A stretch of 50,498 bases of DNA, counting the filler, from an uncultured virus (IMG/VR IMGVR_UViG_2124908030_000007) (taxonomy: Duplodnaviria; Heunggongvirae; Uroviricota; Caudoviricetes). It is 8 parts of one record of this genome, joined end to end, with 100 filler letters (N's around TTAATTAATTAA, not from the genome) between each part and the next. Parts side by side here need not be neighbours in the genome. Positions count along the whole stretch, not along the records: positions 10,619 to 33,364 come from IMGVR_UViG_2124908030_000007; 7 more parts are not named here. One strand, 5' to 3'. Numbering within the stretch: the stretch's first letter is position 1; every line of letters begins with the position of its first letter. The translations under genes were made by a program, and so were the position numbers. Shown here in pieces: positions 1 to 50,498 of the stretch. The notes under the pieces are model-generated. The model was given only the letters and a program-made list of their open reading frames with translations, was not told where the DNA came from and made no database searches.

Positions 1-79
1 TATAGCACGCTATATGTAGAGTATAGTTTAATTGATTATTATACTCCTTAACTGCTTCGACTAATTCCTCTTTTTCCAT
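1..79 (-). CDS. hypothetical protein, 5' part (MEKEELVEAVKEY..., runs off window)
   Basis: ATG at 79 downstream of a TTTATA-type promoter; frame open to window edge. Confidence 0.5.
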   Translation of the reverse strand, partial: MEKEELVEAVKEYNNQLNYTLHIACY

Positions 80-120
80 ATAGGTAGTACGTGTTACAAG
101 CTTATAAATCTTTTGAAAAA

Positions 121-207
121 CGCCGCGAACAGGATTCGAACCTGTAACCCTCTTCTAAGGGCGCACGGTTTTCAAAACCGCCTGACTTTACCGATGTCTA
201 TCACGGC
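121..207 (-). tRNA. tRNA-Ser(UGA)
   Basis: Cloverleaf GCCGTGA/TCGCGGC, anticodon loop TT-TGA-AA, long variable arm, GTTCGAATC T-loop, G73; no CCA; followed by T-tract. Confidence 0.93.
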
Positions 208-210
208 TCA

Positions 211-296
211 CGCCATGGGAAGGATTCGAACCCTCGGGCCATATCTCAGACCGTGAGATTAGCAGTCCCACTGAGCTTGCCTGACTCAACCACGGC
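211..296 (-). tRNA. tRNA-Ser(GCU)
   Basis: Acceptor GCCGTGG/CCATGGC, loop CT-GCT-AA, long variable arm, TTCGAAT T-loop; no CCA. Confidence 0.93.
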
Positions 297-299
297 TGA

Positions 300-372
300 T
301 AGTCCCAAACGGATTCGAACCGTTGTTGCGAGGTCCAAAGCCTCACATGATTGGCCGCTACATTATGGGACT
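300..372 (-). tRNA. tRNA-Gln(UUG)
   Basis: AGTCCCA/TGGGACT acceptor with archaeal A1-U72 pair, loop CT-TTG-GA. Confidence 0.93.
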
Positions 373-373
373 A

Positions 374-451
374 TTGGCGATGCCGGATTCGAACCGACGA
401 ATTTCCTCGTCCCAAACGAGGAGCCTTAGGCCAGACTCGGCTCAATCGCCA
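374..451 (-). tRNA. tRNA-Pro(UGG), slightly non-canonical
   Basis: Anticodon arm CCTCG-TT-TGG-GA-CGAGG, T arm GTCGG-TTCGAAT-CCGGC, acceptor TGGCGAT/ATCGCCA. Confidence 0.88.
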
Positions 452-577
452 TTACACTATTTCTCCATCATCTTTGTATGTTGTACCACAGTTGGTACAG
501 TAGTGATGACCTAGCACAAATGTTCCTCCAATATTCTCTTGTCCACACTCGGGACATTCGAAGCCGTCTATTTCCAT
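452..577 (-). CDS. 41-aa CPxCG-type zinc-finger microprotein
   Basis: Manual translation MEIDGFECPECGQENIGGTFVLGHHYCTNCGTTYKDDGEIV; own TTAAGT promoter at ~601-607. Confidence 0.85.
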   Translation of the reverse strand: MEIDGFECPECGQENIGGTFVLGHHYCTNCGTTYKDDGEIV

Positions 578-615
578 ACTAGAGGAAATGTACTATTGGC
601 ACTTAAGTTTTTTGT

Positions 616-731
616 AATTCAAGCCCACACATCGTGTCATTGAGAGCGTGGACTTCTAAAAAGAGATTTGACTCTCTGGTTGGGAGGGCTGACGCGAACG
701 CTGAGATGAACAGAGAGTCATCGTTGAACGT
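616..731 (-). ncRNA. candidate two-hairpin small RNA
   Basis: Strong promoter at 747-768; 10-bp stems 669-678/711-720 and 621-630/646-655 (G-U pairs only on minus strand); only a non-acidic 27-codon ORF. Confidence 0.45.
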
Positions 732-746
732 GTTATACCATTGTGG

Positions 747-768
747 CCGCAGGTACTTAAGTCTTTCG
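747..768 (-). promoter_or_regulatory. BRE-TATA promoter CGAAAGACTTAAGTACCTGCGG
   Basis: Haloarchaeal BRE (CGAAA) plus TATA (TTAAGTA); 21/22 identical to promoter at 34282-34303. Confidence 0.8.
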
Positions 769-769
769 G

Positions 770-1387
770 TTACTGCCTATTGTCCGATGGGTCTTTGTCT
801 GTTCCGTTAGCAATAACTGATCCACTTCCACCAGCACTGTTACTATTCTCTTCATTTGTGACAGTCACAGTCGCCGTAGCGGTGTCTGACGTGAACTCAG
901 TATTGAACCTATTGTCAGCACCATCGAGGTGTCCGTCAGTCGTAACAACAAGACGGAACTGAATATCCGTTGACTTGCTCTCACCGTCACCGCTTGGCTT
1001 GAAGTCTGGCTTAACGTAGTCTGTATTTGGCTCAACTACACTCACATCATTGAACGAGTATGAGTATGCTCCAGCAAGACCAAACAAGGTTTCTGTTTCA
1101 GTAGCAATAGTCTCCCAACTCCCGTCAGGATTCTTCACTTGTAGTTCCACATCTGTCTCGTCTGGTGGATTCTCTGCTCCGTCGTAAGTGATCTCACCAG
1201 ATGCGTCCACGGTAAGATCCGTGATTGCTCCATTGTCTGTCGTAATACTATCCCCATCCATTGTTAGTGATGCGGCAAGCACACCACCTGTACCGAATGA
1301 TAGCATAACGCCTGCTCCGACTAACAATGCTAGGATAATTGCGATTCCCCTCCGCTTCGAATCATTTTCTTCGTCTTTTTGTGTCAT
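770..1387 (-). CDS. secreted or membrane-anchored acidic beta-rich protein
   Basis: KRR plus hydrophobic signal segment, then Thr/Asp-rich beta-strand pattern. Confidence 0.8.
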   Translation of the reverse strand: MTQKDEENDSKRRGIAIILALLVGAGVMLSFGTGGVLAASLTMDGDSITTDNGAITDLTVDASGEITYDGAENPPDETDVELQVKNPDGSWETIATETETLFGLAGAYSYSFNDVSVVEPNTDYVKPDFKPSGDGESKSTDIQFRLVVTTDGHLDGADNRFNTEFTSDTATATVTVTNEENSNSAGGSGSVIANGTDKDPSDNRQ

Positions 1388-1429
1388 CGTTTGTAGTTAC
1401 GCTCCAAGTCGTATTAAGTGTTCCGGTTA

Positions 1430-1624
1430 TCAATCGCTAAAAATCCACTCGTCTATATACCAGAATATAATGGCACCAATAAAATGAACAATTGGAAACG
1501 CTATCCAGATAGGAAGCGCAAGGTATGTTGAGAACAAGAACATTGGTGCCATCATCAATATTGATGATAATTGCCATCTTAGGTGGTAGAAAGTATATTT
1601 CCGAAAATTAAACTCTTGGCACAC
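1430..1624 (-). CDS. small membrane protein
   Basis: Two hydrophobic helices; lies directly downstream of tRNA-Thr. Confidence 0.65.
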   Translation of the reverse strand: MCQEFNFRKYTFYHLRWQLSSILMMAPMFLFSTYLALPIWIAFPIVHFIGAIIFWYIDEWIFSD

Positions 1625-1628
1625 GTAA

Positions 1629-1701
1629 AGCCTGTGGTCGGATTCGAACCGACGACCTGAGTCTTACAAAGACCCCGCTCTCCCAACTAAGCTACACAGG
1701 C
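1629..1701 (-). tRNA. tRNA-Thr(UGU)
   Basis: GCCTGTG/CACAGGC acceptor, loop TT-TGT-AA, canonical D and T arms. Confidence 0.95.
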
Positions 1702-1707
1702 ACTTCA

Positions 1708-1781
1708 TGGACCAGCCGAGACTCGAACTCGGAGCTTCCTGCTTGCAAAGCAGGCGTTCTACCAATTAGAACTACCGGCCC
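1708..1781 (-). tRNA. tRNA-Ala(UGC)
   Basis: GGGCCGG/CTGGTCC acceptor with G3-U70 identity pair, loop TT-TGC-AA. Confidence 0.95.
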
Positions 1782-1837
1782 AAATATTTCGATGCTAATT
1801 ACGTATACGTACTCCTACTATTTAAGTCTTTCGGTCG

Positions 1838-2281
1838 TCAGAACTGTTTATCGTTCTCATCAAGTTCGTCTATGTGTTCTGAAACAAATTCGACATTCAA
1901 CGGTATCGGTGAATCAGACTTCATTGTATACGACAACGCTATCTCGAACGTCGAGCCATGATCAGACATACATGGAAGGATACTCTCTTTCTCCCACGCT
2001 GGACCAAAGCGTACTATCTCGTATCCAAAGTGGAGACAGAAGTCTTTCACAACGTCAGACGTGACGTATGGTGTATGGACAACAACCAGACCTTCTTCGA
2101 AGTCTGTAATTACACATTGGATTTCATCTCGCTCTGAGAGTAGCGAGACAGCCCGCTCATGCTGTTCTTCCGTGTATTCGTCTAACTGTCCACGCACGTT
2201 GTCGATGTCTCTTAGATCGGCTATACATGGCTCACAGAAGCAACGAGAACTTTCGTTCCCGCACGAATCACAGTTACTCAT
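1838..2281 (-). CDS. hypothetical protein with N-terminal Cys cluster
   Basis: Acidic ORF, CxxC...CxxC, overlaps upstream gene. Confidence 0.75.
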   Translation of the reverse strand: MSNCDSCGNESSRCFCEPCIADLRDIDNVRGQLDEYTEEQHERAVSLLSERDEIQCVITDFEEGLVVVHTPYVTSDVVKDFCLHFGYEIVRFGPAWEKESILPCMSDHGSTFEIALSYTMKSDSPIPLNVEFVSEHIDELDENDKQF

Positions 2282-2705
2282 TCACCCACTCTCGGATTGA
2301 TTCGACACCTTTGCTACCAACCCATGACACATCAGTTAACTCTTCGTCAGTTGCTTGTACAATGTCTGACGTTGTTTCGTAGCCATTGTTTCGTAGGTTG
2401 CTGGCAGCAGTCTCTCCAATGTAGTCGAGATTCTCGAACGGGATCTCTTCAGTCCCGTCGTCAACAGTCGTGACAGCAAATGGCTCTTCGTCTTCTTGAT
2501 AGTCGTATCGTCCACTCTCAACGTTTTTCTGAAACTCTCGACGACTCCCGAGACGATGACTCCGTTCAGTCTCGTTCTGAAGTACGTAGATATTACTGTC
2601 GATGTAAATTAATTGTATCTTCTCGCCCGTGCGCGAGTCTTTGTATACGTTACCAACCTCGATCTCGTGGGTTATCAAGTCTTCCATACGAGATATAAAG
2701 GACAC
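2274..2705 (-). CDS. protein with C-terminal helix-hairpin-helix domain
   Basis: LDYIGETAASNLRNNGY...ELTDVSWVGSKGVESI tandem HhH. Confidence 0.75.
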   Translation of the reverse strand: MSFISRMEDLITHEIEVGNVYKDSRTGEKIQLIYIDSNIYVLQNETERSHRLGSRREFQKNVESGRYDYQEDEEPFAVTTVDDGTEEIPFENLDYIGETAASNLRNNGYETTSDIVQATDEELTDVSWVGSKGVESIREWVNE

Positions 2706-2727
2706 TATCTACTTAAATCTTGTCCTA

Positions 2728-3048
2728 CTATCGAACAACGTCTCCGTTTTCGTGTGTTTCGAAACAGTTCGGGCAGACCCAATGTGTAGAGTTATTTACA
2801 CGACGTTGTACGATAGAAACATCTACTTCTGGTATTTCTTCGCCTTCTGGAACGACACAAAACTCGTCTGATTGGAACGCAAAATTGTATGTTGATTTCC
2901 GAGGTTCTTCCCATGTGTCGTACAATGTGGCATCATCAGGAAGCCCTTCCATAATTGTTAATTTACCAGTGAATAATTTCTCAATATTCTCACCAGCAAC
3001 AACAACTACACCAAGCCTCTTTCCTCTTTCTTTATCGTTATCAGTCAT
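2728..3048 (-). CDS. hypothetical protein
   Basis: Acidic ORF starting 4 nt after tRNA-Asn; C-terminal CPNC. Confidence 0.75.
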   Translation of the reverse strand: MTDNDKERGKRLGVVVVAGENIEKLFTGKLTIMEGLPDDATLYDTWEEPRKSTYNFAFQSDEFCVVPEGEEIPEVDVSIVQRRVNNSTHWVCPNCFETHENGDVVR

Positions 3049-3051
3049 TAC

Positions 3052-3124
3052 CGTCGTGCCAAGGAGTCGAACCTCGACTCTTCCCGGTAACAGCGGGCTG
3101 CCTTACCAATTAGGCCAGCACGAC
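3052..3124 (-). tRNA. tRNA-Asn(GUU)
   Basis: GTCGTGC/GCACGAC acceptor, loop CT-GTT-AC, TTCGACT T-loop; promoter at ~3170-3185. Confidence 0.92.
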
Positions 3125-3184
3125 AAACGTCCGTTGTGTCCAAGACAGTAAATATATTGTGCTATACTTACTTAAAAGTTTCGG

Positions 3185-3712
3185 TCAATAGTTTGACAGA
3201 GACTGTTGTTTGTACAATTCACCCTTGTCGTGAAGCTTCTTGAGAGAGTTGTACGTGTCATTGTTACGAGCCTCTTTCCACGCTTTTCTAAAGACGACGG
3301 CTGCCCGTCGCTTCGACGGATCAGCCCACTCTCCTGTCGTGTCAGGTCCGTGTGGCTGCTTCTGGTCGCCATTGTCCTTGTATTTCTCTCCACCCGGATA
3401 CTTGGCGTACCTCATAGCACGAGTGAATCCCATGTGAAGATACTTCTTTGCCATATCTGCTCCAACAAAATCTCTGTCATCGACGTACCAGTAGAACAAT
3501 CGAAGGATTCGATAGGCGCTTTTCTCTGCTGATTGTTTGTCTTTGTACGACCAGTGTGGAAGAATCTCGCTTTTATACGGCTCTGCTTTGAGGACTCCAA
3601 ACTGTCCTCGACCAATTGTGTATTCTTCAGGATTCTCTCGAAAGTTTGTCTCCCAATTCACTTCACCGTATGGTAGTGACGTTTCGCCGTTGTCACATTC
3701 TTGTGTACTCAT
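3185..3712 (-). CDS. DUF4385 family protein
   Basis: YTIGRGQFGVLKAEPYKSEILPHW and DMAKKYLHMGFTRAMRYA match the recalled family pattern. Confidence 0.8.
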   Translation of the reverse strand: MSTQECDNGETSLPYGEVNWETNFRENPEEYTIGRGQFGVLKAEPYKSEILPHWSYKDKQSAEKSAYRILRLFYWYVDDRDFVGADMAKKYLHMGFTRAMRYAKYPGGEKYKDNGDQKQPHGPDTTGEWADPSKRRAAVVFRKAWKEARNNDTYNSLKKLHDKGELYKQQSLSNY

Positions 3713-3757
3713 GTACTAAGACAATCGGTACACAATAGTAAAAAGATTACGATTTAC

Positions 3758-3898
3758 TTAAACGCGATACTTCTCTTTTGAAGTCTTGCCACAGTTATCG
3801 CAATGATACACGATAGTAATGGCAGTACCATGCTCCTCGTGTCTGATCGTTTCTGGATTATGATTTCCTTTAAGTTTACAAATTAGTCGATTTAGCAT
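3758..3898 (-). CDS. 46-aa zinc-finger microprotein
   Basis: Manual translation MLNRLICKLKGNH...YHCDNCGK. Confidence 0.65.
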   Translation of the reverse strand: MLNRLICKLKGNHNPETIRHEEHGTAITIVYHCDNCGKTSKEKYRV

Positions 3899-4095
3899 TG
3901 TTCTCCACAAGCATTACACTTTCCATTAATGTGTAAAAGTCGTGAGTGCCCACACTCTTGACACAAACCACTGTCTCTACTTTTGGCATCACACTTCTCT
4001 CCACAGATGTAACACCGTTCTTCTATTGAGTGTGCTATCTCGGGACAATCACACATGAAACATTTTTCGAATTTCATTGGAACGTTTCCTCCCAT
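3892..4095 (-). CDS. Cys-rich zinc-binding protein (true start possibly 4077)
   Basis: Multiple CxxC motifs. Confidence 0.65.
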   Translation of the reverse strand: MGGNVPMKFEKCFMCDCPEIAHSIEERCYICGEKCDAKSRDSGLCQECGHSRLLHINGKCNACGEQC

Positions 4096-4334
4096 GACTC
4101 CTCGAATGAAACTAACTCGCCGTGCTTCTGTTTATCATGTTCTTCGACAATCATCTCAAACAAGTCCATCTTTGACTGTGTTGAGATATGGTCTCCACTT
4201 AAGCTGAAGACTTTTTCGTCACACTCGTCACAGAACGCTGACGTTTCTTGATTGATTATGTCAAGAACGACAGTGTATCTTTTAAAAGTGTCGTTGATTA
4301 TAATGAACTTCTGAACGTTTGAATCTTCACCCAT
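4074..4334 (-). CDS. hypothetical protein
   Basis: Acidic ORF with CDEC, coupled to neighbours. Confidence 0.7.
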   Translation of the reverse strand: MGEDSNVQKFIIINDTFKRYTVVLDIINQETSAFCDECDEKVFSLSGDHISTQSKMDLFEMIVEEHDKQKHGELVSFEESWEETFQ

Positions 4335-4798
4335 TAGATCACGATTCGAACATCGGTGAATGCGTACTTGTCTTCCTCTCCCGGTTCAACGAATGTGTCA
4401 CTCTGTGGGTCCATGAGAAGAATCTCAAGCTCATCAGTGACGAGAATGTTATACGCATGGGTGCCTGACCAGTCAATGACAAGACCAAGCGTTGTGACAC
4501 CATACTCCTTCTGAGCGCCTGCCATGAAGCTCAGAGCGAAGTTCTCACAATCGTACTTCTCTTCAATAAACTCATGTGTCTCTGTATCATCTCGCTCGAC
4601 AACAGAACGCATATCCTCTTCTGAACAAGCATAGTAGTCAGAGTCTAACGAGTAGATGTTGTCCTCTTCTGTATCATGCTCGTCAAAGAAGTCGTTGATG
4701 GCATCTTCGACCTCTTCGTGATCTACTTCTGTTCGTTCAATTTCGTTTGGTTCATTACGTGATTGACGCCCACCGAATAGCAAGTCGAATAGTGACAT
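4334..4798 (-). CDS. papain/transglutaminase-like cysteine protease domain protein
   Basis: YDCENFA ... THAYN ... MDPQ gives a Cys-His-Asp triad; start set at MSLFDLL just after the promoter at ~4829. Confidence 0.65.
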   Translation of the reverse strand: MSLFDLLFGGRQSRNEPNEIERTEVDHEEVEDAINDFFDEHDTEEDNIYSLDSDYYACSEEDMRSVVERDDTETHEFIEEKYDCENFALSFMAGAQKEYGVTTLGLVIDWSGTHAYNILVTDELEILLMDPQSDTFVEPGEEDKYAFTDVRIVI

Positions 4799-4826
4799 TA
4801 GTGTACAGTGTAAATTACATCTCCAA

Positions 4827-5000
4827 TTACTTAAGTCTTTCGACTTCTGTGAGACAATCAGCAAGAACGTCTTCTTTTGATTGTTCTCCATCAATTCGTA
4901 CCGTTCTGTCTTCGTTTTGGACTAGTTCTTCGTAATTTGTTTTCACACGGTTGAGAAACTCTTTCGTTTCATATTTTTCATCACAGTCAGCACGTTCGAG
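4827..5000 (-). CDS. tmk: thymidylate kinase, C-terminal fragment
   Basis: Manual translation ...KYETKEFLNRVKTNYEELVQNEDRTVRIDGEQSKEDV resembles the dTMP kinase C-terminus; cut by linker. Confidence 0.7.
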   Translation of the reverse strand, partial: LERADCDEKYETKEFLNRVKTNYEELVQNEDRTVRIDGEQSKEDVLADCLTEVERLK

Positions 5001-5100
5001 NNNNNNNNNNNNNNNNNNNNNNNNNNNNNNNNNNNNNNNNNNNNTTAATTAATTAANNNNNNNNNNNNNNNNNNNNNNNNNNNNNNNNNNNNNNNNNNNN
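5001..5100. other. artificial contig linker N-TTAATTAATTAA-N (also 10519-10618, 33365-33464, 38913-39012, 43957-44056, 45024-45123, 48746-48845)
   Basis: Identical 100-nt spacers with stop codons in all six frames. Confidence 0.97.
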
Positions 5101-5831
5101 CGAAGCCCGAAGTTGCCGGAGTTGGCATGACCTTCGCAGAGAGCGAGGTTCGTCACATGGACGCATACAGCCACCTTCTCGACATTCTCGGCATCGAAGA
5201 AGAGTTTGAGCAAGTCACCGAGGTTCCGGCAATCAAAGGTCGGATGGAGTATCTGGACGACTGTCTTGAAGGAGCAGAGAGTGCTGAGAGAGACGAGTAT
5301 GCTCGTAGCATTCTCCTGTTCAGTACCTTCGTTGAACACGTCTCACTCTTCAGCCAGTTCCTCATTATGACAAGCTTTGACAAGTATCAGAAGACCTTCA
5401 AGGGTATCTCGAACGCTGTCGAAGCCACGTCGAAGGAGGAACAGATTCACGGTCTCTTCGGACAGAAACTCGTCGAGACTATCCGAGAGGAGAATCCAGA
5501 CCTTCTCGGTGACGACTTCGAGCAAGAAGTGAAGGAAGCGTGCCAGAAGGCATACGATGCTGAGATGGGCATCCTCGACTGGATCTTCAGCGAGGGCGAG
5601 CTAGACTTCTTGCCACGAGAGCATATCGATGAGTTTATGAAGGACCGTTTCAACCAGAGTCTTGAAAATGTTGGAGTCGAACCCATCTTCGAGACTGACG
5701 ACGACCTTCTCGAAGAGACTCGTTGGTTTGATGAAGACATTATGATGACGAAAGACAACGACTTCTTCAGCAAGCGGTCCACGACGTACAACAAGCACAC
5801 CACTAGCGTGACGACGAACGACATGTTCTAA
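5101..5831 (+). CDS. nrdB: class I ribonucleotide reductase beta subunit (5' truncated)
   Basis: Diiron motifs ESEVRHMDAY, VEHVSLFSQF, KEEQIH; C-terminal DFFSKRSTTY. Confidence 0.95.
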
Positions 5832-5832
5832 A

Positions 5833-7524
5833 ATGAACAAACAAAAACAATTCCCCGAACTTGTAGAACAGCACAGCGAGCCTTTCTATTGGCTCAATGA
5901 GAACAGTCGAGATTTTCTTGACAACGGCTACCTGCTCGAAGGAGTAGGAGCAGAAGAGCGAGTGAGACAAATCGCCGAACGAGCAGAAGAGATCCTCGGA
6001 GAAGACGGGTTCGCTGACAAATTCTACGACTACATGAGTCGTGGTTTCTACAGCCTCGCCAGCCCTGTCTGGTCGAACTTTGGCCTCGAACGTGGTCTTC
6101 CTATCAGTTGCTTTGGAAGCCACATTGAAGACAACATGGAGTCCATTCTGTACACTCACGCCGAGGTCGGTCAAATGACAAAGCTCGGTGGTGGCACAAG
6201 TGGCTATTTGGGCGACCTTCGTCCTCGTGGTGCCCCGATTACGAACAACGGTAAGAGCAACGGTTCATACTCGTTCACCCAATTGTTCGACACTGCTATC
6301 AATGTCGTGAGTCAGGGCGAGACTCGTCGTGGGCAGTTCGCTGGATACATCGACGTTGAGCATGACGACCTTGATGAGTGGCTCAATATCAAGACAGAAG
6401 GCGACCCGGTTCAGGATATTTATTACGGTGTCATCATCGGTGACGACTGGTTCGAGGCCATGGTCAACGGTGACGAAGAGAAGCGAGAGAAGTGGGCAAA
6501 GATTATCGAGACTCGTATCAACATTGGTGTGCCGTACATCATCTTCCGCGACAACATGAACGAGGGTAAGCCTCAGGTCTACAAGGATCGAGATTACCAG
6601 ATTAACGCGAGTAATCTTTGTACTGAGATTGCTCTCCCGGCGTCTCCTGACGAGAGTTTCGTCTGTTGCCTTTCGTCGATGAACGCGCTTCACTATGACG
6701 AGTGGAAGGACACTGATGCTGTCGAGACGCTGACGTACTTCCTTGATGCTGTCATGGAGGAGTTTATTCAGCAGTCTGAAGGGACTGAGTTTATGGAGCG
6801 TGCCGTTCGGTTCGCCAAACGTCATCGTGCTGTTGGGATTGGTGTCCTCGGTTGGCACAGCTACCTTCAAAGTAAGATGATTCCGTTCAACAGCCCTGAG
6901 GCGATGCAGGAGAATAACAAGGTCTTCAAGACTATCAAGGAGCGAAGCTATGAGGCAAGCGAAGAACTTGCTGACAAGTTCGGAGAGCCAGAGGTCATGG
7001 AAGGCTACGGTCGTCGTAACTCGACTACAATGGCTGTTGCTCCTACAAAGTCCAGCAGTATCATCCTCGGGCAAGTGAGTCCGAGTATTGAACCACTCAA
7101 GTCGAATTACTTCGTTCGAGACGGGGCAAAAGGGAAGAACACTCAAAAGAATCGCTTCCTTCAACAGCTTCTTGAGAACAAAAGCAAGAACACCCGACGT
7201 GTATGGGATAGTATCATGAACAATGATGGGAGTGTTCAGCACCTCGACTTCCTCTCAGACCACGAGAAAGACGTGTTCCGAAAGTTCTCGGAAATTCCTC
7301 AAATGTCTATCATCAAGCAGGCTGCTCAGAGACAGCAGTACATCGACCAAGCACAGAGCATCAACATCTCGGTCGATCCTGACGAGGTTAGCATTCGTGA
7401 CATTAACCAACTCTACATCGAAGCATGGGAGAGTGGCGTTAAGAGCCTCTATTACCAGAAGAGTGTCAATGCTGCTCAGAAGTTCAGTCAGGACATTCTT
7501 GACTGTGCTGCCTGTGAAGGATAG
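5833..7524 (+). CDS. nrdA: class I ribonucleotide reductase alpha subunit
   Basis: PISCF, GGGTS, ASNLCTEI, APTKSSS, KSLYY, C-terminal CAAC; no ATP cone. Confidence 0.97.
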   Translation: MNKQKQFPELVEQHSEPFYWLNENSRDFLDNGYLLEGVGAEERVRQIAERAEEILGEDGFADKFYDYMSRGFYSLASPVWSNFGLERGLPISCFGSHIEDNMESILYTHAEVGQMTKLGGGTSGYLGDLRPRGAPITNNGKSNGSYSFTQLFDTAINVVSQGETRRGQFAGYIDVEHDDLDEWLNIKTEGDPVQDIYYGVIIGDDWFEAMVNGDEEKREKWAKIIETRINIGVPYIIFRDNMNEGKPQVYKDRDYQINASNLCTEIALPASPDESFVCCLSSMNALHYDEWKDTDAVETLTYFLDAVMEEFIQQSEGTEFMERAVRFAKRHRAVGIGVLGWHSYLQSKMIPFNSPEAMQENNKVFKTIKERSYEASEELADKFGEPEVMEGYGRRNSTTMAVAPTKSSSIILGQVSPSIEPLKSNYFVRDGAKGKNTQKNRFLQQLLENKSKNTRRVWDSIMNNDGSVQHLDFLSDHEKDVFRKFSEIPQMSIIKQAAQRQQYIDQAQSINISVDPDEVSIRDINQLYIEAWESGVKSLYYQKSVNAAQKFSQDILDCAACEG

Positions 7525-7570
7525 CTGACCAAAACATTTAAGTTTTCGCAGACTCATTCTGTAGTATAGA

Positions 7571-7842
7571 ATGAGTTCACGAGCCTTTGTTCACGATAAG
7601 ACAACTGCTGGAGGAATTGATGTTAAACAATGTGTTTCCACTCCGCTAACATTTGACGAGTGGAGAAACAGAGTCGATCATGATTATCAGATCGACCTCT
7701 CAGCAGTCAACGACTACTTTTACGACGTTATCGACTTAGAGAAGTTAAGTCAAACAATAGGTATTGCTATCGAAAGACTAGATAATAATGTTTCAGAAGA
7801 AGACTGGACACGTTCGTTGAACCTTTACCTCGCTAATTGGCC
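7571..7842 (+). CDS. hypothetical protein (3' in gap)
   Basis: Leaderless ATG after TTTAAG promoter. Confidence 0.65.
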
Positions 7843-8735
7843 NNNNNNNNNNNNNNNNNNNNNNNNNNNNNNNNNNNNNNNNNNNNNNNNNNNNNNNNNN
7901 NNNNNNNNNNNNNNNNNNNNNNNNNNNNNNNNNNNNNNNNNNNNNNNNNNNNNNNNNNNNNNNNNNNNNNNNNNNNNNNNNNNNNNNNNNNNNNNNNNNN
8001 NNNNNNNNNNNNNNNNNNNNNNNNNNNNNNNNNNNNNNNNNNNNNNNNNNNNNNNNNNNNNNNNNNNNNNNNNNNNNNNNNNNNNNNNNNNNNNNNNNNN
8101 NNNNNNNNNNNNNNNNNNNNNNNNNNNNNNNNNNNNNNNNNNNNNNNNNNNNNNNNNNNNNNNNNNNNNNNNNNNNNNNNNNNNNNNNNNNNNNNNNNNN
8201 NNNNNNNNNNNNNNNNNNNNNNNNNNNNNNNNNNNNNNNNNNNNNNNNNNNNNNNNNNNNNNNNNNNNNNNNNNNNNNNNNNNNNNNNNNNNNNNNNNNN
8301 NNNNNNNNNNNNNNNNNNNNNNNNNNNNNNNNNNNNNNNNNNNNNNNNNNNNNNNNNNNNNNNNNNNNNNNNNNNNNNNNNNNNNNNNNNNNNNNNNNNN
8401 NNNNNNNNNNNNNNNNNNNNNNNNNNNNNNNNNNNNNNNNNNNNNNNNNNNNNNNNNNNNNNNNNNNNNNNNNNNNNNNNNNNNNNNNNNNNNNNNNNNN
8501 NNNNNNNNNNNNNNNNNNNNNNNNNNNNNNNNNNNNNNNNNNNNNNNNNNNNNNNNNNNNNNNNNNNNNNNNNNNNNNNNNNNNNNNNNNNNNNNNNNNN
8601 NNNNNNNNNNNNNNNNNNNNNNNNNNNNNNNNNNNNNNNNNNNNNNNNNNNNNNNNNNNNNNNNNNNNNNNNNNNNNNNNNNNNNNNNNNNNNNNNNNNN
8701 NNNNNNNNNNNNNNNNNNNNNNNNNNNNNNNNNNN

Positions 8736-9123
8736 CCACACAGACGGTTTGTGTGGTGTCGTCATCCTCTTCTAAATCTTCGACCTCTACGTACATGACG
8801 TGACCGTCTTCTCCGTATGGAGTAGTTATTTCAAACAATCCATCCTCTTTTAATGAATGGATAGCTGTTACGACTTCATCTCGTGCTTTGTTAATCGTAT
8901 TTATCTCTTCATCATAATCTTCCCAAAACGAGTGTTTCGGGTCCAGTATCGTCTCGCTCTGAACTGTTGGTGTAGCAGGATGACCTATTTCAACCAATCC
9001 GAGCATATGCTCAAGACGTGGCGTTCCTTCTTCAAGTGTGTCAATTTCTCGGCCACCAATCGCGTCTTGTAGCATCGGTACAATGTATTCTCTCAGGTCG
9101 GACATCGTATTTTCACTACTCAT
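8736..9123 (-). CDS. stand-alone paralog of the C-terminal domain of the MCM-like protein (3' end in gap)
   Basis: GREIDTLEEGTP..LGLVEIG..ETILDP..AIHSL aligns by eye with GETIDNIDEHDP..CGVVEMG..GTMFDP..AIHKL. Confidence 0.7.
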
Positions 9124-9437
9124 TCTTCTAGCCTAAAGTCAACGTGTGGACCTTCGTCTGGCAAGTCAACCTGTTCATACACGGCGAACAACTGCTTTAA
9201 CTTGTTAAACTCTCTCTCAACTGATTCATCGTCGCTCTCTTTAATAATCTGTTCAACGTCGGCCTGACGGTGAACCTTCGAGCGACTATCCTCAATATAT
9301 TCTTCGATACGATCTTTATCAATCTCTCTCCATCCGTGGACAGCAAATTGATACGTATCTTCCGTTTCTCCTGTCACAACCAAGAACAATTCTTGGCCTG
9401 ACTGATACAAGAAGTCTGATTCCGAAAGGTCTTTCAT
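9120..9437 (-). CDS. hypothetical protein
   Basis: Acidic ORF with own promoter. Confidence 0.75.
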   Translation of the reverse strand: MKDLSESDFLYQSGQELFLVVTGETEDTYQFAVHGWREIDKDRIEEYIEDSRSKVHRQADVEQIIKESDDESVEREFNKLKQLFAVYEQVDLPDEGPHVDFRLEE

Positions 9438-9471
9438 CGTACTATTAGTACGACGTAGACCTATAAAAAGG

Positions 9472-10518
9472 TTACGATTCTATGTCTTCAACAGAGATCT
9501 TCACTTTAGACGGAACGTTACCTCTTCGCTCTATGACGTTCATGTTGAACACATTCTCGTTTGTCAACTTGTGAATTGCTTGTGTGATTTGTGTGTCGGC
9601 ATCAGCATACGATGTGACCCACTCGTCAGGACCATACGACCAAATATCTGCTTCAGGGTCGAACATAGTTCCTGAAACGTCTGCCTCTTCTGGATCTTCT
9701 CCCATCTCGACGACACCACACAACTCACGAGGCGAGGGATCATGTTCGTCGATGTTGTCGATAGTCTCTCCGTCAACCGTGTGTTTGAGTGCTTTGTACA
9801 CTTCTTTCTCGTGTGGGTCGAGCGAGATAGTAACACGCTCAGGCTCTTCTTCAACCAGTTTCGCCTGACCACCTTCGCCTTTCTTGTCAGAAGTGGACGA
9901 AATATCAACAGGGTCGTCACTCATAAAGTCACTCGCCTTCGGGGTAAGCTCGTCGTTAATCCGTCGAGCAGTCTCAACAAACGTTTCGTCTTCAAACGGA
10001 TTATGGCATCCGTCAAACACACTCTTAAACTCTTCGTTGATCTCGAACTTGCCGAGACTTTGCCACGACTGGAACTTGTACAAGTGTGCCCCATCCTGTC
10101 CAGCGCCTTCTATCACTTCGACAAGATAGTTGTCTTCGAGGTCAGACAACATCGCTTCGACCTGTGGACGTTTCACGAACGAAGCATCAGTCTTCTTTAA
10201 GTAGTCCTGAATGTCAGAGATAGTCGCCGCTTGCTGTGTCCCACCAGCCTGCTGAATGGCCAGACAAATAGCCTTCCGCTTCCGGTCAAGCTGGTGAGTC
10301 GTCGCAAGAAGCGTGTCACGGCATGAGAGAACGTTAGCAACGTCTTGTGGTTGGGCGATGATGGCATCCTTCGTCTCGCCTCCGTCTACCGTCACAACGT
10401 CTCTCTCGCGGTTCTTGTAGTTCAGCAGTGCGCTTGCTCGGACAAGGTTCGCAACCTGTGACGACACACGGTTCGTCTCCGAACGAGCAATGTCGAAGAT
10501 AGGCTTGGCGTGCTTGAA
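9472..10518 (-). CDS. MCM-like AAA+ ATPase/helicase, C-terminal part (sensor-2-like helix, winged helix)
   Basis: RSETNRVSSQVANLVRASALLNYKNR sensor-2-like segment, then wHTH-like ATISDIQDYL...LSDLEDNYLV. Confidence 0.55.
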   Translation of the reverse strand, partial: FKHAKPIFDIARSETNRVSSQVANLVRASALLNYKNRERDVVTVDGGETKDAIIAQPQDVANVLSCRDTLLATTHQLDRKRKAICLAIQQAGGTQQAATISDIQDYLKKTDASFVKRPQVEAMLSDLEDNYLVEVIEGAGQDGAHLYKFQSWQSLGKFEINEEFKSVFDGCHNPFEDETFVETARRINDELTPKASDFMSDDPVDISSTSDKKGEGGQAKLVEEEPERVTISLDPHEKEVYKALKHTVDGETIDNIDEHDPSPRELCGVVEMGEDPEEADVSGTMFDPEADIWSYGPDEWVTSYADADTQITQAIHKLTNENVFNMNVIERRGNVPSKVKISVEDIES

Positions 10519-10618
10519 NNNNNNNNNNNNNNNNNNNNNNNNNNNNNNNNNNNNNNNNNNNNTTAATTAATTAANNNNNNNNNNNNNNNNNNNNNNNNNN
10601 NNNNNNNNNNNNNNNNNN

Positions 10619-10845
10619 CCACTACCGGCAGTCCCAATAAGAACGTATGAGACGAAGTGACCGGGACTTTCCATGAAGCCACTCACATACGAAAAAGTAG
10701 TAAGAGTAAACTGTTCTTCGTTCTTGATAGTCTTAGACCGAGTGTACTCAACAAGGTCTTTTACAACATTGTCGTGTAACTCGTATCCAGACTGTCGGGG
10801 TTGTGTCTGTACCTCTGCTGACAAGGTAAATTCTTGTGACGACAT
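10619..10845 (-). CDS. P-loop ATPase N-terminal fragment, probably the same gene as 9472-10518
   Basis: Ends in VLIGTAGS (Walker A) at the linker. Confidence 0.6.
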
Positions 10846-10868
10846 TCTCTACGAAAAAGTACGGCGTA

Positions 10869-11399
10869 CTACAGTATAAGGCTTTCGATCCTGTCAGCCC
10901 GTTCACTAACAGGCATAACTTCAATAGAATGAACGTCACAGTTAAGATTATTGTACACACGTAGAATAGTTTCATGTATTTCTTGAGCCTCTTGTTCGTC
11001 TTCAACACGAACTTCGTCATCTTCAAAGTTCAGACGGTCTAATACAAACACTTTATCATACCTGCTGTTACACTCAGCCTGTAATTCATGGTATCGACGA
11101 CATCGATGATTACCAAAGTGTTGACGATATGCTATATTGTCAGCAAGAGACCTATCCATAAACACAATCTCATTTTCTGATATATTTCTCTCCATTCGTC
11201 GGTCGATACTTTCAACTTGCTTGTGAAAGTCATCTTCTTGCCGTTTCTGTTCAGGAGAACCACCCTCGCTGATAGTTTGATCGAACAAGATTCGAGCAGC
11301 TTCAGGCAACGTCTTGTATCCACGAGAACTTAACTCCCTGATTACAGACGACTTCCCGGCACTCGGTCCAGCCGTGATGACATACCAGCCGTCAGTCAC
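10869..11399 (-). CDS. NadR/Ttd14-type (AAA_28) P-loop kinase/ATPase
   Basis: ITAGPSAGKSS, PEAAR, FMDRSLAD, RYDKVF. Confidence 0.85.
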   Translation of the reverse strand: MTDGWYVITAGPSAGKSSVIRELSSRGYKTLPEAARILFDQTISEGGSPEQKRQEDDFHKQVESIDRRMERNISENEIVFMDRSLADNIAYRQHFGNHRCRRYHELQAECNSRYDKVFVLDRLNFEDDEVRVEDEQEAQEIHETILRVYNNLNCDVHSIEVMPVSERADRIESLIL

Positions 11400-12172
11400 G
11401 CCACCACCTCACGAATAAATTCGTCAATAACCTCATCGTCTGGCGAATTTATTCGCTCATCGATTGGGTCCATGTCAGCATCACTTTCCATTTCGTAGTG
11501 TATGGCAACAAGGTCTTTAATTTCTTCATCGACCTCACCACGAACTTTACAGTCAGCCAAATAACGTAACGTATCGGCTAAGTCAACGTTAAGTAGTGAG
11601 GCATTGGATAGTTCATAGGCATCGACTGGAGGGAGAGATAATTCTTTCTCAGTATACTTTCTAATGTATTGAGCAGCAGCGACAGACCTAGCGACATAGA
11701 ACTGACGATTTTTTGTAGGCTCTTTTCCTGACGTAATATACTTTTCCCAAGTTCGCTTGGCCTTAGACATGTGATGATCATAGAGAGCCATGTGATTAAA
11801 GTTGTTTCTAATGTTTCTAGCAACTTTTTCAAACATCTCTCCATTATACGGAATGTACTCTTTAGGATTCCCTCGACAATACTCAACAGCGTCTGGATTG
11901 CTACTACGAGCTAACCCGGCAAATTTGTCAATATTCCATCCATGTAGATCTATTCTCTCATTCTCACCAACATGTGGCTCATGGATGCTATCAATACGAC
12001 CGTGAATCGTCACATAATTCTCTGGCAATTGGGCAAATAAGAACATCACATCCCAATCACTGTTGTCGTGATCAACTCTAAGCATACGAGAGCCACGTTC
12101 TCTCGCATTGACAATAAAAATGTCTTTTTCTTCTTCTAGTCTAAACAACTCTTCTCGTATGTTTTCTCTCAT
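11396..12172 (-). CDS. RlaP/YcgL-like DNA polymerase beta superfamily nucleotidyltransferase
   Basis: GSR...DNSDWD motif, DLHGWNIDKF, SNP, HHMSKAK. Confidence 0.85.
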   Translation of the reverse strand: MRENIREELFRLEEEKDIFIVNARERGSRMLRVDHDNSDWDVMFLFAQLPENYVTIHGRIDSIHEPHVGENERIDLHGWNIDKFAGLARSSNPDAVEYCRGNPKEYIPYNGEMFEKVARNIRNNFNHMALYDHHMSKAKRTWEKYITSGKEPTKNRQFYVARSVAAAQYIRKYTEKELSLPPVDAYELSNASLLNVDLADTLRYLADCKVRGEVDEEIKDLVAIHYEMESDADMDPIDERINSPDDEVIDEFIREVVA

Positions 12173-12204
12173 GAAAGAGAAAACGGACTACAACCACTTA
12201 ACTC

Positions 12205-12450
12205 TTACTCTATTCGAATGACAGAACCGTTATCAAGTTGAATATAATTGTCATCACTCAACTTGATTTGAAATTCCCAATGTTTTCCAATTTTCTCTTC
12301 TTGACGTTCTTGTAGTTCGTCTGTCATTCCATTATCATCTGCGATAAACGTCGTCATTGATTCTCTCGTCAGATGTACTTTGTCTACTGTCGATACATCT
12401 ATGTCTTCTCGTAGGATTGTCTCTATGATTTGGCTGTATAGTACACTCAC
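12205..12450 (-). CDS. hypothetical protein (possible paralog of 12447-12674)
   Basis: Acidic ORF with GTGA overlap. Confidence 0.7.
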   Translation of the reverse strand: MSVLYSQIIETILREDIDVSTVDKVHLTRESMTTFIADDNGMTDELQERQEEKIGKHWEFQIKLSDDNYIQLDNGSVIRIE

Positions 12451-12674
12451 AGTATGATCTCCGCGAGGAAACCACTTTCTTGAGTGTAGACAATCTTTTC
12501 TTTACCGTTTGTTTGACGGACGGCTGGCTTATCACTTGTGGTAAAGTTAGACGTATTAAACGAGGTACGTTCAGAAAACTGTTGGAACGCTTTCTCGTTC
12601 AACTCAATTCGATCTATTTCATCCCACGAGAGGTCATATTCTTGAATGACGTTAATTATTTCATCATAGTTCAT
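12447..12674 (-). CDS. hypothetical protein
   Basis: ATGA overlap with MazG-like gene. Confidence 0.7.
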   Translation of the reverse strand: MNYDEIINVIQEYDLSWDEIDRIELNEKAFQQFSERTSFNTSNFTTSDKPAVRQTNGKEKIVYTQESGFLAEIIL

Positions 12675-12991
12675 CGGTTATCACCGTCGCCTCTAATAAC
12701 ACCACGATCTTTTCGGTCGAAGAGTTTATCAGCATTCTTTTCCATCACCTCTTCAGCGGATAGGTCAAGTTCATCGAGCAAGCGAACCCAATACCACAAC
12801 ACATCGCCAGCCTCTTCTTTGACACGATTGCGAAATTCTTCTTCTCCGTAGTCGTCTCGAATGTATTTCTTCACAGCGCCACCCACTTCACCAGACTCAT
12901 CATTGAGTCCAATGGCAAGATACTCTATCGCTTCTTGAGGAGGATACACTGCCGTTTCTTCTGTAAGGTCTTGGTATTCGTTTAGATCCAT
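12671..12991 (-). CDS. MazG-like NTP pyrophosphohydrolase
   Basis: GLNDESGEV, EEAGDVLWY, NADKL.DRKDRGVIRGDGDNR. Confidence 0.92.
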   Translation of the reverse strand: MDLNEYQDLTEETAVYPPQEAIEYLAIGLNDESGEVGGAVKKYIRDDYGEEEFRNRVKEEAGDVLWYWVRLLDELDLSAEEVMEKNADKLFDRKDRGVIRGDGDNR

Positions 12992-12992
12992 A

Positions 12993-13277
12993 TTAGTTCT
13001 CAGTGATTACGAACCCAACTTCACGCGACGTTTCTCCATCTTCTGTGATAACCTCATACCCAACATAGTCAGAAGAATCAACATCAACTTCATCGAGTTT
13101 ATCTTCTGCTTCTTCATTGAGTATCTGTTCAAGTTCTTCTTCTGATTCAGCATTATACTCTGCTAAGTCAACTGTTTTGACAATCGCTCCAGAACCATCA
13201 TCAGTCACAGGAAATACGACTGGACCACTGGTTTCTGTCATATCAATTTCCATGAATAGCTGTCGTGCTTGTTTCAT
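12993..13277 (-). CDS. highly acidic hypothetical protein
   Basis: ORF after gap with own TTAAG promoter remnant. Confidence 0.7.
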   Translation of the reverse strand: MKQARQLFMEIDMTETSGPVVFPVTDDGSGAIVKTVDLAEYNAESEEELEQILNEEAEDKLDEVDVDSSDYVGYEVITEDGETSREVGFVITEN

Positions 13278-13785
13278 TGTAAATAGTAATAGAACACAAA
13301 AGAACTTANNNNNNNNNNNNNNNNNNNNNNNNNNNNNNNNNNNNNNNNNNNNNNNNNNNNNNNNNNNNNNNNNNNNNNNNNNNNNNNNNNNNNNNNNNNN
13401 NNNNNNNNNNNNNNNNNNNNNNNNNNNNNNNNNNNNNNNNNNNNNNNNNNNNNNNNNNNNNNNNNNNNNNNNNNNNNNNNNNNNNNNNNNNNNNNNNNNN
13501 NNNNNNNNNNNNNNNNNNNNNNNNNNNNNNNNNNNNNNNNNNNNNNNNNNNNNNNNNNNNNNNNNNNNNNNNNNNNNNNNNNNNNNNNNNNNNNNNNNNN
13601 NNNNNNNNNNNNNNNNNNNNNNNNNNNNNNNNNNNNNNNNNNNNNNNNNNNNNNNNNNNNNNNNNNNNNNNNNNNNNNNNNNNNNNNNNNNNNNNNNNNN
13701 NNNNNNNNNNNNNNNNNNNNNNNNNNNNNNNNNNNNNNNNNNNNNNNNNNNNNNNNNNNNNNNNNNNNNNNNNNNNNNNNNNNNN

Positions 13786-14912
13786 ATGAGAGTACCATAA
13801 CTCATGTTAAGTGGAACAACGAGCCTCTCACCGCTCTCAGCACTACATGCTCCCTTTCGAATCATTCCATCTTCAAAGTCTATGTAGTTATGAACAGACT
13901 CGATCTCATCAAAGACCACAATAGTCTCTCCTGTAACGTCAGAAATTGCTTTTTCGACTAGACTAGACATCATTTTTCGAGACTCGCTTGCGTACACCTG
14001 AGCGAACACCATATCGATGATGTATCCATTTGCCTCGCTTCCCTGTAGAAAGTCGAAGTCGGTGTTCCTGTCAGAAGCGTGAGGAGCGTGTTCCTCGATG
14101 ACCTGACTAATCTCGTCAAACTTAGCTTGAATATCTTCTCCTTCAAACTCACGACGGATTTTCTCAGTCTTTGGTTTCCAATTACTGTTCATGTACTCAG
14201 AAACACTGTCGTCTATATCTGTCGTGTCACGACGCTCTGTGGTTCGAAGGCTAGCTTTATTCTGCCAATGTTTGGCAATTTCTCCACCAATGCCGCGAGA
14301 GCCTGAGTGAATAACTACACATAAATCGTCGTGTTGATCTTCTCCAAGCTCGATGAAGTGATTTCCACCACCGAGAGTCCCAATGCTGTTGATAGCACGC
14401 CCAACGTCGTATCCGACACGTTGGCACAAGTCCTCAAAGTACGCTGGTCCATACCTTTCTTCAGGAACAGAAATGTCGAAATCAGTGTTCTCGTTAAACG
14501 TGGCCAGCTTTTCGCGGCACTTCTGCCATGGGAAATCCTCGTAAACGTGATAATCAGTGTCACTATGAACGTTGTATCCTGTTGGAACTCGATCTCGAAT
14601 GGCAGAATCAAGCTCTTCATAGTCTGACTCGTCAAGTGAGACTGTTCCAAGGTTGACGGCGTACATCCCACAACCAATATCAACCCCCACAGTATTTGGC
14701 ACAACACGGTCCTTCACAGGCATCGTGAAACCAATAACTGATCCCCGACCCCAATGGAAGTCAGGCATGATAACAATATCGTCGTCTCCCTCAAACGCTT
14801 TCTTGTTAGTCATACGCTCGATTTGCTCAAGTGCAGAATCCTCACACTCTGATCGAGGGATGTTAGTCTGTACCTTCGCGGAGTTATATTCTCCGTGTAT
14901 CTTGAATGACAT
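13786..14912 (-). CDS. rtcB: RtcB RNA 3'-phosphate/5'-OH ligase (3' end in gap)
   Basis: MPDFHWG, VGVDIGCG, GTLGGGNHFIE, IHSGSRG, HNY, RKGA. Confidence 0.96.
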
Positions 14913-14973
14913 AGAAGAATAGACGTGCTACGGGAATATAAAAGTTACTATATAAAAATTGACATGACCTCAG

Positions 14974-14982
14974 AAAAAAAAA
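14974..14982 (-). terminator. oligo-T terminator
   Basis: T9 tract 14 nt after the stop of 14996-16138. Confidence 0.7.
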
Positions 14983-14995
14983 GAGGCGCTAGACC

Positions 14996-16138
14996 TTACT
15001 CCATATCCTGACCGGCACCGTTCTGGATAAGACCGACGATCTTTTCCTCGTTGGTGTCGGGTCCGAAGTTCTCTCGAACGTTCGAGAGGATAGTCTCTTC
15101 GTCGTCCGGCAAGCCCTGTGCCTGATACTCTCTGAACAAACTCCCACTGGTCTTCGGGAAGGTGGCCAGCAGTCGGGTCGAAGCTCCACTCAAGGTACGG
15201 TCGGTTGACAGACTCGCCCTCGTCGGTCGGCGAGAGGGTGTTGCCATCCTCGTCAAAGACCGAGTACCACATCATCTCACGAGCCTCGGGCGTCCCGTTC
15301 AGGACAGCCTCGGTAAGCTCTTCGTAAGTGGCGTCGTTCGGGTTCGAGTGAGTCTCGTCCGAGTCGCCGTATCCAACGACAGGCTCGTCGTGCTGACCCT
15401 CTTCTCCGACGTAGCCAGTGCCACCAGAGTCAATCTCTTCGCGTCGGGAGACGAGGAAGTGGCCTCACTTCCGAGAAGCTCGTCACGAAGCTCGGGGCGA
15501 CGAGCGTAGCGCCAGCCAACCTCTGCCTCAACGTCAGACGGGACGTACTCGACAAGACCCGAGTTAATGTCGTCAGGCGAGTCGGGGTCCATGCCAGCAG
15601 GCTCACCACCACACACGTCGATCTTCTTGGCAACAGAGACGGCAGCCGTCCGGTCAACCACGAGGATAGAACGTCCCTCGATAGTCGTGTGCCGGTCATC
15701 GATACCGTACTGGTCTCCGTCAATGCTGACAGCCTCTCCACCGAACTTCTCGGTCGTGTTGGTGTCACCAAAGTTGACAGCACGGTACTCGGTGTAGTCG
15801 TCGTCATCAGTCTCGATGATGAACGAGTCGCTCATGTCGAAACCACCGCCAGCACTCTGGTCGATGGTAAGGTCGTCAACAACAAGGCCAAGATAGCCCT
15901 GATGATCGTGACCGTTGTTCTGCTGGTCGTCGAAACGAATGACAGGATTGCCCTCATCAGCAGGGAAGGTGCCGGTCAGGGCAGTGGTCGGGTAAAACTT
16001 CACGAAGGGAGTGGTACTCATGTCAACCTCGATCTGGTCGAGGTCGCTGAAGCCACGCCCGTAGTTCTCGTCATTGTTGTCGCCTCGGTTCTCCTTAGCT
16101 TGTGCGGCTTCGTCGGCCGCAGCGTCTCGGTAGTTCAT
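14996..16138 (-). CDS. abundant acidic hypothetical protein (~380 aa), two apparent frameshifts
   Basis: Three track ORFs join into one acidic frame with shifts near 15462 and 15131; GC-rich host-like codons; T-tract terminator. Confidence 0.7.
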
Positions 16139-16163
16139 CTACATTTCAGTAAACGGCTGCTAC

Positions 16164-16850
16164 CTACTTAACTCTTTCGATGCCGTTTCTGACAGATTCG
16201 TCAGGAAAATTTACATCCCATTTGTACTCAAATCCGGGCACGGGCGCTCCCATGTATTCAAACAATCGTTCCCAATCAGACTCTAGGAAGTTTAGTTGCC
16301 TTTCATCGTCAACTACTGTCGGACTAATACCGATTTGTTCAAAGTTTTCTTTGTGTTCGTATATGGAGGATCTCTCATTATCAAGTCGTAGTGTAGGCGT
16401 TCCACCCGATAGTCCACCATCAGTAACATACCACATCTTTAATTCCATAGGTGTGAGAACATCTTTAGGTAAAATTTTACTACCACTCTCGTACCAAGTT
16501 CTTAGTTTCTTAAAGTATGGGTGAGAAATTGTCCTAAGCATATAGTAGTCCTGATGGTTGGGATCATCATCAGAATGTTGAATCCTTACACTCTTCTTAT
16601 TTACTATGTTGTAAATCTCATCGCTAAACCACGATAGAAATTTAGGCTCAACAGAACCTAACCTGTATCTCGGGTATCCATTATTGTGAAAATCTATATT
16701 CCCGTCTCCAAGGAGCGCACCTCTAAGTATTTGCTTTTGTCTACTAGTTAGCTCAGGATAATCACAACTACTCTGTGCTATATGTTTTCCAAGAGAAGTA
16801 TACTGTTCCTTACAATCTTGACACGTTCCGTGTGCCAATGGGTCTTCCAT
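16164..16850 (-). mobile_element. free-standing LAGLIDADG homing endonuclease-like gene
   Basis: ILRGALLGDG and KMWYVTDGG helices, N-terminal Cys/His motif, AT-rich relative to neighbour. Confidence 0.82.
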
Positions 16851-16891
16851 ACAATACGTTTATATCTGCTGCCACTTAAAGTTTTCGGTCT

Positions 16892-17182
16892 CTAGTCGTT
16901 TTGAATTATTAAATGGCCATGCCAGTGGTCAGGATACTGATCCATTGTCACGACCAAATCCCAATCATCGTACAAAAGATCAACTAGCTTTTCGGCAGCA
17001 CGTCGTTTGTTAGGTCCAATCTCTTTTTCGTGTGTCTTCGACAAGATGAACGGCGTTCTGGAAAGTGAGTTAGCGATGACGAAACGGGGAGTCTCAATGT
17101 GCCACTCCGTCAATTTTTCCATCTCACACAGGTCGCACGATGTGTGAACGTTAGTCCAACCTCTTTCGTATCGTTCCTTCAT
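16892..17182 (-). CDS. minimal HIT-family (histidine triad) hydrolase
   Basis: N-terminal CDLC and C-terminal DHWHGHLII (HxHxHxx). Confidence 0.65.
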   Translation of the reverse strand: MKERYERGWTNVHTSCDLCEMEKLTEWHIETPRFVIANSLSRTPFILSKTHEKEIGPNKRRAAEKLVDLLYDDWDLVVTMDQYPDHWHGHLIIQND

Positions 17183-17550
17183 GGAGCTATCTCCACGTAA
17201 ATTGGAACACTCTCGTTGAGAGCTTTGTCGATAGTGTCTCTCGTTCCGTTTGAGTGACCGTTCCAGATTGCTATCACAGCGTCACTCTCTTCGACAATAC
17301 GTTGATTACGATACTTGGCAGGATGACCGTTCGACCAGTCATCCCAATTAGCGTCGAGTACTTCAATGTCTAGATTGTTTTCTTTAGCAAATCGTTCTGC
17401 TAACGTGTCAACACCATCGGCACCTCCTGAAACGAGTGTTATACGCCACTTTTCTGGAGAAGAACTAGAAGTGAATGGTGAGTGTATAATTGTTTGTTTA
17501 ACAAGCTCGTATCGATTAATCGAACGACTGCCAACGACTCCCAACATCAT
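17179..17550 (-). CDS. YspA/DUF2493-like SLOG family protein
   Basis: VVGSR, VSGGADGVD, RNQRIV, WNGHSNGT. Confidence 0.88.
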   Translation of the reverse strand: MMLGVVGSRSINRYELVKQTIIHSPFTSSSSPEKWRITLVSGGADGVDTLAERFAKENNLDIEVLDANWDDWSNGHPAKYRNQRIVEESDAVIAIWNGHSNGTRDTIDKALNESVPIYVEIAP

Positions 17551-18194
17551 ACCATATCACCCGACGCTACTTCTTCAACAGTAAGATCAGGCCATTCTTT
17601 TAGGAGTTCATCTGCTGGATAGTAGATACCAATATCGTTCTCACGACGAGCGGCGCTCTTGTCAGCAGTGTGAAGAAGGCGCTCTGCTTTCGTCTCGGGA
17701 TTCGGACCTTCTCCCCATGGTCCCATGTGACGATGTACTAGTCGAACAACGTCATCAGACATTTCTCCGATGTTTTCGACAACATCTGCTGCGATAACAT
17801 CGTGATCTCTGACAGTATGATCATTCTGCTCGCTTGGCCAACCGTACTTCATCATGTCGTGAGTGAGGGCTGCTGCTTTGCCCTGTTCTTTCTGTTTGGG
17901 CGAAATCCACCCACCTTCAACCCATGACTCACTGATGTTACAATACTCCGCGAACACACGTTTAGTATGAATCCAGTTTCCGTGCTTACCAATCTCATCA
18001 GTAGAGTGATAATTCCCACTACTAGATGATGGTTCGGTCCAGAAATAATCAGGACAACCTCTCATAAAAGTCCTGATAACGCCTTCACGAACTTCAGCAT
18101 CGTAAATGGCATCAATTTCTGGTAGTCGGCGTAGCAACTCATCCTCTTCCCATAAAGAGTTTTTGACTCTATCAACAGTCTCCGATTTTTTCAT
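17547..18194 (-). CDS. HD-domain phosphohydrolase
   Basis: SSSGNYH, HTKRV, LTHDMMK, HMGPW, LHTAD. Confidence 0.88.
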   Translation of the reverse strand: MKKSETVDRVKNSLWEEDELLRRLPEIDAIYDAEVREGVIRTFMRGCPDYFWTEPSSSSGNYHSTDEIGKHGNWIHTKRVFAEYCNISESWVEGGWISPKQKEQGKAAALTHDMMKYGWPSEQNDHTVRDHDVIAADVVENIGEMSDDVVRLVHRHMGPWGEGPNPETKAERLLHTADKSAARRENDIGIYYPADELLKEWPDLTVEEVASGDMV

Positions 18195-18233
18195 GTACCG
18201 TAAATACTACGGCCAGAGATATAAATGTTTCGA

Positions 18234-18632
18234 CTACGACATTGACCGACGACCGCGTTCGAGTGCTTCATACGCCAAACGATCAGCATCCTCGTTATTA
18301 TCACGAGGCGTCCAGTTCAACTCCCACGAATCAAACTTGTTTAACAATCTGTGTGCCCCTCTTCGTCGCTGATACCAGCACTCATTCGTTCCATCAGGGA
18401 CACGCATTTTGTCTATCATTGGTCTACAATCACAGTAAACACTGACGGCTCCCTCACTTTCACGATTAGCATGTCGAAGGCCATCGAGTAAGGCGTAGTA
18501 CTCGGCCTCCATTGATGTGTGTTCATTTGTAACATACCGCGAGCCAGTCATTTCAGTACCGTCGTCGAGTATTATTTTCCAAGCAAAACCACAGACACCG
18601 CTCCCTTTAGCCGCGTCTGTATAAACCTTCAT
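18234..18632 (-). CDS. rnhA: ribonuclease HI
   Basis: YTDAA, EAEYYAL, YCDC, WTPRDNNEDADRLA. Confidence 0.9.
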   Translation of the reverse strand: MKVYTDAAKGSGVCGFAWKIILDDGTEMTGSRYVTNEHTSMEAEYYALLDGLRHANRESEGAVSVYCDCRPMIDKMRVPDGTNECWYQRRRGAHRLLNKFDSWELNWTPRDNNEDADRLAYEALERGRRSMS

Positions 18633-18642
18633 TAAAGTTACG

Positions 18643-18867
18643 TCAGCCCGTCAGCCATATATAACAAATCAAGAATATCACTGCTGAGAAAGAGAGTAAC
18701 AAAGAACTCAAAACGACAAGAATCTCTTTCATTTGAATCATCATCAGAATGAGCAAGCCAACACCTGAAATAAAGCCAGCGGCGCTGACTGCCATGATAA
18801 TGGCTACAATCCCAAGAACCGCACTCACTCTGAGGCGGTCGCTTTTGAGTACGGCTCTTACGTCCAT
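18643..18867 (-). CDS. small membrane protein
   Basis: Hydrophobic helices. Confidence 0.7.
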   Translation of the reverse strand: MDVRAVLKSDRLRVSAVLGIVAIIMAVSAAGFISGVGLLILMMIQMKEILVVLSSLLLSFSAVIFLICYIWLTG

Positions 18868-18869
18868 TG

Positions 18870-19274
18870 TTAGAGAGCGCCTAGCTCGCTATCCATCTCA
18901 CGAGAAGTCTCTGGCGGAATTGGAGCATCTCCCGCGACACTGCTTGCCTCATCCTCATCAATTCCTACATCGCTCCCATGACGAGCGGCCTCATGAACGC
19001 CACAGTGACAGACGGGATTGTATTCAAGTTCTGTTGCTGAATCAGTCTCATCAATATCGAAACTTCCAGACAATTGGTGCTTGGTGGTGTCGTGACCGTG
19101 GACAAGATTACACTTCACACACTTAAAGCCATCAACATTAAACGAGTCGGCAATGTCTTCAAGTTGGTCATGTAGTCCATTTGTCTTTACAGAGAGTGAA
19201 GTCATGGACTCATGATCGAATGTACTACCCTGTTCCTCAATTTGTGTAACGTCCTGCTTAATTTCTTGTTCCAT
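18870..19274 (-). CDS. Cys/His-rich acidic hypothetical protein
   Basis: CVKC..HGH, CHCG; promoter plus GAGGT SD. Confidence 0.8.
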   Translation of the reverse strand: MEQEIKQDVTQIEEQGSTFDHESMTSLSVKTNGLHDQLEDIADSFNVDGFKCVKCNLVHGHDTTKHQLSGSFDIDETDSATELEYNPVCHCGVHEAARHGSDVGIDEDEASSVAGDAPIPPETSREMDSELGAL

Positions 19275-19328
19275 TTGTCTTACCTCATATGTTCATTTGT
19301 AACGCAGGCACTTAAGCTTTTCGGATGA

Positions 19329-20144
19329 CTATAGTGAGAACGTCTCCATATCAGGCTCTTTTCGACCAACATCTTCCCATCGACGAAGGTACTCCCAAAA
19401 CGGTTTGTCAGGATGATAATGCTCTCTGTTCAAAAGCCACTCAACTTTTGACAAGAACATCATCTCTCGCTCTGTCAACTCAAACGTTTGTCCATTAATC
19501 TCGATAACATCGTCCGGTTCGAGGTTCGTATCTTTGTATCTGTCTAATTGTACAAGCTCATACGTCTTGTCTTTCTTGACAGCCGTTCCACCCTCTCGCT
19601 TATACGCTCCCTCGTCAGGATTGTTCTTATCAGCGTACATCTTCGCGTTCCAATCGATCAGATAGAAGCCATCAATCAACCAACCATTCTCGACAATCGT
19701 TATGTCATTGTGTTGCGTGAACGTTCGTTTCAGCGCGTTTACCAAGTCTCGACGGACCTGTGTCTCCATAATCTTGTGATGTAGATTGTGAATCTTCGAA
19801 CAGTTGTCATCGACCAAAGCCTCATACACACCACTCAACAAACGTTCAGTCTGCTTTGGCATTGTTTCAACAACACTGCCATCGACTGAGACAATGTACG
19901 AGTACTCGTCACCCGCCTGTGAAACAATTGTTTCCGGGTCTTCGGACAACACTAACGCCTCGTCCCCGGAGAAGAACGGCTGTAATCCTCCGTCAAATGG
20001 TAATTCGTCTTCTGGATCAAACAACAGAAGATTCTCGGGAGTCGCTCGACGGGTATCTGGCTCGCCCGAGTCCGAGAAGATTAAGAATTGTTCAATCTCT
20101 CCGTCCTGATTATACGATACGTCTGCTACCGTGTACTCACTCAT
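19329..20144 (-). CDS. GHKL-associated partner protein (copy 1)
   Basis: Directly downstream of GHKL ATPase; homologous by eye to 30722-31659. Confidence 0.8.
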   Translation of the reverse strand: MSEYTVADVSYNQDGEIEQFLIFSDSGEPDTRRATPENLLLFDPEDELPFDGGLQPFFSGDEALVLSEDPETIVSQAGDEYSYIVSVDGSVVETMPKQTERLLSGVYEALVDDNCSKIHNLHHKIMETQVRRDLVNALKRTFTQHNDITIVENGWLIDGFYLIDWNAKMYADKNNPDEGAYKREGGTAVKKDKTYELVQLDRYKDTNLEPDDVIEINGQTFELTEREMMFLSKVEWLLNREHYHPDKPFWEYLRRWEDVGRKEPDMETFSL

Positions 20145-20182
20145 ACGAGAGTATACGGTACGTCTCTATAAAAAGGTTTTGA

Positions 20183-21703
20183 CTAGTTCATCTGATTGAC
20201 AACATGTTCCTTCGTATGAGGGTTCATGTCTTCCAAGTCTTCAAGACTATGAGCAGACTGCCTGTACTCTTGAATAGCCTGATCAAACCTTTGAGTAAAC
20301 TTGTGAGACAGATACTTCCAGAAAACCTTGTTATCCTGTAACGTCTCACGATCGGTGGCTGGCTTCGGGAGACACAAGTCTCCCTGCTCCGAGTCTATGT
20401 TGAAGTCTTCCACCTCGTCTCGTGGGATGAATCTTTCTGCTCGCCCTTCCGGAAGACTGTTCCACTCACTTCGATCGACGACAACACGACCCTTATTTGG
20501 ACCAGCGATCACTTCTTTCGGACCAAACTCGTCAACTTCTGACGAATCAGTGACATAGTTGTGAAGAGGCAACGGTTCGTCAGAATCGAGAACCTCTTCG
20601 CTGACGTGATACACCACCTCTCCATCAACTCTACCCTTCTGAGCAGTAATGTCCTTGTTTGAGAGCAAGTGTTCAGCGATGTACTCGTCTCTCGCGTTGA
20701 TAAGCATCTGGTCATACTCGGACCTACTGACAGGAGTAAGGCCCTTGTTTCCGTTGCTCGACACAACAATAGCGCCAGACTCGTCAGTAATACGAGTGTC
20801 AAAGGGATACGGACATGTCATAGTCGTAGTGCTATGACTCTTCTCAATAGGCATCGACTGAAGAAGAACTCGGTCGTTAGCATCAGGGGACATGTATGCC
20901 TCGAAGAAGCCCGGTTCCGAGATTCGGTCCATGTAGTTGTCACGTTCATACGACTCGTACAATCGCTTTCCTCCCCAATCCTCATTGAAGACTTCTTTTC
21001 CGTTTTCGTCCAGTTCTCGGTAGAGAACAGGGACACGCATCCACTGAGAGTACTTCTCAACAGCAGACCGAACATCCATGTCACTGTTCTTTTGATCAAG
21101 CTTGAACTTCGTCCCATATTCTTCGTCACCGAGTTGCCCCATGATAGGCTCGACTCCGGCGAGCGAGACGAGATACGCGGCATTGTCAGAAGACAGGCGA
21201 CTGTTTGACAGCATGATCATCGTGGAATTGTTCACACCAATGAACTTCAAGAACGACAGGACACCGATTCCGAAAGAACCAGTCATGTCACTCATGTCAC
21301 GAGTAGCGGAGCGTCCAATATGACTGAACACCTCTCGAACCTCTTTGGCATTCATACCGATACCATTGTCCTGAATAATGACCTTCTGCTTGGACTGATC
21401 ATATTCAACAACGATACGAGGCTCATAGTTGTCTTCAACAATCATGTCATCGTATGGAACGAGAGAACTGTCTTTGTTGAACTTGTCTACCTTCAAGCAA
21501 GCAGTCTCTGCGTTGGCAAGATACTCTCGAAGCGTCTCTTCCCATGAATCGTACAAGTCATCGGCAAACTGTCTGATTAATGGACGAAGGTCAGCAGTCC
21601 ATTCTTTTGGTTCATCTCCGAACGGGTGTTCCTCACCCGAAGCACCGACATTCCTATGCTCCACATTGTGTTCGCCCTGCGTGTAGTAAACTTCCTCACT
21701 CAT
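20183..21703 (-). CDS. Hsp90/rIIA-like GHKL ATPase (copy 1)
   Basis: REYLANA, IQDNGIGM, GSFGIG, YGTKF; Hsp90-like catalytic loop LPKPATDRETLQ. Confidence 0.88.
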   Translation of the reverse strand: MSEEVYYTQGEHNVEHRNVGASGEEHPFGDEPKEWTADLRPLIRQFADDLYDSWEETLREYLANAETACLKVDKFNKDSSLVPYDDMIVEDNYEPRIVVEYDQSKQKVIIQDNGIGMNAKEVREVFSHIGRSATRDMSDMTGSFGIGVLSFLKFIGVNNSTMIMLSNSRLSSDNAAYLVSLAGVEPIMGQLGDEEYGTKFKLDQKNSDMDVRSAVEKYSQWMRVPVLYRELDENGKEVFNEDWGGKRLYESYERDNYMDRISEPGFFEAYMSPDANDRVLLQSMPIEKSHSTTTMTCPYPFDTRITDESGAIVVSSNGNKGLTPVSRSEYDQMLINARDEYIAEHLLSNKDITAQKGRVDGEVVYHVSEEVLDSDEPLPLHNYVTDSSEVDEFGPKEVIAGPNKGRVVVDRSEWNSLPEGRAERFIPRDEVEDFNIDSEQGDLCLPKPATDRETLQDNKVFWKYLSHKFTQRFDQAIQEYRQSAHSLEDLEDMNPHTKEHVVNQMN

Positions 21704-21774
21704 TTTGTTTCACAATAACGGATACGGGTTACTTCAATATAAACCTTTCCCAAGTAAAGTAGAACACAATATCT

Positions 21775-21819
21775 AAAATTCCCCCGAAAGGCAGTCTCTC
21801 CTCCTCTCCTACTCCTTGT
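21775..21819 (-). ncRNA. candidate ~45-nt purine-rich small RNA
   Basis: Dedicated promoter CCGAAACGCTTAAGT (21842-21856); no ATG; GGAG repeats, UUCG hairpin, U-tract. Confidence 0.45.
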
Positions 21820-21866
21820 TTAACCGCCACGGTCGCTATACACTTAAGCGTTTCGGTTCGCCCAAT

Positions 21867-22523
21867 TCAGACGTTCCAACGGTCTCCGACTACATCCCCA
21901 TCGTACCAGTCCTTTCCTTTCCGTTGTACCTGCCCTGAGATGTCCTGTGGGATGTTGTTAGAGGGGTTTGCTTCCTCGATGACCTCACAGTCATACGTCC
22001 GACAAAGGCTCTCAAAAGCGTCGTGAGAGTCCTTCTTGCCCTTCTCAGGACGAGGTTGTTCGGCCTTCTCTTGAACGTTCCATTCGACCCAACTGTCAAC
22101 AGGAACCATCGCTTGACCGGCGCTCCACGTCACGTCAATTTCAGGATGTTCTGGCACCCACATAATCATCTTCGAGCTATCAAGTTCGTCAGGTTCTGCC
22201 GGGATACGGTCAGGGTCGTGGCCACCGGGGTCAGGAACCTCGTCAAACCGCTGTGGAGTCAGCCTGAAGTGATTGCGTTCTATTTCCCCTCGACGCTTTT
22301 CTTCAGGATTCATGTTCATTTCAAGCTGGTCAATGTCGTCCCATGGAGCCATGACACCAACAGTCTCAATGACTAGCACAGGATCTCCGTCGTCAGTCTT
22401 CCACCAGCATGAGAACTGCTCGTTGCCTTCATACTCAAGCCTTGCTCGTTTCTCGATTGATTCTCGGAACTCGTCACTAAGTCTGTACCTCTTTCCGTTA
22501 AGGTCTAGTGTGTACTCACTCAT
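21867..22523 (-). CDS. hypothetical protein
   Basis: 218-aa acidic ORF, ATGA overlap. Confidence 0.8.
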   Translation of the reverse strand: MSEYTLDLNGKRYRLSDEFRESIEKRARLEYEGNEQFSCWWKTDDGDPVLVIETVGVMAPWDDIDQLEMNMNPEEKRRGEIERNHFRLTPQRFDEVPDPGGHDPDRIPAEPDELDSSKMIMWVPEHPEIDVTWSAGQAMVPVDSWVEWNVQEKAEQPRPEKGKKDSHDAFESLCRTYDCEVIEEANPSNNIPQDISGQVQRKGKDWYDGDVVGDRWNV

Positions 22524-22843
22524 TCCATGAAGTCCTCCGGAATATTGTCATCAGCCAATTCGTCAAAACGTTCGACTGTCTTTTCTCGAAGTTCTCCCTT
22601 CGACTCGGCAATGATGCCAACATCACGAAGTTCGCTGTTTGGAAGTTCGTTTACTGCGGCAATGAACATCTGGTCTCCTTCATCGACCAGTTCCGAACCC
22701 CATTGTACGTGGTCTCCGTACTCTCCATTAAGTGCTTTCTTTTTCTGAACACGTCGGTAGATCGGCCTACCGACAAGGTATGCTACAGTCGCTACTCCTG
22801 CTCCGAACGCTGCCAAAGTCAGTGGTTCTACCATATCGTACAA
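22520..22843 (-). CDS. membrane-anchored protein (start probably 22834)
   Basis: N-terminal TM helix followed by basic stretch. Confidence 0.75.
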   Translation of the reverse strand: MYDMVEPLTLAAFGAGVATVAYLVGRPIYRRVQKKKALNGEYGDHVQWGSELVDEGDQMFIAAVNELPNSELRDVGIIAESKGELREKTVERFDELADDNIPEDFME

Positions 22844-22874
22844 TACGTGGTCTACATATAAAAGACTTTTGGTA

Positions 22875-23168
22875 TCAGCTAAATGATGAAAGACCAGATT
22901 GAGAGTTGTCTATTCCTTCACGTCTGTCCACTTCTCGTATTTCTATTTCGAAAACACCGTCTTCTGATGGATGAATTTCCCACACTTCTAGTTGTACGTC
23001 CAACTCTGCTTTCGCTTTCTTGATTTGTGTTTTTATCCAATCCCACCCGATTGATTCGTCAAACTCGACGTAGTAATGCCAACGATTATTCTTTGCTTCT
23101 GTCATGGAGTCGTTGGCATTCGTTCGATTAACTAGCTTTGTTCGAATAAATTCTTTACTGTTTGTCAT
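22875..23168 (-). CDS. hypothetical protein
   Basis: ATGA overlap with upstream gene. Confidence 0.75.
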   Translation of the reverse strand: MTNSKEFIRTKLVNRTNANDSMTEAKNNRWHYYVEFDESIGWDWIKTQIKKAKAELDVQLEVWEIHPSEDGVFEIEIREVDRREGIDNSQSGLSSFS

Positions 23169-23515
23169 TGTAATGTACCCGGAACTTGAAGAATTACTTC
23201 TTCTGCTTCTGTGACCTCTTCAAGACGTTGTGAGACTTCAGCCGGAACGTCAACGTCTACAGCCTCGGGGTCTTCCCATGTCACGTCTTTTGTCTTTTTC
23301 CAATGACGGTCAGTAATCCGTGTAGTGTCTCTCGTCCGTTCCTCGACAAAGCTCTGGAACATCCACTTGTCCCATTCTGGAGCATGACTAAACGTGTACA
23401 CACGCTTCACGAGTTGGTTTGCATCTTCCGAGCGTGTCTCTATAGTGAAAGAAACATTTGCTGTTCCTCTAACTGACTCGTCTAATTCTTGCTGGTCAGT
23501 TAATTCTGTTAACAT
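23165..23515 (-). CDS. hypothetical protein
   Basis: Acidic ORF with promoter. Confidence 0.75.
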   Translation of the reverse strand: MLTELTDQQELDESVRGTANVSFTIETRSEDANQLVKRVYTFSHAPEWDKWMFQSFVEERTRDTTRITDRHWKKTKDVTWEDPEAVDVDVPAEVSQRLEEVTEAEEVILQVPGTLQ

Positions 23516-23547
23516 AGTGTGTCATTTGATCTTCTAGAATAAAAATG

Positions 23548-23781
23548 TTACGTCTCGTCATGCGTGTGCGTACAAATGTATATGAATCCGGTAATGTCGC
23601 GGATTTTCTTTTGATCAGTTTTTGGAAATGTATTTAGTGGTGGCTCACTTCTGTACTGAATTATACGATCTTTTGATCTTTTACATTGCCATATTCCTCT
23701 ATGCTTTGTTTTAAATGAAACTATTACACTCCTGTCTGTTGGGAGAGTGCTATAACCTTCGACACGGTGAAATTCTACCAT
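23548..23781 (-). CDS. small basic hypothetical protein
   Basis: ATG at 23781 after leftward promoter; AT-rich; Lys/Arg-rich. Confidence 0.55.
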   Translation of the reverse strand: MVEFHRVEGYSTLPTDRSVIVSFKTKHRGIWQCKRSKDRIIQYRSEPPLNTFPKTDQKKIRDITGFIYICTHTHDET

Positions 23782-23860
23782 ACATAGTATTCGTATCGAC
23801 AGAGTAAAAACTTTTCTACTCGAAAGATTTATATCGGTACGAGACGTATTTCCGATAACA
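23782..23860. promoter_or_regulatory. back-to-back divergent promoters at the transcription switch point
   Basis: Leftward GAAAAGTTTTTACT and rightward CGAAAGATTTATAT; gene orientation flips here. Confidence 0.75.
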
Positions 23861-24163
23861 ATGAAAACCGTTTCAGGAGTTAACTCACATGTATTCAAAC
23901 GAAATGTGATAGATGTTGCTAGAGAAAACAATTGGAAAACTCTTGGTTCCAAAAATAAAATGTTTGAAAAATTAGGATATGAAGTATACTTTGAGAACGC
24001 TAAAACTGTTGGACTAGTTATAAGAGATCCCGAAACACAACTAAAGAGTGTTGTATACTCATATCACGCAAATACAATTGGAGCAAAATACTTTTCGATT
24101 GTACAACATATATTCCGTAATGCTGAACAAATAGTTTCAAAGAGACAAGATTATGAAAAGTAG
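23861..24163 (+). CDS. hypothetical protein, tandem paralog A
   Basis: Shares EN.WK, F.K.GYEV, G.KYF.I.Q...NAE.IVS with next ORF. Confidence 0.8.
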   Translation: MKTVSGVNSHVFKRNVIDVARENNWKTLGSKNKMFEKLGYEVYFENAKTVGLVIRDPETQLKSVVYSYHANTIGAKYFSIVQHIFRNAEQIVSKRQDYEK

Positions 24164-24473
24164 TACGTTAACTGGGGAGAATATGTTTCGTGAGAGAGTG
24201 GATTCTATAGCAGAAGAGAATGGATGGAAGAAAATAGCTTTGACAGAGTTCTCTAAACCCGGATATGAAGTAAAAATATCACGAAATGGTAATTTTGAAC
24301 TTGCTACAGTTCACCCCGAATTTGGGGGACGGGAAGTTCCATATTATTATTACTTTGAAGGCTCTGTTGGACCAAAGTATTTTGCTATTATACAGTACGT
24401 ACTCTGTAATGCTGAGGAAATAGTTTCGGATTATTACGATAGCGAAAAACTTAAGTGTGAGTCAGAACAATAG
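24153..24473 (+). CDS. hypothetical protein, tandem paralog B
   Basis: See paralog A. Confidence 0.8.
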   Translation: MKSSTLTGENMFRERVDSIAEENGWKKIALTEFSKPGYEVKISRNGNFELATVHPEFGGREVPYYYYFEGSVGPKYFAIIQYVLCNAEEIVSDYYDSEKLKCESEQ

Positions 24474-24482
24474 ACTAGTACA

Positions 24483-24845
24483 ATGAGCGCAGACATAATC
24501 GCAGTCGAAGTACAGGAGACTAAGTACGATGAAGTTGTTGTCCTCGAAACCCCATATGATGCGAAGGACTTTATTGATGCTCTTCCGTGGAACACTCTTG
24601 AGGAAGAAGAGGAAGAACACGGAGACCTTCGAACGAAGTTAGAGAACCGTGACGTGGCAGATGCTGCCATTCAAGCAGCCGAAGACTTCAACTTCTCAGA
24701 CACGTTCTCTGCTCACCAGTCGTGGGATCCGAACGCTCTCGGACGTGACAACGGAGCATGGACTATCGACCGAGATGCTCTCGGAGAAGCACTTGAGTTC
24801 TTCGAGTTTTGTGGATTCGAGGTGGAGAATAACACCAACGTGTAA
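24483..24845 (+). CDS. hypothetical protein (possibly HARP-like)
   Basis: ETPYDAKDFIDALPW...SWDP...AWTID pattern. Confidence 0.7.
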   Translation: MSADIIAVEVQETKYDEVVVLETPYDAKDFIDALPWNTLEEEEEEHGDLRTKLENRDVADAAIQAAEDFNFSDTFSAHQSWDPNALGRDNGAWTIDRDALGEALEFFEFCGFEVENNTNV

Positions 24846-25007
24846 ATGGTTAGTAAAAAAGAAGAGCAAGATATAAAAGAACTGCTTCAAAACATACTCG
24901 AAGTTAAGCGTTCAGGTGGTAGCGAAAGAGAAATTAAGAAAGCTGTCCAAGAACTGTACGCCTACCTCATACAGAGTGGCGTCGTCGATCCAGAAGAGAA
25001 TGAGTAA
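24846..25007 (+). CDS. 53-aa helical protein
   Basis: Manual translation MVSKKEEQDIKELLQ...VDPEENE. Confidence 0.65.
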   Translation: MVSKKEEQDIKELLQNILEVKRSGGSEREIKKAVQELYAYLIQSGVVDPEENE

Positions 25008-26024
25008 ATTCACACTATCAGAGACTGGAAACTTTGAAGAAGAAAAAGAAGAGCGAGTCTTCAGACGACTGTCAAGTCAGANNNNNNNNNNNNNNNNNNN
25101 NNNNNNNNNNNNNNNNNNNNNNNNNNNNNNNNNNNNNNNNNNNNNNNNNNNNNNNNNNNNNNNNNNNNNNNNNNNNNNNNNNNNNNNNNNNNNNNNNNNN
25201 NNNNNNNNNNNNNNNNNNNNNNNNNNNNNNNNNNNNNNNNNNNNNNNNNNNNNNNNNNNNNNNNNNNNNNNNNNNNNNNNNNNNNNNNNNNNNNNNNNNN
25301 NNNNNNNNNNNNNNNNNNNNNNNNNNNNNNNNNNNNNNNNNNNNNNNNNNNNNNNNNNNNNNNNNNNNNNNNNNNNNNNNNNNNNNNNNNNNNNNNNNNN
25401 NNNNNNNNNNNNNNNNNNNNNNNNNNNNNNNNNNNNNNNNNNNNNNNNNNNNNNNNNNNNNNNNNNNNNNNNNNNNNNNNNNNNNNNNNNNNNNNNNNNN
25501 NNNNNNNNNNNNNNNNNNNNNNNNNNNNNNNNNNNNNNNNNNNNNNNNNNNNNNNNNNNNNNNNNNNNNNNNNNNNNNNNNNNNNNNNNNNNNNNNNNNN
25601 NNNNNNNNNNNNNNNNNNNNNNNNNNNNNNNNNNNNNNNNNNNNNNNNNNNNNNNNNNNNNNNNNNNNNNNNNNNNNNNNNNNNNNNNNNNNNNNNNNNN
25701 NNNNNNNNNNNNNNNNNNNNNNNNNNNNNNNNNNNNNNNNNNNNNNNNNNNNNNNNNNNNNNNNNNNNNNNNNNNNNNNNNNNNNNNNNNNNNNNNNNNN
25801 NNNNNNNNNNNNNNNNNNNNNNNNNNNNNNNNNNNNNNNNNNNNNNNNNNNNNNNNNNNNNNNNNNNNNNNNNNNNNNNNNNNNNNNNNNNNNNNNNNNN
25901 NNNNNNNNNNNNNNNNNNNNNNNNNNNNNNNNNNNNNNNNNNNNNNNNNNNNNNNNNNNNNNNNNNNNNNNNNNNNNNNNNNNNNNNNNNNNNNNNNNNN
26001 NNNNNNNNNNNNNNNNNNNNNNNN

Positions 26025-26179
26025 AGACAGGTGATGATTGGATAGCATATAACTATCTTGGCACCCAAGACTTTGTGGATAGTGTGCTAGAAGACGGCAT
26101 GTGGGATGACATTTCGGAGATGCCATTTCAGGCATCATCCTTACATGCGCCAAAAAGTCTGTACGAACCAAAAGATTAA
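26025..26179 (+). CDS. hypothetical protein, C-terminal fragment
   Basis: Acidic frame emerging from gap. Confidence 0.5.
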
Positions 26180-26205
26180 TAAGCGTTTGTACCATACACT
26201 TATGT

Positions 26206-26598
26206 ATGAGTACAAACACAGAGCAGGTTGAATTGTCTTCAATTGATTGGGACAGTAATTTTTATGACATCACCGAGAATGCGTCAGTTGATTTATCATC
26301 AGATTCACCAATAGACAAGCAAGAAATTATTCGGACAGTAGCGAAGTTATTTGAAAAGTCAACTGACTCTACACACTACGTTTATTGTCTTTCTGTTGAT
26401 GAAGGATCACGATGGTATGTAGGAGAGACTGCCAACTTGTACGACCGATTTTGTACACACTTGCGAACACGAGATGTTACTAACATCGAGTTTGTGAAGC
26501 CTGCTTCTGACAAAGAACATAGTCGAGAGCGAGAACGAGAGTTGTCATATCAAGTTGCTATTGACAAGAATACAACGGAGGTGTACGGAGGACGATGA
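26206..26598 (+). CDS. GIY-YIG-like nuclease domain protein
   Basis: YVYCL...WYVGET..LYDRF..H...ERE...VYGG. Confidence 0.7.
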   Translation: MSTNTEQVELSSIDWDSNFYDITENASVDLSSDSPIDKQEIIRTVAKLFEKSTDSTHYVYCLSVDEGSRWYVGETANLYDRFCTHLRTRDVTNIEFVKPASDKEHSRERERELSYQVAIDKNTTEVYGGR

Positions 26599-27044
26599 GT
26601 GCCACTCAACTAATCGGTGGAATTTACATCAGCGATATTACGTTTGTTGAAGAAGGAGACACAAGTATGTTTGATTCTGTTATTGGTGTCTGTCAAGATG
26701 ACAGGTCTGATAACGTCTCGTGTTCATACGATCATTTCAATATGTCAGACGGTCCTGTAGAGAATGAAGAAAACGGTGGACACAACCCCGGAGAATTTGG
26801 ATACGATATTTTCTCTGATGCTGTTGACCGTGCTATTGCTCGTCGTGTACTTCTTGACACAATCCTTATACATTGTCATGCTGGACGGAGTAGGAGTGCC
26901 GCTGTAGCGATAACGACTATGGCAGTAATGAACGGTATGACGTGGGAAGAAGCACTAGAATACGCTAAGGAACAACGAGAGTGTATAGATATTTCTCCAG
27001 AACTTGTCGAGCTAGGAAAAGAATATGTAAGCAGAGTAGAATAA
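26595..27044 (+). CDS. dual-specificity (CX5R) phosphatase
   Basis: IHCHAGRSRS active-site loop. Confidence 0.9.
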   Translation: MSATQLIGGIYISDITFVEEGDTSMFDSVIGVCQDDRSDNVSCSYDHFNMSDGPVENEENGGHNPGEFGYDIFSDAVDRAIARRVLLDTILIHCHAGRSRSAAVAITTMAVMNGMTWEEALEYAKEQRECIDISPELVELGKEYVSRVE

Positions 27045-27478
27045 TGTCAAAACAATACGATGAGTTGGCAGATGCTTTGGCCGAATTGAGTACACACTAC
27101 GAGGCAGAGGGTCATGGAAGAAAGGCACGACAATACCAGCTAGCAGCATCAGAACTTCGTTACACTGAACACATGCCTCCTGACCCGACTGACTTGCCTG
27201 ATGTGTCACGTACTGTTCGAGACCATATCGCAGAATGGAGAGCATTTAAAGAAATTGACAAACTTACAGAATTACGCGAAAAAAGACCATATTTGTCAGA
27301 ATTAACTCGTGCTAAGTCTGTCGGGCCAAAGACTGCCGAGAAGATATACAACGAGACAGGAGCAGAGACATTAGAAGATTTAGAAGAGATCCTCGAATCG
27401 GGAGAGATAACAGATGTACATGGTATTGGTAGCAAGACGGCTACTACTATTCGGCGTAGTGTCGCTCAACTCGACTAA
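27044..27478 (+). CDS. PolX N-terminal (8-kDa plus HhH) domain protein without polymerase core
   Basis: LADALAEL...KARQYQLAA...SVGPKTAEKIY...VHGIGSKTA. Confidence 0.8.
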   Translation: MSKQYDELADALAELSTHYEAEGHGRKARQYQLAASELRYTEHMPPDPTDLPDVSRTVRDHIAEWRAFKEIDKLTELREKRPYLSELTRAKSVGPKTAEKIYNETGAETLEDLEEILESGEITDVHGIGSKTATTIRRSVAQLD

Positions 27479-27520
27479 CCGTAATATTTAAGTACTCGAA
27501 TTACTTAGTGTACTGTAACG

Positions 27521-27736
27521 ATGACAGAAGTAATCCATGTTCGCTTCCCCGGAAATTGGGAGGCTTTGTACGTTGATGGTGAGAGAGTAGCACAGAACCA
27601 CTCAGTTGATGTTGCTGATGTATTAAATCACATTGAGGATGAAACAATTACCGAGGCACGGAGTGAATATAACGCTGTCCAACTACACAAAGAGTTTGGG
27701 GCTGTTGCTCCAGAAAATTATAACGAATTACCGTAG
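27521..27736 (+). CDS. hypothetical protein
   Basis: Own promoter; WEALYVDGE. Confidence 0.75.
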   Translation: MTEVIHVRFPGNWEALYVDGERVAQNHSVDVADVLNHIEDETITEARSEYNAVQLHKEFGAVAPENYNELP

Positions 27737-27777
27737 TCGAAACCCTTATTACTATAGCAGTAGAATAGTGAGTTACA

Positions 27778-30667
27778 ATGAGTCAATCCGGTTCGGACAA
27801 ACTTGAGCAGTATCGTAGTACCGCTGGCGCTGAGGTAAAAATCGCTGATGTTGCGAGTGAAGATCACGCTCTACAGAGTCTCGTCGATGATGGAGGCACT
27901 CAAGAGCGTATCTATGATGCTCAACAGTCGGGCGCACGATTTGTTAACTTCTACGACGACCCTGCTGCCTCAATTCGAGAGTATCTTTCCAACGCCGAGA
28001 CAGCGTGTATTCGTCGGTGTATTCAGGAACTAAAGCAGTCTGGCTTTGACGACAGCGAGATTCCTGATGAAACCAGCGACGTGATCGACATGGCAAAAGA
28101 AGAGACGGGTTACTCTCCTGTCATTGAGGTCACGTATAATCGTAAGGACGACGAGACTCGTCTTGTCATCGAAGACAATGGCATCGGTATCTCGTCAGAA
28201 GAGTACGAGGTCGTTCAACACGTTGGCTACTCCATGTCTCACCAAGACGGAGACCGTCTCGGGAACTTCGGTATTGGGTGGATGAGTGGATTCCTGCTCA
28301 CCTCAGTTAACGGGATGTTCAAGATGACTACTAAGTCGTTCCTTACTGACGAGACGTACTCTACTGCCGAGTATGTCGCCAACTTCGAGATGCTGGACAA
28401 TTCGCGTGAAAGCTATGGCACCATCTTCGAGTTCCCCTCCTTCGGCGAGGCAGCGAAAGAAATTGACATCCCCGAAAAAGTTTCGGAATATGCTGAAGGA
28501 ATGATCATTCCTGTCCTGTATCGAGACTTCGACCATNNNNNNNNNNNNNNNNNNNNNNNNNNNNNNNNNNNNNNNNNNNNNNNNNNNNNNNNNNNNNNNN
28601 NNNNNNNNNNNNNNNNNNNNNNNNNNNNNNNNNNNNNNNNNNNNNNNNNNNNNNNNNNNNNNNNNNNNNNNNNNNNNNNNNNNNNNNNNNNNNNNNNNNN
28701 NNNNNNNNNNNNNNNNNNNNNNNNNNNNNNNNNNNNNNNNNNNNNNNNNNNNNNNNNNNNNNNNNNNNNNNNNNNNNNNNNNNNNNNNNNNNNNNNNNNN
28801 NNNNNNNNNNNNNNNNNNNNNNNNNNNNNNNNNNNNNNNNNNNNNNNNNNNNNNNNNNNNNNNNNNNNNNNNNNNNNNNNNNNNNNNNNNNNNNNNNNNN
28901 NNNNNNNNNNNNNNNNNNNNNNNNNNNNNNNNNNNNNNNNNNNNNNNNNNNNNNNNNNNNNNNNNNNNNNNNNNNNNNNNNNNNNNNNNNNNNNNNNNNN
29001 NNNNNNNNNNTTCGATGCCTATTCGTCGGAATGATGATAAACATATCACCAACCATAGCTTCAATGCTAAGTGGAAGTGGGACTTCCGTGGGAAGAAAGA
29101 AAACGGTCCTATTGTGAGTTGTCCGAGTGACCCGTCTCTTGTTGGACTTGTCCCGACCGAGAACATCAAGTACGACCAGATGATGGAGGAACTACAGGAA
29201 GATTGTATCCCTCTTTCAGAAGTCCCTGATGACGCTATCTCGATGCCTGAGCCAGCGTCGAGCCGAGACTCATACAAGTCTGGCAACGACGACTTCTGGA
29301 GATACGTGAGTGACAAACTCCAAGAAGCGTGGGCAGACATTGCCAGAGAGCGGTTCAAAGGCTTGGACTCGTGGGAAACGTTCCTCAACATGTCTCACGA
29401 AGAAAAGAAGTCTCTACTCCGAGCGTATTCAGAGTTTGGCCCGAGTTACAAAGTCAGCGACCCACAGACGATTGTTGAAACGATTGAAGACAACGTTGGC
29501 GTCACCGTTGACGGTAGTGCCTGTGTCCGGATTCATGAGAGTCAAAGTAAGGTCAATGTAGTTCATCGAGGAAGTAAAACTGCTGAAACGAAGTCTGCCA
29601 CTAAAAGGAAGAGAATTTGGGAAATCATCGAAGAAGCGCCTGACGGTGTTTACATGGGTGTTTCGATCAGCCAAAAGAAAGCAGACATCGCTTGGGGTCT
29701 TGGTGACACTCACGTTGTCCGACTTGAAGGAACGGGTCAGTACAGCGAACTTGCTGATACGTGGGATTGGAACAAGCTCAAGAATCTTCCTCACCGGGAT
29801 CTCGAAGAAAAGCTTCCAGAACTAGACGATGATGTTATCGAGATGTACGATACTAAAAGTACGTCTGGTGGAAGCAGTAACAGTAGTTCTTCTTCCAGTT
29901 CCAGTAGTGATACTGGCGGCGATGGGAAGAATCCTGAAAAGTATCGTATGAAAGTTCGTGTCGGTGCTTACGCGAGAAAGTACTATAGTGTTCACTCAGC
30001 AAAGTATATTCACGACACTCTTGATAATGGTGACAAATTGAACGCTGGTCATTACAGTTGTCAGTATCTTATATTGTCTGATGATGATACGTATGCTCGG
30101 ACAGTTGGAAAGAAAGCAAAGAAGTCGTTCGGTGTGGCTGGAGTTTCTGTCCCTGATTACGTGTACGACTACTTACTGACTGCTGATAATGTGTATGAGA
30201 CGTATGAAGAGATTAAACAAGACCATGCTGGAACTGAGTTGACGTTCCTTAATGGTGATACCGAGAACATTAATAACACGTCAAACTCTGATGTGATTAT
30301 CTCTACGTCTAGTGAAACGAAAGACTTCTTTGAAGACAAGCCTGAAGAACTTCTTAAAGTTATGGGATTCGATTCAGACAGGTTTGATCGTTTCGCTATC
30401 ATTGATGGTAAAGAGTTACAGGATGCGTGGAACATTAGCATTGATGCTACAGTCATCAAAATGTCCGACTCTAATCGATTCGGAGACTTTAATGACTATA
30501 CGTACAAGAGTTGTAGGTTCAACGATGTGAAGTATGATTACCTACTCTCTGACTTTGACAAAGACTCAGAAGAGTATGAGGCCATGTTCGGTCGTCGGCG
30601 TGGGACGCCTGATCCCGAGACCAAAGAAGTCCTTCTCGACATTGCCGAGCGAGCAGACCTGATCTAA
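27778..30667 (+). CDS. Hsp90/rIIA-like GHKL ATPase (copy 2, ~960 aa, internal N gap)
   Basis: REYLSNA, EDNGIGI, GNFGIG, YGTIF before the gap; SMPI, YDQM, PEPASSRD after it match copy 1. Confidence 0.85.
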
Positions 30668-30721
30668 TTACTTCGCCTTTCGTAACTCTTAAGTAGTATC
30701 GCCCCGTTTGTTGAAATAGAA

Positions 30722-31659
30722 ATGAGTGACCATACTCTTTATGAGTTGATGAACGGAGAAATTGTTCCCGATATGGGCGGCGAGAACGCTTGGCTCGTCC
30801 GTTTCGGTGAAGGAGAATACGACACGGTTAACAAGAGTGGAAAGAACACTCTCTTGTTGAAGCGTGAATTTGGACTGACGAGTGTCGTCTCTCATGGTGG
30901 CATTCGAGTCGCCTTTGACTTGGAAGAAGATAATATCTTCCTTACAGAAGAAGAGTCTGGAGACGATGTTCGTGTCCCGTCTGAGAAGCATGAGAACGTT
31001 CTGTGGGCAGTTTACGACGAAGACGGTCCACGCCTTCGAGACTTGTTCGACGAGTTGTACGAGCCTACTGTGCGAGAAGGCTTGCTCGACCAGTTGATGC
31101 CTCGATTCCGTAACGACGTTGACGAGATCGAGAAGATGGAACTTGGTTGGATTGTCAACTCCGACATTCTCGTTTCATGGACTGGCTCTAATCATCCCCT
31201 GAACGTTGACTCCACGTATGTTGTCAACTCAGGCGAGGCTGTCGAAGCAGACGAAGACAAAGAAGCACGAGAGATTGACTTCTACATGCCTGACAATCGG
31301 GACGTGTATCTCCCGAACGGGACTCAAACGACTCTCACGGACGTTGAGGTCCGTTTCCTGACGACTGTTGGCCTTCTCGTTGAAACGTACAACATGACTT
31401 GTACGACGATTGCTTGTCCGAGCTATCGAGAACAGTAGCGTAGTGCTTNNNNNNNNNNNNNNNNNNNNGTACAACGAGTACGACCATACTGGTGTCCACG
31501 AGCTATACGTCGTCGAGACGAGTCGAAGATGCTCCGATTGATGTGTTCGAGGATGCCAGCAACGACAGTCCGAGAAAGTGGCGAGAGATCCAGAACACGT
31601 CCGAACGGGCACCCATTCCTGAAGAGATTCGTCAGGATCTGACCGAGCGGTACGAGTAG
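30722..31659 (+). CDS. GHKL-associated partner protein (copy 2; low-quality 3' part)
   Basis: VREGLL..L..RF..ELGWIV..LVSW and LTDVEVRFL match copy 1; acidic frame resumes to TAG at 31659. Confidence 0.75.
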
Positions 31660-31698
31660 GACAAAACCTTTTTATATTGGTAGTACGTAAGTGCTACC

Positions 31699-31923
31699 AT
31701 GGGAGAACTACCAATCGAAGTCGGTTACAAAGTAGAGTTACTAGAAAACGCTAGAGTCGAAGAAGAAGGCGGCGTCACTGGAGACGTTGTATTCGAAGAC
31801 CGTGTAGAGCAATACGTTCCTAAGACTGGTCTACTACGTTTCGAAGAGAGTGAGATAGGGTTGGCTGAGTTTATCAACCTTCGTGAAGAGACTGATCTCA
31901 TGGAGTTGACGGTAGAACAATGA
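31699..31923 (+). CDS. hypothetical protein
   Basis: Promoter plus acidic ORF. Confidence 0.7.
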   Translation: MGELPIEVGYKVELLENARVEEEGGVTGDVVFEDRVEQYVPKTGLLRFEESEIGLAEFINLREETDLMELTVEQ

Positions 31924-32111
31924 TGAACATTATTATACTTACGTTGTCATTTTGTTTTATATATCTTCTTGGTGGACTGATTGTAGAGGATATGTTTAAC
32001 AAGTTCTCACAAGCAGAGTATGATTTCAAGCCTAAACTTTATTTCATTCTTCTTTGGCCAATAGCAATTATGCTTGCTATTGTTTTACTGCTAAATGGTG
32101 ATTTTAGATGA
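31920..32111 (+). CDS. small membrane protein
   Basis: Two TM helices, LWP motif. Confidence 0.7.
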   Translation: MMNIIILTLSFCFIYLLGGLIVEDMFNKFSQAEYDFKPKLYFILLWPIAIMLAIVLLLNGDFR

Positions 32112-32314
32112 GTCACCGAGCAGGACTCGCTCAAGCTCACCACCCGAAAGATCAAGAGTTTGAAGATGGGTACACAGAAGACGACGAAGGAACGTCGAAT
32201 TACGCTTGTAAGATCTGTAAGTCAGGTGTGTGGGTAGACAACGAGCAGCGTCATGAGACGACAAGCTGGTGTGATTCGTGTGGACAGTTACAGCGACTCG
32301 AAAGAGTTAAGTAA
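32108..32314 (+). CDS. zinc-finger microprotein
   Basis: CKIC...CDSCG. Confidence 0.75.
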   Translation: MSHRAGLAQAHHPKDQEFEDGYTEDDEGTSNYACKICKSGVWVDNEQRHETTSWCDSCGQLQRLERVK

Positions 32315-32338
32315 GTAGTAGTCGTACTGTATGATAGA

Positions 32339-32545
32339 ATGTCAGAACGAGTTACCATAATTAACAGAAGTCAAGATGGTGTCAAACACTATGAACAATT
32401 CGAGTCCATACCGGACGTTGGTGACAAACTACGCCTGTATGGATGTGTGTTTGTTGTTGAGTCAGTAAACACAGTATTCAAAAGACCATCACCCGGTAAG
32501 ACTGTTACCGAACAGACAGAAGTTACAGTCAAATATAGACACTAA
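32339..32545 (+). CDS. hypothetical protein
   Basis: Promoter plus ORF. Confidence 0.7.
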   Translation: MSERVTIINRSQDGVKHYEQFESIPDVGDKLRLYGCVFVVESVNTVFKRPSPGKTVTEQTEVTVKYRH

Positions 32546-32796
32546 TGTCAGAACTTGACCTACGATTCGACGATGTTGTGATCGAATCGACAAAGATGAT
32601 CGGTCCACGAGGAACGTATCACACAGCAGTCTGTCGGCAGTGTTCGACACAGCATGAGGCAACACACACAGAGTTGGCAGAAAAACGGCTGTACGTAGAT
32701 AGCGAAGAAATAAAGTATGTTGCCGAGATGCGTGCGTGGAACTGTTGTAATGAAGACAACACACCCCTCGACGGATTTCCAGAAGACCCTCGATAG
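32545..32796 (+). CDS. Cys-containing hypothetical protein
   Basis: CRQC...CC; TAATG overlap. Confidence 0.7.
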   Translation: MSELDLRFDDVVIESTKMIGPRGTYHTAVCRQCSTQHEATHTELAEKRLYVDSEEIKYVAEMRAWNCCNEDNTPLDGFPEDPR

Positions 32797-32834
32797 ACGT
32801 AACTTTTTTATGTACGTATCCCGTTTCTACGTAC

Positions 32835-33364
32835 ATGAGAAAATACCCGAAACTCAAGTACCCGGATCACAGAAAGTCAAACGGCCTCTTCGCTTCAGGA
32901 GAGTTTATCGTTCAAGAGAAAGTCGATGGTGCCAACTTTCGGTTTACTCTTGAGCGAAACCTTGACGAAGAGTATCACACAGAAGATAGAGAGCTTGTCT
33001 TTGGTTCGCGTAACGTAGCCTACAAAAACCAGAAAGACGAGAGCAAGCAGTTCGCCGAGGTCATGGAGTACCTCAGAGAAGTTGTTGATACTTTTACCAT
33101 TAGGTACATGGAAGAGAATCGGTTTAATGGTGGACTGGTCTTCTTTGGAGAAGCCATGAAACCTCACACATTAGAATACGATTGGGACGAAACACCTCCG
33201 TTTGTTGGCTTCGATGTTTGGTCAATTGGATTGAACCGTTGGCTTAACTACACAGAGTGGTCGTACTGTTTTGATATGTTGGACCTTCAAAAGTCTCCTG
33301 TCATCGATACTGTTGACGTGGAAGATAGGGATACGATTGAATACGAAGTTCCTGAAAGTGAGTT
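32835..33364 (+). CDS. ATP-dependent RNA ligase (Rnl2-like), 3' truncated
   Basis: Motif I EKVDGAN, FGSR, FFGE, GFDV. Confidence 0.88.
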
Positions 33365-33476
33365 NNNNNNNNNNNNNNNNNNNNNNNNNNNNNNNNNNNN
33401 NNNNNNNNTTAATTAATTAANNNNNNNNNNNNNNNNNNNNNNNNNNNNNNNNNNNNNNNNNNNNAGAACGTAAAGT

Positions 33477-33623
33477 ATGATTATGGAACCCTGCCAAAAT
33501 TGTGAGGCTACAATCCCACGAGGTGTTAGAGTCGAAACTAATGATGGAGAAAGTATGACAGTAACGGTGAATTACTGTCCTATTTGTGGAGAGAAGACTC
33601 CATGGAGTTATGGTGTAAAATGA
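33477..33623 (+). CDS. 48-aa zinc-finger microprotein
   Basis: Manual translation: CQNC...YCPICG. Confidence 0.7.
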   Translation: MIMEPCQNCEATIPRGVRVETNDGESMTVTVNYCPICGEKTPWSYGVK

Positions 33624-33808
33624 GTCTCTACCAATTTATTCTCGGATACTCTATTTCAGCAATGATTGGAAGCTTTTTGTTAATAAAGTATACATCAAGT
33701 AAGACGTTTATACTCGCTGCTCTTGTAATGTTGTTACTTTCACACATTATAGGGTACATTGACGGATACGTGTATGGTATGGAAAAAGAATACGAAAGAG
33801 TTAACTAG
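33620..33808 (+). CDS. small membrane protein
   Basis: Two TM helices; ATGA overlap. Confidence 0.65.
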   Translation: MSLYQFILGYSISAMIGSFLLIKYTSSKTFILAALVMLLLSHIIGYIDGYVYGMEKEYERVN

Positions 33809-33832
33809 ATAGGCGTACTACGTGATGACACA

Positions 33833-34255
33833 ATGAGAGAACAACCCGATTTCACGGAACAGTTCAAAAACGCATTGAGCAAAGTAGGGTACAGTGGTGC
33901 TGACCTCAACCGAATCGAGACGCGCCACTGTGCCTCTGAAGACCACGACGGAGTTGAGTACAAATTCTACGGACACTGGATTCCGATCCGTCCAATCATC
34001 GACGTGATTGCTGATGAGGAAGGCTTCTCCATCGAGAACATCTCTTTTGTGGACGAATCGACTGAAGACAACGACCTTGAAGCACACGTTATCGTGTTCG
34101 TAGCCGACGTTCACATGACACTCCCCAAACACCCCGGCCCCCTCTCTGAGAGCGAGCAGGAAACTCTTAGTGAGAAGTTCGCTGATCACGAGATCTCTGA
34201 TGAGCAGCGGGAACGCCAAGAAAAGTACCAAGAAAAGCTAGAGGATACTAAATAG
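33833..34255 (+). CDS. acidic hypothetical protein
   Basis: Promoter plus 140-aa ORF. Confidence 0.8.
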   Translation: MREQPDFTEQFKNALSKVGYSGADLNRIETRHCASEDHDGVEYKFYGHWIPIRPIIDVIADEEGFSIENISFVDESTEDNDLEAHVIVFVADVHMTLPKHPGPLSESEQETLSEKFADHEISDEQRERQEKYQEKLEDTK

Positions 34256-34321
34256 TAACTCTTAAAAGACATAAATAATATCGAAAGAATTAAGTACCTG
34301 CGGTGAGAATATGTAATTACA

Positions 34322-34630
34322 ATGGCACAAGTAGACATCGATGTACGCCTTAAAGCTAAAGAGGAAGAGGAAGAAGACACATTTCGAGGGAAAATCGCTG
34401 TTTCAGTCTCTGGCGAGTCAGGTCAAACATTTAGCGATGCGACCATTCGAGTAGTCTCAAAAGAAACTGATTACGAGGAGAGCAAAACGTCGAGTGAGTA
34501 TGGAATCTCTCAGAAGTTCGAGAACGTCCCCATGCCAGCAACAGTTATTGTAGAGAAGACAGGCTTCCAAAAAGAAGAGATCGAAGTGACAGAAGAGGAT
34601 ATGGGTACTGAAATCGTTCGAGGATACTAA
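34322..34630 (+). CDS. carboxypeptidase-regulatory-like beta-sandwich protein
   Basis: DATIRVV...TSSEYG...ENVP...VIVEKTGF pattern. Confidence 0.6.
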   Translation: MAQVDIDVRLKAKEEEEEDTFRGKIAVSVSGESGQTFSDATIRVVSKETDYEESKTSSEYGISQKFENVPMPATVIVEKTGFQKEEIEVTEEDMGTEIVRGY

Positions 34631-34674
34631 GTAGTAACACTTATCAGTAGAGTAGTCGTACTGTACATACGAAA

Positions 34675-34896
34675 ATGAACGAAACAATCGCCAAAGTCGT
34701 AGCAGCACTTACCGGAGCAACGCTCTACTTCCCATCAGTAGTATCAGCACAGCTAATAGCACAATCATACATGTCTAACACTTCTGGACTTGTTCAAATG
34801 ATAACCATTCCTCCAATTGTTATTACACTAATCCTTGGTGTTCTCGCAGTTGTTTTTGTTTTTCCTATAGTGTTACAAGAAGCATTAACAGAATAG
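34675..34896 (+). CDS. small membrane protein
   Basis: Two TM helices. Confidence 0.7.
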   Translation: MNETIAKVVAALTGATLYFPSVVSAQLIAQSYMSNTSGLVQMITIPPIVITLILGVLAVVFVFPIVLQEALTE

Positions 34897-34900
34897 TTAC

Positions 34901-35110
34901 ATGAATTGGTTTGATCGCGCTGAAACGGTGTTAGTTATTGTGATAGCATTGTTGTTTTGGTTATATATTGCTTCTCTAATTATTCTTCCAATATCGTACC
35001 TACTTGGAGTAGCATGGCTGGCATCAATATTAGAACCATTCGTTAAAACAATTATTATATACTTCTTCGTTTCAGCGTATTTACTACTATTCTGGCCAAC
35101 AGAATCGTAA
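34901..35110 (+). CDS. small membrane protein
   Basis: Hydrophobic ORF. Confidence 0.65.
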   Translation: MNWFDRAETVLVIVIALLFWLYIASLIILPISYLLGVAWLASILEPFVKTIIIYFFVSAYLLLFWPTES

Positions 35111-35141
35111 CCCTTATTTGATTGGCAAGCCAATCAATGGT

Positions 35142-36789
35142 ATGCCCGAATTGAGACCGTGAACAATAAGAAAACGTCGAAGAGTTGGCAGCCCGTCGTT
35201 CAGAGTATCAAAAGAGACGATCATCGACATAGTGAGCACTATTCATCGATGATACAAGAGTCACTCTGTCTGCTCACAGAGCAGGGAAGTCTCTCATTCT
35301 GTACACAGTCAGCCGAGTACTGTCTGACATTAAGAATGAGAAAACGTTCTCGACAACGCCGTTGAACACACTCATCGACCAGATCGAGAATGACGACCTT
35401 CTAGAAGAAGCAGTCACTCTTAAGGGAAAGAACAATTACAACTGTGTTCATCCCATGGACCACGGTGCGCCAGTCGATGATGCTATCTGTCAAAGAATGG
35501 CTGGTTTTGACTGTGAGTTTAAAGAACGGTATCCAGAAGACGGTGGCTGTCCGTACTACGGGAAGAAAGAACTCGCAACAACGAAGGACACGGTTGTCAC
35601 CAACCTGTCATACCTTATGACAAACTCGATGATTCCGAGTGAGTACGGCTTCGAGCCACGTACCCTGCTAGAAATTGACGAAGTTCAGAACGTCGAGAAC
35701 TTCGCTCTACAATTCATCGGTTTTACAATTGACGAGTCCAGCATCCCGATAAACTTTGGTCGTCTACCGATGATTCCTGAAGAAGACTCAACCATGGAAG
35801 ATATGGTAGAGTGGCTTCAAGAACTGTCTCGCTTGCTTACTGAAAGAGCAAATGAGTTGTCGTCTAAGTCACGACTGACAGATAGAGAAAACAATCATTT
35901 AAAGAAAATAAAGCGTATTCGTCATCGTGTGATCAATTTCCTTCACGATCAGGCAGAGGGAAAACATTGGACGAAAACACACGACAACGGAACAGTCGAG
36001 CTAGAGCCTGTGTTCATCGGGCGATTCATTGACAAGTTCCTATGGAGTCAGCTGACAAGTACGTTCTGTCGAGCGCGACCATTCCCAAAGGTAGCTTCCT
36101 CGAAGAAATCGGTCTCGAACCTGACAACATAAAGCGTATCGAGGTGCGTCTACGTTCCCCAAAGAGCGGCGACTGTCATCACAGACTACGTTGGCAAGAT
36201 GACACAAGGAGAGCGACGTAAGACGTTCCCGAAACTAGTAGACAAGATTGAAGAGATAGCAGACTATCACAATGGAGAGAACGGCTTCATCCATTGTAAC
36301 TCGTATGAGATCGCTCAAAATATATACGACAACCTCTCTGTGTACGTAAAACGTCGGACAATGTTACAAGACCAGAAGAACCGAGAAGAATCACTTGAAA
36401 AGTGGATGGACTCAAACAAACAGATATTCTTGTCTGTTGCTCAAGATGAGGGTATCTCTCTCGACGGAGACAAAGCACGCTGGCAAGTTGTCGCCAAAGC
36501 AAGTTATCCGTTTGTTGGAGACGAGAGAGTTTCTTATCGCCTCAACGAGCTTGGTGACTGGAACTGGTACAATGGATCTGCCGTAATCAATTTACAGCAG
36601 GCGGCAGGGCGTGGTATGAGATCAAAAGACGACTGGTGTACGACCTACCTTATTGACAGTTCATTCAAAAGCCTTCTTCAACGGAATCGTAACTTGTTCG
36701 AAGACTGGTTCCTCGATGCCGTAAACTGTGACCCTGCTGATGAAGTGACTGCCAAAGTCCCTGAAAGCAAGTTCACGTTCTCGACGTAG
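35142..36789 (+). CDS. DinG/XPD-like SF2 helicase with Fe-S Cys cluster (several apparent frameshifts)
   Basis: AGKS Walker A remnant, LKGKNNYNC plus three Cys, IDEVQ, EGISL, QAAGRGMRSKDD. Confidence 0.85.
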
Positions 36790-36836
36790 AGATACCGTAA
36801 CCTTTTTATTACTATACCCCGTTGTTACAATCGCAA

Positions 36837-37739
36837 ATGGTTAGCGCAAAACAGAAAGCGGTTGTCGTTGGAGTATCGCTACTCGTGTTGTTCGGACTTG
36901 TGGGTGCTATGATGGCATACCAGCAAGTCCCCGAGGGGCACGAGGGTGTCGAAAAGAATTGGGGAGCAGTCAACGGAAACACTCTAGACAGTGGTGCTAA
37001 CTGGATTGTTCCTGTTATGCAAAGTGTCCAGAATGTTGAGACTCGTCCCCGAACGTACACTCGAACAAACAAAGAGGGTGAAGGCGCTCAATCTAGCTCT
37101 GATGCCGTCACAGTGAAGACTGTCAACGGCACGAGCGTGGACGTTGGTATCACCGTCCGTTACACCATCGATCCGAATCAGGCAGACAAATTCGTGTCTG
37201 AGTGGAACAATGAGCGACAAATGGAGCAACGTCTCATTCGTCCCACCATTGAGAGTAACCTTCAAGACGAGGCATCCAACCTTCAGACGACTGGTGAAGG
37301 TTCCATCTACACGAACGCTGGGCGTGAATCTCTACGAGTCGCAACCGAGGAAGCCCTGAACGAAGAGGTTGAGGGAGAGCCTATCACAATTGAGCGAGTC
37401 CAGATTCGCCAACCTCAGCTTCCCAAAGAGATTGACCAGACTCTAGACGAGAAGGAGTCTGCCAAGCAAAAGGTCCAAGTCGAGAAAGAACGTGTGAAGC
37501 AGGCAGAAGCCGTGAAGCAACGGCGTATCGTTGAAGCGGAAGCCGAAGCAGAGGAAGTCCGTATCGCGGCAGAAGCAGACGCCGAGGCTACTCGTATCCG
37601 TGGCGAAGCCCTCGAAGAACACCCCGTGGTATTGAGGCAACAAAAAATTGATGCCTATGACGACGGAACTGTCTTCGTGACAGACGGTAACACGTCCATG
37701 ATTATGGACACGAGTACCACCACGGAAGACGACCAGTAG
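36837..37739 (+). CDS. SPFH/band 7 (prohibitin-like) membrane protein
   Basis: N-terminal TM, VPEGHEGV, SPFH core, AEAEAE coiled coil. Confidence 0.92.
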   Translation: MVSAKQKAVVVGVSLLVLFGLVGAMMAYQQVPEGHEGVEKNWGAVNGNTLDSGANWIVPVMQSVQNVETRPRTYTRTNKEGEGAQSSSDAVTVKTVNGTSVDVGITVRYTIDPNQADKFVSEWNNERQMEQRLIRPTIESNLQDEASNLQTTGEGSIYTNAGRESLRVATEEALNEEVEGEPITIERVQIRQPQLPKEIDQTLDEKESAKQKVQVEKERVKQAEAVKQRRIVEAEAEAEEVRIAAEADAEATRIRGEALEEHPVVLRQQKIDAYDDGTVFVTDGNTSMIMDTSTTTEDDQ

Positions 37740-37757
37740 GACTACACGGTTTCGTTC

Positions 37758-37766
37758 TTTTTTTTT
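37758..37766 (+). terminator. oligo-T terminator
   Basis: T9 after SPFH stop. Confidence 0.7.
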
Positions 37767-38077
37767 GTCTCGACCGAAAGACTTAAGTACTTGTAGACTG
37801 TAGTATACAGTATGTCACGAGACAATCTCGTTCGGCTGTCGGATCGGGAGAAGCAACTGCTCGAAGAAGTNNNNNNNNNNNNNNNNNNNNCTTTTTTTAT
37901 TGTACACTCATACTATTAGTCGATGACTCAATCAGACGACGATAAAAAAGACATTCCGGTGTATCACGGGTTCGGAGCGTTCGGTGAAAGCCTAGACCCA
38001 AATCCAGACATTGATCTCGCAGTTGTTTACCCCAACATACAAGAATTATATCCAGAAGTGAATATTGAAGAAGAATA

Positions 38078-38263
38078 ATGATAGAATTACTACACGCTTA
38101 CTTGTTCGGGGTGTTAGTAGTGTTATGTACCTTTTTATTTAACATAGAAGAGAATACAAAGATAGATGCTCTACGTAAAGGCTTCATAGCCATTTTGCTG
38201 TCTACTTTTTGGCCGATACTGGCTATCATTATTCTTGGTGTGTCTTTGTTAGACATTCCGTAA
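38078..38263 (+). CDS. small membrane protein
   Basis: Two TM helices, FWP motif. Confidence 0.7.
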   Translation: MIELLHAYLFGVLVVLCTFLFNIEENTKIDALRKGFIAILLSTFWPILAIIILGVSLLDIP

Positions 38264-38668
38264 CCTTTTTATTACAGTAGTCCGTATATCCAGTTGGTGA
38301 TTCACTATCGTCGCTAAACTCGTACTAGGACTGGTCGTGATTACAATCATCGTCGCTCTGGCGATGTTCAGCACGCTCCGGTACTTTCAAAAACGGCAGG
38401 AGTATAAGCACGAAAAAGAGATGCTTCGTGAGAAGCGAGACGCTGAACTACTGACAGAAGACAGCTACATCGAGCAAGAACTAGAGAGGGAGAAAAATGA
38501 ATGATGAAGATAGAGAATACTCCAGTAATAGGAGTCATAATTACCCGAAACAGGTAAGACCGATGACCAGCAAAGAATGGGAAGACCTAATGAAAAAGAT
38601 CGAAGAAGTTACAATCTCAGAAGAAATGAAAGAATCCGTCGAAAGACACAGAGAAGCAATTAGAGAAG

Positions 38669-38912
38669 ATGAATGACAAATCATACGTAAAAAGAGACTT
38701 AGAAGACTACGCTGACCTCAGTAACATCGAGCCTGATAGTCAAAATTGGAGATCGACTCCGACGAGGAGTGAGCTTCTCGAAAGCGCCCTCTCACTATCA
38801 GAAGACGATATAACGTCAGTAAGGCACGGATCCTATCAGGGAACACTACTGTTCATGTTCGAGAAAGGAGGATACGTGTGGCTATTGAATGATCCATTTG
38901 GTAGTTGTTCAT
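38669..38912 (+). CDS. hypothetical protein (3' truncated)
   Basis: GSYQG...FGSCS. Confidence 0.65.
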
Positions 38913-39014
38913 NNNNNNNNNNNNNNNNNNNNNNNNNNNNNNNNNNNNNNNNNNNNTTAATTAATTAANNNNNNNNNNNNNNNNNNNNNNNNNNNNNNNN
39001 NNNNNNNNNNNNTG

Positions 39015-39290
39015 ATGATTCTAACTAACCCACGAGACCTAACGGACAAGACTTTCCACACGGTGAGCATCACTGCTGAGGAAGAAGACAACACGTTCAC
39101 CGTCACTGCTAGCAACAATCAAGAAAGGGCTGTTGTCAATGTTGGCTCGGTTGCCCTCGGACGAGAGGTGGACGTTGGTATCGTCGATGGAGAGGTCACT
39201 ATCGACGCAGCCTCGTGTGAGATTGTCTTCGACTATCGAGACTTCACCGACGAGTACGGATACGACGAACTACAGGTGAAATTCGAATGA
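39015..39290 (+). CDS. acidic hypothetical protein
   Basis: ORF at contig start. Confidence 0.65.
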   Translation: MILTNPRDLTDKTFHTVSITAEEEDNTFTVTASNNQERAVVNVGSVALGREVDVGIVDGEVTIDAASCEIVFDYRDFTDEYGYDELQVKFE

Positions 39291-39469
39291 GTGAGTTAAT
39301 CACCATTATCGGAATAGTCGTGTACGTTCTCGGAGTAGTGGTTGTTGGCTCTCTCGGATTGAAGTTCGAGCTAGAGAGTCACAGCCCCGACTTGTTCGAG
39401 ACAGCGTACATCGCGTTAACGTGGCCAGTAATGCTGTTGACCATGGCACTAGTTATGGTGAGTGAGTAA
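39287..39469 (+). CDS. small membrane protein
   Basis: Two TM helices, TWP motif. Confidence 0.7.
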   Translation: MSELITIIGIVVYVLGVVVVGSLGLKFELESHSPDLFETAYIALTWPVMLLTMALVMVSE

Positions 39470-39624
39470 TGATTAACGCCACACAGTTCTCGTACCTCGC
39501 TGGACTGGTAGTAGGCTCTGTTGGGACATTGGGTTCAGTCCTCATCTCAAACAACCTGTACGCCACTCTAGTGACAATCATGATGATGGTAATGGCAACA
39601 CTTCTGGTGTTCATAGCACGATGA
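39469..39624 (+). CDS. 51-aa membrane protein
   Basis: Manual translation; coupled to both neighbours. Confidence 0.65.
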   Translation: MINATQFSYLAGLVVGSVGTLGSVLISNNLYATLVTIMMMVMATLLVFIAR

Positions 39625-39854
39625 TGGACAGAAAACCACCAGCAGGAGACGGTGCTGAGAGCATGGAAACAAGCAGCCACGCAAACAGGTTGTTTACCGG
39701 ACTGGCAGCAGTAGCAGTTCTAGTGTTCGCAGGATTTATGTTGCTTGTAATTAGTCAAAACTTTATAGAGTTTGTCGTTGCGGCAGCAATGATCGGAGCA
39801 ACGTACCTTCTTGGAACACTTACGCTCATGGTGTTCGGTGATGACGATGACTAA
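39621..39854 (+). CDS. small membrane protein
   Basis: Two TM helices. Confidence 0.7.
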   Translation: MMDRKPPAGDGAESMETSSHANRLFTGLAAVAVLVFAGFMLLVISQNFIEFVVAAAMIGATYLLGTLTLMVFGDDDD

Positions 39855-40017
39855 CGAAAAAGCACGCTTCATGTGTCTCGCGTGTAAGGACACAGAAGTG
39901 TTCCGAGACGTGAACCTCGATGAAGAGATGCCAGTCTGTATGTCGTGTGACGAGGCTCCCGGTGGCGAGAACGAGATGGACTGGATAGAAGACGTGTCCG
40001 ACATAACTTTTAAGTAG
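39847..40017 (+). CDS. zinc-finger microprotein
   Basis: CLAC...CMSC. Confidence 0.7.
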   Translation: MTNEKARFMCLACKDTEVFRDVNLDEEMPVCMSCDEAPGGENEMDWIEDVSDITFK

Positions 40018-40041
40018 CAGTAGCTCGTCTTGTATTCCACG

Positions 40042-40248
40042 ATGGAATACAACAACTTTTGGGCGGATGACGGAAACGAGCGTCACCAAAAGATCGCTCG
40101 AACTTTTTACGAGAACATCGGGTACGACCACCCCGACTTCATCACCTCGGATGGCCAAGGAGATCGTTTGTGTTATCATTGTGTCTATAATAGAACGTGC
40201 GTCAAATACTACAACTACAACGGTCCACGAGTCGTAAACATTAAGTGA
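40042..40248 (+). CDS. hypothetical protein
   Basis: ATG after promoter; CYHC. Confidence 0.6.
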   Translation: MEYNNFWADDGNERHQKIARTFYENIGYDHPDFITSDGQGDRLCYHCVYNRTCVKYYNYNGPRVVNIK

Positions 40249-40269
40249 GTACGTCTCTTTTGTACTCAC

Positions 40270-41421
40270 ATGAAAATTCCACAAGAAGACTTACCGGAGT
40301 TCACTGAGCAGTACGACGGAATCTCGGTTTTCGTTGTCGGAGGGTTCGTCAGAGACTACTTCCGTGATGGCGTCGAGCCAAGCGATGTAGACCTGATGGT
40401 AGCAGGAGTGACGGAAGAAGAGATGGCTAAACGAGAGTTTGTTAAGGTCTACACCAATGGGCAGTCATTCAATGTCTTCCTCGACAACATGGGTCGAGAA
40501 GTGGCATTAGCGAGAGAAGAAACGTCTACTGGCGATGGACACAAAGAGTTTGATGTGACTCCTGTGCCANNNNNNNNNNNNNNNNNNNNTATCTACGACC
40601 CTCTTAGAATCCTTCGTGGGGCAAGATTCGTAGCACGTCTAGATGCTAATGTAGATCTAGAGACGCTAACAAAAATGCAAGAAATGAGTGACAGACTGGA
40701 AAGTCTTCCAGAAGAACGAATCAGACAAGAGTTAATCAAGAACTTTAAACAGGCAGAACGTCCACGTTTGTTCTTTGATTTACTTTTGTCAGTCGATGGT
40801 CTACGCCCAACGTTCCCCGAAGTGGCAAATCTAACTGGTGTCCAAGCAGGTCCGGGGGAATACCACGGTGAGAGTGACTCATACGAGCATACAATGATGG
40901 TCATCGAAGAGATGAACAACCTTCGACCCAACGACGAGATGGCACTACTCATGGCACTCGCTCACGATCTCGGGAAAGCAGAAACGTCAGACGACGTTTT
41001 GCCACATCACTACGGCCACGAGTCTGCTGGTGGCGAGATTGTGAACAACCAGATGAGAGACAATCTCAAATTAAGCAACAAACAGGTTAGAGCAATGGTC
41101 GAAGCAGCAGAATTACACACCAAGTTTGCCAAAATCATGGACATGCGTGACGCAACGGTGTTCGATATGGTGAGCAGAACTGTGAATGTTGATCGTATGA
41201 TTGATCTTGTCATCGCTGACAAGAGAGGTCGCCTCCCAAGACAAGATCCAGAAGACTTCAGAGAAAAAGCAGAACGTAAAGTATCTGCTGTCAGGAAAGC
41301 TATCAGTGAGGTCAGCGGAGAAACACTGATGGAAGAACGAGACGACACTGATGAAATATCTGGTGAGAAATTCGGGAAGCTACTACGCGACAGAAGAATT
41401 GAAGAAATGAGAAAGTTTTAA
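40270..41421 (+). CDS. cca: class II (bacterial-type) tRNA nucleotidyltransferase with HD domain
   Basis: VGGFVRD, DVD, ALAR.E, DPLRILRGARF, ERI.QEL, AHDLGK, HHYGHE. Confidence 0.92.
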   Translation: MKIPQEDLPEFTEQYDGISVFVVGGFVRDYFRDGVEPSDVDLMVAGVTEEEMAKREFVKVYTNGQSFNVFLDNMGREVALAREETSTGDGHKEFDVTPVPXXXXXXXIYDPLRILRGARFVARLDANVDLETLTKMQEMSDRLESLPEERIRQELIKNFKQAERPRLFFDLLLSVDGLRPTFPEVANLTGVQAGPGEYHGESDSYEHTMMVIEEMNNLRPNDEMALLMALAHDLGKAETSDDVLPHHYGHESAGGEIVNNQMRDNLKLSNKQVRAMVEAAELHTKFAKIMDMRDATVFDMVSRTVNVDRMIDLVIADKRGRLPRQDPEDFREKAERKVSAVRKAISEVSGETLMEERDDTDEISGEKFGKLLRDRRIEEMRKF

Positions 41422-41615
41422 TTTTTACCGCCCACTTCTACAGAAACCGTCGCTCCTGCGAGTGCTGTGACAAAAATCGGAACTACAGTAACATGAGAGA
41501 ACGGCGTTGCTAAAATCATAGCCGCTCCAAATCCAAAAAATAAGTAAAGAGCAAACTCTGTGAGTAGTTCTGTCAAACTGTACCACGGATTTCTATCAAG
41601 TCTGTTAACTTCCAT
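41418..41615 (-). CDS. small membrane protein
   Basis: Two TM helices; own leftward promoter. Confidence 0.65.
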   Translation of the reverse strand: MEVNRLDRNPWYSLTELLTEFALYLFFGFGAAMILATPFSHVTVVPIFVTALAGATVSVEVGGKN

Positions 41616-41689
41616 ACAGAGTATTCGTTATCATTCGACTTAAATCCTCCGGTCGAAAGAGTTAAGTGTATAACACCCGAATCGGATGT

Positions 41690-41812
41690 ATGGTTACAAT
41701 GGACGACCTTTACGGCGATGGTAGCGATCACGAAGCGTGTGAAGACTGCGGAGGATGCTTAGAGTGCGACGACTGTACCTGTGGTGATGAGCCACCGAAA
41801 GTAGTACTGTAG
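41690..41812 (+). CDS. 40-aa Cys-rich microprotein
   Basis: Manual translation contains CEDCGGCLECDDCTC; leaderless after CGAAAGAGTTAAGT. Confidence 0.7.
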   Translation: MVTMDDLYGDGSDHEACEDCGGCLECDDCTCGDEPPKVVL

Positions 41813-41935
41813 ACATGAGTTTAGAAATGGTGGCATTTATCTTTCTACTGATAGCATTTTTCTTCGGACTCGTTTTGTTGCTTTTAGAGATAAAGAGACG
41901 AAACAGTTAAATAGATAGCGGCCTTTTCTCGTAGT

Positions 41936-42373
41936 ATGAGCCAGAAAGTGGCAGACCAAGAGTTTACCGTTAGCGACGAATTGTACGAGATCAGCGAGGC
42001 TACAAACAAAGACGGGACAGTCGATGTTGAAATATTCGACTTCCGTAAAAGGCATAATGACGAGGTTATAGTAAAGTTTAGAACACCTACTGGTGACGTG
42101 AAAACAGAGTCAATGAAATGGCCAAAAAGAGATACTACTGAGTACAAGTTCGTTCGCATTTGTCGGAAAACTGCTGGAAGCCTTAGTGGTGCCAAATTCC
42201 TGAAAACAGATGGTGGAAGAATAAGAGCAGACCCTGAAGAGTGGGAACTTAAAGCAGATCTGACGAGGGGAGATAAAATAAGAGAATCTATATCACAAAT
42301 TACTATGCGGTCTGTAATAAATAACATAGGGTGGGGTGTTGTACTATGTGGGTTGGTTGTTCTGGATTCCTAA
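41936..42373 (+). CDS. hypothetical protein with C-terminal hydrophobic segment
   Basis: Promoter plus ORF; 3' end near low-quality sequence. Confidence 0.7.
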   Translation: MSQKVADQEFTVSDELYEISEATNKDGTVDVEIFDFRKRHNDEVIVKFRTPTGDVKTESMKWPKRDTTEYKFVRICRKTAGSLSGAKFLKTDGGRIRADPEEWELKADLTRGDKIRESISQITMRSVINNIGWGVVLCGLVVLDS

Positions 42374-42638
42374 CACTCGGTCACCTGTTCTTGGTGCCTT
42401 ACAATGCTTGGNNNNNNNNNNNNNNNNNNNNTAGTTGTTCATACTGTGATGGATTACTTGGATGTACGTCCGGAGAGCAGTATGAAGAGTACGCTCTTGG
42501 CATGATGCGTAACGCGCTAGCCTTCGAGCTAATGGATGACGTTGTATCGTTCCTCGAAGAGAAGAGTCAAGATAGTCTTGATTACAAGTGGGGAAGTGTC
42601 GCACGTAGTATGCTAGACGAGATTTATAACGGAGAATA

Positions 42639-42845
42639 ATGCCAGCAAATCCAGAAAATAAAGATCGGTCTGAAACAATTAGTGAGTCGTATCACGATAG
42701 TAAAGTGACAGTAGACTTCTACACGAACAACGCTATGGCAATCTACCGAGGTGACGAAGATATGCCTGACGGACGTGTATGGATGGACAATCTTGAAAAA
42801 CGAGAACTATTGGAAGTCCTACAAGACGAAATCCAAAACAGTTAA
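42639..42845 (+). CDS. hypothetical protein
   Basis: TAATG overlap, acidic. Confidence 0.7.
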   Translation: MPANPENKDRSETISESYHDSKVTVDFYTNNAMAIYRGDEDMPDGRVWMDNLEKRELLEVLQDEIQNS

Positions 42846-42869
42846 GTACCTTGCGGAACAAATGTTGGT

Positions 42870-43865
42870 ATGGAAAAACCAACAGCAGTCGGCCTTTTTT
42901 GTGGATGTGGAGGCTTCGATCTCGGCTTCGAACAGGCAGGATTCAACGTAGCTCTTGCCAGCGATAATTGGGAGCCAGCAGTAGAAACGTATCGAGAAAA
43001 CTTTGACACGCCTGTACTAAATGAAGACGCGAGTGAACTTAGTACAGAAGAACTTCTCGAAGAAATAAATACAGACATTGACGTTGTTATCGGTGGACCA
43101 CCGTGTCAGGGGTTCAGCCAACTCAACAATCGTGAGTTAGAACACAGCGGCTTCGAGAAAGACGAGAGAAACACGTTGTTCGAAGACTTTCTCCGTCTGG
43201 CGGCAGCCTGTGACCCCGAGTACATCGTCATGGAGAACGTTCGGGCGCTGATCAACCGACAGACGAGCGACGGTGATTACGTCAAAGACAACATCGTCGA
43301 AGCATTCGAGCAGTATGACTACGAGTGTGAGTACGAAGTCCTCCGAGCAGAAGAGTACGGAGTGCCTCAGAAACGGCGTAGAATCTTCTTTGTTGGCTCG
43401 AAGGATGGTTCCCCTGTGTTTCCCGAGAAAACCCACACAGAGTCGTTTGAGACCGCTGGAGACGCTCTCGAAGGAGCAAGCGAGGACCTTCCCAACATGT
43501 ACTTCGCCAACACGTCAGAACGTGTCTTAGAGAAGATCCGTCACGTCCCACAAGGAGGATACTACAAGCACTTGCCAGACGAATACAAGACCAAAGACGA
43601 AGACGGAAACATCGTCAAACGGTACGGCAGTTACCTCCGTCGAGTCGATCCAGACGAGCCTGCTCTTACTGTGAACAGTAACGAGTTTATTCACCCGACA
43701 AAGGACCGATACCTAACGCCTCGTGAGATGGCCATGCTACAAACGTTCCCTGATGACTTTGTGTTCTGTGGCAACAAAGGAGATGTTCTTCAGCAAATCG
43801 GAAACGCCGTGCCAGTAGAGCTTGCTCGTGTGTTCGCAGAACGGCTCGCTGAAGAACTCGAATAG
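42870..43865 (+). CDS. DNA (cytosine-5)-methyltransferase
   Basis: LFCGCGG, GGPPCQGFS, MENV, QKRRR, LTPRE, QIGNAVP. Confidence 0.96.
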   Translation: MEKPTAVGLFCGCGGFDLGFEQAGFNVALASDNWEPAVETYRENFDTPVLNEDASELSTEELLEEINTDIDVVIGGPPCQGFSQLNNRELEHSGFEKDERNTLFEDFLRLAAACDPEYIVMENVRALINRQTSDGDYVKDNIVEAFEQYDYECEYEVLRAEEYGVPQKRRRIFFVGSKDGSPVFPEKTHTESFETAGDALEGASEDLPNMYFANTSERVLEKIRHVPQGGYYKHLPDEYKTKDEDGNIVKRYGSYLRRVDPDEPALTVNSNEFIHPTKDRYLTPREMAMLQTFPDDFVFCGNKGDVLQQIGNAVPVELARVFAERLAEELE

Positions 43866-44161
43866 AAACGAAACCCTTATTACTATACCAGACGTTTGTA
43901 CAATCACAATGGACGACTACCAAGTTGACATGTACGAGGAATCGGATAAATCAGAGNNNNNNNNNNNNNNNNNNNNNNNNNNNNNNNNNNNNNNNNNNNN
44001 TTAATTAATTAANNNNNNNNNNNNNNNNNNNNNNNNNNNNNNNNNNNNNNNNNNNNCGTGGTTAGGTCATTTTTCAGGACTGCGTGGGTAATTTCCACAG
44101 AATCGGTCACTGTCCAAAATGACCGGGGACATTAACGGAAATAGTTAGCCAAGTAGCGTAT

Positions 44162-44398
44162 CTAAGTGATCTTCCACATGATCCGGAAAGTCGGCGTAAG
44201 TCCCTTATCCGAACGATTAGCCTCCGATCCCTCGGGTGCGGTGATAAGGTGGTCCGGGCGGGGATTAGTGGGGACATTATCGTTAAACGTCGGCGTTAGC
44301 TCGCCGAGTGCGCCCATAACGTCGCCCATAACGTCGATTAGTGGGTGTTTGTCAAATTCTTTGCCGTGATCGTCGGTCGTGTACACTTTTTCAGTCAT
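44162..44398 (-). CDS. hypothetical protein on an isolated contig
   Basis: MTEKVYTTDDHG... 78 aa. Confidence 0.5.
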   Translation of the reverse strand: MTEKVYTTDDHGKEFDKHPLIDVMGDVMGALGELTPTFNDNVPTNPRPDHLITAPEGSEANRSDKGLTPTFRIMWKIT

Positions 44399-44414
44399 AG
44401 TGTGTCTGGTTGAT

Positions 44415-44711
44415 CGCACGTCGAACCGCACGTCGGTTTTTGGTTGAATGTGTAGTTTTTCAAGGATCCCCGCAACACGTCGGTAAGTCGTCATCAGGTA
44501 GAGAAGTGCCAACTTGTGGGAATTGACGTAATCGCCCGCCCACTATTGGAATACTCACCCTCTCCCGCACGCAACGACTGCAAACGAGTGATCCTATCAG
44601 ACTACAGCGCGTTTTTGCGACCGAACGCTGCAGCCCGCACACGTACTTTGGTTTTTGTAGTAGGGTCCGGGGAGTGTGAAAACCCGGGGAGTCGAACGCC
44701 CGCACGTCGGT
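44415..44711. repeat. dispersed CGCACGTCG and CCGGGGAGT repeats in a long non-coding region
   Basis: CGCACGTCG at 44415, 44427, 44701 (partial at 44475); CCGGGGAGT at 44667, 44684. Confidence 0.7.
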
Positions 44712-45123
44712 GCATCCTGAGGCACCCCAACCGTCTTACCCTCTTACTTACCGGGGATGCATGATTTTTCTCACGCACCCACTTTCCACACCCATACGTA
44801 ACCCCCGGTTAGCATTAAAGTTGTTGGTAGTGACAACCGAAAATCGGGAGATCTGATGTTCAGTAGTAATTAGCAGGTGGTCTCAAGATAACTGGCGCTT
44901 ATCTTTTGTCTTATTTACTACACATTAGAAGGTTGTATTAAGGTGGCAAAACGTCGAACGACAAAGATCGGCGGATATTGGTGATCAATTATCGGGTGAG
45001 TAATTAGATGAATATTCAGAAATNNNNNNNNNNNNNNNNNNNNNNNNNNNNNNNNNNNNNNNNNNNNTTAATTAATTAANNNNNNNNNNNNNNNNNNNNN
45101 NNNNNNNNNNNNNNNNNNNNNNN

Positions 45124-45281
45124 ACATCGCGTATGACCGACTCGACCGAGCGACGACTCGTAAGATGGAGAAACTCGGAGTCCTCGATGATCCCGAGTCA
45201 CAGAAGGCTGACGAGATGGGCAACATTGCGAGTGAGTTAAGCGAGCTTCGTCGCCAACGTGAAGAAAACAATGATAGATAA
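45124..45281 (+). CDS. putative terminase small subunit, C-terminal fragment
   Basis: Manual translation IAYDRLDRATTRKMEKLGVLDDPESQKA...; upstream of TerL. Confidence 0.55.
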
Positions 45282-45570
45282 TTTTTCGAGCGGATACTAC
45301 TCTGCCCAAATGTCTATTCAGGGCTACGACGGGGGACCGACTATCAATCGAACGCTACATAAATTCATCAATAATCAACTTTATTCAGACAATGACGTGC
45401 CTGTAATGATGCGCTTAAGTCTTGATGAAAGTCGAGCGTTCTCGGTTAGTCCAGAAAGTTCTGTTCCAAAAGATGTGTTGGCGTTGCCACACGATATGTT
45501 TGACTCATTCGCCGAGGAACGAGTTTTTATCCTAAAACCTGATCACATCAAGAGGTTGTACAATGGTTGA
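45271..45570 (+). CDS. DUF5802-like haloarchaeal protein
   Basis: FSSGYY...H..INNQLY...PVMM...P..VLALP recalled family pattern. Confidence 0.6.
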   Translation: MIDNFSSGYYSAQMSIQGYDGGPTINRTLHKFINNQLYSDNDVPVMMRLSLDESRAFSVSPESSVPKDVLALPHDMFDSFAEERVFILKPDHIKRLYNG

Positions 45571-46873
45571 CACGGCACGATTGCTCGATGAGCCGTCGTA
45601 CTTCGTCGAGCATTACATCGGCATCGAGCCATTCGAGTACCAGAAGGACTTCATGGATAATAACTCGAACAGAAAGGCGTTCGTCTCTGGACGACAGGTA
45701 GGTAAGTCTCGCTCCGTGGCGTGGTATGCTCTCTGGAAGGCAGTCACGTATCCGGGCAGCGAGATCCTGATTACGGCAAAGGCACAACGTCAGTCGATGG
45801 AACTCTTCAATCAAGTGAAGAAGGAGATGCGCTCGTCTGAGGCGTCTGATGAGGAGTGGGGCGTTGAGAAAGACACTCGTACTGAGATTCACTTTATGAA
45901 TGGTTCTCGGATTGTGTGTCTTCCTGTCGGACGAGACGGGTCAAATATCCGTGGATACGGGACGGATCTCGTGATTGTTGACGAGGCAGCATTCGTGAAA
46001 GACGAGATTTTCCAAGAGGTTCTGTCACCGATGCTGGCAGTCGGCGAGAACGAGTTTATTCTTCTTTCGACACCATTCGGTAAGAAAGGATTCCTGTACC
46101 AGAAGTTTGACGACGATGATTGGTACACGAAGCAGGTTCCGACATCGGCTAATCCACAGGTCGGTGACGACTTTATTGAGGAGCAGCGTGAAAATCTAAC
46201 GCCGACTCAGTTCAAACAAGAGATTCTCGGCCAGTTTGTTGAGTCGTCTGACAGTTTCTTCCAGCGAGAAGAACTGATGAATTGTGTGACAGACGACATG
46301 GTTGATAGTACGAGTAGTATTAAGTTCATGGGCGTGGACCTCGCAGCACAGGGGACTGACGCTTCCGTGTACGTCTGTGTTGACGATGACGGGAACGTGT
46401 TCCATATTGAGGAAAAGAGTGAAGCACCATTGACTGATGCGATGGGACGAATCCGAGAACTTGATTCGATTTACAATTTCACAAAGATAATGATTGATTC
46501 AACGGGACTCGGTGAGGGTGTCGTTGATCAAGTGAAGGAAGAACTCGGTCGAAAGGTACGCGGCTTTAAGTTCACCAACGAGAAGAAGCAATCACTCTAT
46601 AATAACTTGAAGAACACGTTCCAGAATGGCGAGATTAAGTTCTACTATATTCCCGGCAAGAACGACTTGTCTGGAAACAAGATGTTCAATCAATGTCTCG
46701 ACCTTACTTACAGTTATACAAGTAGTGGAAAAATTCGTATAGAACATCCGAGTGGTGGCCATGACGACTACTCTGATGCGCTGGCGCTAGCAGTGTGGGC
46801 ACGTTCGAGGAAGGATATTGCTCGTTCGGATAAGGGTTCGATGAAACCATTTAATCTTGGCTCACTAAGATGA
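45563..46873 (+). CDS. terL: terminase large subunit
   Basis: SGRQVGKS, IVDEAA, LSTP, MGVDLA, HDDYSDA. Confidence 0.96.
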   Translation: MVDTARLLDEPSYFVEHYIGIEPFEYQKDFMDNNSNRKAFVSGRQVGKSRSVAWYALWKAVTYPGSEILITAKAQRQSMELFNQVKKEMRSSEASDEEWGVEKDTRTEIHFMNGSRIVCLPVGRDGSNIRGYGTDLVIVDEAAFVKDEIFQEVLSPMLAVGENEFILLSTPFGKKGFLYQKFDDDDWYTKQVPTSANPQVGDDFIEEQRENLTPTQFKQEILGQFVESSDSFFQREELMNCVTDDMVDSTSSIKFMGVDLAAQGTDASVYVCVDDDGNVFHIEEKSEAPLTDAMGRIRELDSIYNFTKIMIDSTGLGEGVVDQVKEELGRKVRGFKFTNEKKQSLYNNLKNTFQNGEIKFYYIPGKNDLSGNKMFNQCLDLTYSYTSSGKIRIEHPSGGHDDYSDALALAVWARSRKDIARSDKGSMKPFNLGSLR

Positions 46874-46891
46874 CGGAGGTAACAACATAAC

Positions 46892-48745
46892 ATGGCAGAC
46901 AAATTTGGATTATCAGACATTCGAGAAGGTGTATCGAAAAAGACAGCGGAGCTAATGAGCGAAAGCGATGCGGATGTTCGTTCATATGACGACACGGGTC
47001 GTCACGACAGTGGTCCGTTTAAACCGTTTACGTTCCAGCAAGACCAGTTCGACAGAACTGAACCTGATAAGGACGCGATGAGAAAGTACTGGCGTCAGTT
47101 TGAGACGACGCCGTTCGTTCGAAAGTCAATCACGTCTTTTGCTCGTCAGGTAATGGAACCGGGTTACTACATTAAAGCTCGTGGTCTTTCACAAGACGAT
47201 TTGGTTGAATTGGACAATTGGCTCAGTAGTTGTGCGATTGTTGAGTCAGAGGTTGGACAAGACTTTCGCCAACTTGGTAAGAAGCTAATTGTCCAACAAG
47301 AGGTTCGTGGTACGGCATTCACGGAACTCGCGCCACACGAAGACGACCCTGACAAGATTGCTGGCTTGAAGTTGATTAACGCGGAGACGATGGAAGCTGT
47401 CACGAAACCGGGTCAGTCTATTCTTTTGGAACCAGAAGACGTTGACGAGTACGATGATGCCCCGGCAGCAGAGTCTGGTGGAGCAGCAGCATACCTTCAG
47501 GATCTCGGTGACACGAATACATTTTTCACGACTCCTGTTAGTGGAAGAAATCGTGGACCAGACGACTCTGACGAGAATGATGACTTTAAGATTGGCTTCC
47601 GTCGTGACGAGATTGTCAAACTAGCACGAGATGCTGACGCTGGTGAGCCGTTTGGCACGTCACGACTTGAGGCAGTAAGTGACAGAATCGAGGGACTTCG
47701 GAACAAGCTCTCTGACAACGACGACGCTATTGCGAGCAAGGCATATCCCCTGTGGCTATTTAAGTTCGGTACTGAAGAGAATCCGTGGGAGTCTGACGAC
47801 ATTAATGATTTCATGTCGGCTCATGAAATGGAGAACTTTAATGCTGGCATGAAGCAGGGTGTTCGCGGAGACGTGAATGTTGATACTGTTTCAGGCGAGG
47901 TTGCTGACATTGCCGAAGCACTCCAGTTCGACATTGAGTGGATTATGTCTATCATGCCTATCCCTCGATTCGCTCTCGGAGCCTTTATTGGAGAAGGCGG
48001 AGCAGCAGGTCAGTTCAGTGGTGTCGCACAACAGCAGGAAACACAACGTCAAATTAAGGACGCTCGTCGTGACTTGGAAGATAAGTTCACGCCGGTCATC
48101 CGAGACGTTGCGAGAAGTATGGGAATGGACGAGGAATCTGTTAAAACCATTCGTCTTGAAATTGGCGATCCGGGCAAAGAAGAAACAGAAGTCCCACAAA
48201 ACGAGAACGTAATCCGATATGTTCCGAAGGATCAGCGAGACCCTGAAATCAATGACCCAACAACGAGTCCGGGTAATCAGGGTATTCCTGACAAGATGCT
48301 TGACAGTGAAGCGACTCCTGTTGGCACGACTGATCCCGTTGACATCGAGGAACCAGACGAGGAAGACTCTCAATCGCCTGAGGATGGCTCAGAAGAGGCT
48401 GCGAAACACGTATGGCACTCTGACCAAGGAATGGCACAACTCTCTATGAGCGAGCGTACAGAGCTTTCTGACGCCATTTACTCGACAATGGTCGAGACAC
48501 GAGACGAGGTTCTGTCACAGATTGAGAGCGAGTACGAGAATGCTCCGGTCTACGCTGCGACAAAGTTCGAGCAAACGGCCAACAACGTCCTTCGTAACAA
48601 AATGTCGCGTGGGCGCTTCCGCGACGATATTACTCCGTTCGTCGAAGAGCTTGTCTCGTCTGACGGCAATTCGTTCACTCGGTCCACGTCTGTGAAGTTC
48701 TTCACTCAAGACATTGAAAATTCGACTGAAGATATGCTGAAGAGA
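46892..48745 (+). CDS. portal protein (long C-terminal extension; 3' truncated)
   Basis: Follows TerL with GGAGGT SD; RGTAF, PFGTSRL portal-type motifs. Confidence 0.85.
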
Positions 48746-48845
48746 NNNNNNNNNNNNNNNNNNNNNNNNNNNNNNNNNNNNNNNNNNNNTTAATTAATTA
48801 ANNNNNNNNNNNNNNNNNNNNNNNNNNNNNNNNNNNNNNNNNNNN

Positions 48846-50271
48846 TACCGAGTGGGATCTTGGAACGAGTGGATCTCAAGGAAGTTTTTCACAGAACGGG
48901 AGTACTTCAGAAAATGAAATTGTCTCATACGAAGATCCGTTCGGTAAGACTGTTCCAACGTGGAAGTGTATTCCTGATAGTAACAGTGATGCTGACGGTG
49001 GATGGAATATGACTTTCACTGGAGACAATTCTACAAGACTTCGATTTTCTGTCTTCGTTAAAAGAGTTGGTGACTCAATGAACGGAAGTTATTATCATGG
49101 ATGCGATAATGGTGGAAACACACTAAACTTGGATGGCAGTACTAACGGAAATCCATACTTTCACGCAGGCAATCTTCCACAAAATAATAGATGGTATTTG
49201 CTTGTAGGAATACTACATCCTAATGGATACACTGGCGGCCAAGGAAACGTTACAGGAGTCTATGACCTCAATGGGAAGAAAGTTTCAGGCGGAACTGATT
49301 ACAAGTGGGGAACTGGAGACAGACAAGAAATGCGTAATTATCTTTTCTACAGTACTGACACTAGTGAACGACAGTATTTTGTTTACCCGAGAGTGGATGT
49401 AGTTAACGGAAACGAGCCGTCAATTGAGGCACTAGTAAATGGGCTTGATTCTCGTGTTTACGACCGAGTTTCTTCGATTAATACATCTTTACCACAACCA
49501 TTGGGCGTCTCTGAACAAAGTTCATATGTGTCAACAGTTAATGAAGTCGGCCCGGCACCGGAAAGTCTTGTTGGATGGTGGAAGCTCGACGGAGATGTGA
49601 AAGACTATTCTGGAAGTGGATATGATGCTGAAATAAGAGGTTCTCCTATATTTACAGGAAGCGATGTAGGTAATGTTATGGAATTTAATGAGTCTAATGG
49701 AGATCATCTTCCAATTAAAAATAATTTCTATGATACTGAAGATGCCTTTGATCAAATAACTGTGGCTGCTTGGGTAAAAACAACAGGTAATAATCAATAT
49801 ATAATTCAATATGATCGTTCAGAGTTTTTCCGATGTACTACTGATGTTTGGGTGACACACTCAGAAATTGATGGGTCAATAAGTGATATGAATTACAATG
49901 GATTACAAGACGGTAATTGGCACCATGTAGTTCATTGGTATGATTCAAAATCAAGCAGTTCTCAAAAGCGTGTGTATATTGATGGATCTTTACAAAAAGA
50001 ATTGGCAAACCCACATAATGGAAGTCCATTAGGGAGTACTCTCACTACATATGGTTCAATAGGCGCTTTCGGTGAATCAAGATCGTTTGATGGAGATAAT
50101 TCTCCTAGAATGACTGGGCAAATGAAAGATATTAGATTATATAATAAACCGTTAACAGAAGAAGAAATAAAAATACTATACAAAATGACAGATCCAAGAA
50201 AAAGTCAAAGAGTCATACAAACAGAAGACGGCTCGTTCATTGTAAAAGGAGAAATATCTGAGCGCCTATAA
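48846..50271 (+). CDS. LamG/concanavalin-A domain tail adhesin (5' truncated)
   Basis: LVGWWKLDG..KDYSG, TVAAWVK, DGNWHHVV, VYIDG, DIRLYNKPLT. Confidence 0.85.
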
Positions 50272-50310
50272 TAACAAAACATTTAAGTACTTAGAAAACA
50301 ATTAAAAAAT

Positions 50311-50498
50311 ATGGCTTCAGAAATTACAATTGACGTAGGTGACTTGTACGAGAATTTGTACGTTCAGTTCTCTGATAATCTTGGCGAAGAGTTTGATGAA
50401 CAACTCCGGCGAGAAGTAGAAGACTTTTTACACAATTATAATCAACAACTCGACCGACAGCTTGAGCAATCGGACGAGCTGGTAGAAGAACAAGAAAA
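50311..50498 (+). CDS. acidic hypothetical protein (runs off window)
   Basis: ATG after TTTAAGTA promoter. Confidence 0.65.
   Translation, partial: MASEITIDVGDLYENLYVQFSDNLGEEFDEQLRREVEDFLHNYNQQLDRQLEQSDELVEEQE

Follow-up and report, generated by a model that had tools for sequence, protein, structure and literature searches.

Sequence comparison points to two ancient paralogous sets of Hsp90-derived ATPase and partner genes in a haloarchaeal tailed virus

We analyzed a 50,498-nt stretch of DNA from an uncultured virus (the window, eight joined parts with the filler between them), the source of which is an HGTV-1-like haloarchaeal tailed virus. By sequence comparison the window carries two ancient paralogous sets of an ATPase gene and a partner gene, assigned to an archaeal-virus system, and sequence and structure-model comparisons indicate that the ATPases are Hsp90-derived. 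A duplicated two-gene module had been proposed in a first-pass annotation; the paralogy of ATPases and partners stands, while further conserved parts, termed Y, X and Z, had been overlooked and make the system larger than two genes. Judged by sequence homology, copy 2 is the fused form of what copy 1 encodes piecemeal.

Results

Layout of the two gene sets

Table 1. Features of the two gene sets (positions in the window).
Feature	Position	Strand	Description
Z1	18870..19274	-	134 aa, Cys/His-rich, 'APIP' tail; after partner 1
Partner 1	19329..20144	-	271 aa; three small alpha/beta domains
Short Hsp90-like ATPase (GHKL1)	20183..21703	-	506 aa; Hsp90-type ATP-binding N-domain and first middle (transducer-like) domain with arginine loop (R452)
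TATA-like element TTTATATT	21736..21743	-	Within the 163-nt gap that precedes the short ATPase gene; read from sequence
Long Hsp90-like ATPase, N part	27778..28536	+	253 codons, as far as the run of N
Run of 474 N within long ATPase	28537..29010	.	Reading frame differs between its two sides
Long ATPase, C part	29012..30667	+	Rest of middle domain with PASSRDSY arginine loop, then Y-like extension of ~420 residues
Partner 2 core	30722..31438	+	238 aa, terminated by TAG
Partner 2 remnant or continuation (Z-like C-terminal domain)	31470..31659	+	Out of frame in this record

GHKL1 and the partner gene that starts 38 nt downstream of it were confirmed where the first-pass annotation had put them (Table 1). 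The two copies had also been described as facing away from each other across one divergent promoter; they belong to divergent gene blocks and are 6 kb apart, the strand changing at 23952-24153, and flank no single promoter. Both sets occupy the same strand at another locus, L045. The TATA-like element TTTATATT is a possible promoter of the short ATPase's own, a candidate read against what we take to be the archaeal promoter layout. Genes neighboring the sets concern nucleic acids and RNA repair (RNase H-like, HD, HhH, RtcB, RNA ligase and GIY-YIG), not protein folding.

Copy 2 is broken in this record. Its ATPase had been assigned to 27778-30667, a length that is no multiple of 3 and is interrupted by the 474-base run of N, beyond which the gene resumes at 29012 in a frame other than that before the run. 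HGTV-1 has about 58 aa opposite the 158 codons of N in the window, the run of N being about 300 nt longer than the HGTV-1 stretch, and the database protein for this contig comprises only the 550-aa C part (P0190). Partner 2 had been read on to 31659; a TAG stop at 31436-31438 ends it at 238 aa, and reading on needs frame changes. The protein is 56% identical to residues 4-219 of HGTV-1 gp207, and tblastn with gp207 finds 31470-31659 in two other frames. A contig of run X1 has one additional base after 31510 and one after 31522, and one of these frame breaks is absent from that assembly; runs X2 and X4 gave no sequence over 31469-32400. With both X1 bases, 31470-31659 becomes a single 63-aa frame, the last base of which is 31659 and which shares 76% identity with residues 276-338 of gp207. 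Elsewhere, proteins of the partner 2 type have this Z-like domain fused and are 332-348 aa long.

Two paralogous ATPases and two paralogous partners

All of the shared ATPase motifs quoted in the first-pass annotation were found in the sequence. GHKL1 matches the N part of the long ATPase (GHKL2) with E 7e-24 and 33% identity and the C part with E 2e-5, and profile alignment by hhalign pairs residues 13-498 of the short form with 23-440 of the long form at a probability of 100%. Both ATPases match phrog_23723 (E 7e-42 to 5e-75), which covers the long form in its N part (E 5e-71) as well as its C part (E 5e-75). In HGTV-1 the orthologues are gp172 for the short form (48.6% identity) and gp203, annotated as hypothetical, for the long form, the N part of which is 66% identical to gp203 and has the ATP-site motifs; HSTV-2 gp93 is a long-form relative. 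The ATP-site residues and R452 are invariant among 41 short-form homologues, and no variation occurs across 41 short and 36 long homologues at the E, N, DxGxG, GxxGxG, GT and Arg positions. Both paralogues are predicted to be active enzymes on the strength of these conserved ATP-site residues.

The two partners had been called homologous, as indeed they are (E 8e-10, 26% identity over about 250 aa); both match phrog_21685 (partner 1, E 4e-55; partner 2, E 3.5e-54). An AF2 model of partner 1 (pLDDT 80.9) suggests three small domains, in which we found no catalytic-looking or enzyme-like motif. Foldseek returned no match of this fold to the PDB (best E 0.086), VIA over 48,161 chains gave a best Z of 5.6, under the usual noise level, and in a viral fold library only three halovirus proteins matched. 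The family has 129 cluster representatives among 1.84 billion proteins. A Pfam scan of 47 longer relatives yielded no real domain, one of them giving weak zinc-ribbon matches. No viral loci were found for the distant partners P0272 and P0303, and a broad alignment of partners (A4) diverged too far to seed a locus search.

Kinship of the ATPases with Hsp90

The ATPases had been described as Hsp90-like, catalytic loop included, and this description is supported by PDB matches, modeled fold and loop sequence. A PDB sequence search with the short ATPase returned 50 matches, all 50 of the Hsp90 family, the best being HtpG (E 3e-11, residues 12-229). Residues 3-223 of Escherichia coli HtpG align with the short-form profile by hhalign (probability 98.5%, E 2.6e-15), and the best NCBIfam matches are HtpG (E 5.6e-15, N-domain only) and 'HSP90 family'. 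The halovirus ATPases nonetheless differ from the family in scoring far under its cut-offs (54.9 bits against 371 for the HtpG NCBIfam model). No piece matched the Pfam HSP90 model PF00183 at E<=1, and the sequence match to Hsp90 ends with the N-domain.

Structural comparison extends the likeness. With an AF2 model of the short ATPase (pLDDT 80.9), Foldseek found the Hsp90 family throughout among the matches listed (E ~5e-13, 320-390 columns), and VIA ranked GRP94 (Z 21.4, 314 aligned) and TRAP1 (Z 20.3, rmsd 3.8, 282 aligned) above ParE, the best non-Hsp90 match. In the modeled middle domain, the fold of which together with the N-domain appears to resemble that of GRP94 and TRAP1, the invariant Arg sits within an HtpG-like motif: the arginine loop, DLPLNVSREILQD in HtpG against DLCLPKPATDRETLQD here, follows the pattern DL.L...R-E-x-L-Q-D. 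Shared with Hsp90 are the ATP-binding domain with all of its motifs and, apparently, the fold of N-domain and first middle subdomain and an HtpG-like arginine loop. The differences lie beyond. The short form, thought to end after the middle domain, stops at 506 aa directly after the first middle subdomain only, and neither the second middle subdomain nor the C-terminal dimerization domain is detectable in it; the long form bears instead region Y of about 420 residues, unrelated in sequence. Dedicated partner, Z and X genes, unlike known co-chaperones, are a further difference.

To our knowledge, archaeal cells are largely without Hsp90. A scan of a genome collection with the short form gave 343 relatives, and the 80 loci retained from these are all bacterial HtpG N-domains, with no archaeal genome or provirus among them. 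The PF00183 model, run as a control, matched 4 of 14 control genomes, all four bacterial.

An alternative that we judge rather unlikely is a nucleic-acid-directed GHL clamp like MutL, Topo VI-B or MORC that cycles on DNA or RNA, with partner and Z as nucleic-acid-binding subunits, in genome replication, repair or RNA repair. The modeled halovirus ATPase does share the two-domain module with GHL ATPases (MutL, Topo VI-B, GyrB/ParE, MORC, SMCHD1), presumably as an ATP-driven dimer clamp, and over N-domain and transducer VIA scored ParE at Z 17.5, topo II at 16, SMCHD1 at 15.6, MORC2 at 15.4, Topo VI-B at 15.2 and MutL at 14.7. Hsp90-family structures nevertheless score 3-4 Z units above these DNA enzymes, and the whole-N-domain sequence match is to Hsp90 only, sequence matches to GHL enzymes being weak and limited to the ATP box (NCBIfam: Topo VI-B E 2e-4, MutL E 0.09). 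GHL DNA enzymes use lysine at the loop position where the halovirus proteins have an Hsp90-style arginine in an HtpG-like context. The zinc-ribbon-like Cys/His pattern of Z, weak Tudor, SH3 or PUR-like rows for the first domain of the partner, and the RNase H-like, HD, HhH, RtcB, RNA ligase and GIY-YIG neighbors would fit a nucleic-acid role; yet no Toprim, nuclease or winged-helix family was detected in partner, Y or Z, and the proteins are strongly acidic (pI 4.2-4.8), though this is usual in halophiles.

Additional parts, fusion and fission

Y is a region of about 420-500 residues that is fused in the long ATPase and, beside the short ATPase, is a separate gene or absent. It is absent there in the window, whereas 9 of 18 related loci have it as a separate gene adjoining the short ATPase. 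The long-form extension aligns with free-standing Y proteins at an hhalign probability of 99.9% (E 2.6e-31); the Y HMM matches the window at 29534-30337, and Y homology corresponds to PHROG positions 540-890. The Y region of the long form has no sequence likeness to Hsp90 or any PDB chain, and a Y profile against PDB sequences gave 0 matches at E<=10. ESM Atlas comparisons were uninformative, both for the long-form tail (TM all <0.32, from an Atlas model that is itself poor, pLDDT 0.36) and for a Y protein (feature scores all <=0.83).

In 22 of 34 metagenome loci a Z homologue comes after the partner, as is also the case in HGTV-1, HSTV-2, L045, L127 and L128. Fifteen positions are invariant in 19 sequences (F49, C51, C54, L56, H58, H60, K64, H65, F71, C88, H89, C90, A109, A116 and P117), including all 4 Cys of Z1, a pattern from which Z1 is probably metal-binding. 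Pfam gave weak zinc-ribbon hints only (E 0.015 or worse) and no CHORD or other family. By hhalign, Z is homologous to the C-terminal end of proteins of the partner 2 type (probability 98.3%, E 1.2e-14). Whereas partner 1 is followed by Z as a gene of its own, partner 2 has a Z homologue fused at its C-terminus, with the cysteines lost. Y, partner and Z showed no likeness to a known co-chaperone or solved fold. Because Y and Z each occur fused and free, the long two-gene and short multi-gene sets are best read as fusion and fission forms of one system. The proteins of the system are all acidic and soluble, and a hydropathy scan showed no membrane segment in any of them.

Linkage among haloviruses

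The first-pass annotation expected partner homologues to be linked to GHKL genes elsewhere, and synteny supports this: the partner lies downstream of the short ATPase at 18/18 loci with enough upstream DNA and accompanies the long ATPase at 8/8 testable loci. Among 50,697 phage records, the partner is present in exactly the 10 halovirus records that carry the ATPase. HGTV-1-like viruses have both sets and HSTV-2-like viruses one. It is very improbable that the genes adjoin by shared descent only, doing no joint work, with partner and Z having functions of their own. A single virus lineage does supply most loci, and the intergenic gaps, which range from 38 to 2,100 nt, contain mobile genes, a LAGLIDADG endonuclease among them. 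The linkage persists, however, across families that share little else (HGTV-1-like, 144 kb; HSTV-2-like, ~70 kb) and through the rearrangement at L045; neighbors have fused twice independently, ATPase with Y and partner with Z; and the whole set has been duplicated as a unit.

Liu et al. (2021, PMC8651126) list an Hsp90 chaperone for both HGTV-1 and HSTV-2. In the passages and records examined, the ATPase alone has a name, 'HSP90 chaperone' (HGTV-1 gp172, HSTV-2 gp93); the genes of the second paralogue and of partner, Y, X and Z are all 'hypothetical protein', and the fusion/fission relation goes unmentioned. The Hsp90 annotation is hence already in print; the multi-part architecture apparently is not.

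Comparison with rIIA/rIIB

An rIIA/rIIB-like system had been proposed from the first-pass annotation. Such a counter-defense pair would neutralize a host abortive-infection or exclusion system, the two copies acting against two host systems; we consider this improbable. The gene order is that of T4 rIIA/rIIB, in which, too, the virus encodes a GHKL-domain protein and next to it a smaller one of about 300 aa. Iyer et al. (2021, PMC7824862) describe rIIA as having a GHKL domain at its N-terminus and a C-terminal domain that varies, and as a counter-defense system that is poorly understood. Conflict systems typically hold fast-evolving, duplicated accessory genes. The proposal was not supported by profile searches: rIIA models (phrog_612 and phrog_2979; E 1e-4 and 4e-3) reach residues 109-147 only, some 40 residues round the DNGIG box, and the long form matched no rIIA profile at E<=0.1. 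Neither partner matched an rIIB model (Pfam E<=1, PHROGs E<=0.1), aligning T4 rIIB with the profile of the partners in hhalign gave a probability of 1.4%, and the RIIB model in the viral fold library ranked 42 (E 0.1, TM 0.17). An hhalign of T4 rIIA against the short-form profile gave nothing; this single-sequence query is a weak test that missed even the shared ATP box, and we relied on the PHROG profiles instead. The resemblance is superficial, homology ending at the ATP-binding box and the partner being unrelated to rIIB.

The weak PDB matches of T4 rIIA are themselves Hsp90 N-domains (7/7, E 0.06-0.3), so rIIA and the halovirus ATPases may be distant kin. PADLOC reported MzaB alone, over 70 residues of the long-form ATP box (E 1.6e-4), and no match for the other four pieces. 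Nor do ATPase, partner and Z appear fast-diversifying, being well conserved (orthologues 43-66% identical) with an invariant active site. The T4 record labels rIIA and rIIB 'membrane integrity protector'; the hydropathy scan found no membrane segment in the halovirus proteins or in T4 rIIA/rIIB, and this point does not separate them. Of the proposed functions, we favor a dedicated chaperone plus cofactor over anti-defense.

Discussion

The reading we prefer, at slightly below an even chance, is a virus-borne Hsp90-like protein-remodeling machine with dedicated cofactors. Counted for it were the Hsp90 kinship, the conserved active site, linkage and fusion, and the acidic, soluble character of the proteins. 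Counted against it were the missing Hsp90 match past the N-domain, the short form's lack of a C-terminal dimerization domain, Y, partner and Z that are unlike co-chaperones, an N plus transducer layout common to DNA-acting GHL ATPases (Z 14-17.5), the nucleic-acid and RNA-repair neighbors, and the frame-broken copy 2 of this record.

In such a machine, the ATPase would act as an ATP-driven clamp like Hsp90, ATP closing the two N-domains and the middle-domain arginine completing the ATPase active site. Y, partner and Z would be dedicated cofactors that provide dimer contact, regulation and substrate recognition, taking over from cellular co-chaperones and from the C-terminal region of Hsp90 that is missing. 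In hosts without their own Hsp90, the machine may act on viral or host proteins, remodeling or maturing them, and the two copies may serve different substrates. It is possible, though doubtful, that the viruses carry a self-contained Hsp90 machine, in which a minimal N plus middle ATPase would leave dimerization, regulation and client choice to Y, to an adaptor of three domains and to Z as a Cys/His-rich cofactor that binds metal, the parts having been repeatedly fused and split and the two copies specialized.

If true, the co-chaperones of this Hsp90 system would form a set that is wholly new, at work in cells of a domain of life without Hsp90. Hsp90 ranks with the most thoroughly studied chaperones; for its biology, a cut-down viral ATPase with private helpers would be a minimal natural version that shows which parts are indispensable, and it could uncover new modes of Hsp90 ATPase regulation. 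For archaeal virology, several conserved proteins now called hypothetical in HGTV-1-like and HSTV-2-like viruses would become one testable system, for which cultured viruses and hosts exist. The fusion/fission pattern seen in these sequences offers strong comparative evidence that the four proteins work together.

Two paralogous ATPase-partner sets in an HGTV-1-like virus

The window's best match in a collection of 50,697 phage records was Halogranum tailed virus 1 (HGTV-1; 143,855 bp), at the protein level only; no nucleotide-level match was found. Gene content of the window includes ribonucleotide reductase, RtcB, RNA ligase and terminase, and the database places its proteins on a contig of 144,532 bp. 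Furthermore, one hypersaline-lake metagenome run contains 82% of the words sampled from the region, and all proteins of the ATPase-partner sets are strongly acidic (pI 4.2-4.8). Based on protein match, gene content, the hypersaline-lake run and protein acidity, we interpret the window as a haloarchaeal tailed virus resembling HGTV-1. Its record contains 22 N runs, those relevant to the ATPase-partner sets being 28537-29010 and 31449-31468. Runs at 5001, 10519, 33365, 38913, 43957, 45024 and 48746 have a fixed layout (44 N, 12 bases, 44 N), and four runs are exactly 20 N.

A first-pass annotation had described a duplicated module of an ATPase and its partner. All four genes exist and their paralogy is genuine. 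The short ATPase, which is 48.6% identical to its HGTV-1 counterpart, matches the N part of the long ATPase with E 7e-24 and the C part with E 2e-5, and profile-profile comparison of the short (41 homologues) and long (36) forms gave a probability of 100% (E 3e-62), with short residues 13-498 corresponding to long residues 23-440. The partners match each other with E 8e-10 and both match phrog_21685 (E about 4e-55). Each partner closely follows its ATPase, by 38 nt in the first set and 54 nt in the second.

Features of the ATPase-partner sets and other genes in the window
Feature	Position	Strand	Size
RNA-repair-like genes	10869-14912	-	
RtcB	12993-14912	-	639 codons
SLOG/YspA-like, HD-domain and RNase H-like genes	17179-18632	-	
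Z1	18870-19274	-	134 aa
Partner 1	19329-20144	-	271 aa
Short ATPase	20183-21703	-	506 aa
Protein upstream of short ATPase	21867-22523	-	218 aa
Dual-specificity phosphatase	26595-27044		
Long ATPase	27778-28536 and 29012-30667	+	
Partner 2	30722-31438 (stop TAG 31436-31438)	+	238 aa
RNA-repair-like genes	32835-33416	+	
DEAD_2 ORF	35362-36132	+	
Helicase_C_2 ORF	36199-36789	+	
RNA-repair-like genes	40270-41421	+	

Linkage of ATPase and partner extends well beyond the window. Scanning metagenomes with the partner profile yielded 34 loci; the short ATPase lies upstream of the partner on the same strand in 18, and in the remaining 16 the DNA on the upstream side is shorter than 1,700 nt. A partner homologue was likewise found within 1.2 kb of the long ATPase at all eight loci encoding it (the window, HGTV-1, the cultured halovirus HSTV-2, and loci L043, L044, L045, L127 and L128), downstream in seven and upstream and divergent in L045. 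Within the phage collection, the partner of HSTV-2 occurs in exactly the same 10 halovirus records (7 viruses) as the ATPase. The ATPase also matched four other records, short fragments labelled bacterial phage that align over residues 26-227 only, at 25-28% identity; by sequence, this match looks like HtpG.

One system in fused and split forms

The module as first described proved correct in its ATPase-partner pair and too narrow in its extent, as further genes, termed Y, X and Z, also belong to it. Relatives have 300-2,100 nt between the short ATPase and partner 1, a stretch that holds two recurrent genes. Y (~500 aa; 224 aa as HGTV-1 gp171) lies between short ATPase and partner in 9 of 18 loci and is absent from the other 9, as it is from the window. 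X (~90 aa) is present at 21 of 34 loci and was not found in the window. Z, the next gene after partner 1, has homologues downstream of the partner at 22 of 34 loci, the other 12 having at most ~1,300 nt of DNA on that side; it also occurs in HGTV-1, L045, HSTV-2 (gp90), L127 and L128. Invariant in 19 Z sequences are F, C, C, L, H, H, K, H, F, C, H and C plus a distal A-P, a pattern suggesting that the core of Z is Cys/His-rich and probably metal-binding.

Two of these parts recur as domains of the long set. Over its whole length, the C-terminal extension of the long ATPase is homologous to Y (hhalign probability 99.9%, E 2.6e-31; Y 13-490 to long 446-859), as confirmed by PHROG positions 540-890 and a tblastn match to window positions 29447-30352. 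Partner-2-type proteins elsewhere have 332-348 aa and end in a domain homologous to Z (probability 98.3%, E 1.2e-14), in which the four cysteines are replaced and the histidines and lysine retained. Because Y corresponds to the tail of the long ATPase and Z to the tail of the partner-2 type, sequence comparison identifies the two-gene long set and the short set of three to five genes as collinear variants of one system, related by fusion and fission. In HSTV-2-like viruses there is only one set, intermediate between the two, with the ATPase fused to Y, followed by the partner and then a larger Z protein.

The 218-aa protein encoded directly upstream of the short ATPase has no Pfam family and has counterparts at that position in six related loci (HGTV-1, L019, L022, L028, L029 and L045); its gene may also belong to the set. 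Downstream of Z in the window lie SLOG/YspA-like, HD-domain and RNase H-like genes, the last recurring 3' of Z in 13 related loci.

An Hsp90-type ATPase with a possible adaptor as partner

Sequence and structure searches converged on Hsp90. All 50 PDB chains matched by the short ATPase (E<=1) were Hsp90-family N-domains, with E. coli HtpG best (E 3e-11, residues 12-229). HtpG residues 3-223 aligned with the short-form profile at 98.5% probability and with the long-form profile at 97.0% (hhalign). Top NCBIfam models were HtpG and 'HSP90 family', with scores far under the cut-offs and for the N-domain only; no Hsp90 sequence match was found past the N-domain, and Pfam HSP90 gave no match. An AlphaFold2 model of the short ATPase (41-sequence alignment, pLDDT 80.9, pTM 0.71) retrieved Hsp90-family chains alone among the Foldseek matches listed (E about 5e-13, 320-390 columns). 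A structure search independent of Foldseek placed GRP94 (Z 21.4, 314 aligned, model residues 17-484) and TRAP1 (Z 20.3, rmsd 3.8, 282 aligned) ahead of ParE (Z 17.5) and of Topo II, SMCHD1, MORC2, Topo VI-B and MutL (Z 14-16). We read the short ATPase as an Hsp90-type N-domain followed by a first, transducer-like middle subdomain, with nothing beyond. Unlike Hsp90, the short form is missing the C-terminal dimerisation part.

The arginine loop is catalytic in Hsp90 and has lysine instead of arginine in DNA-acting GHL enzymes. HtpG has DLPLNVSREILQD at 335-337, the short form DLCLPKPATDRETLQD at 451-453 and the long form MPEPASSRDSYKS. Loop arginine and ATP-site residues are invariant in both families, in keeping with the putative Hsp90-like catalytic loop noted at first pass. 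This consistent Hsp90-specific signal speaks against the main rival reading, a GHL clamp directed at nucleic acid, which has the gene neighbourhood and the zinc-ribbon-like Z in its favour and which we consider rather unlikely.

In the partner model (31 sequences, pLDDT 80.9) there are three small alpha/beta domains, and residues 178-208 form a disordered loop. Structure searches returned no convincing relative, and no Pfam, NCBIfam or PADLOC family matched. The partner profile retrieved 129 clusters from 1.84 billion representative proteins, and one glycine alone is invariant in the broad alignment, which argues for a putative adaptor rather than an enzyme. An rIIA/rIIB-like identity, proposed earlier, is not supported: the two systems resemble each other only in gene order and in the ATP box, and none of the tests run showed the partner to be rIIB-like. 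Since all seven weak PDB matches of T4 rIIA are Hsp90 N-domains (E 0.06-0.3), a very deep kinship of rIIA and the halovirus ATPases is possible.

Interruptions in the second set

Of the roughly twelve genes in common with the HGTV-1 pieces compared, only the two of the second set are split across frames. The long ATPase had been drawn as a single frame, 27778-30667; the gene is there, and its frame differs between the two sides of the 474-N run 28537-29010. This run spans 158 codons where HGTV-1 gp203 has ~58 residues (~300 nt less), and the database protein for the window's own long ATPase is a 550-aa C part only. On another contig the gene is split elsewhere, the database protein P0211 (478 aa) beginning a little ahead of the arginine loop. 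The N run may reflect an inserted element or an intron, or the gene may truly be split. RtcB of the window exceeds the 484 aa of HGTV-1 RtcB by ~155 codons lying wholly under an in-frame 477-N run (13309-13785), which would fit a candidate intein-like insertion.

HGTV-1 gp207 (338 aa), aligned to the window at partner 2, is spread over three different frames. A contig from metagenome run X1 (4,510 nt, depth 6) has one additional base after 31510 and another after 31522, each beside the same letter; with both added, 31470-31659 becomes one 63-aa frame with 76% identity to gp207 residues 276-338. The gene end originally placed at 31659 disagrees with the TAG stop of the record and agrees with the X1 frame. 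One break of the second set is absent from another assembly; therefore, either the record contains local indel errors or the strain has a decaying second set. In a second X1 contig (1,205 nt, depth 5.5) both flanks match and 143 nt (31502-31644) are swapped for 145 others. Given this replaced stretch, strains differ at 31502-31644, and the Z-like domain of partner 2 varies between co-occurring strains.

Prior annotation and proposed function

HGTV-1 gp172 and HSTV-2 gp93 are annotated HSP90/HtpG-like in existing records. Liu et al. 2021 (PMC8651126) mention a dual-specificity phosphatase and an Hsp90-like gene in HGTV-1; for Mincapvirus they list the phosphatase at genus level, and for HSTV-2, a member of that genus, the Hsp90-like gene. 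Genome maps in a 2025 preprint (10.1101/2025.02.15.638363) label Hsp90 in new halovirus families. Our search, which did not extend to the original HGTV-1 paper or to supplements, found no published account of the second paralogue, the partner, Y, X, Z or the fusion pattern. The Hsp90-type annotation was already known, and the second paralogue, companion genes and fusion pattern are apparently undescribed.

Several other genes merit mention. Both the window and HGTV-1 have a dual-specificity phosphatase gene close to their ATPase sets; the part of the HSTV-2 locus examined yielded no homologue. DEAD_2 and Helicase_C_2 domains in two adjoining ORFs suggest, from sequence, an XPD-type helicase, either split or with its frame broken in the record. 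An RNA-repair-like complement comprises an AAA_28 kinase-like protein, RlaP, RtcB, RNA ligase and a poly(A) polymerase/CCA-adding-like protein with an HD domain.

The ATPase and its companions are likely to form a physical complex, given that two fusions arose independently, that the set was duplicated as a whole and that its linkage holds in two virus families. The ATPase is predicted to have all that an Hsp90-like ATP cycle needs, and Y, the partner or Z may replace the C-terminal dimerisation part of Hsp90. Our preferred reading, held tentatively and at somewhat less than even odds, is that these haloviruses would carry a protein-remodelling machine of their own.
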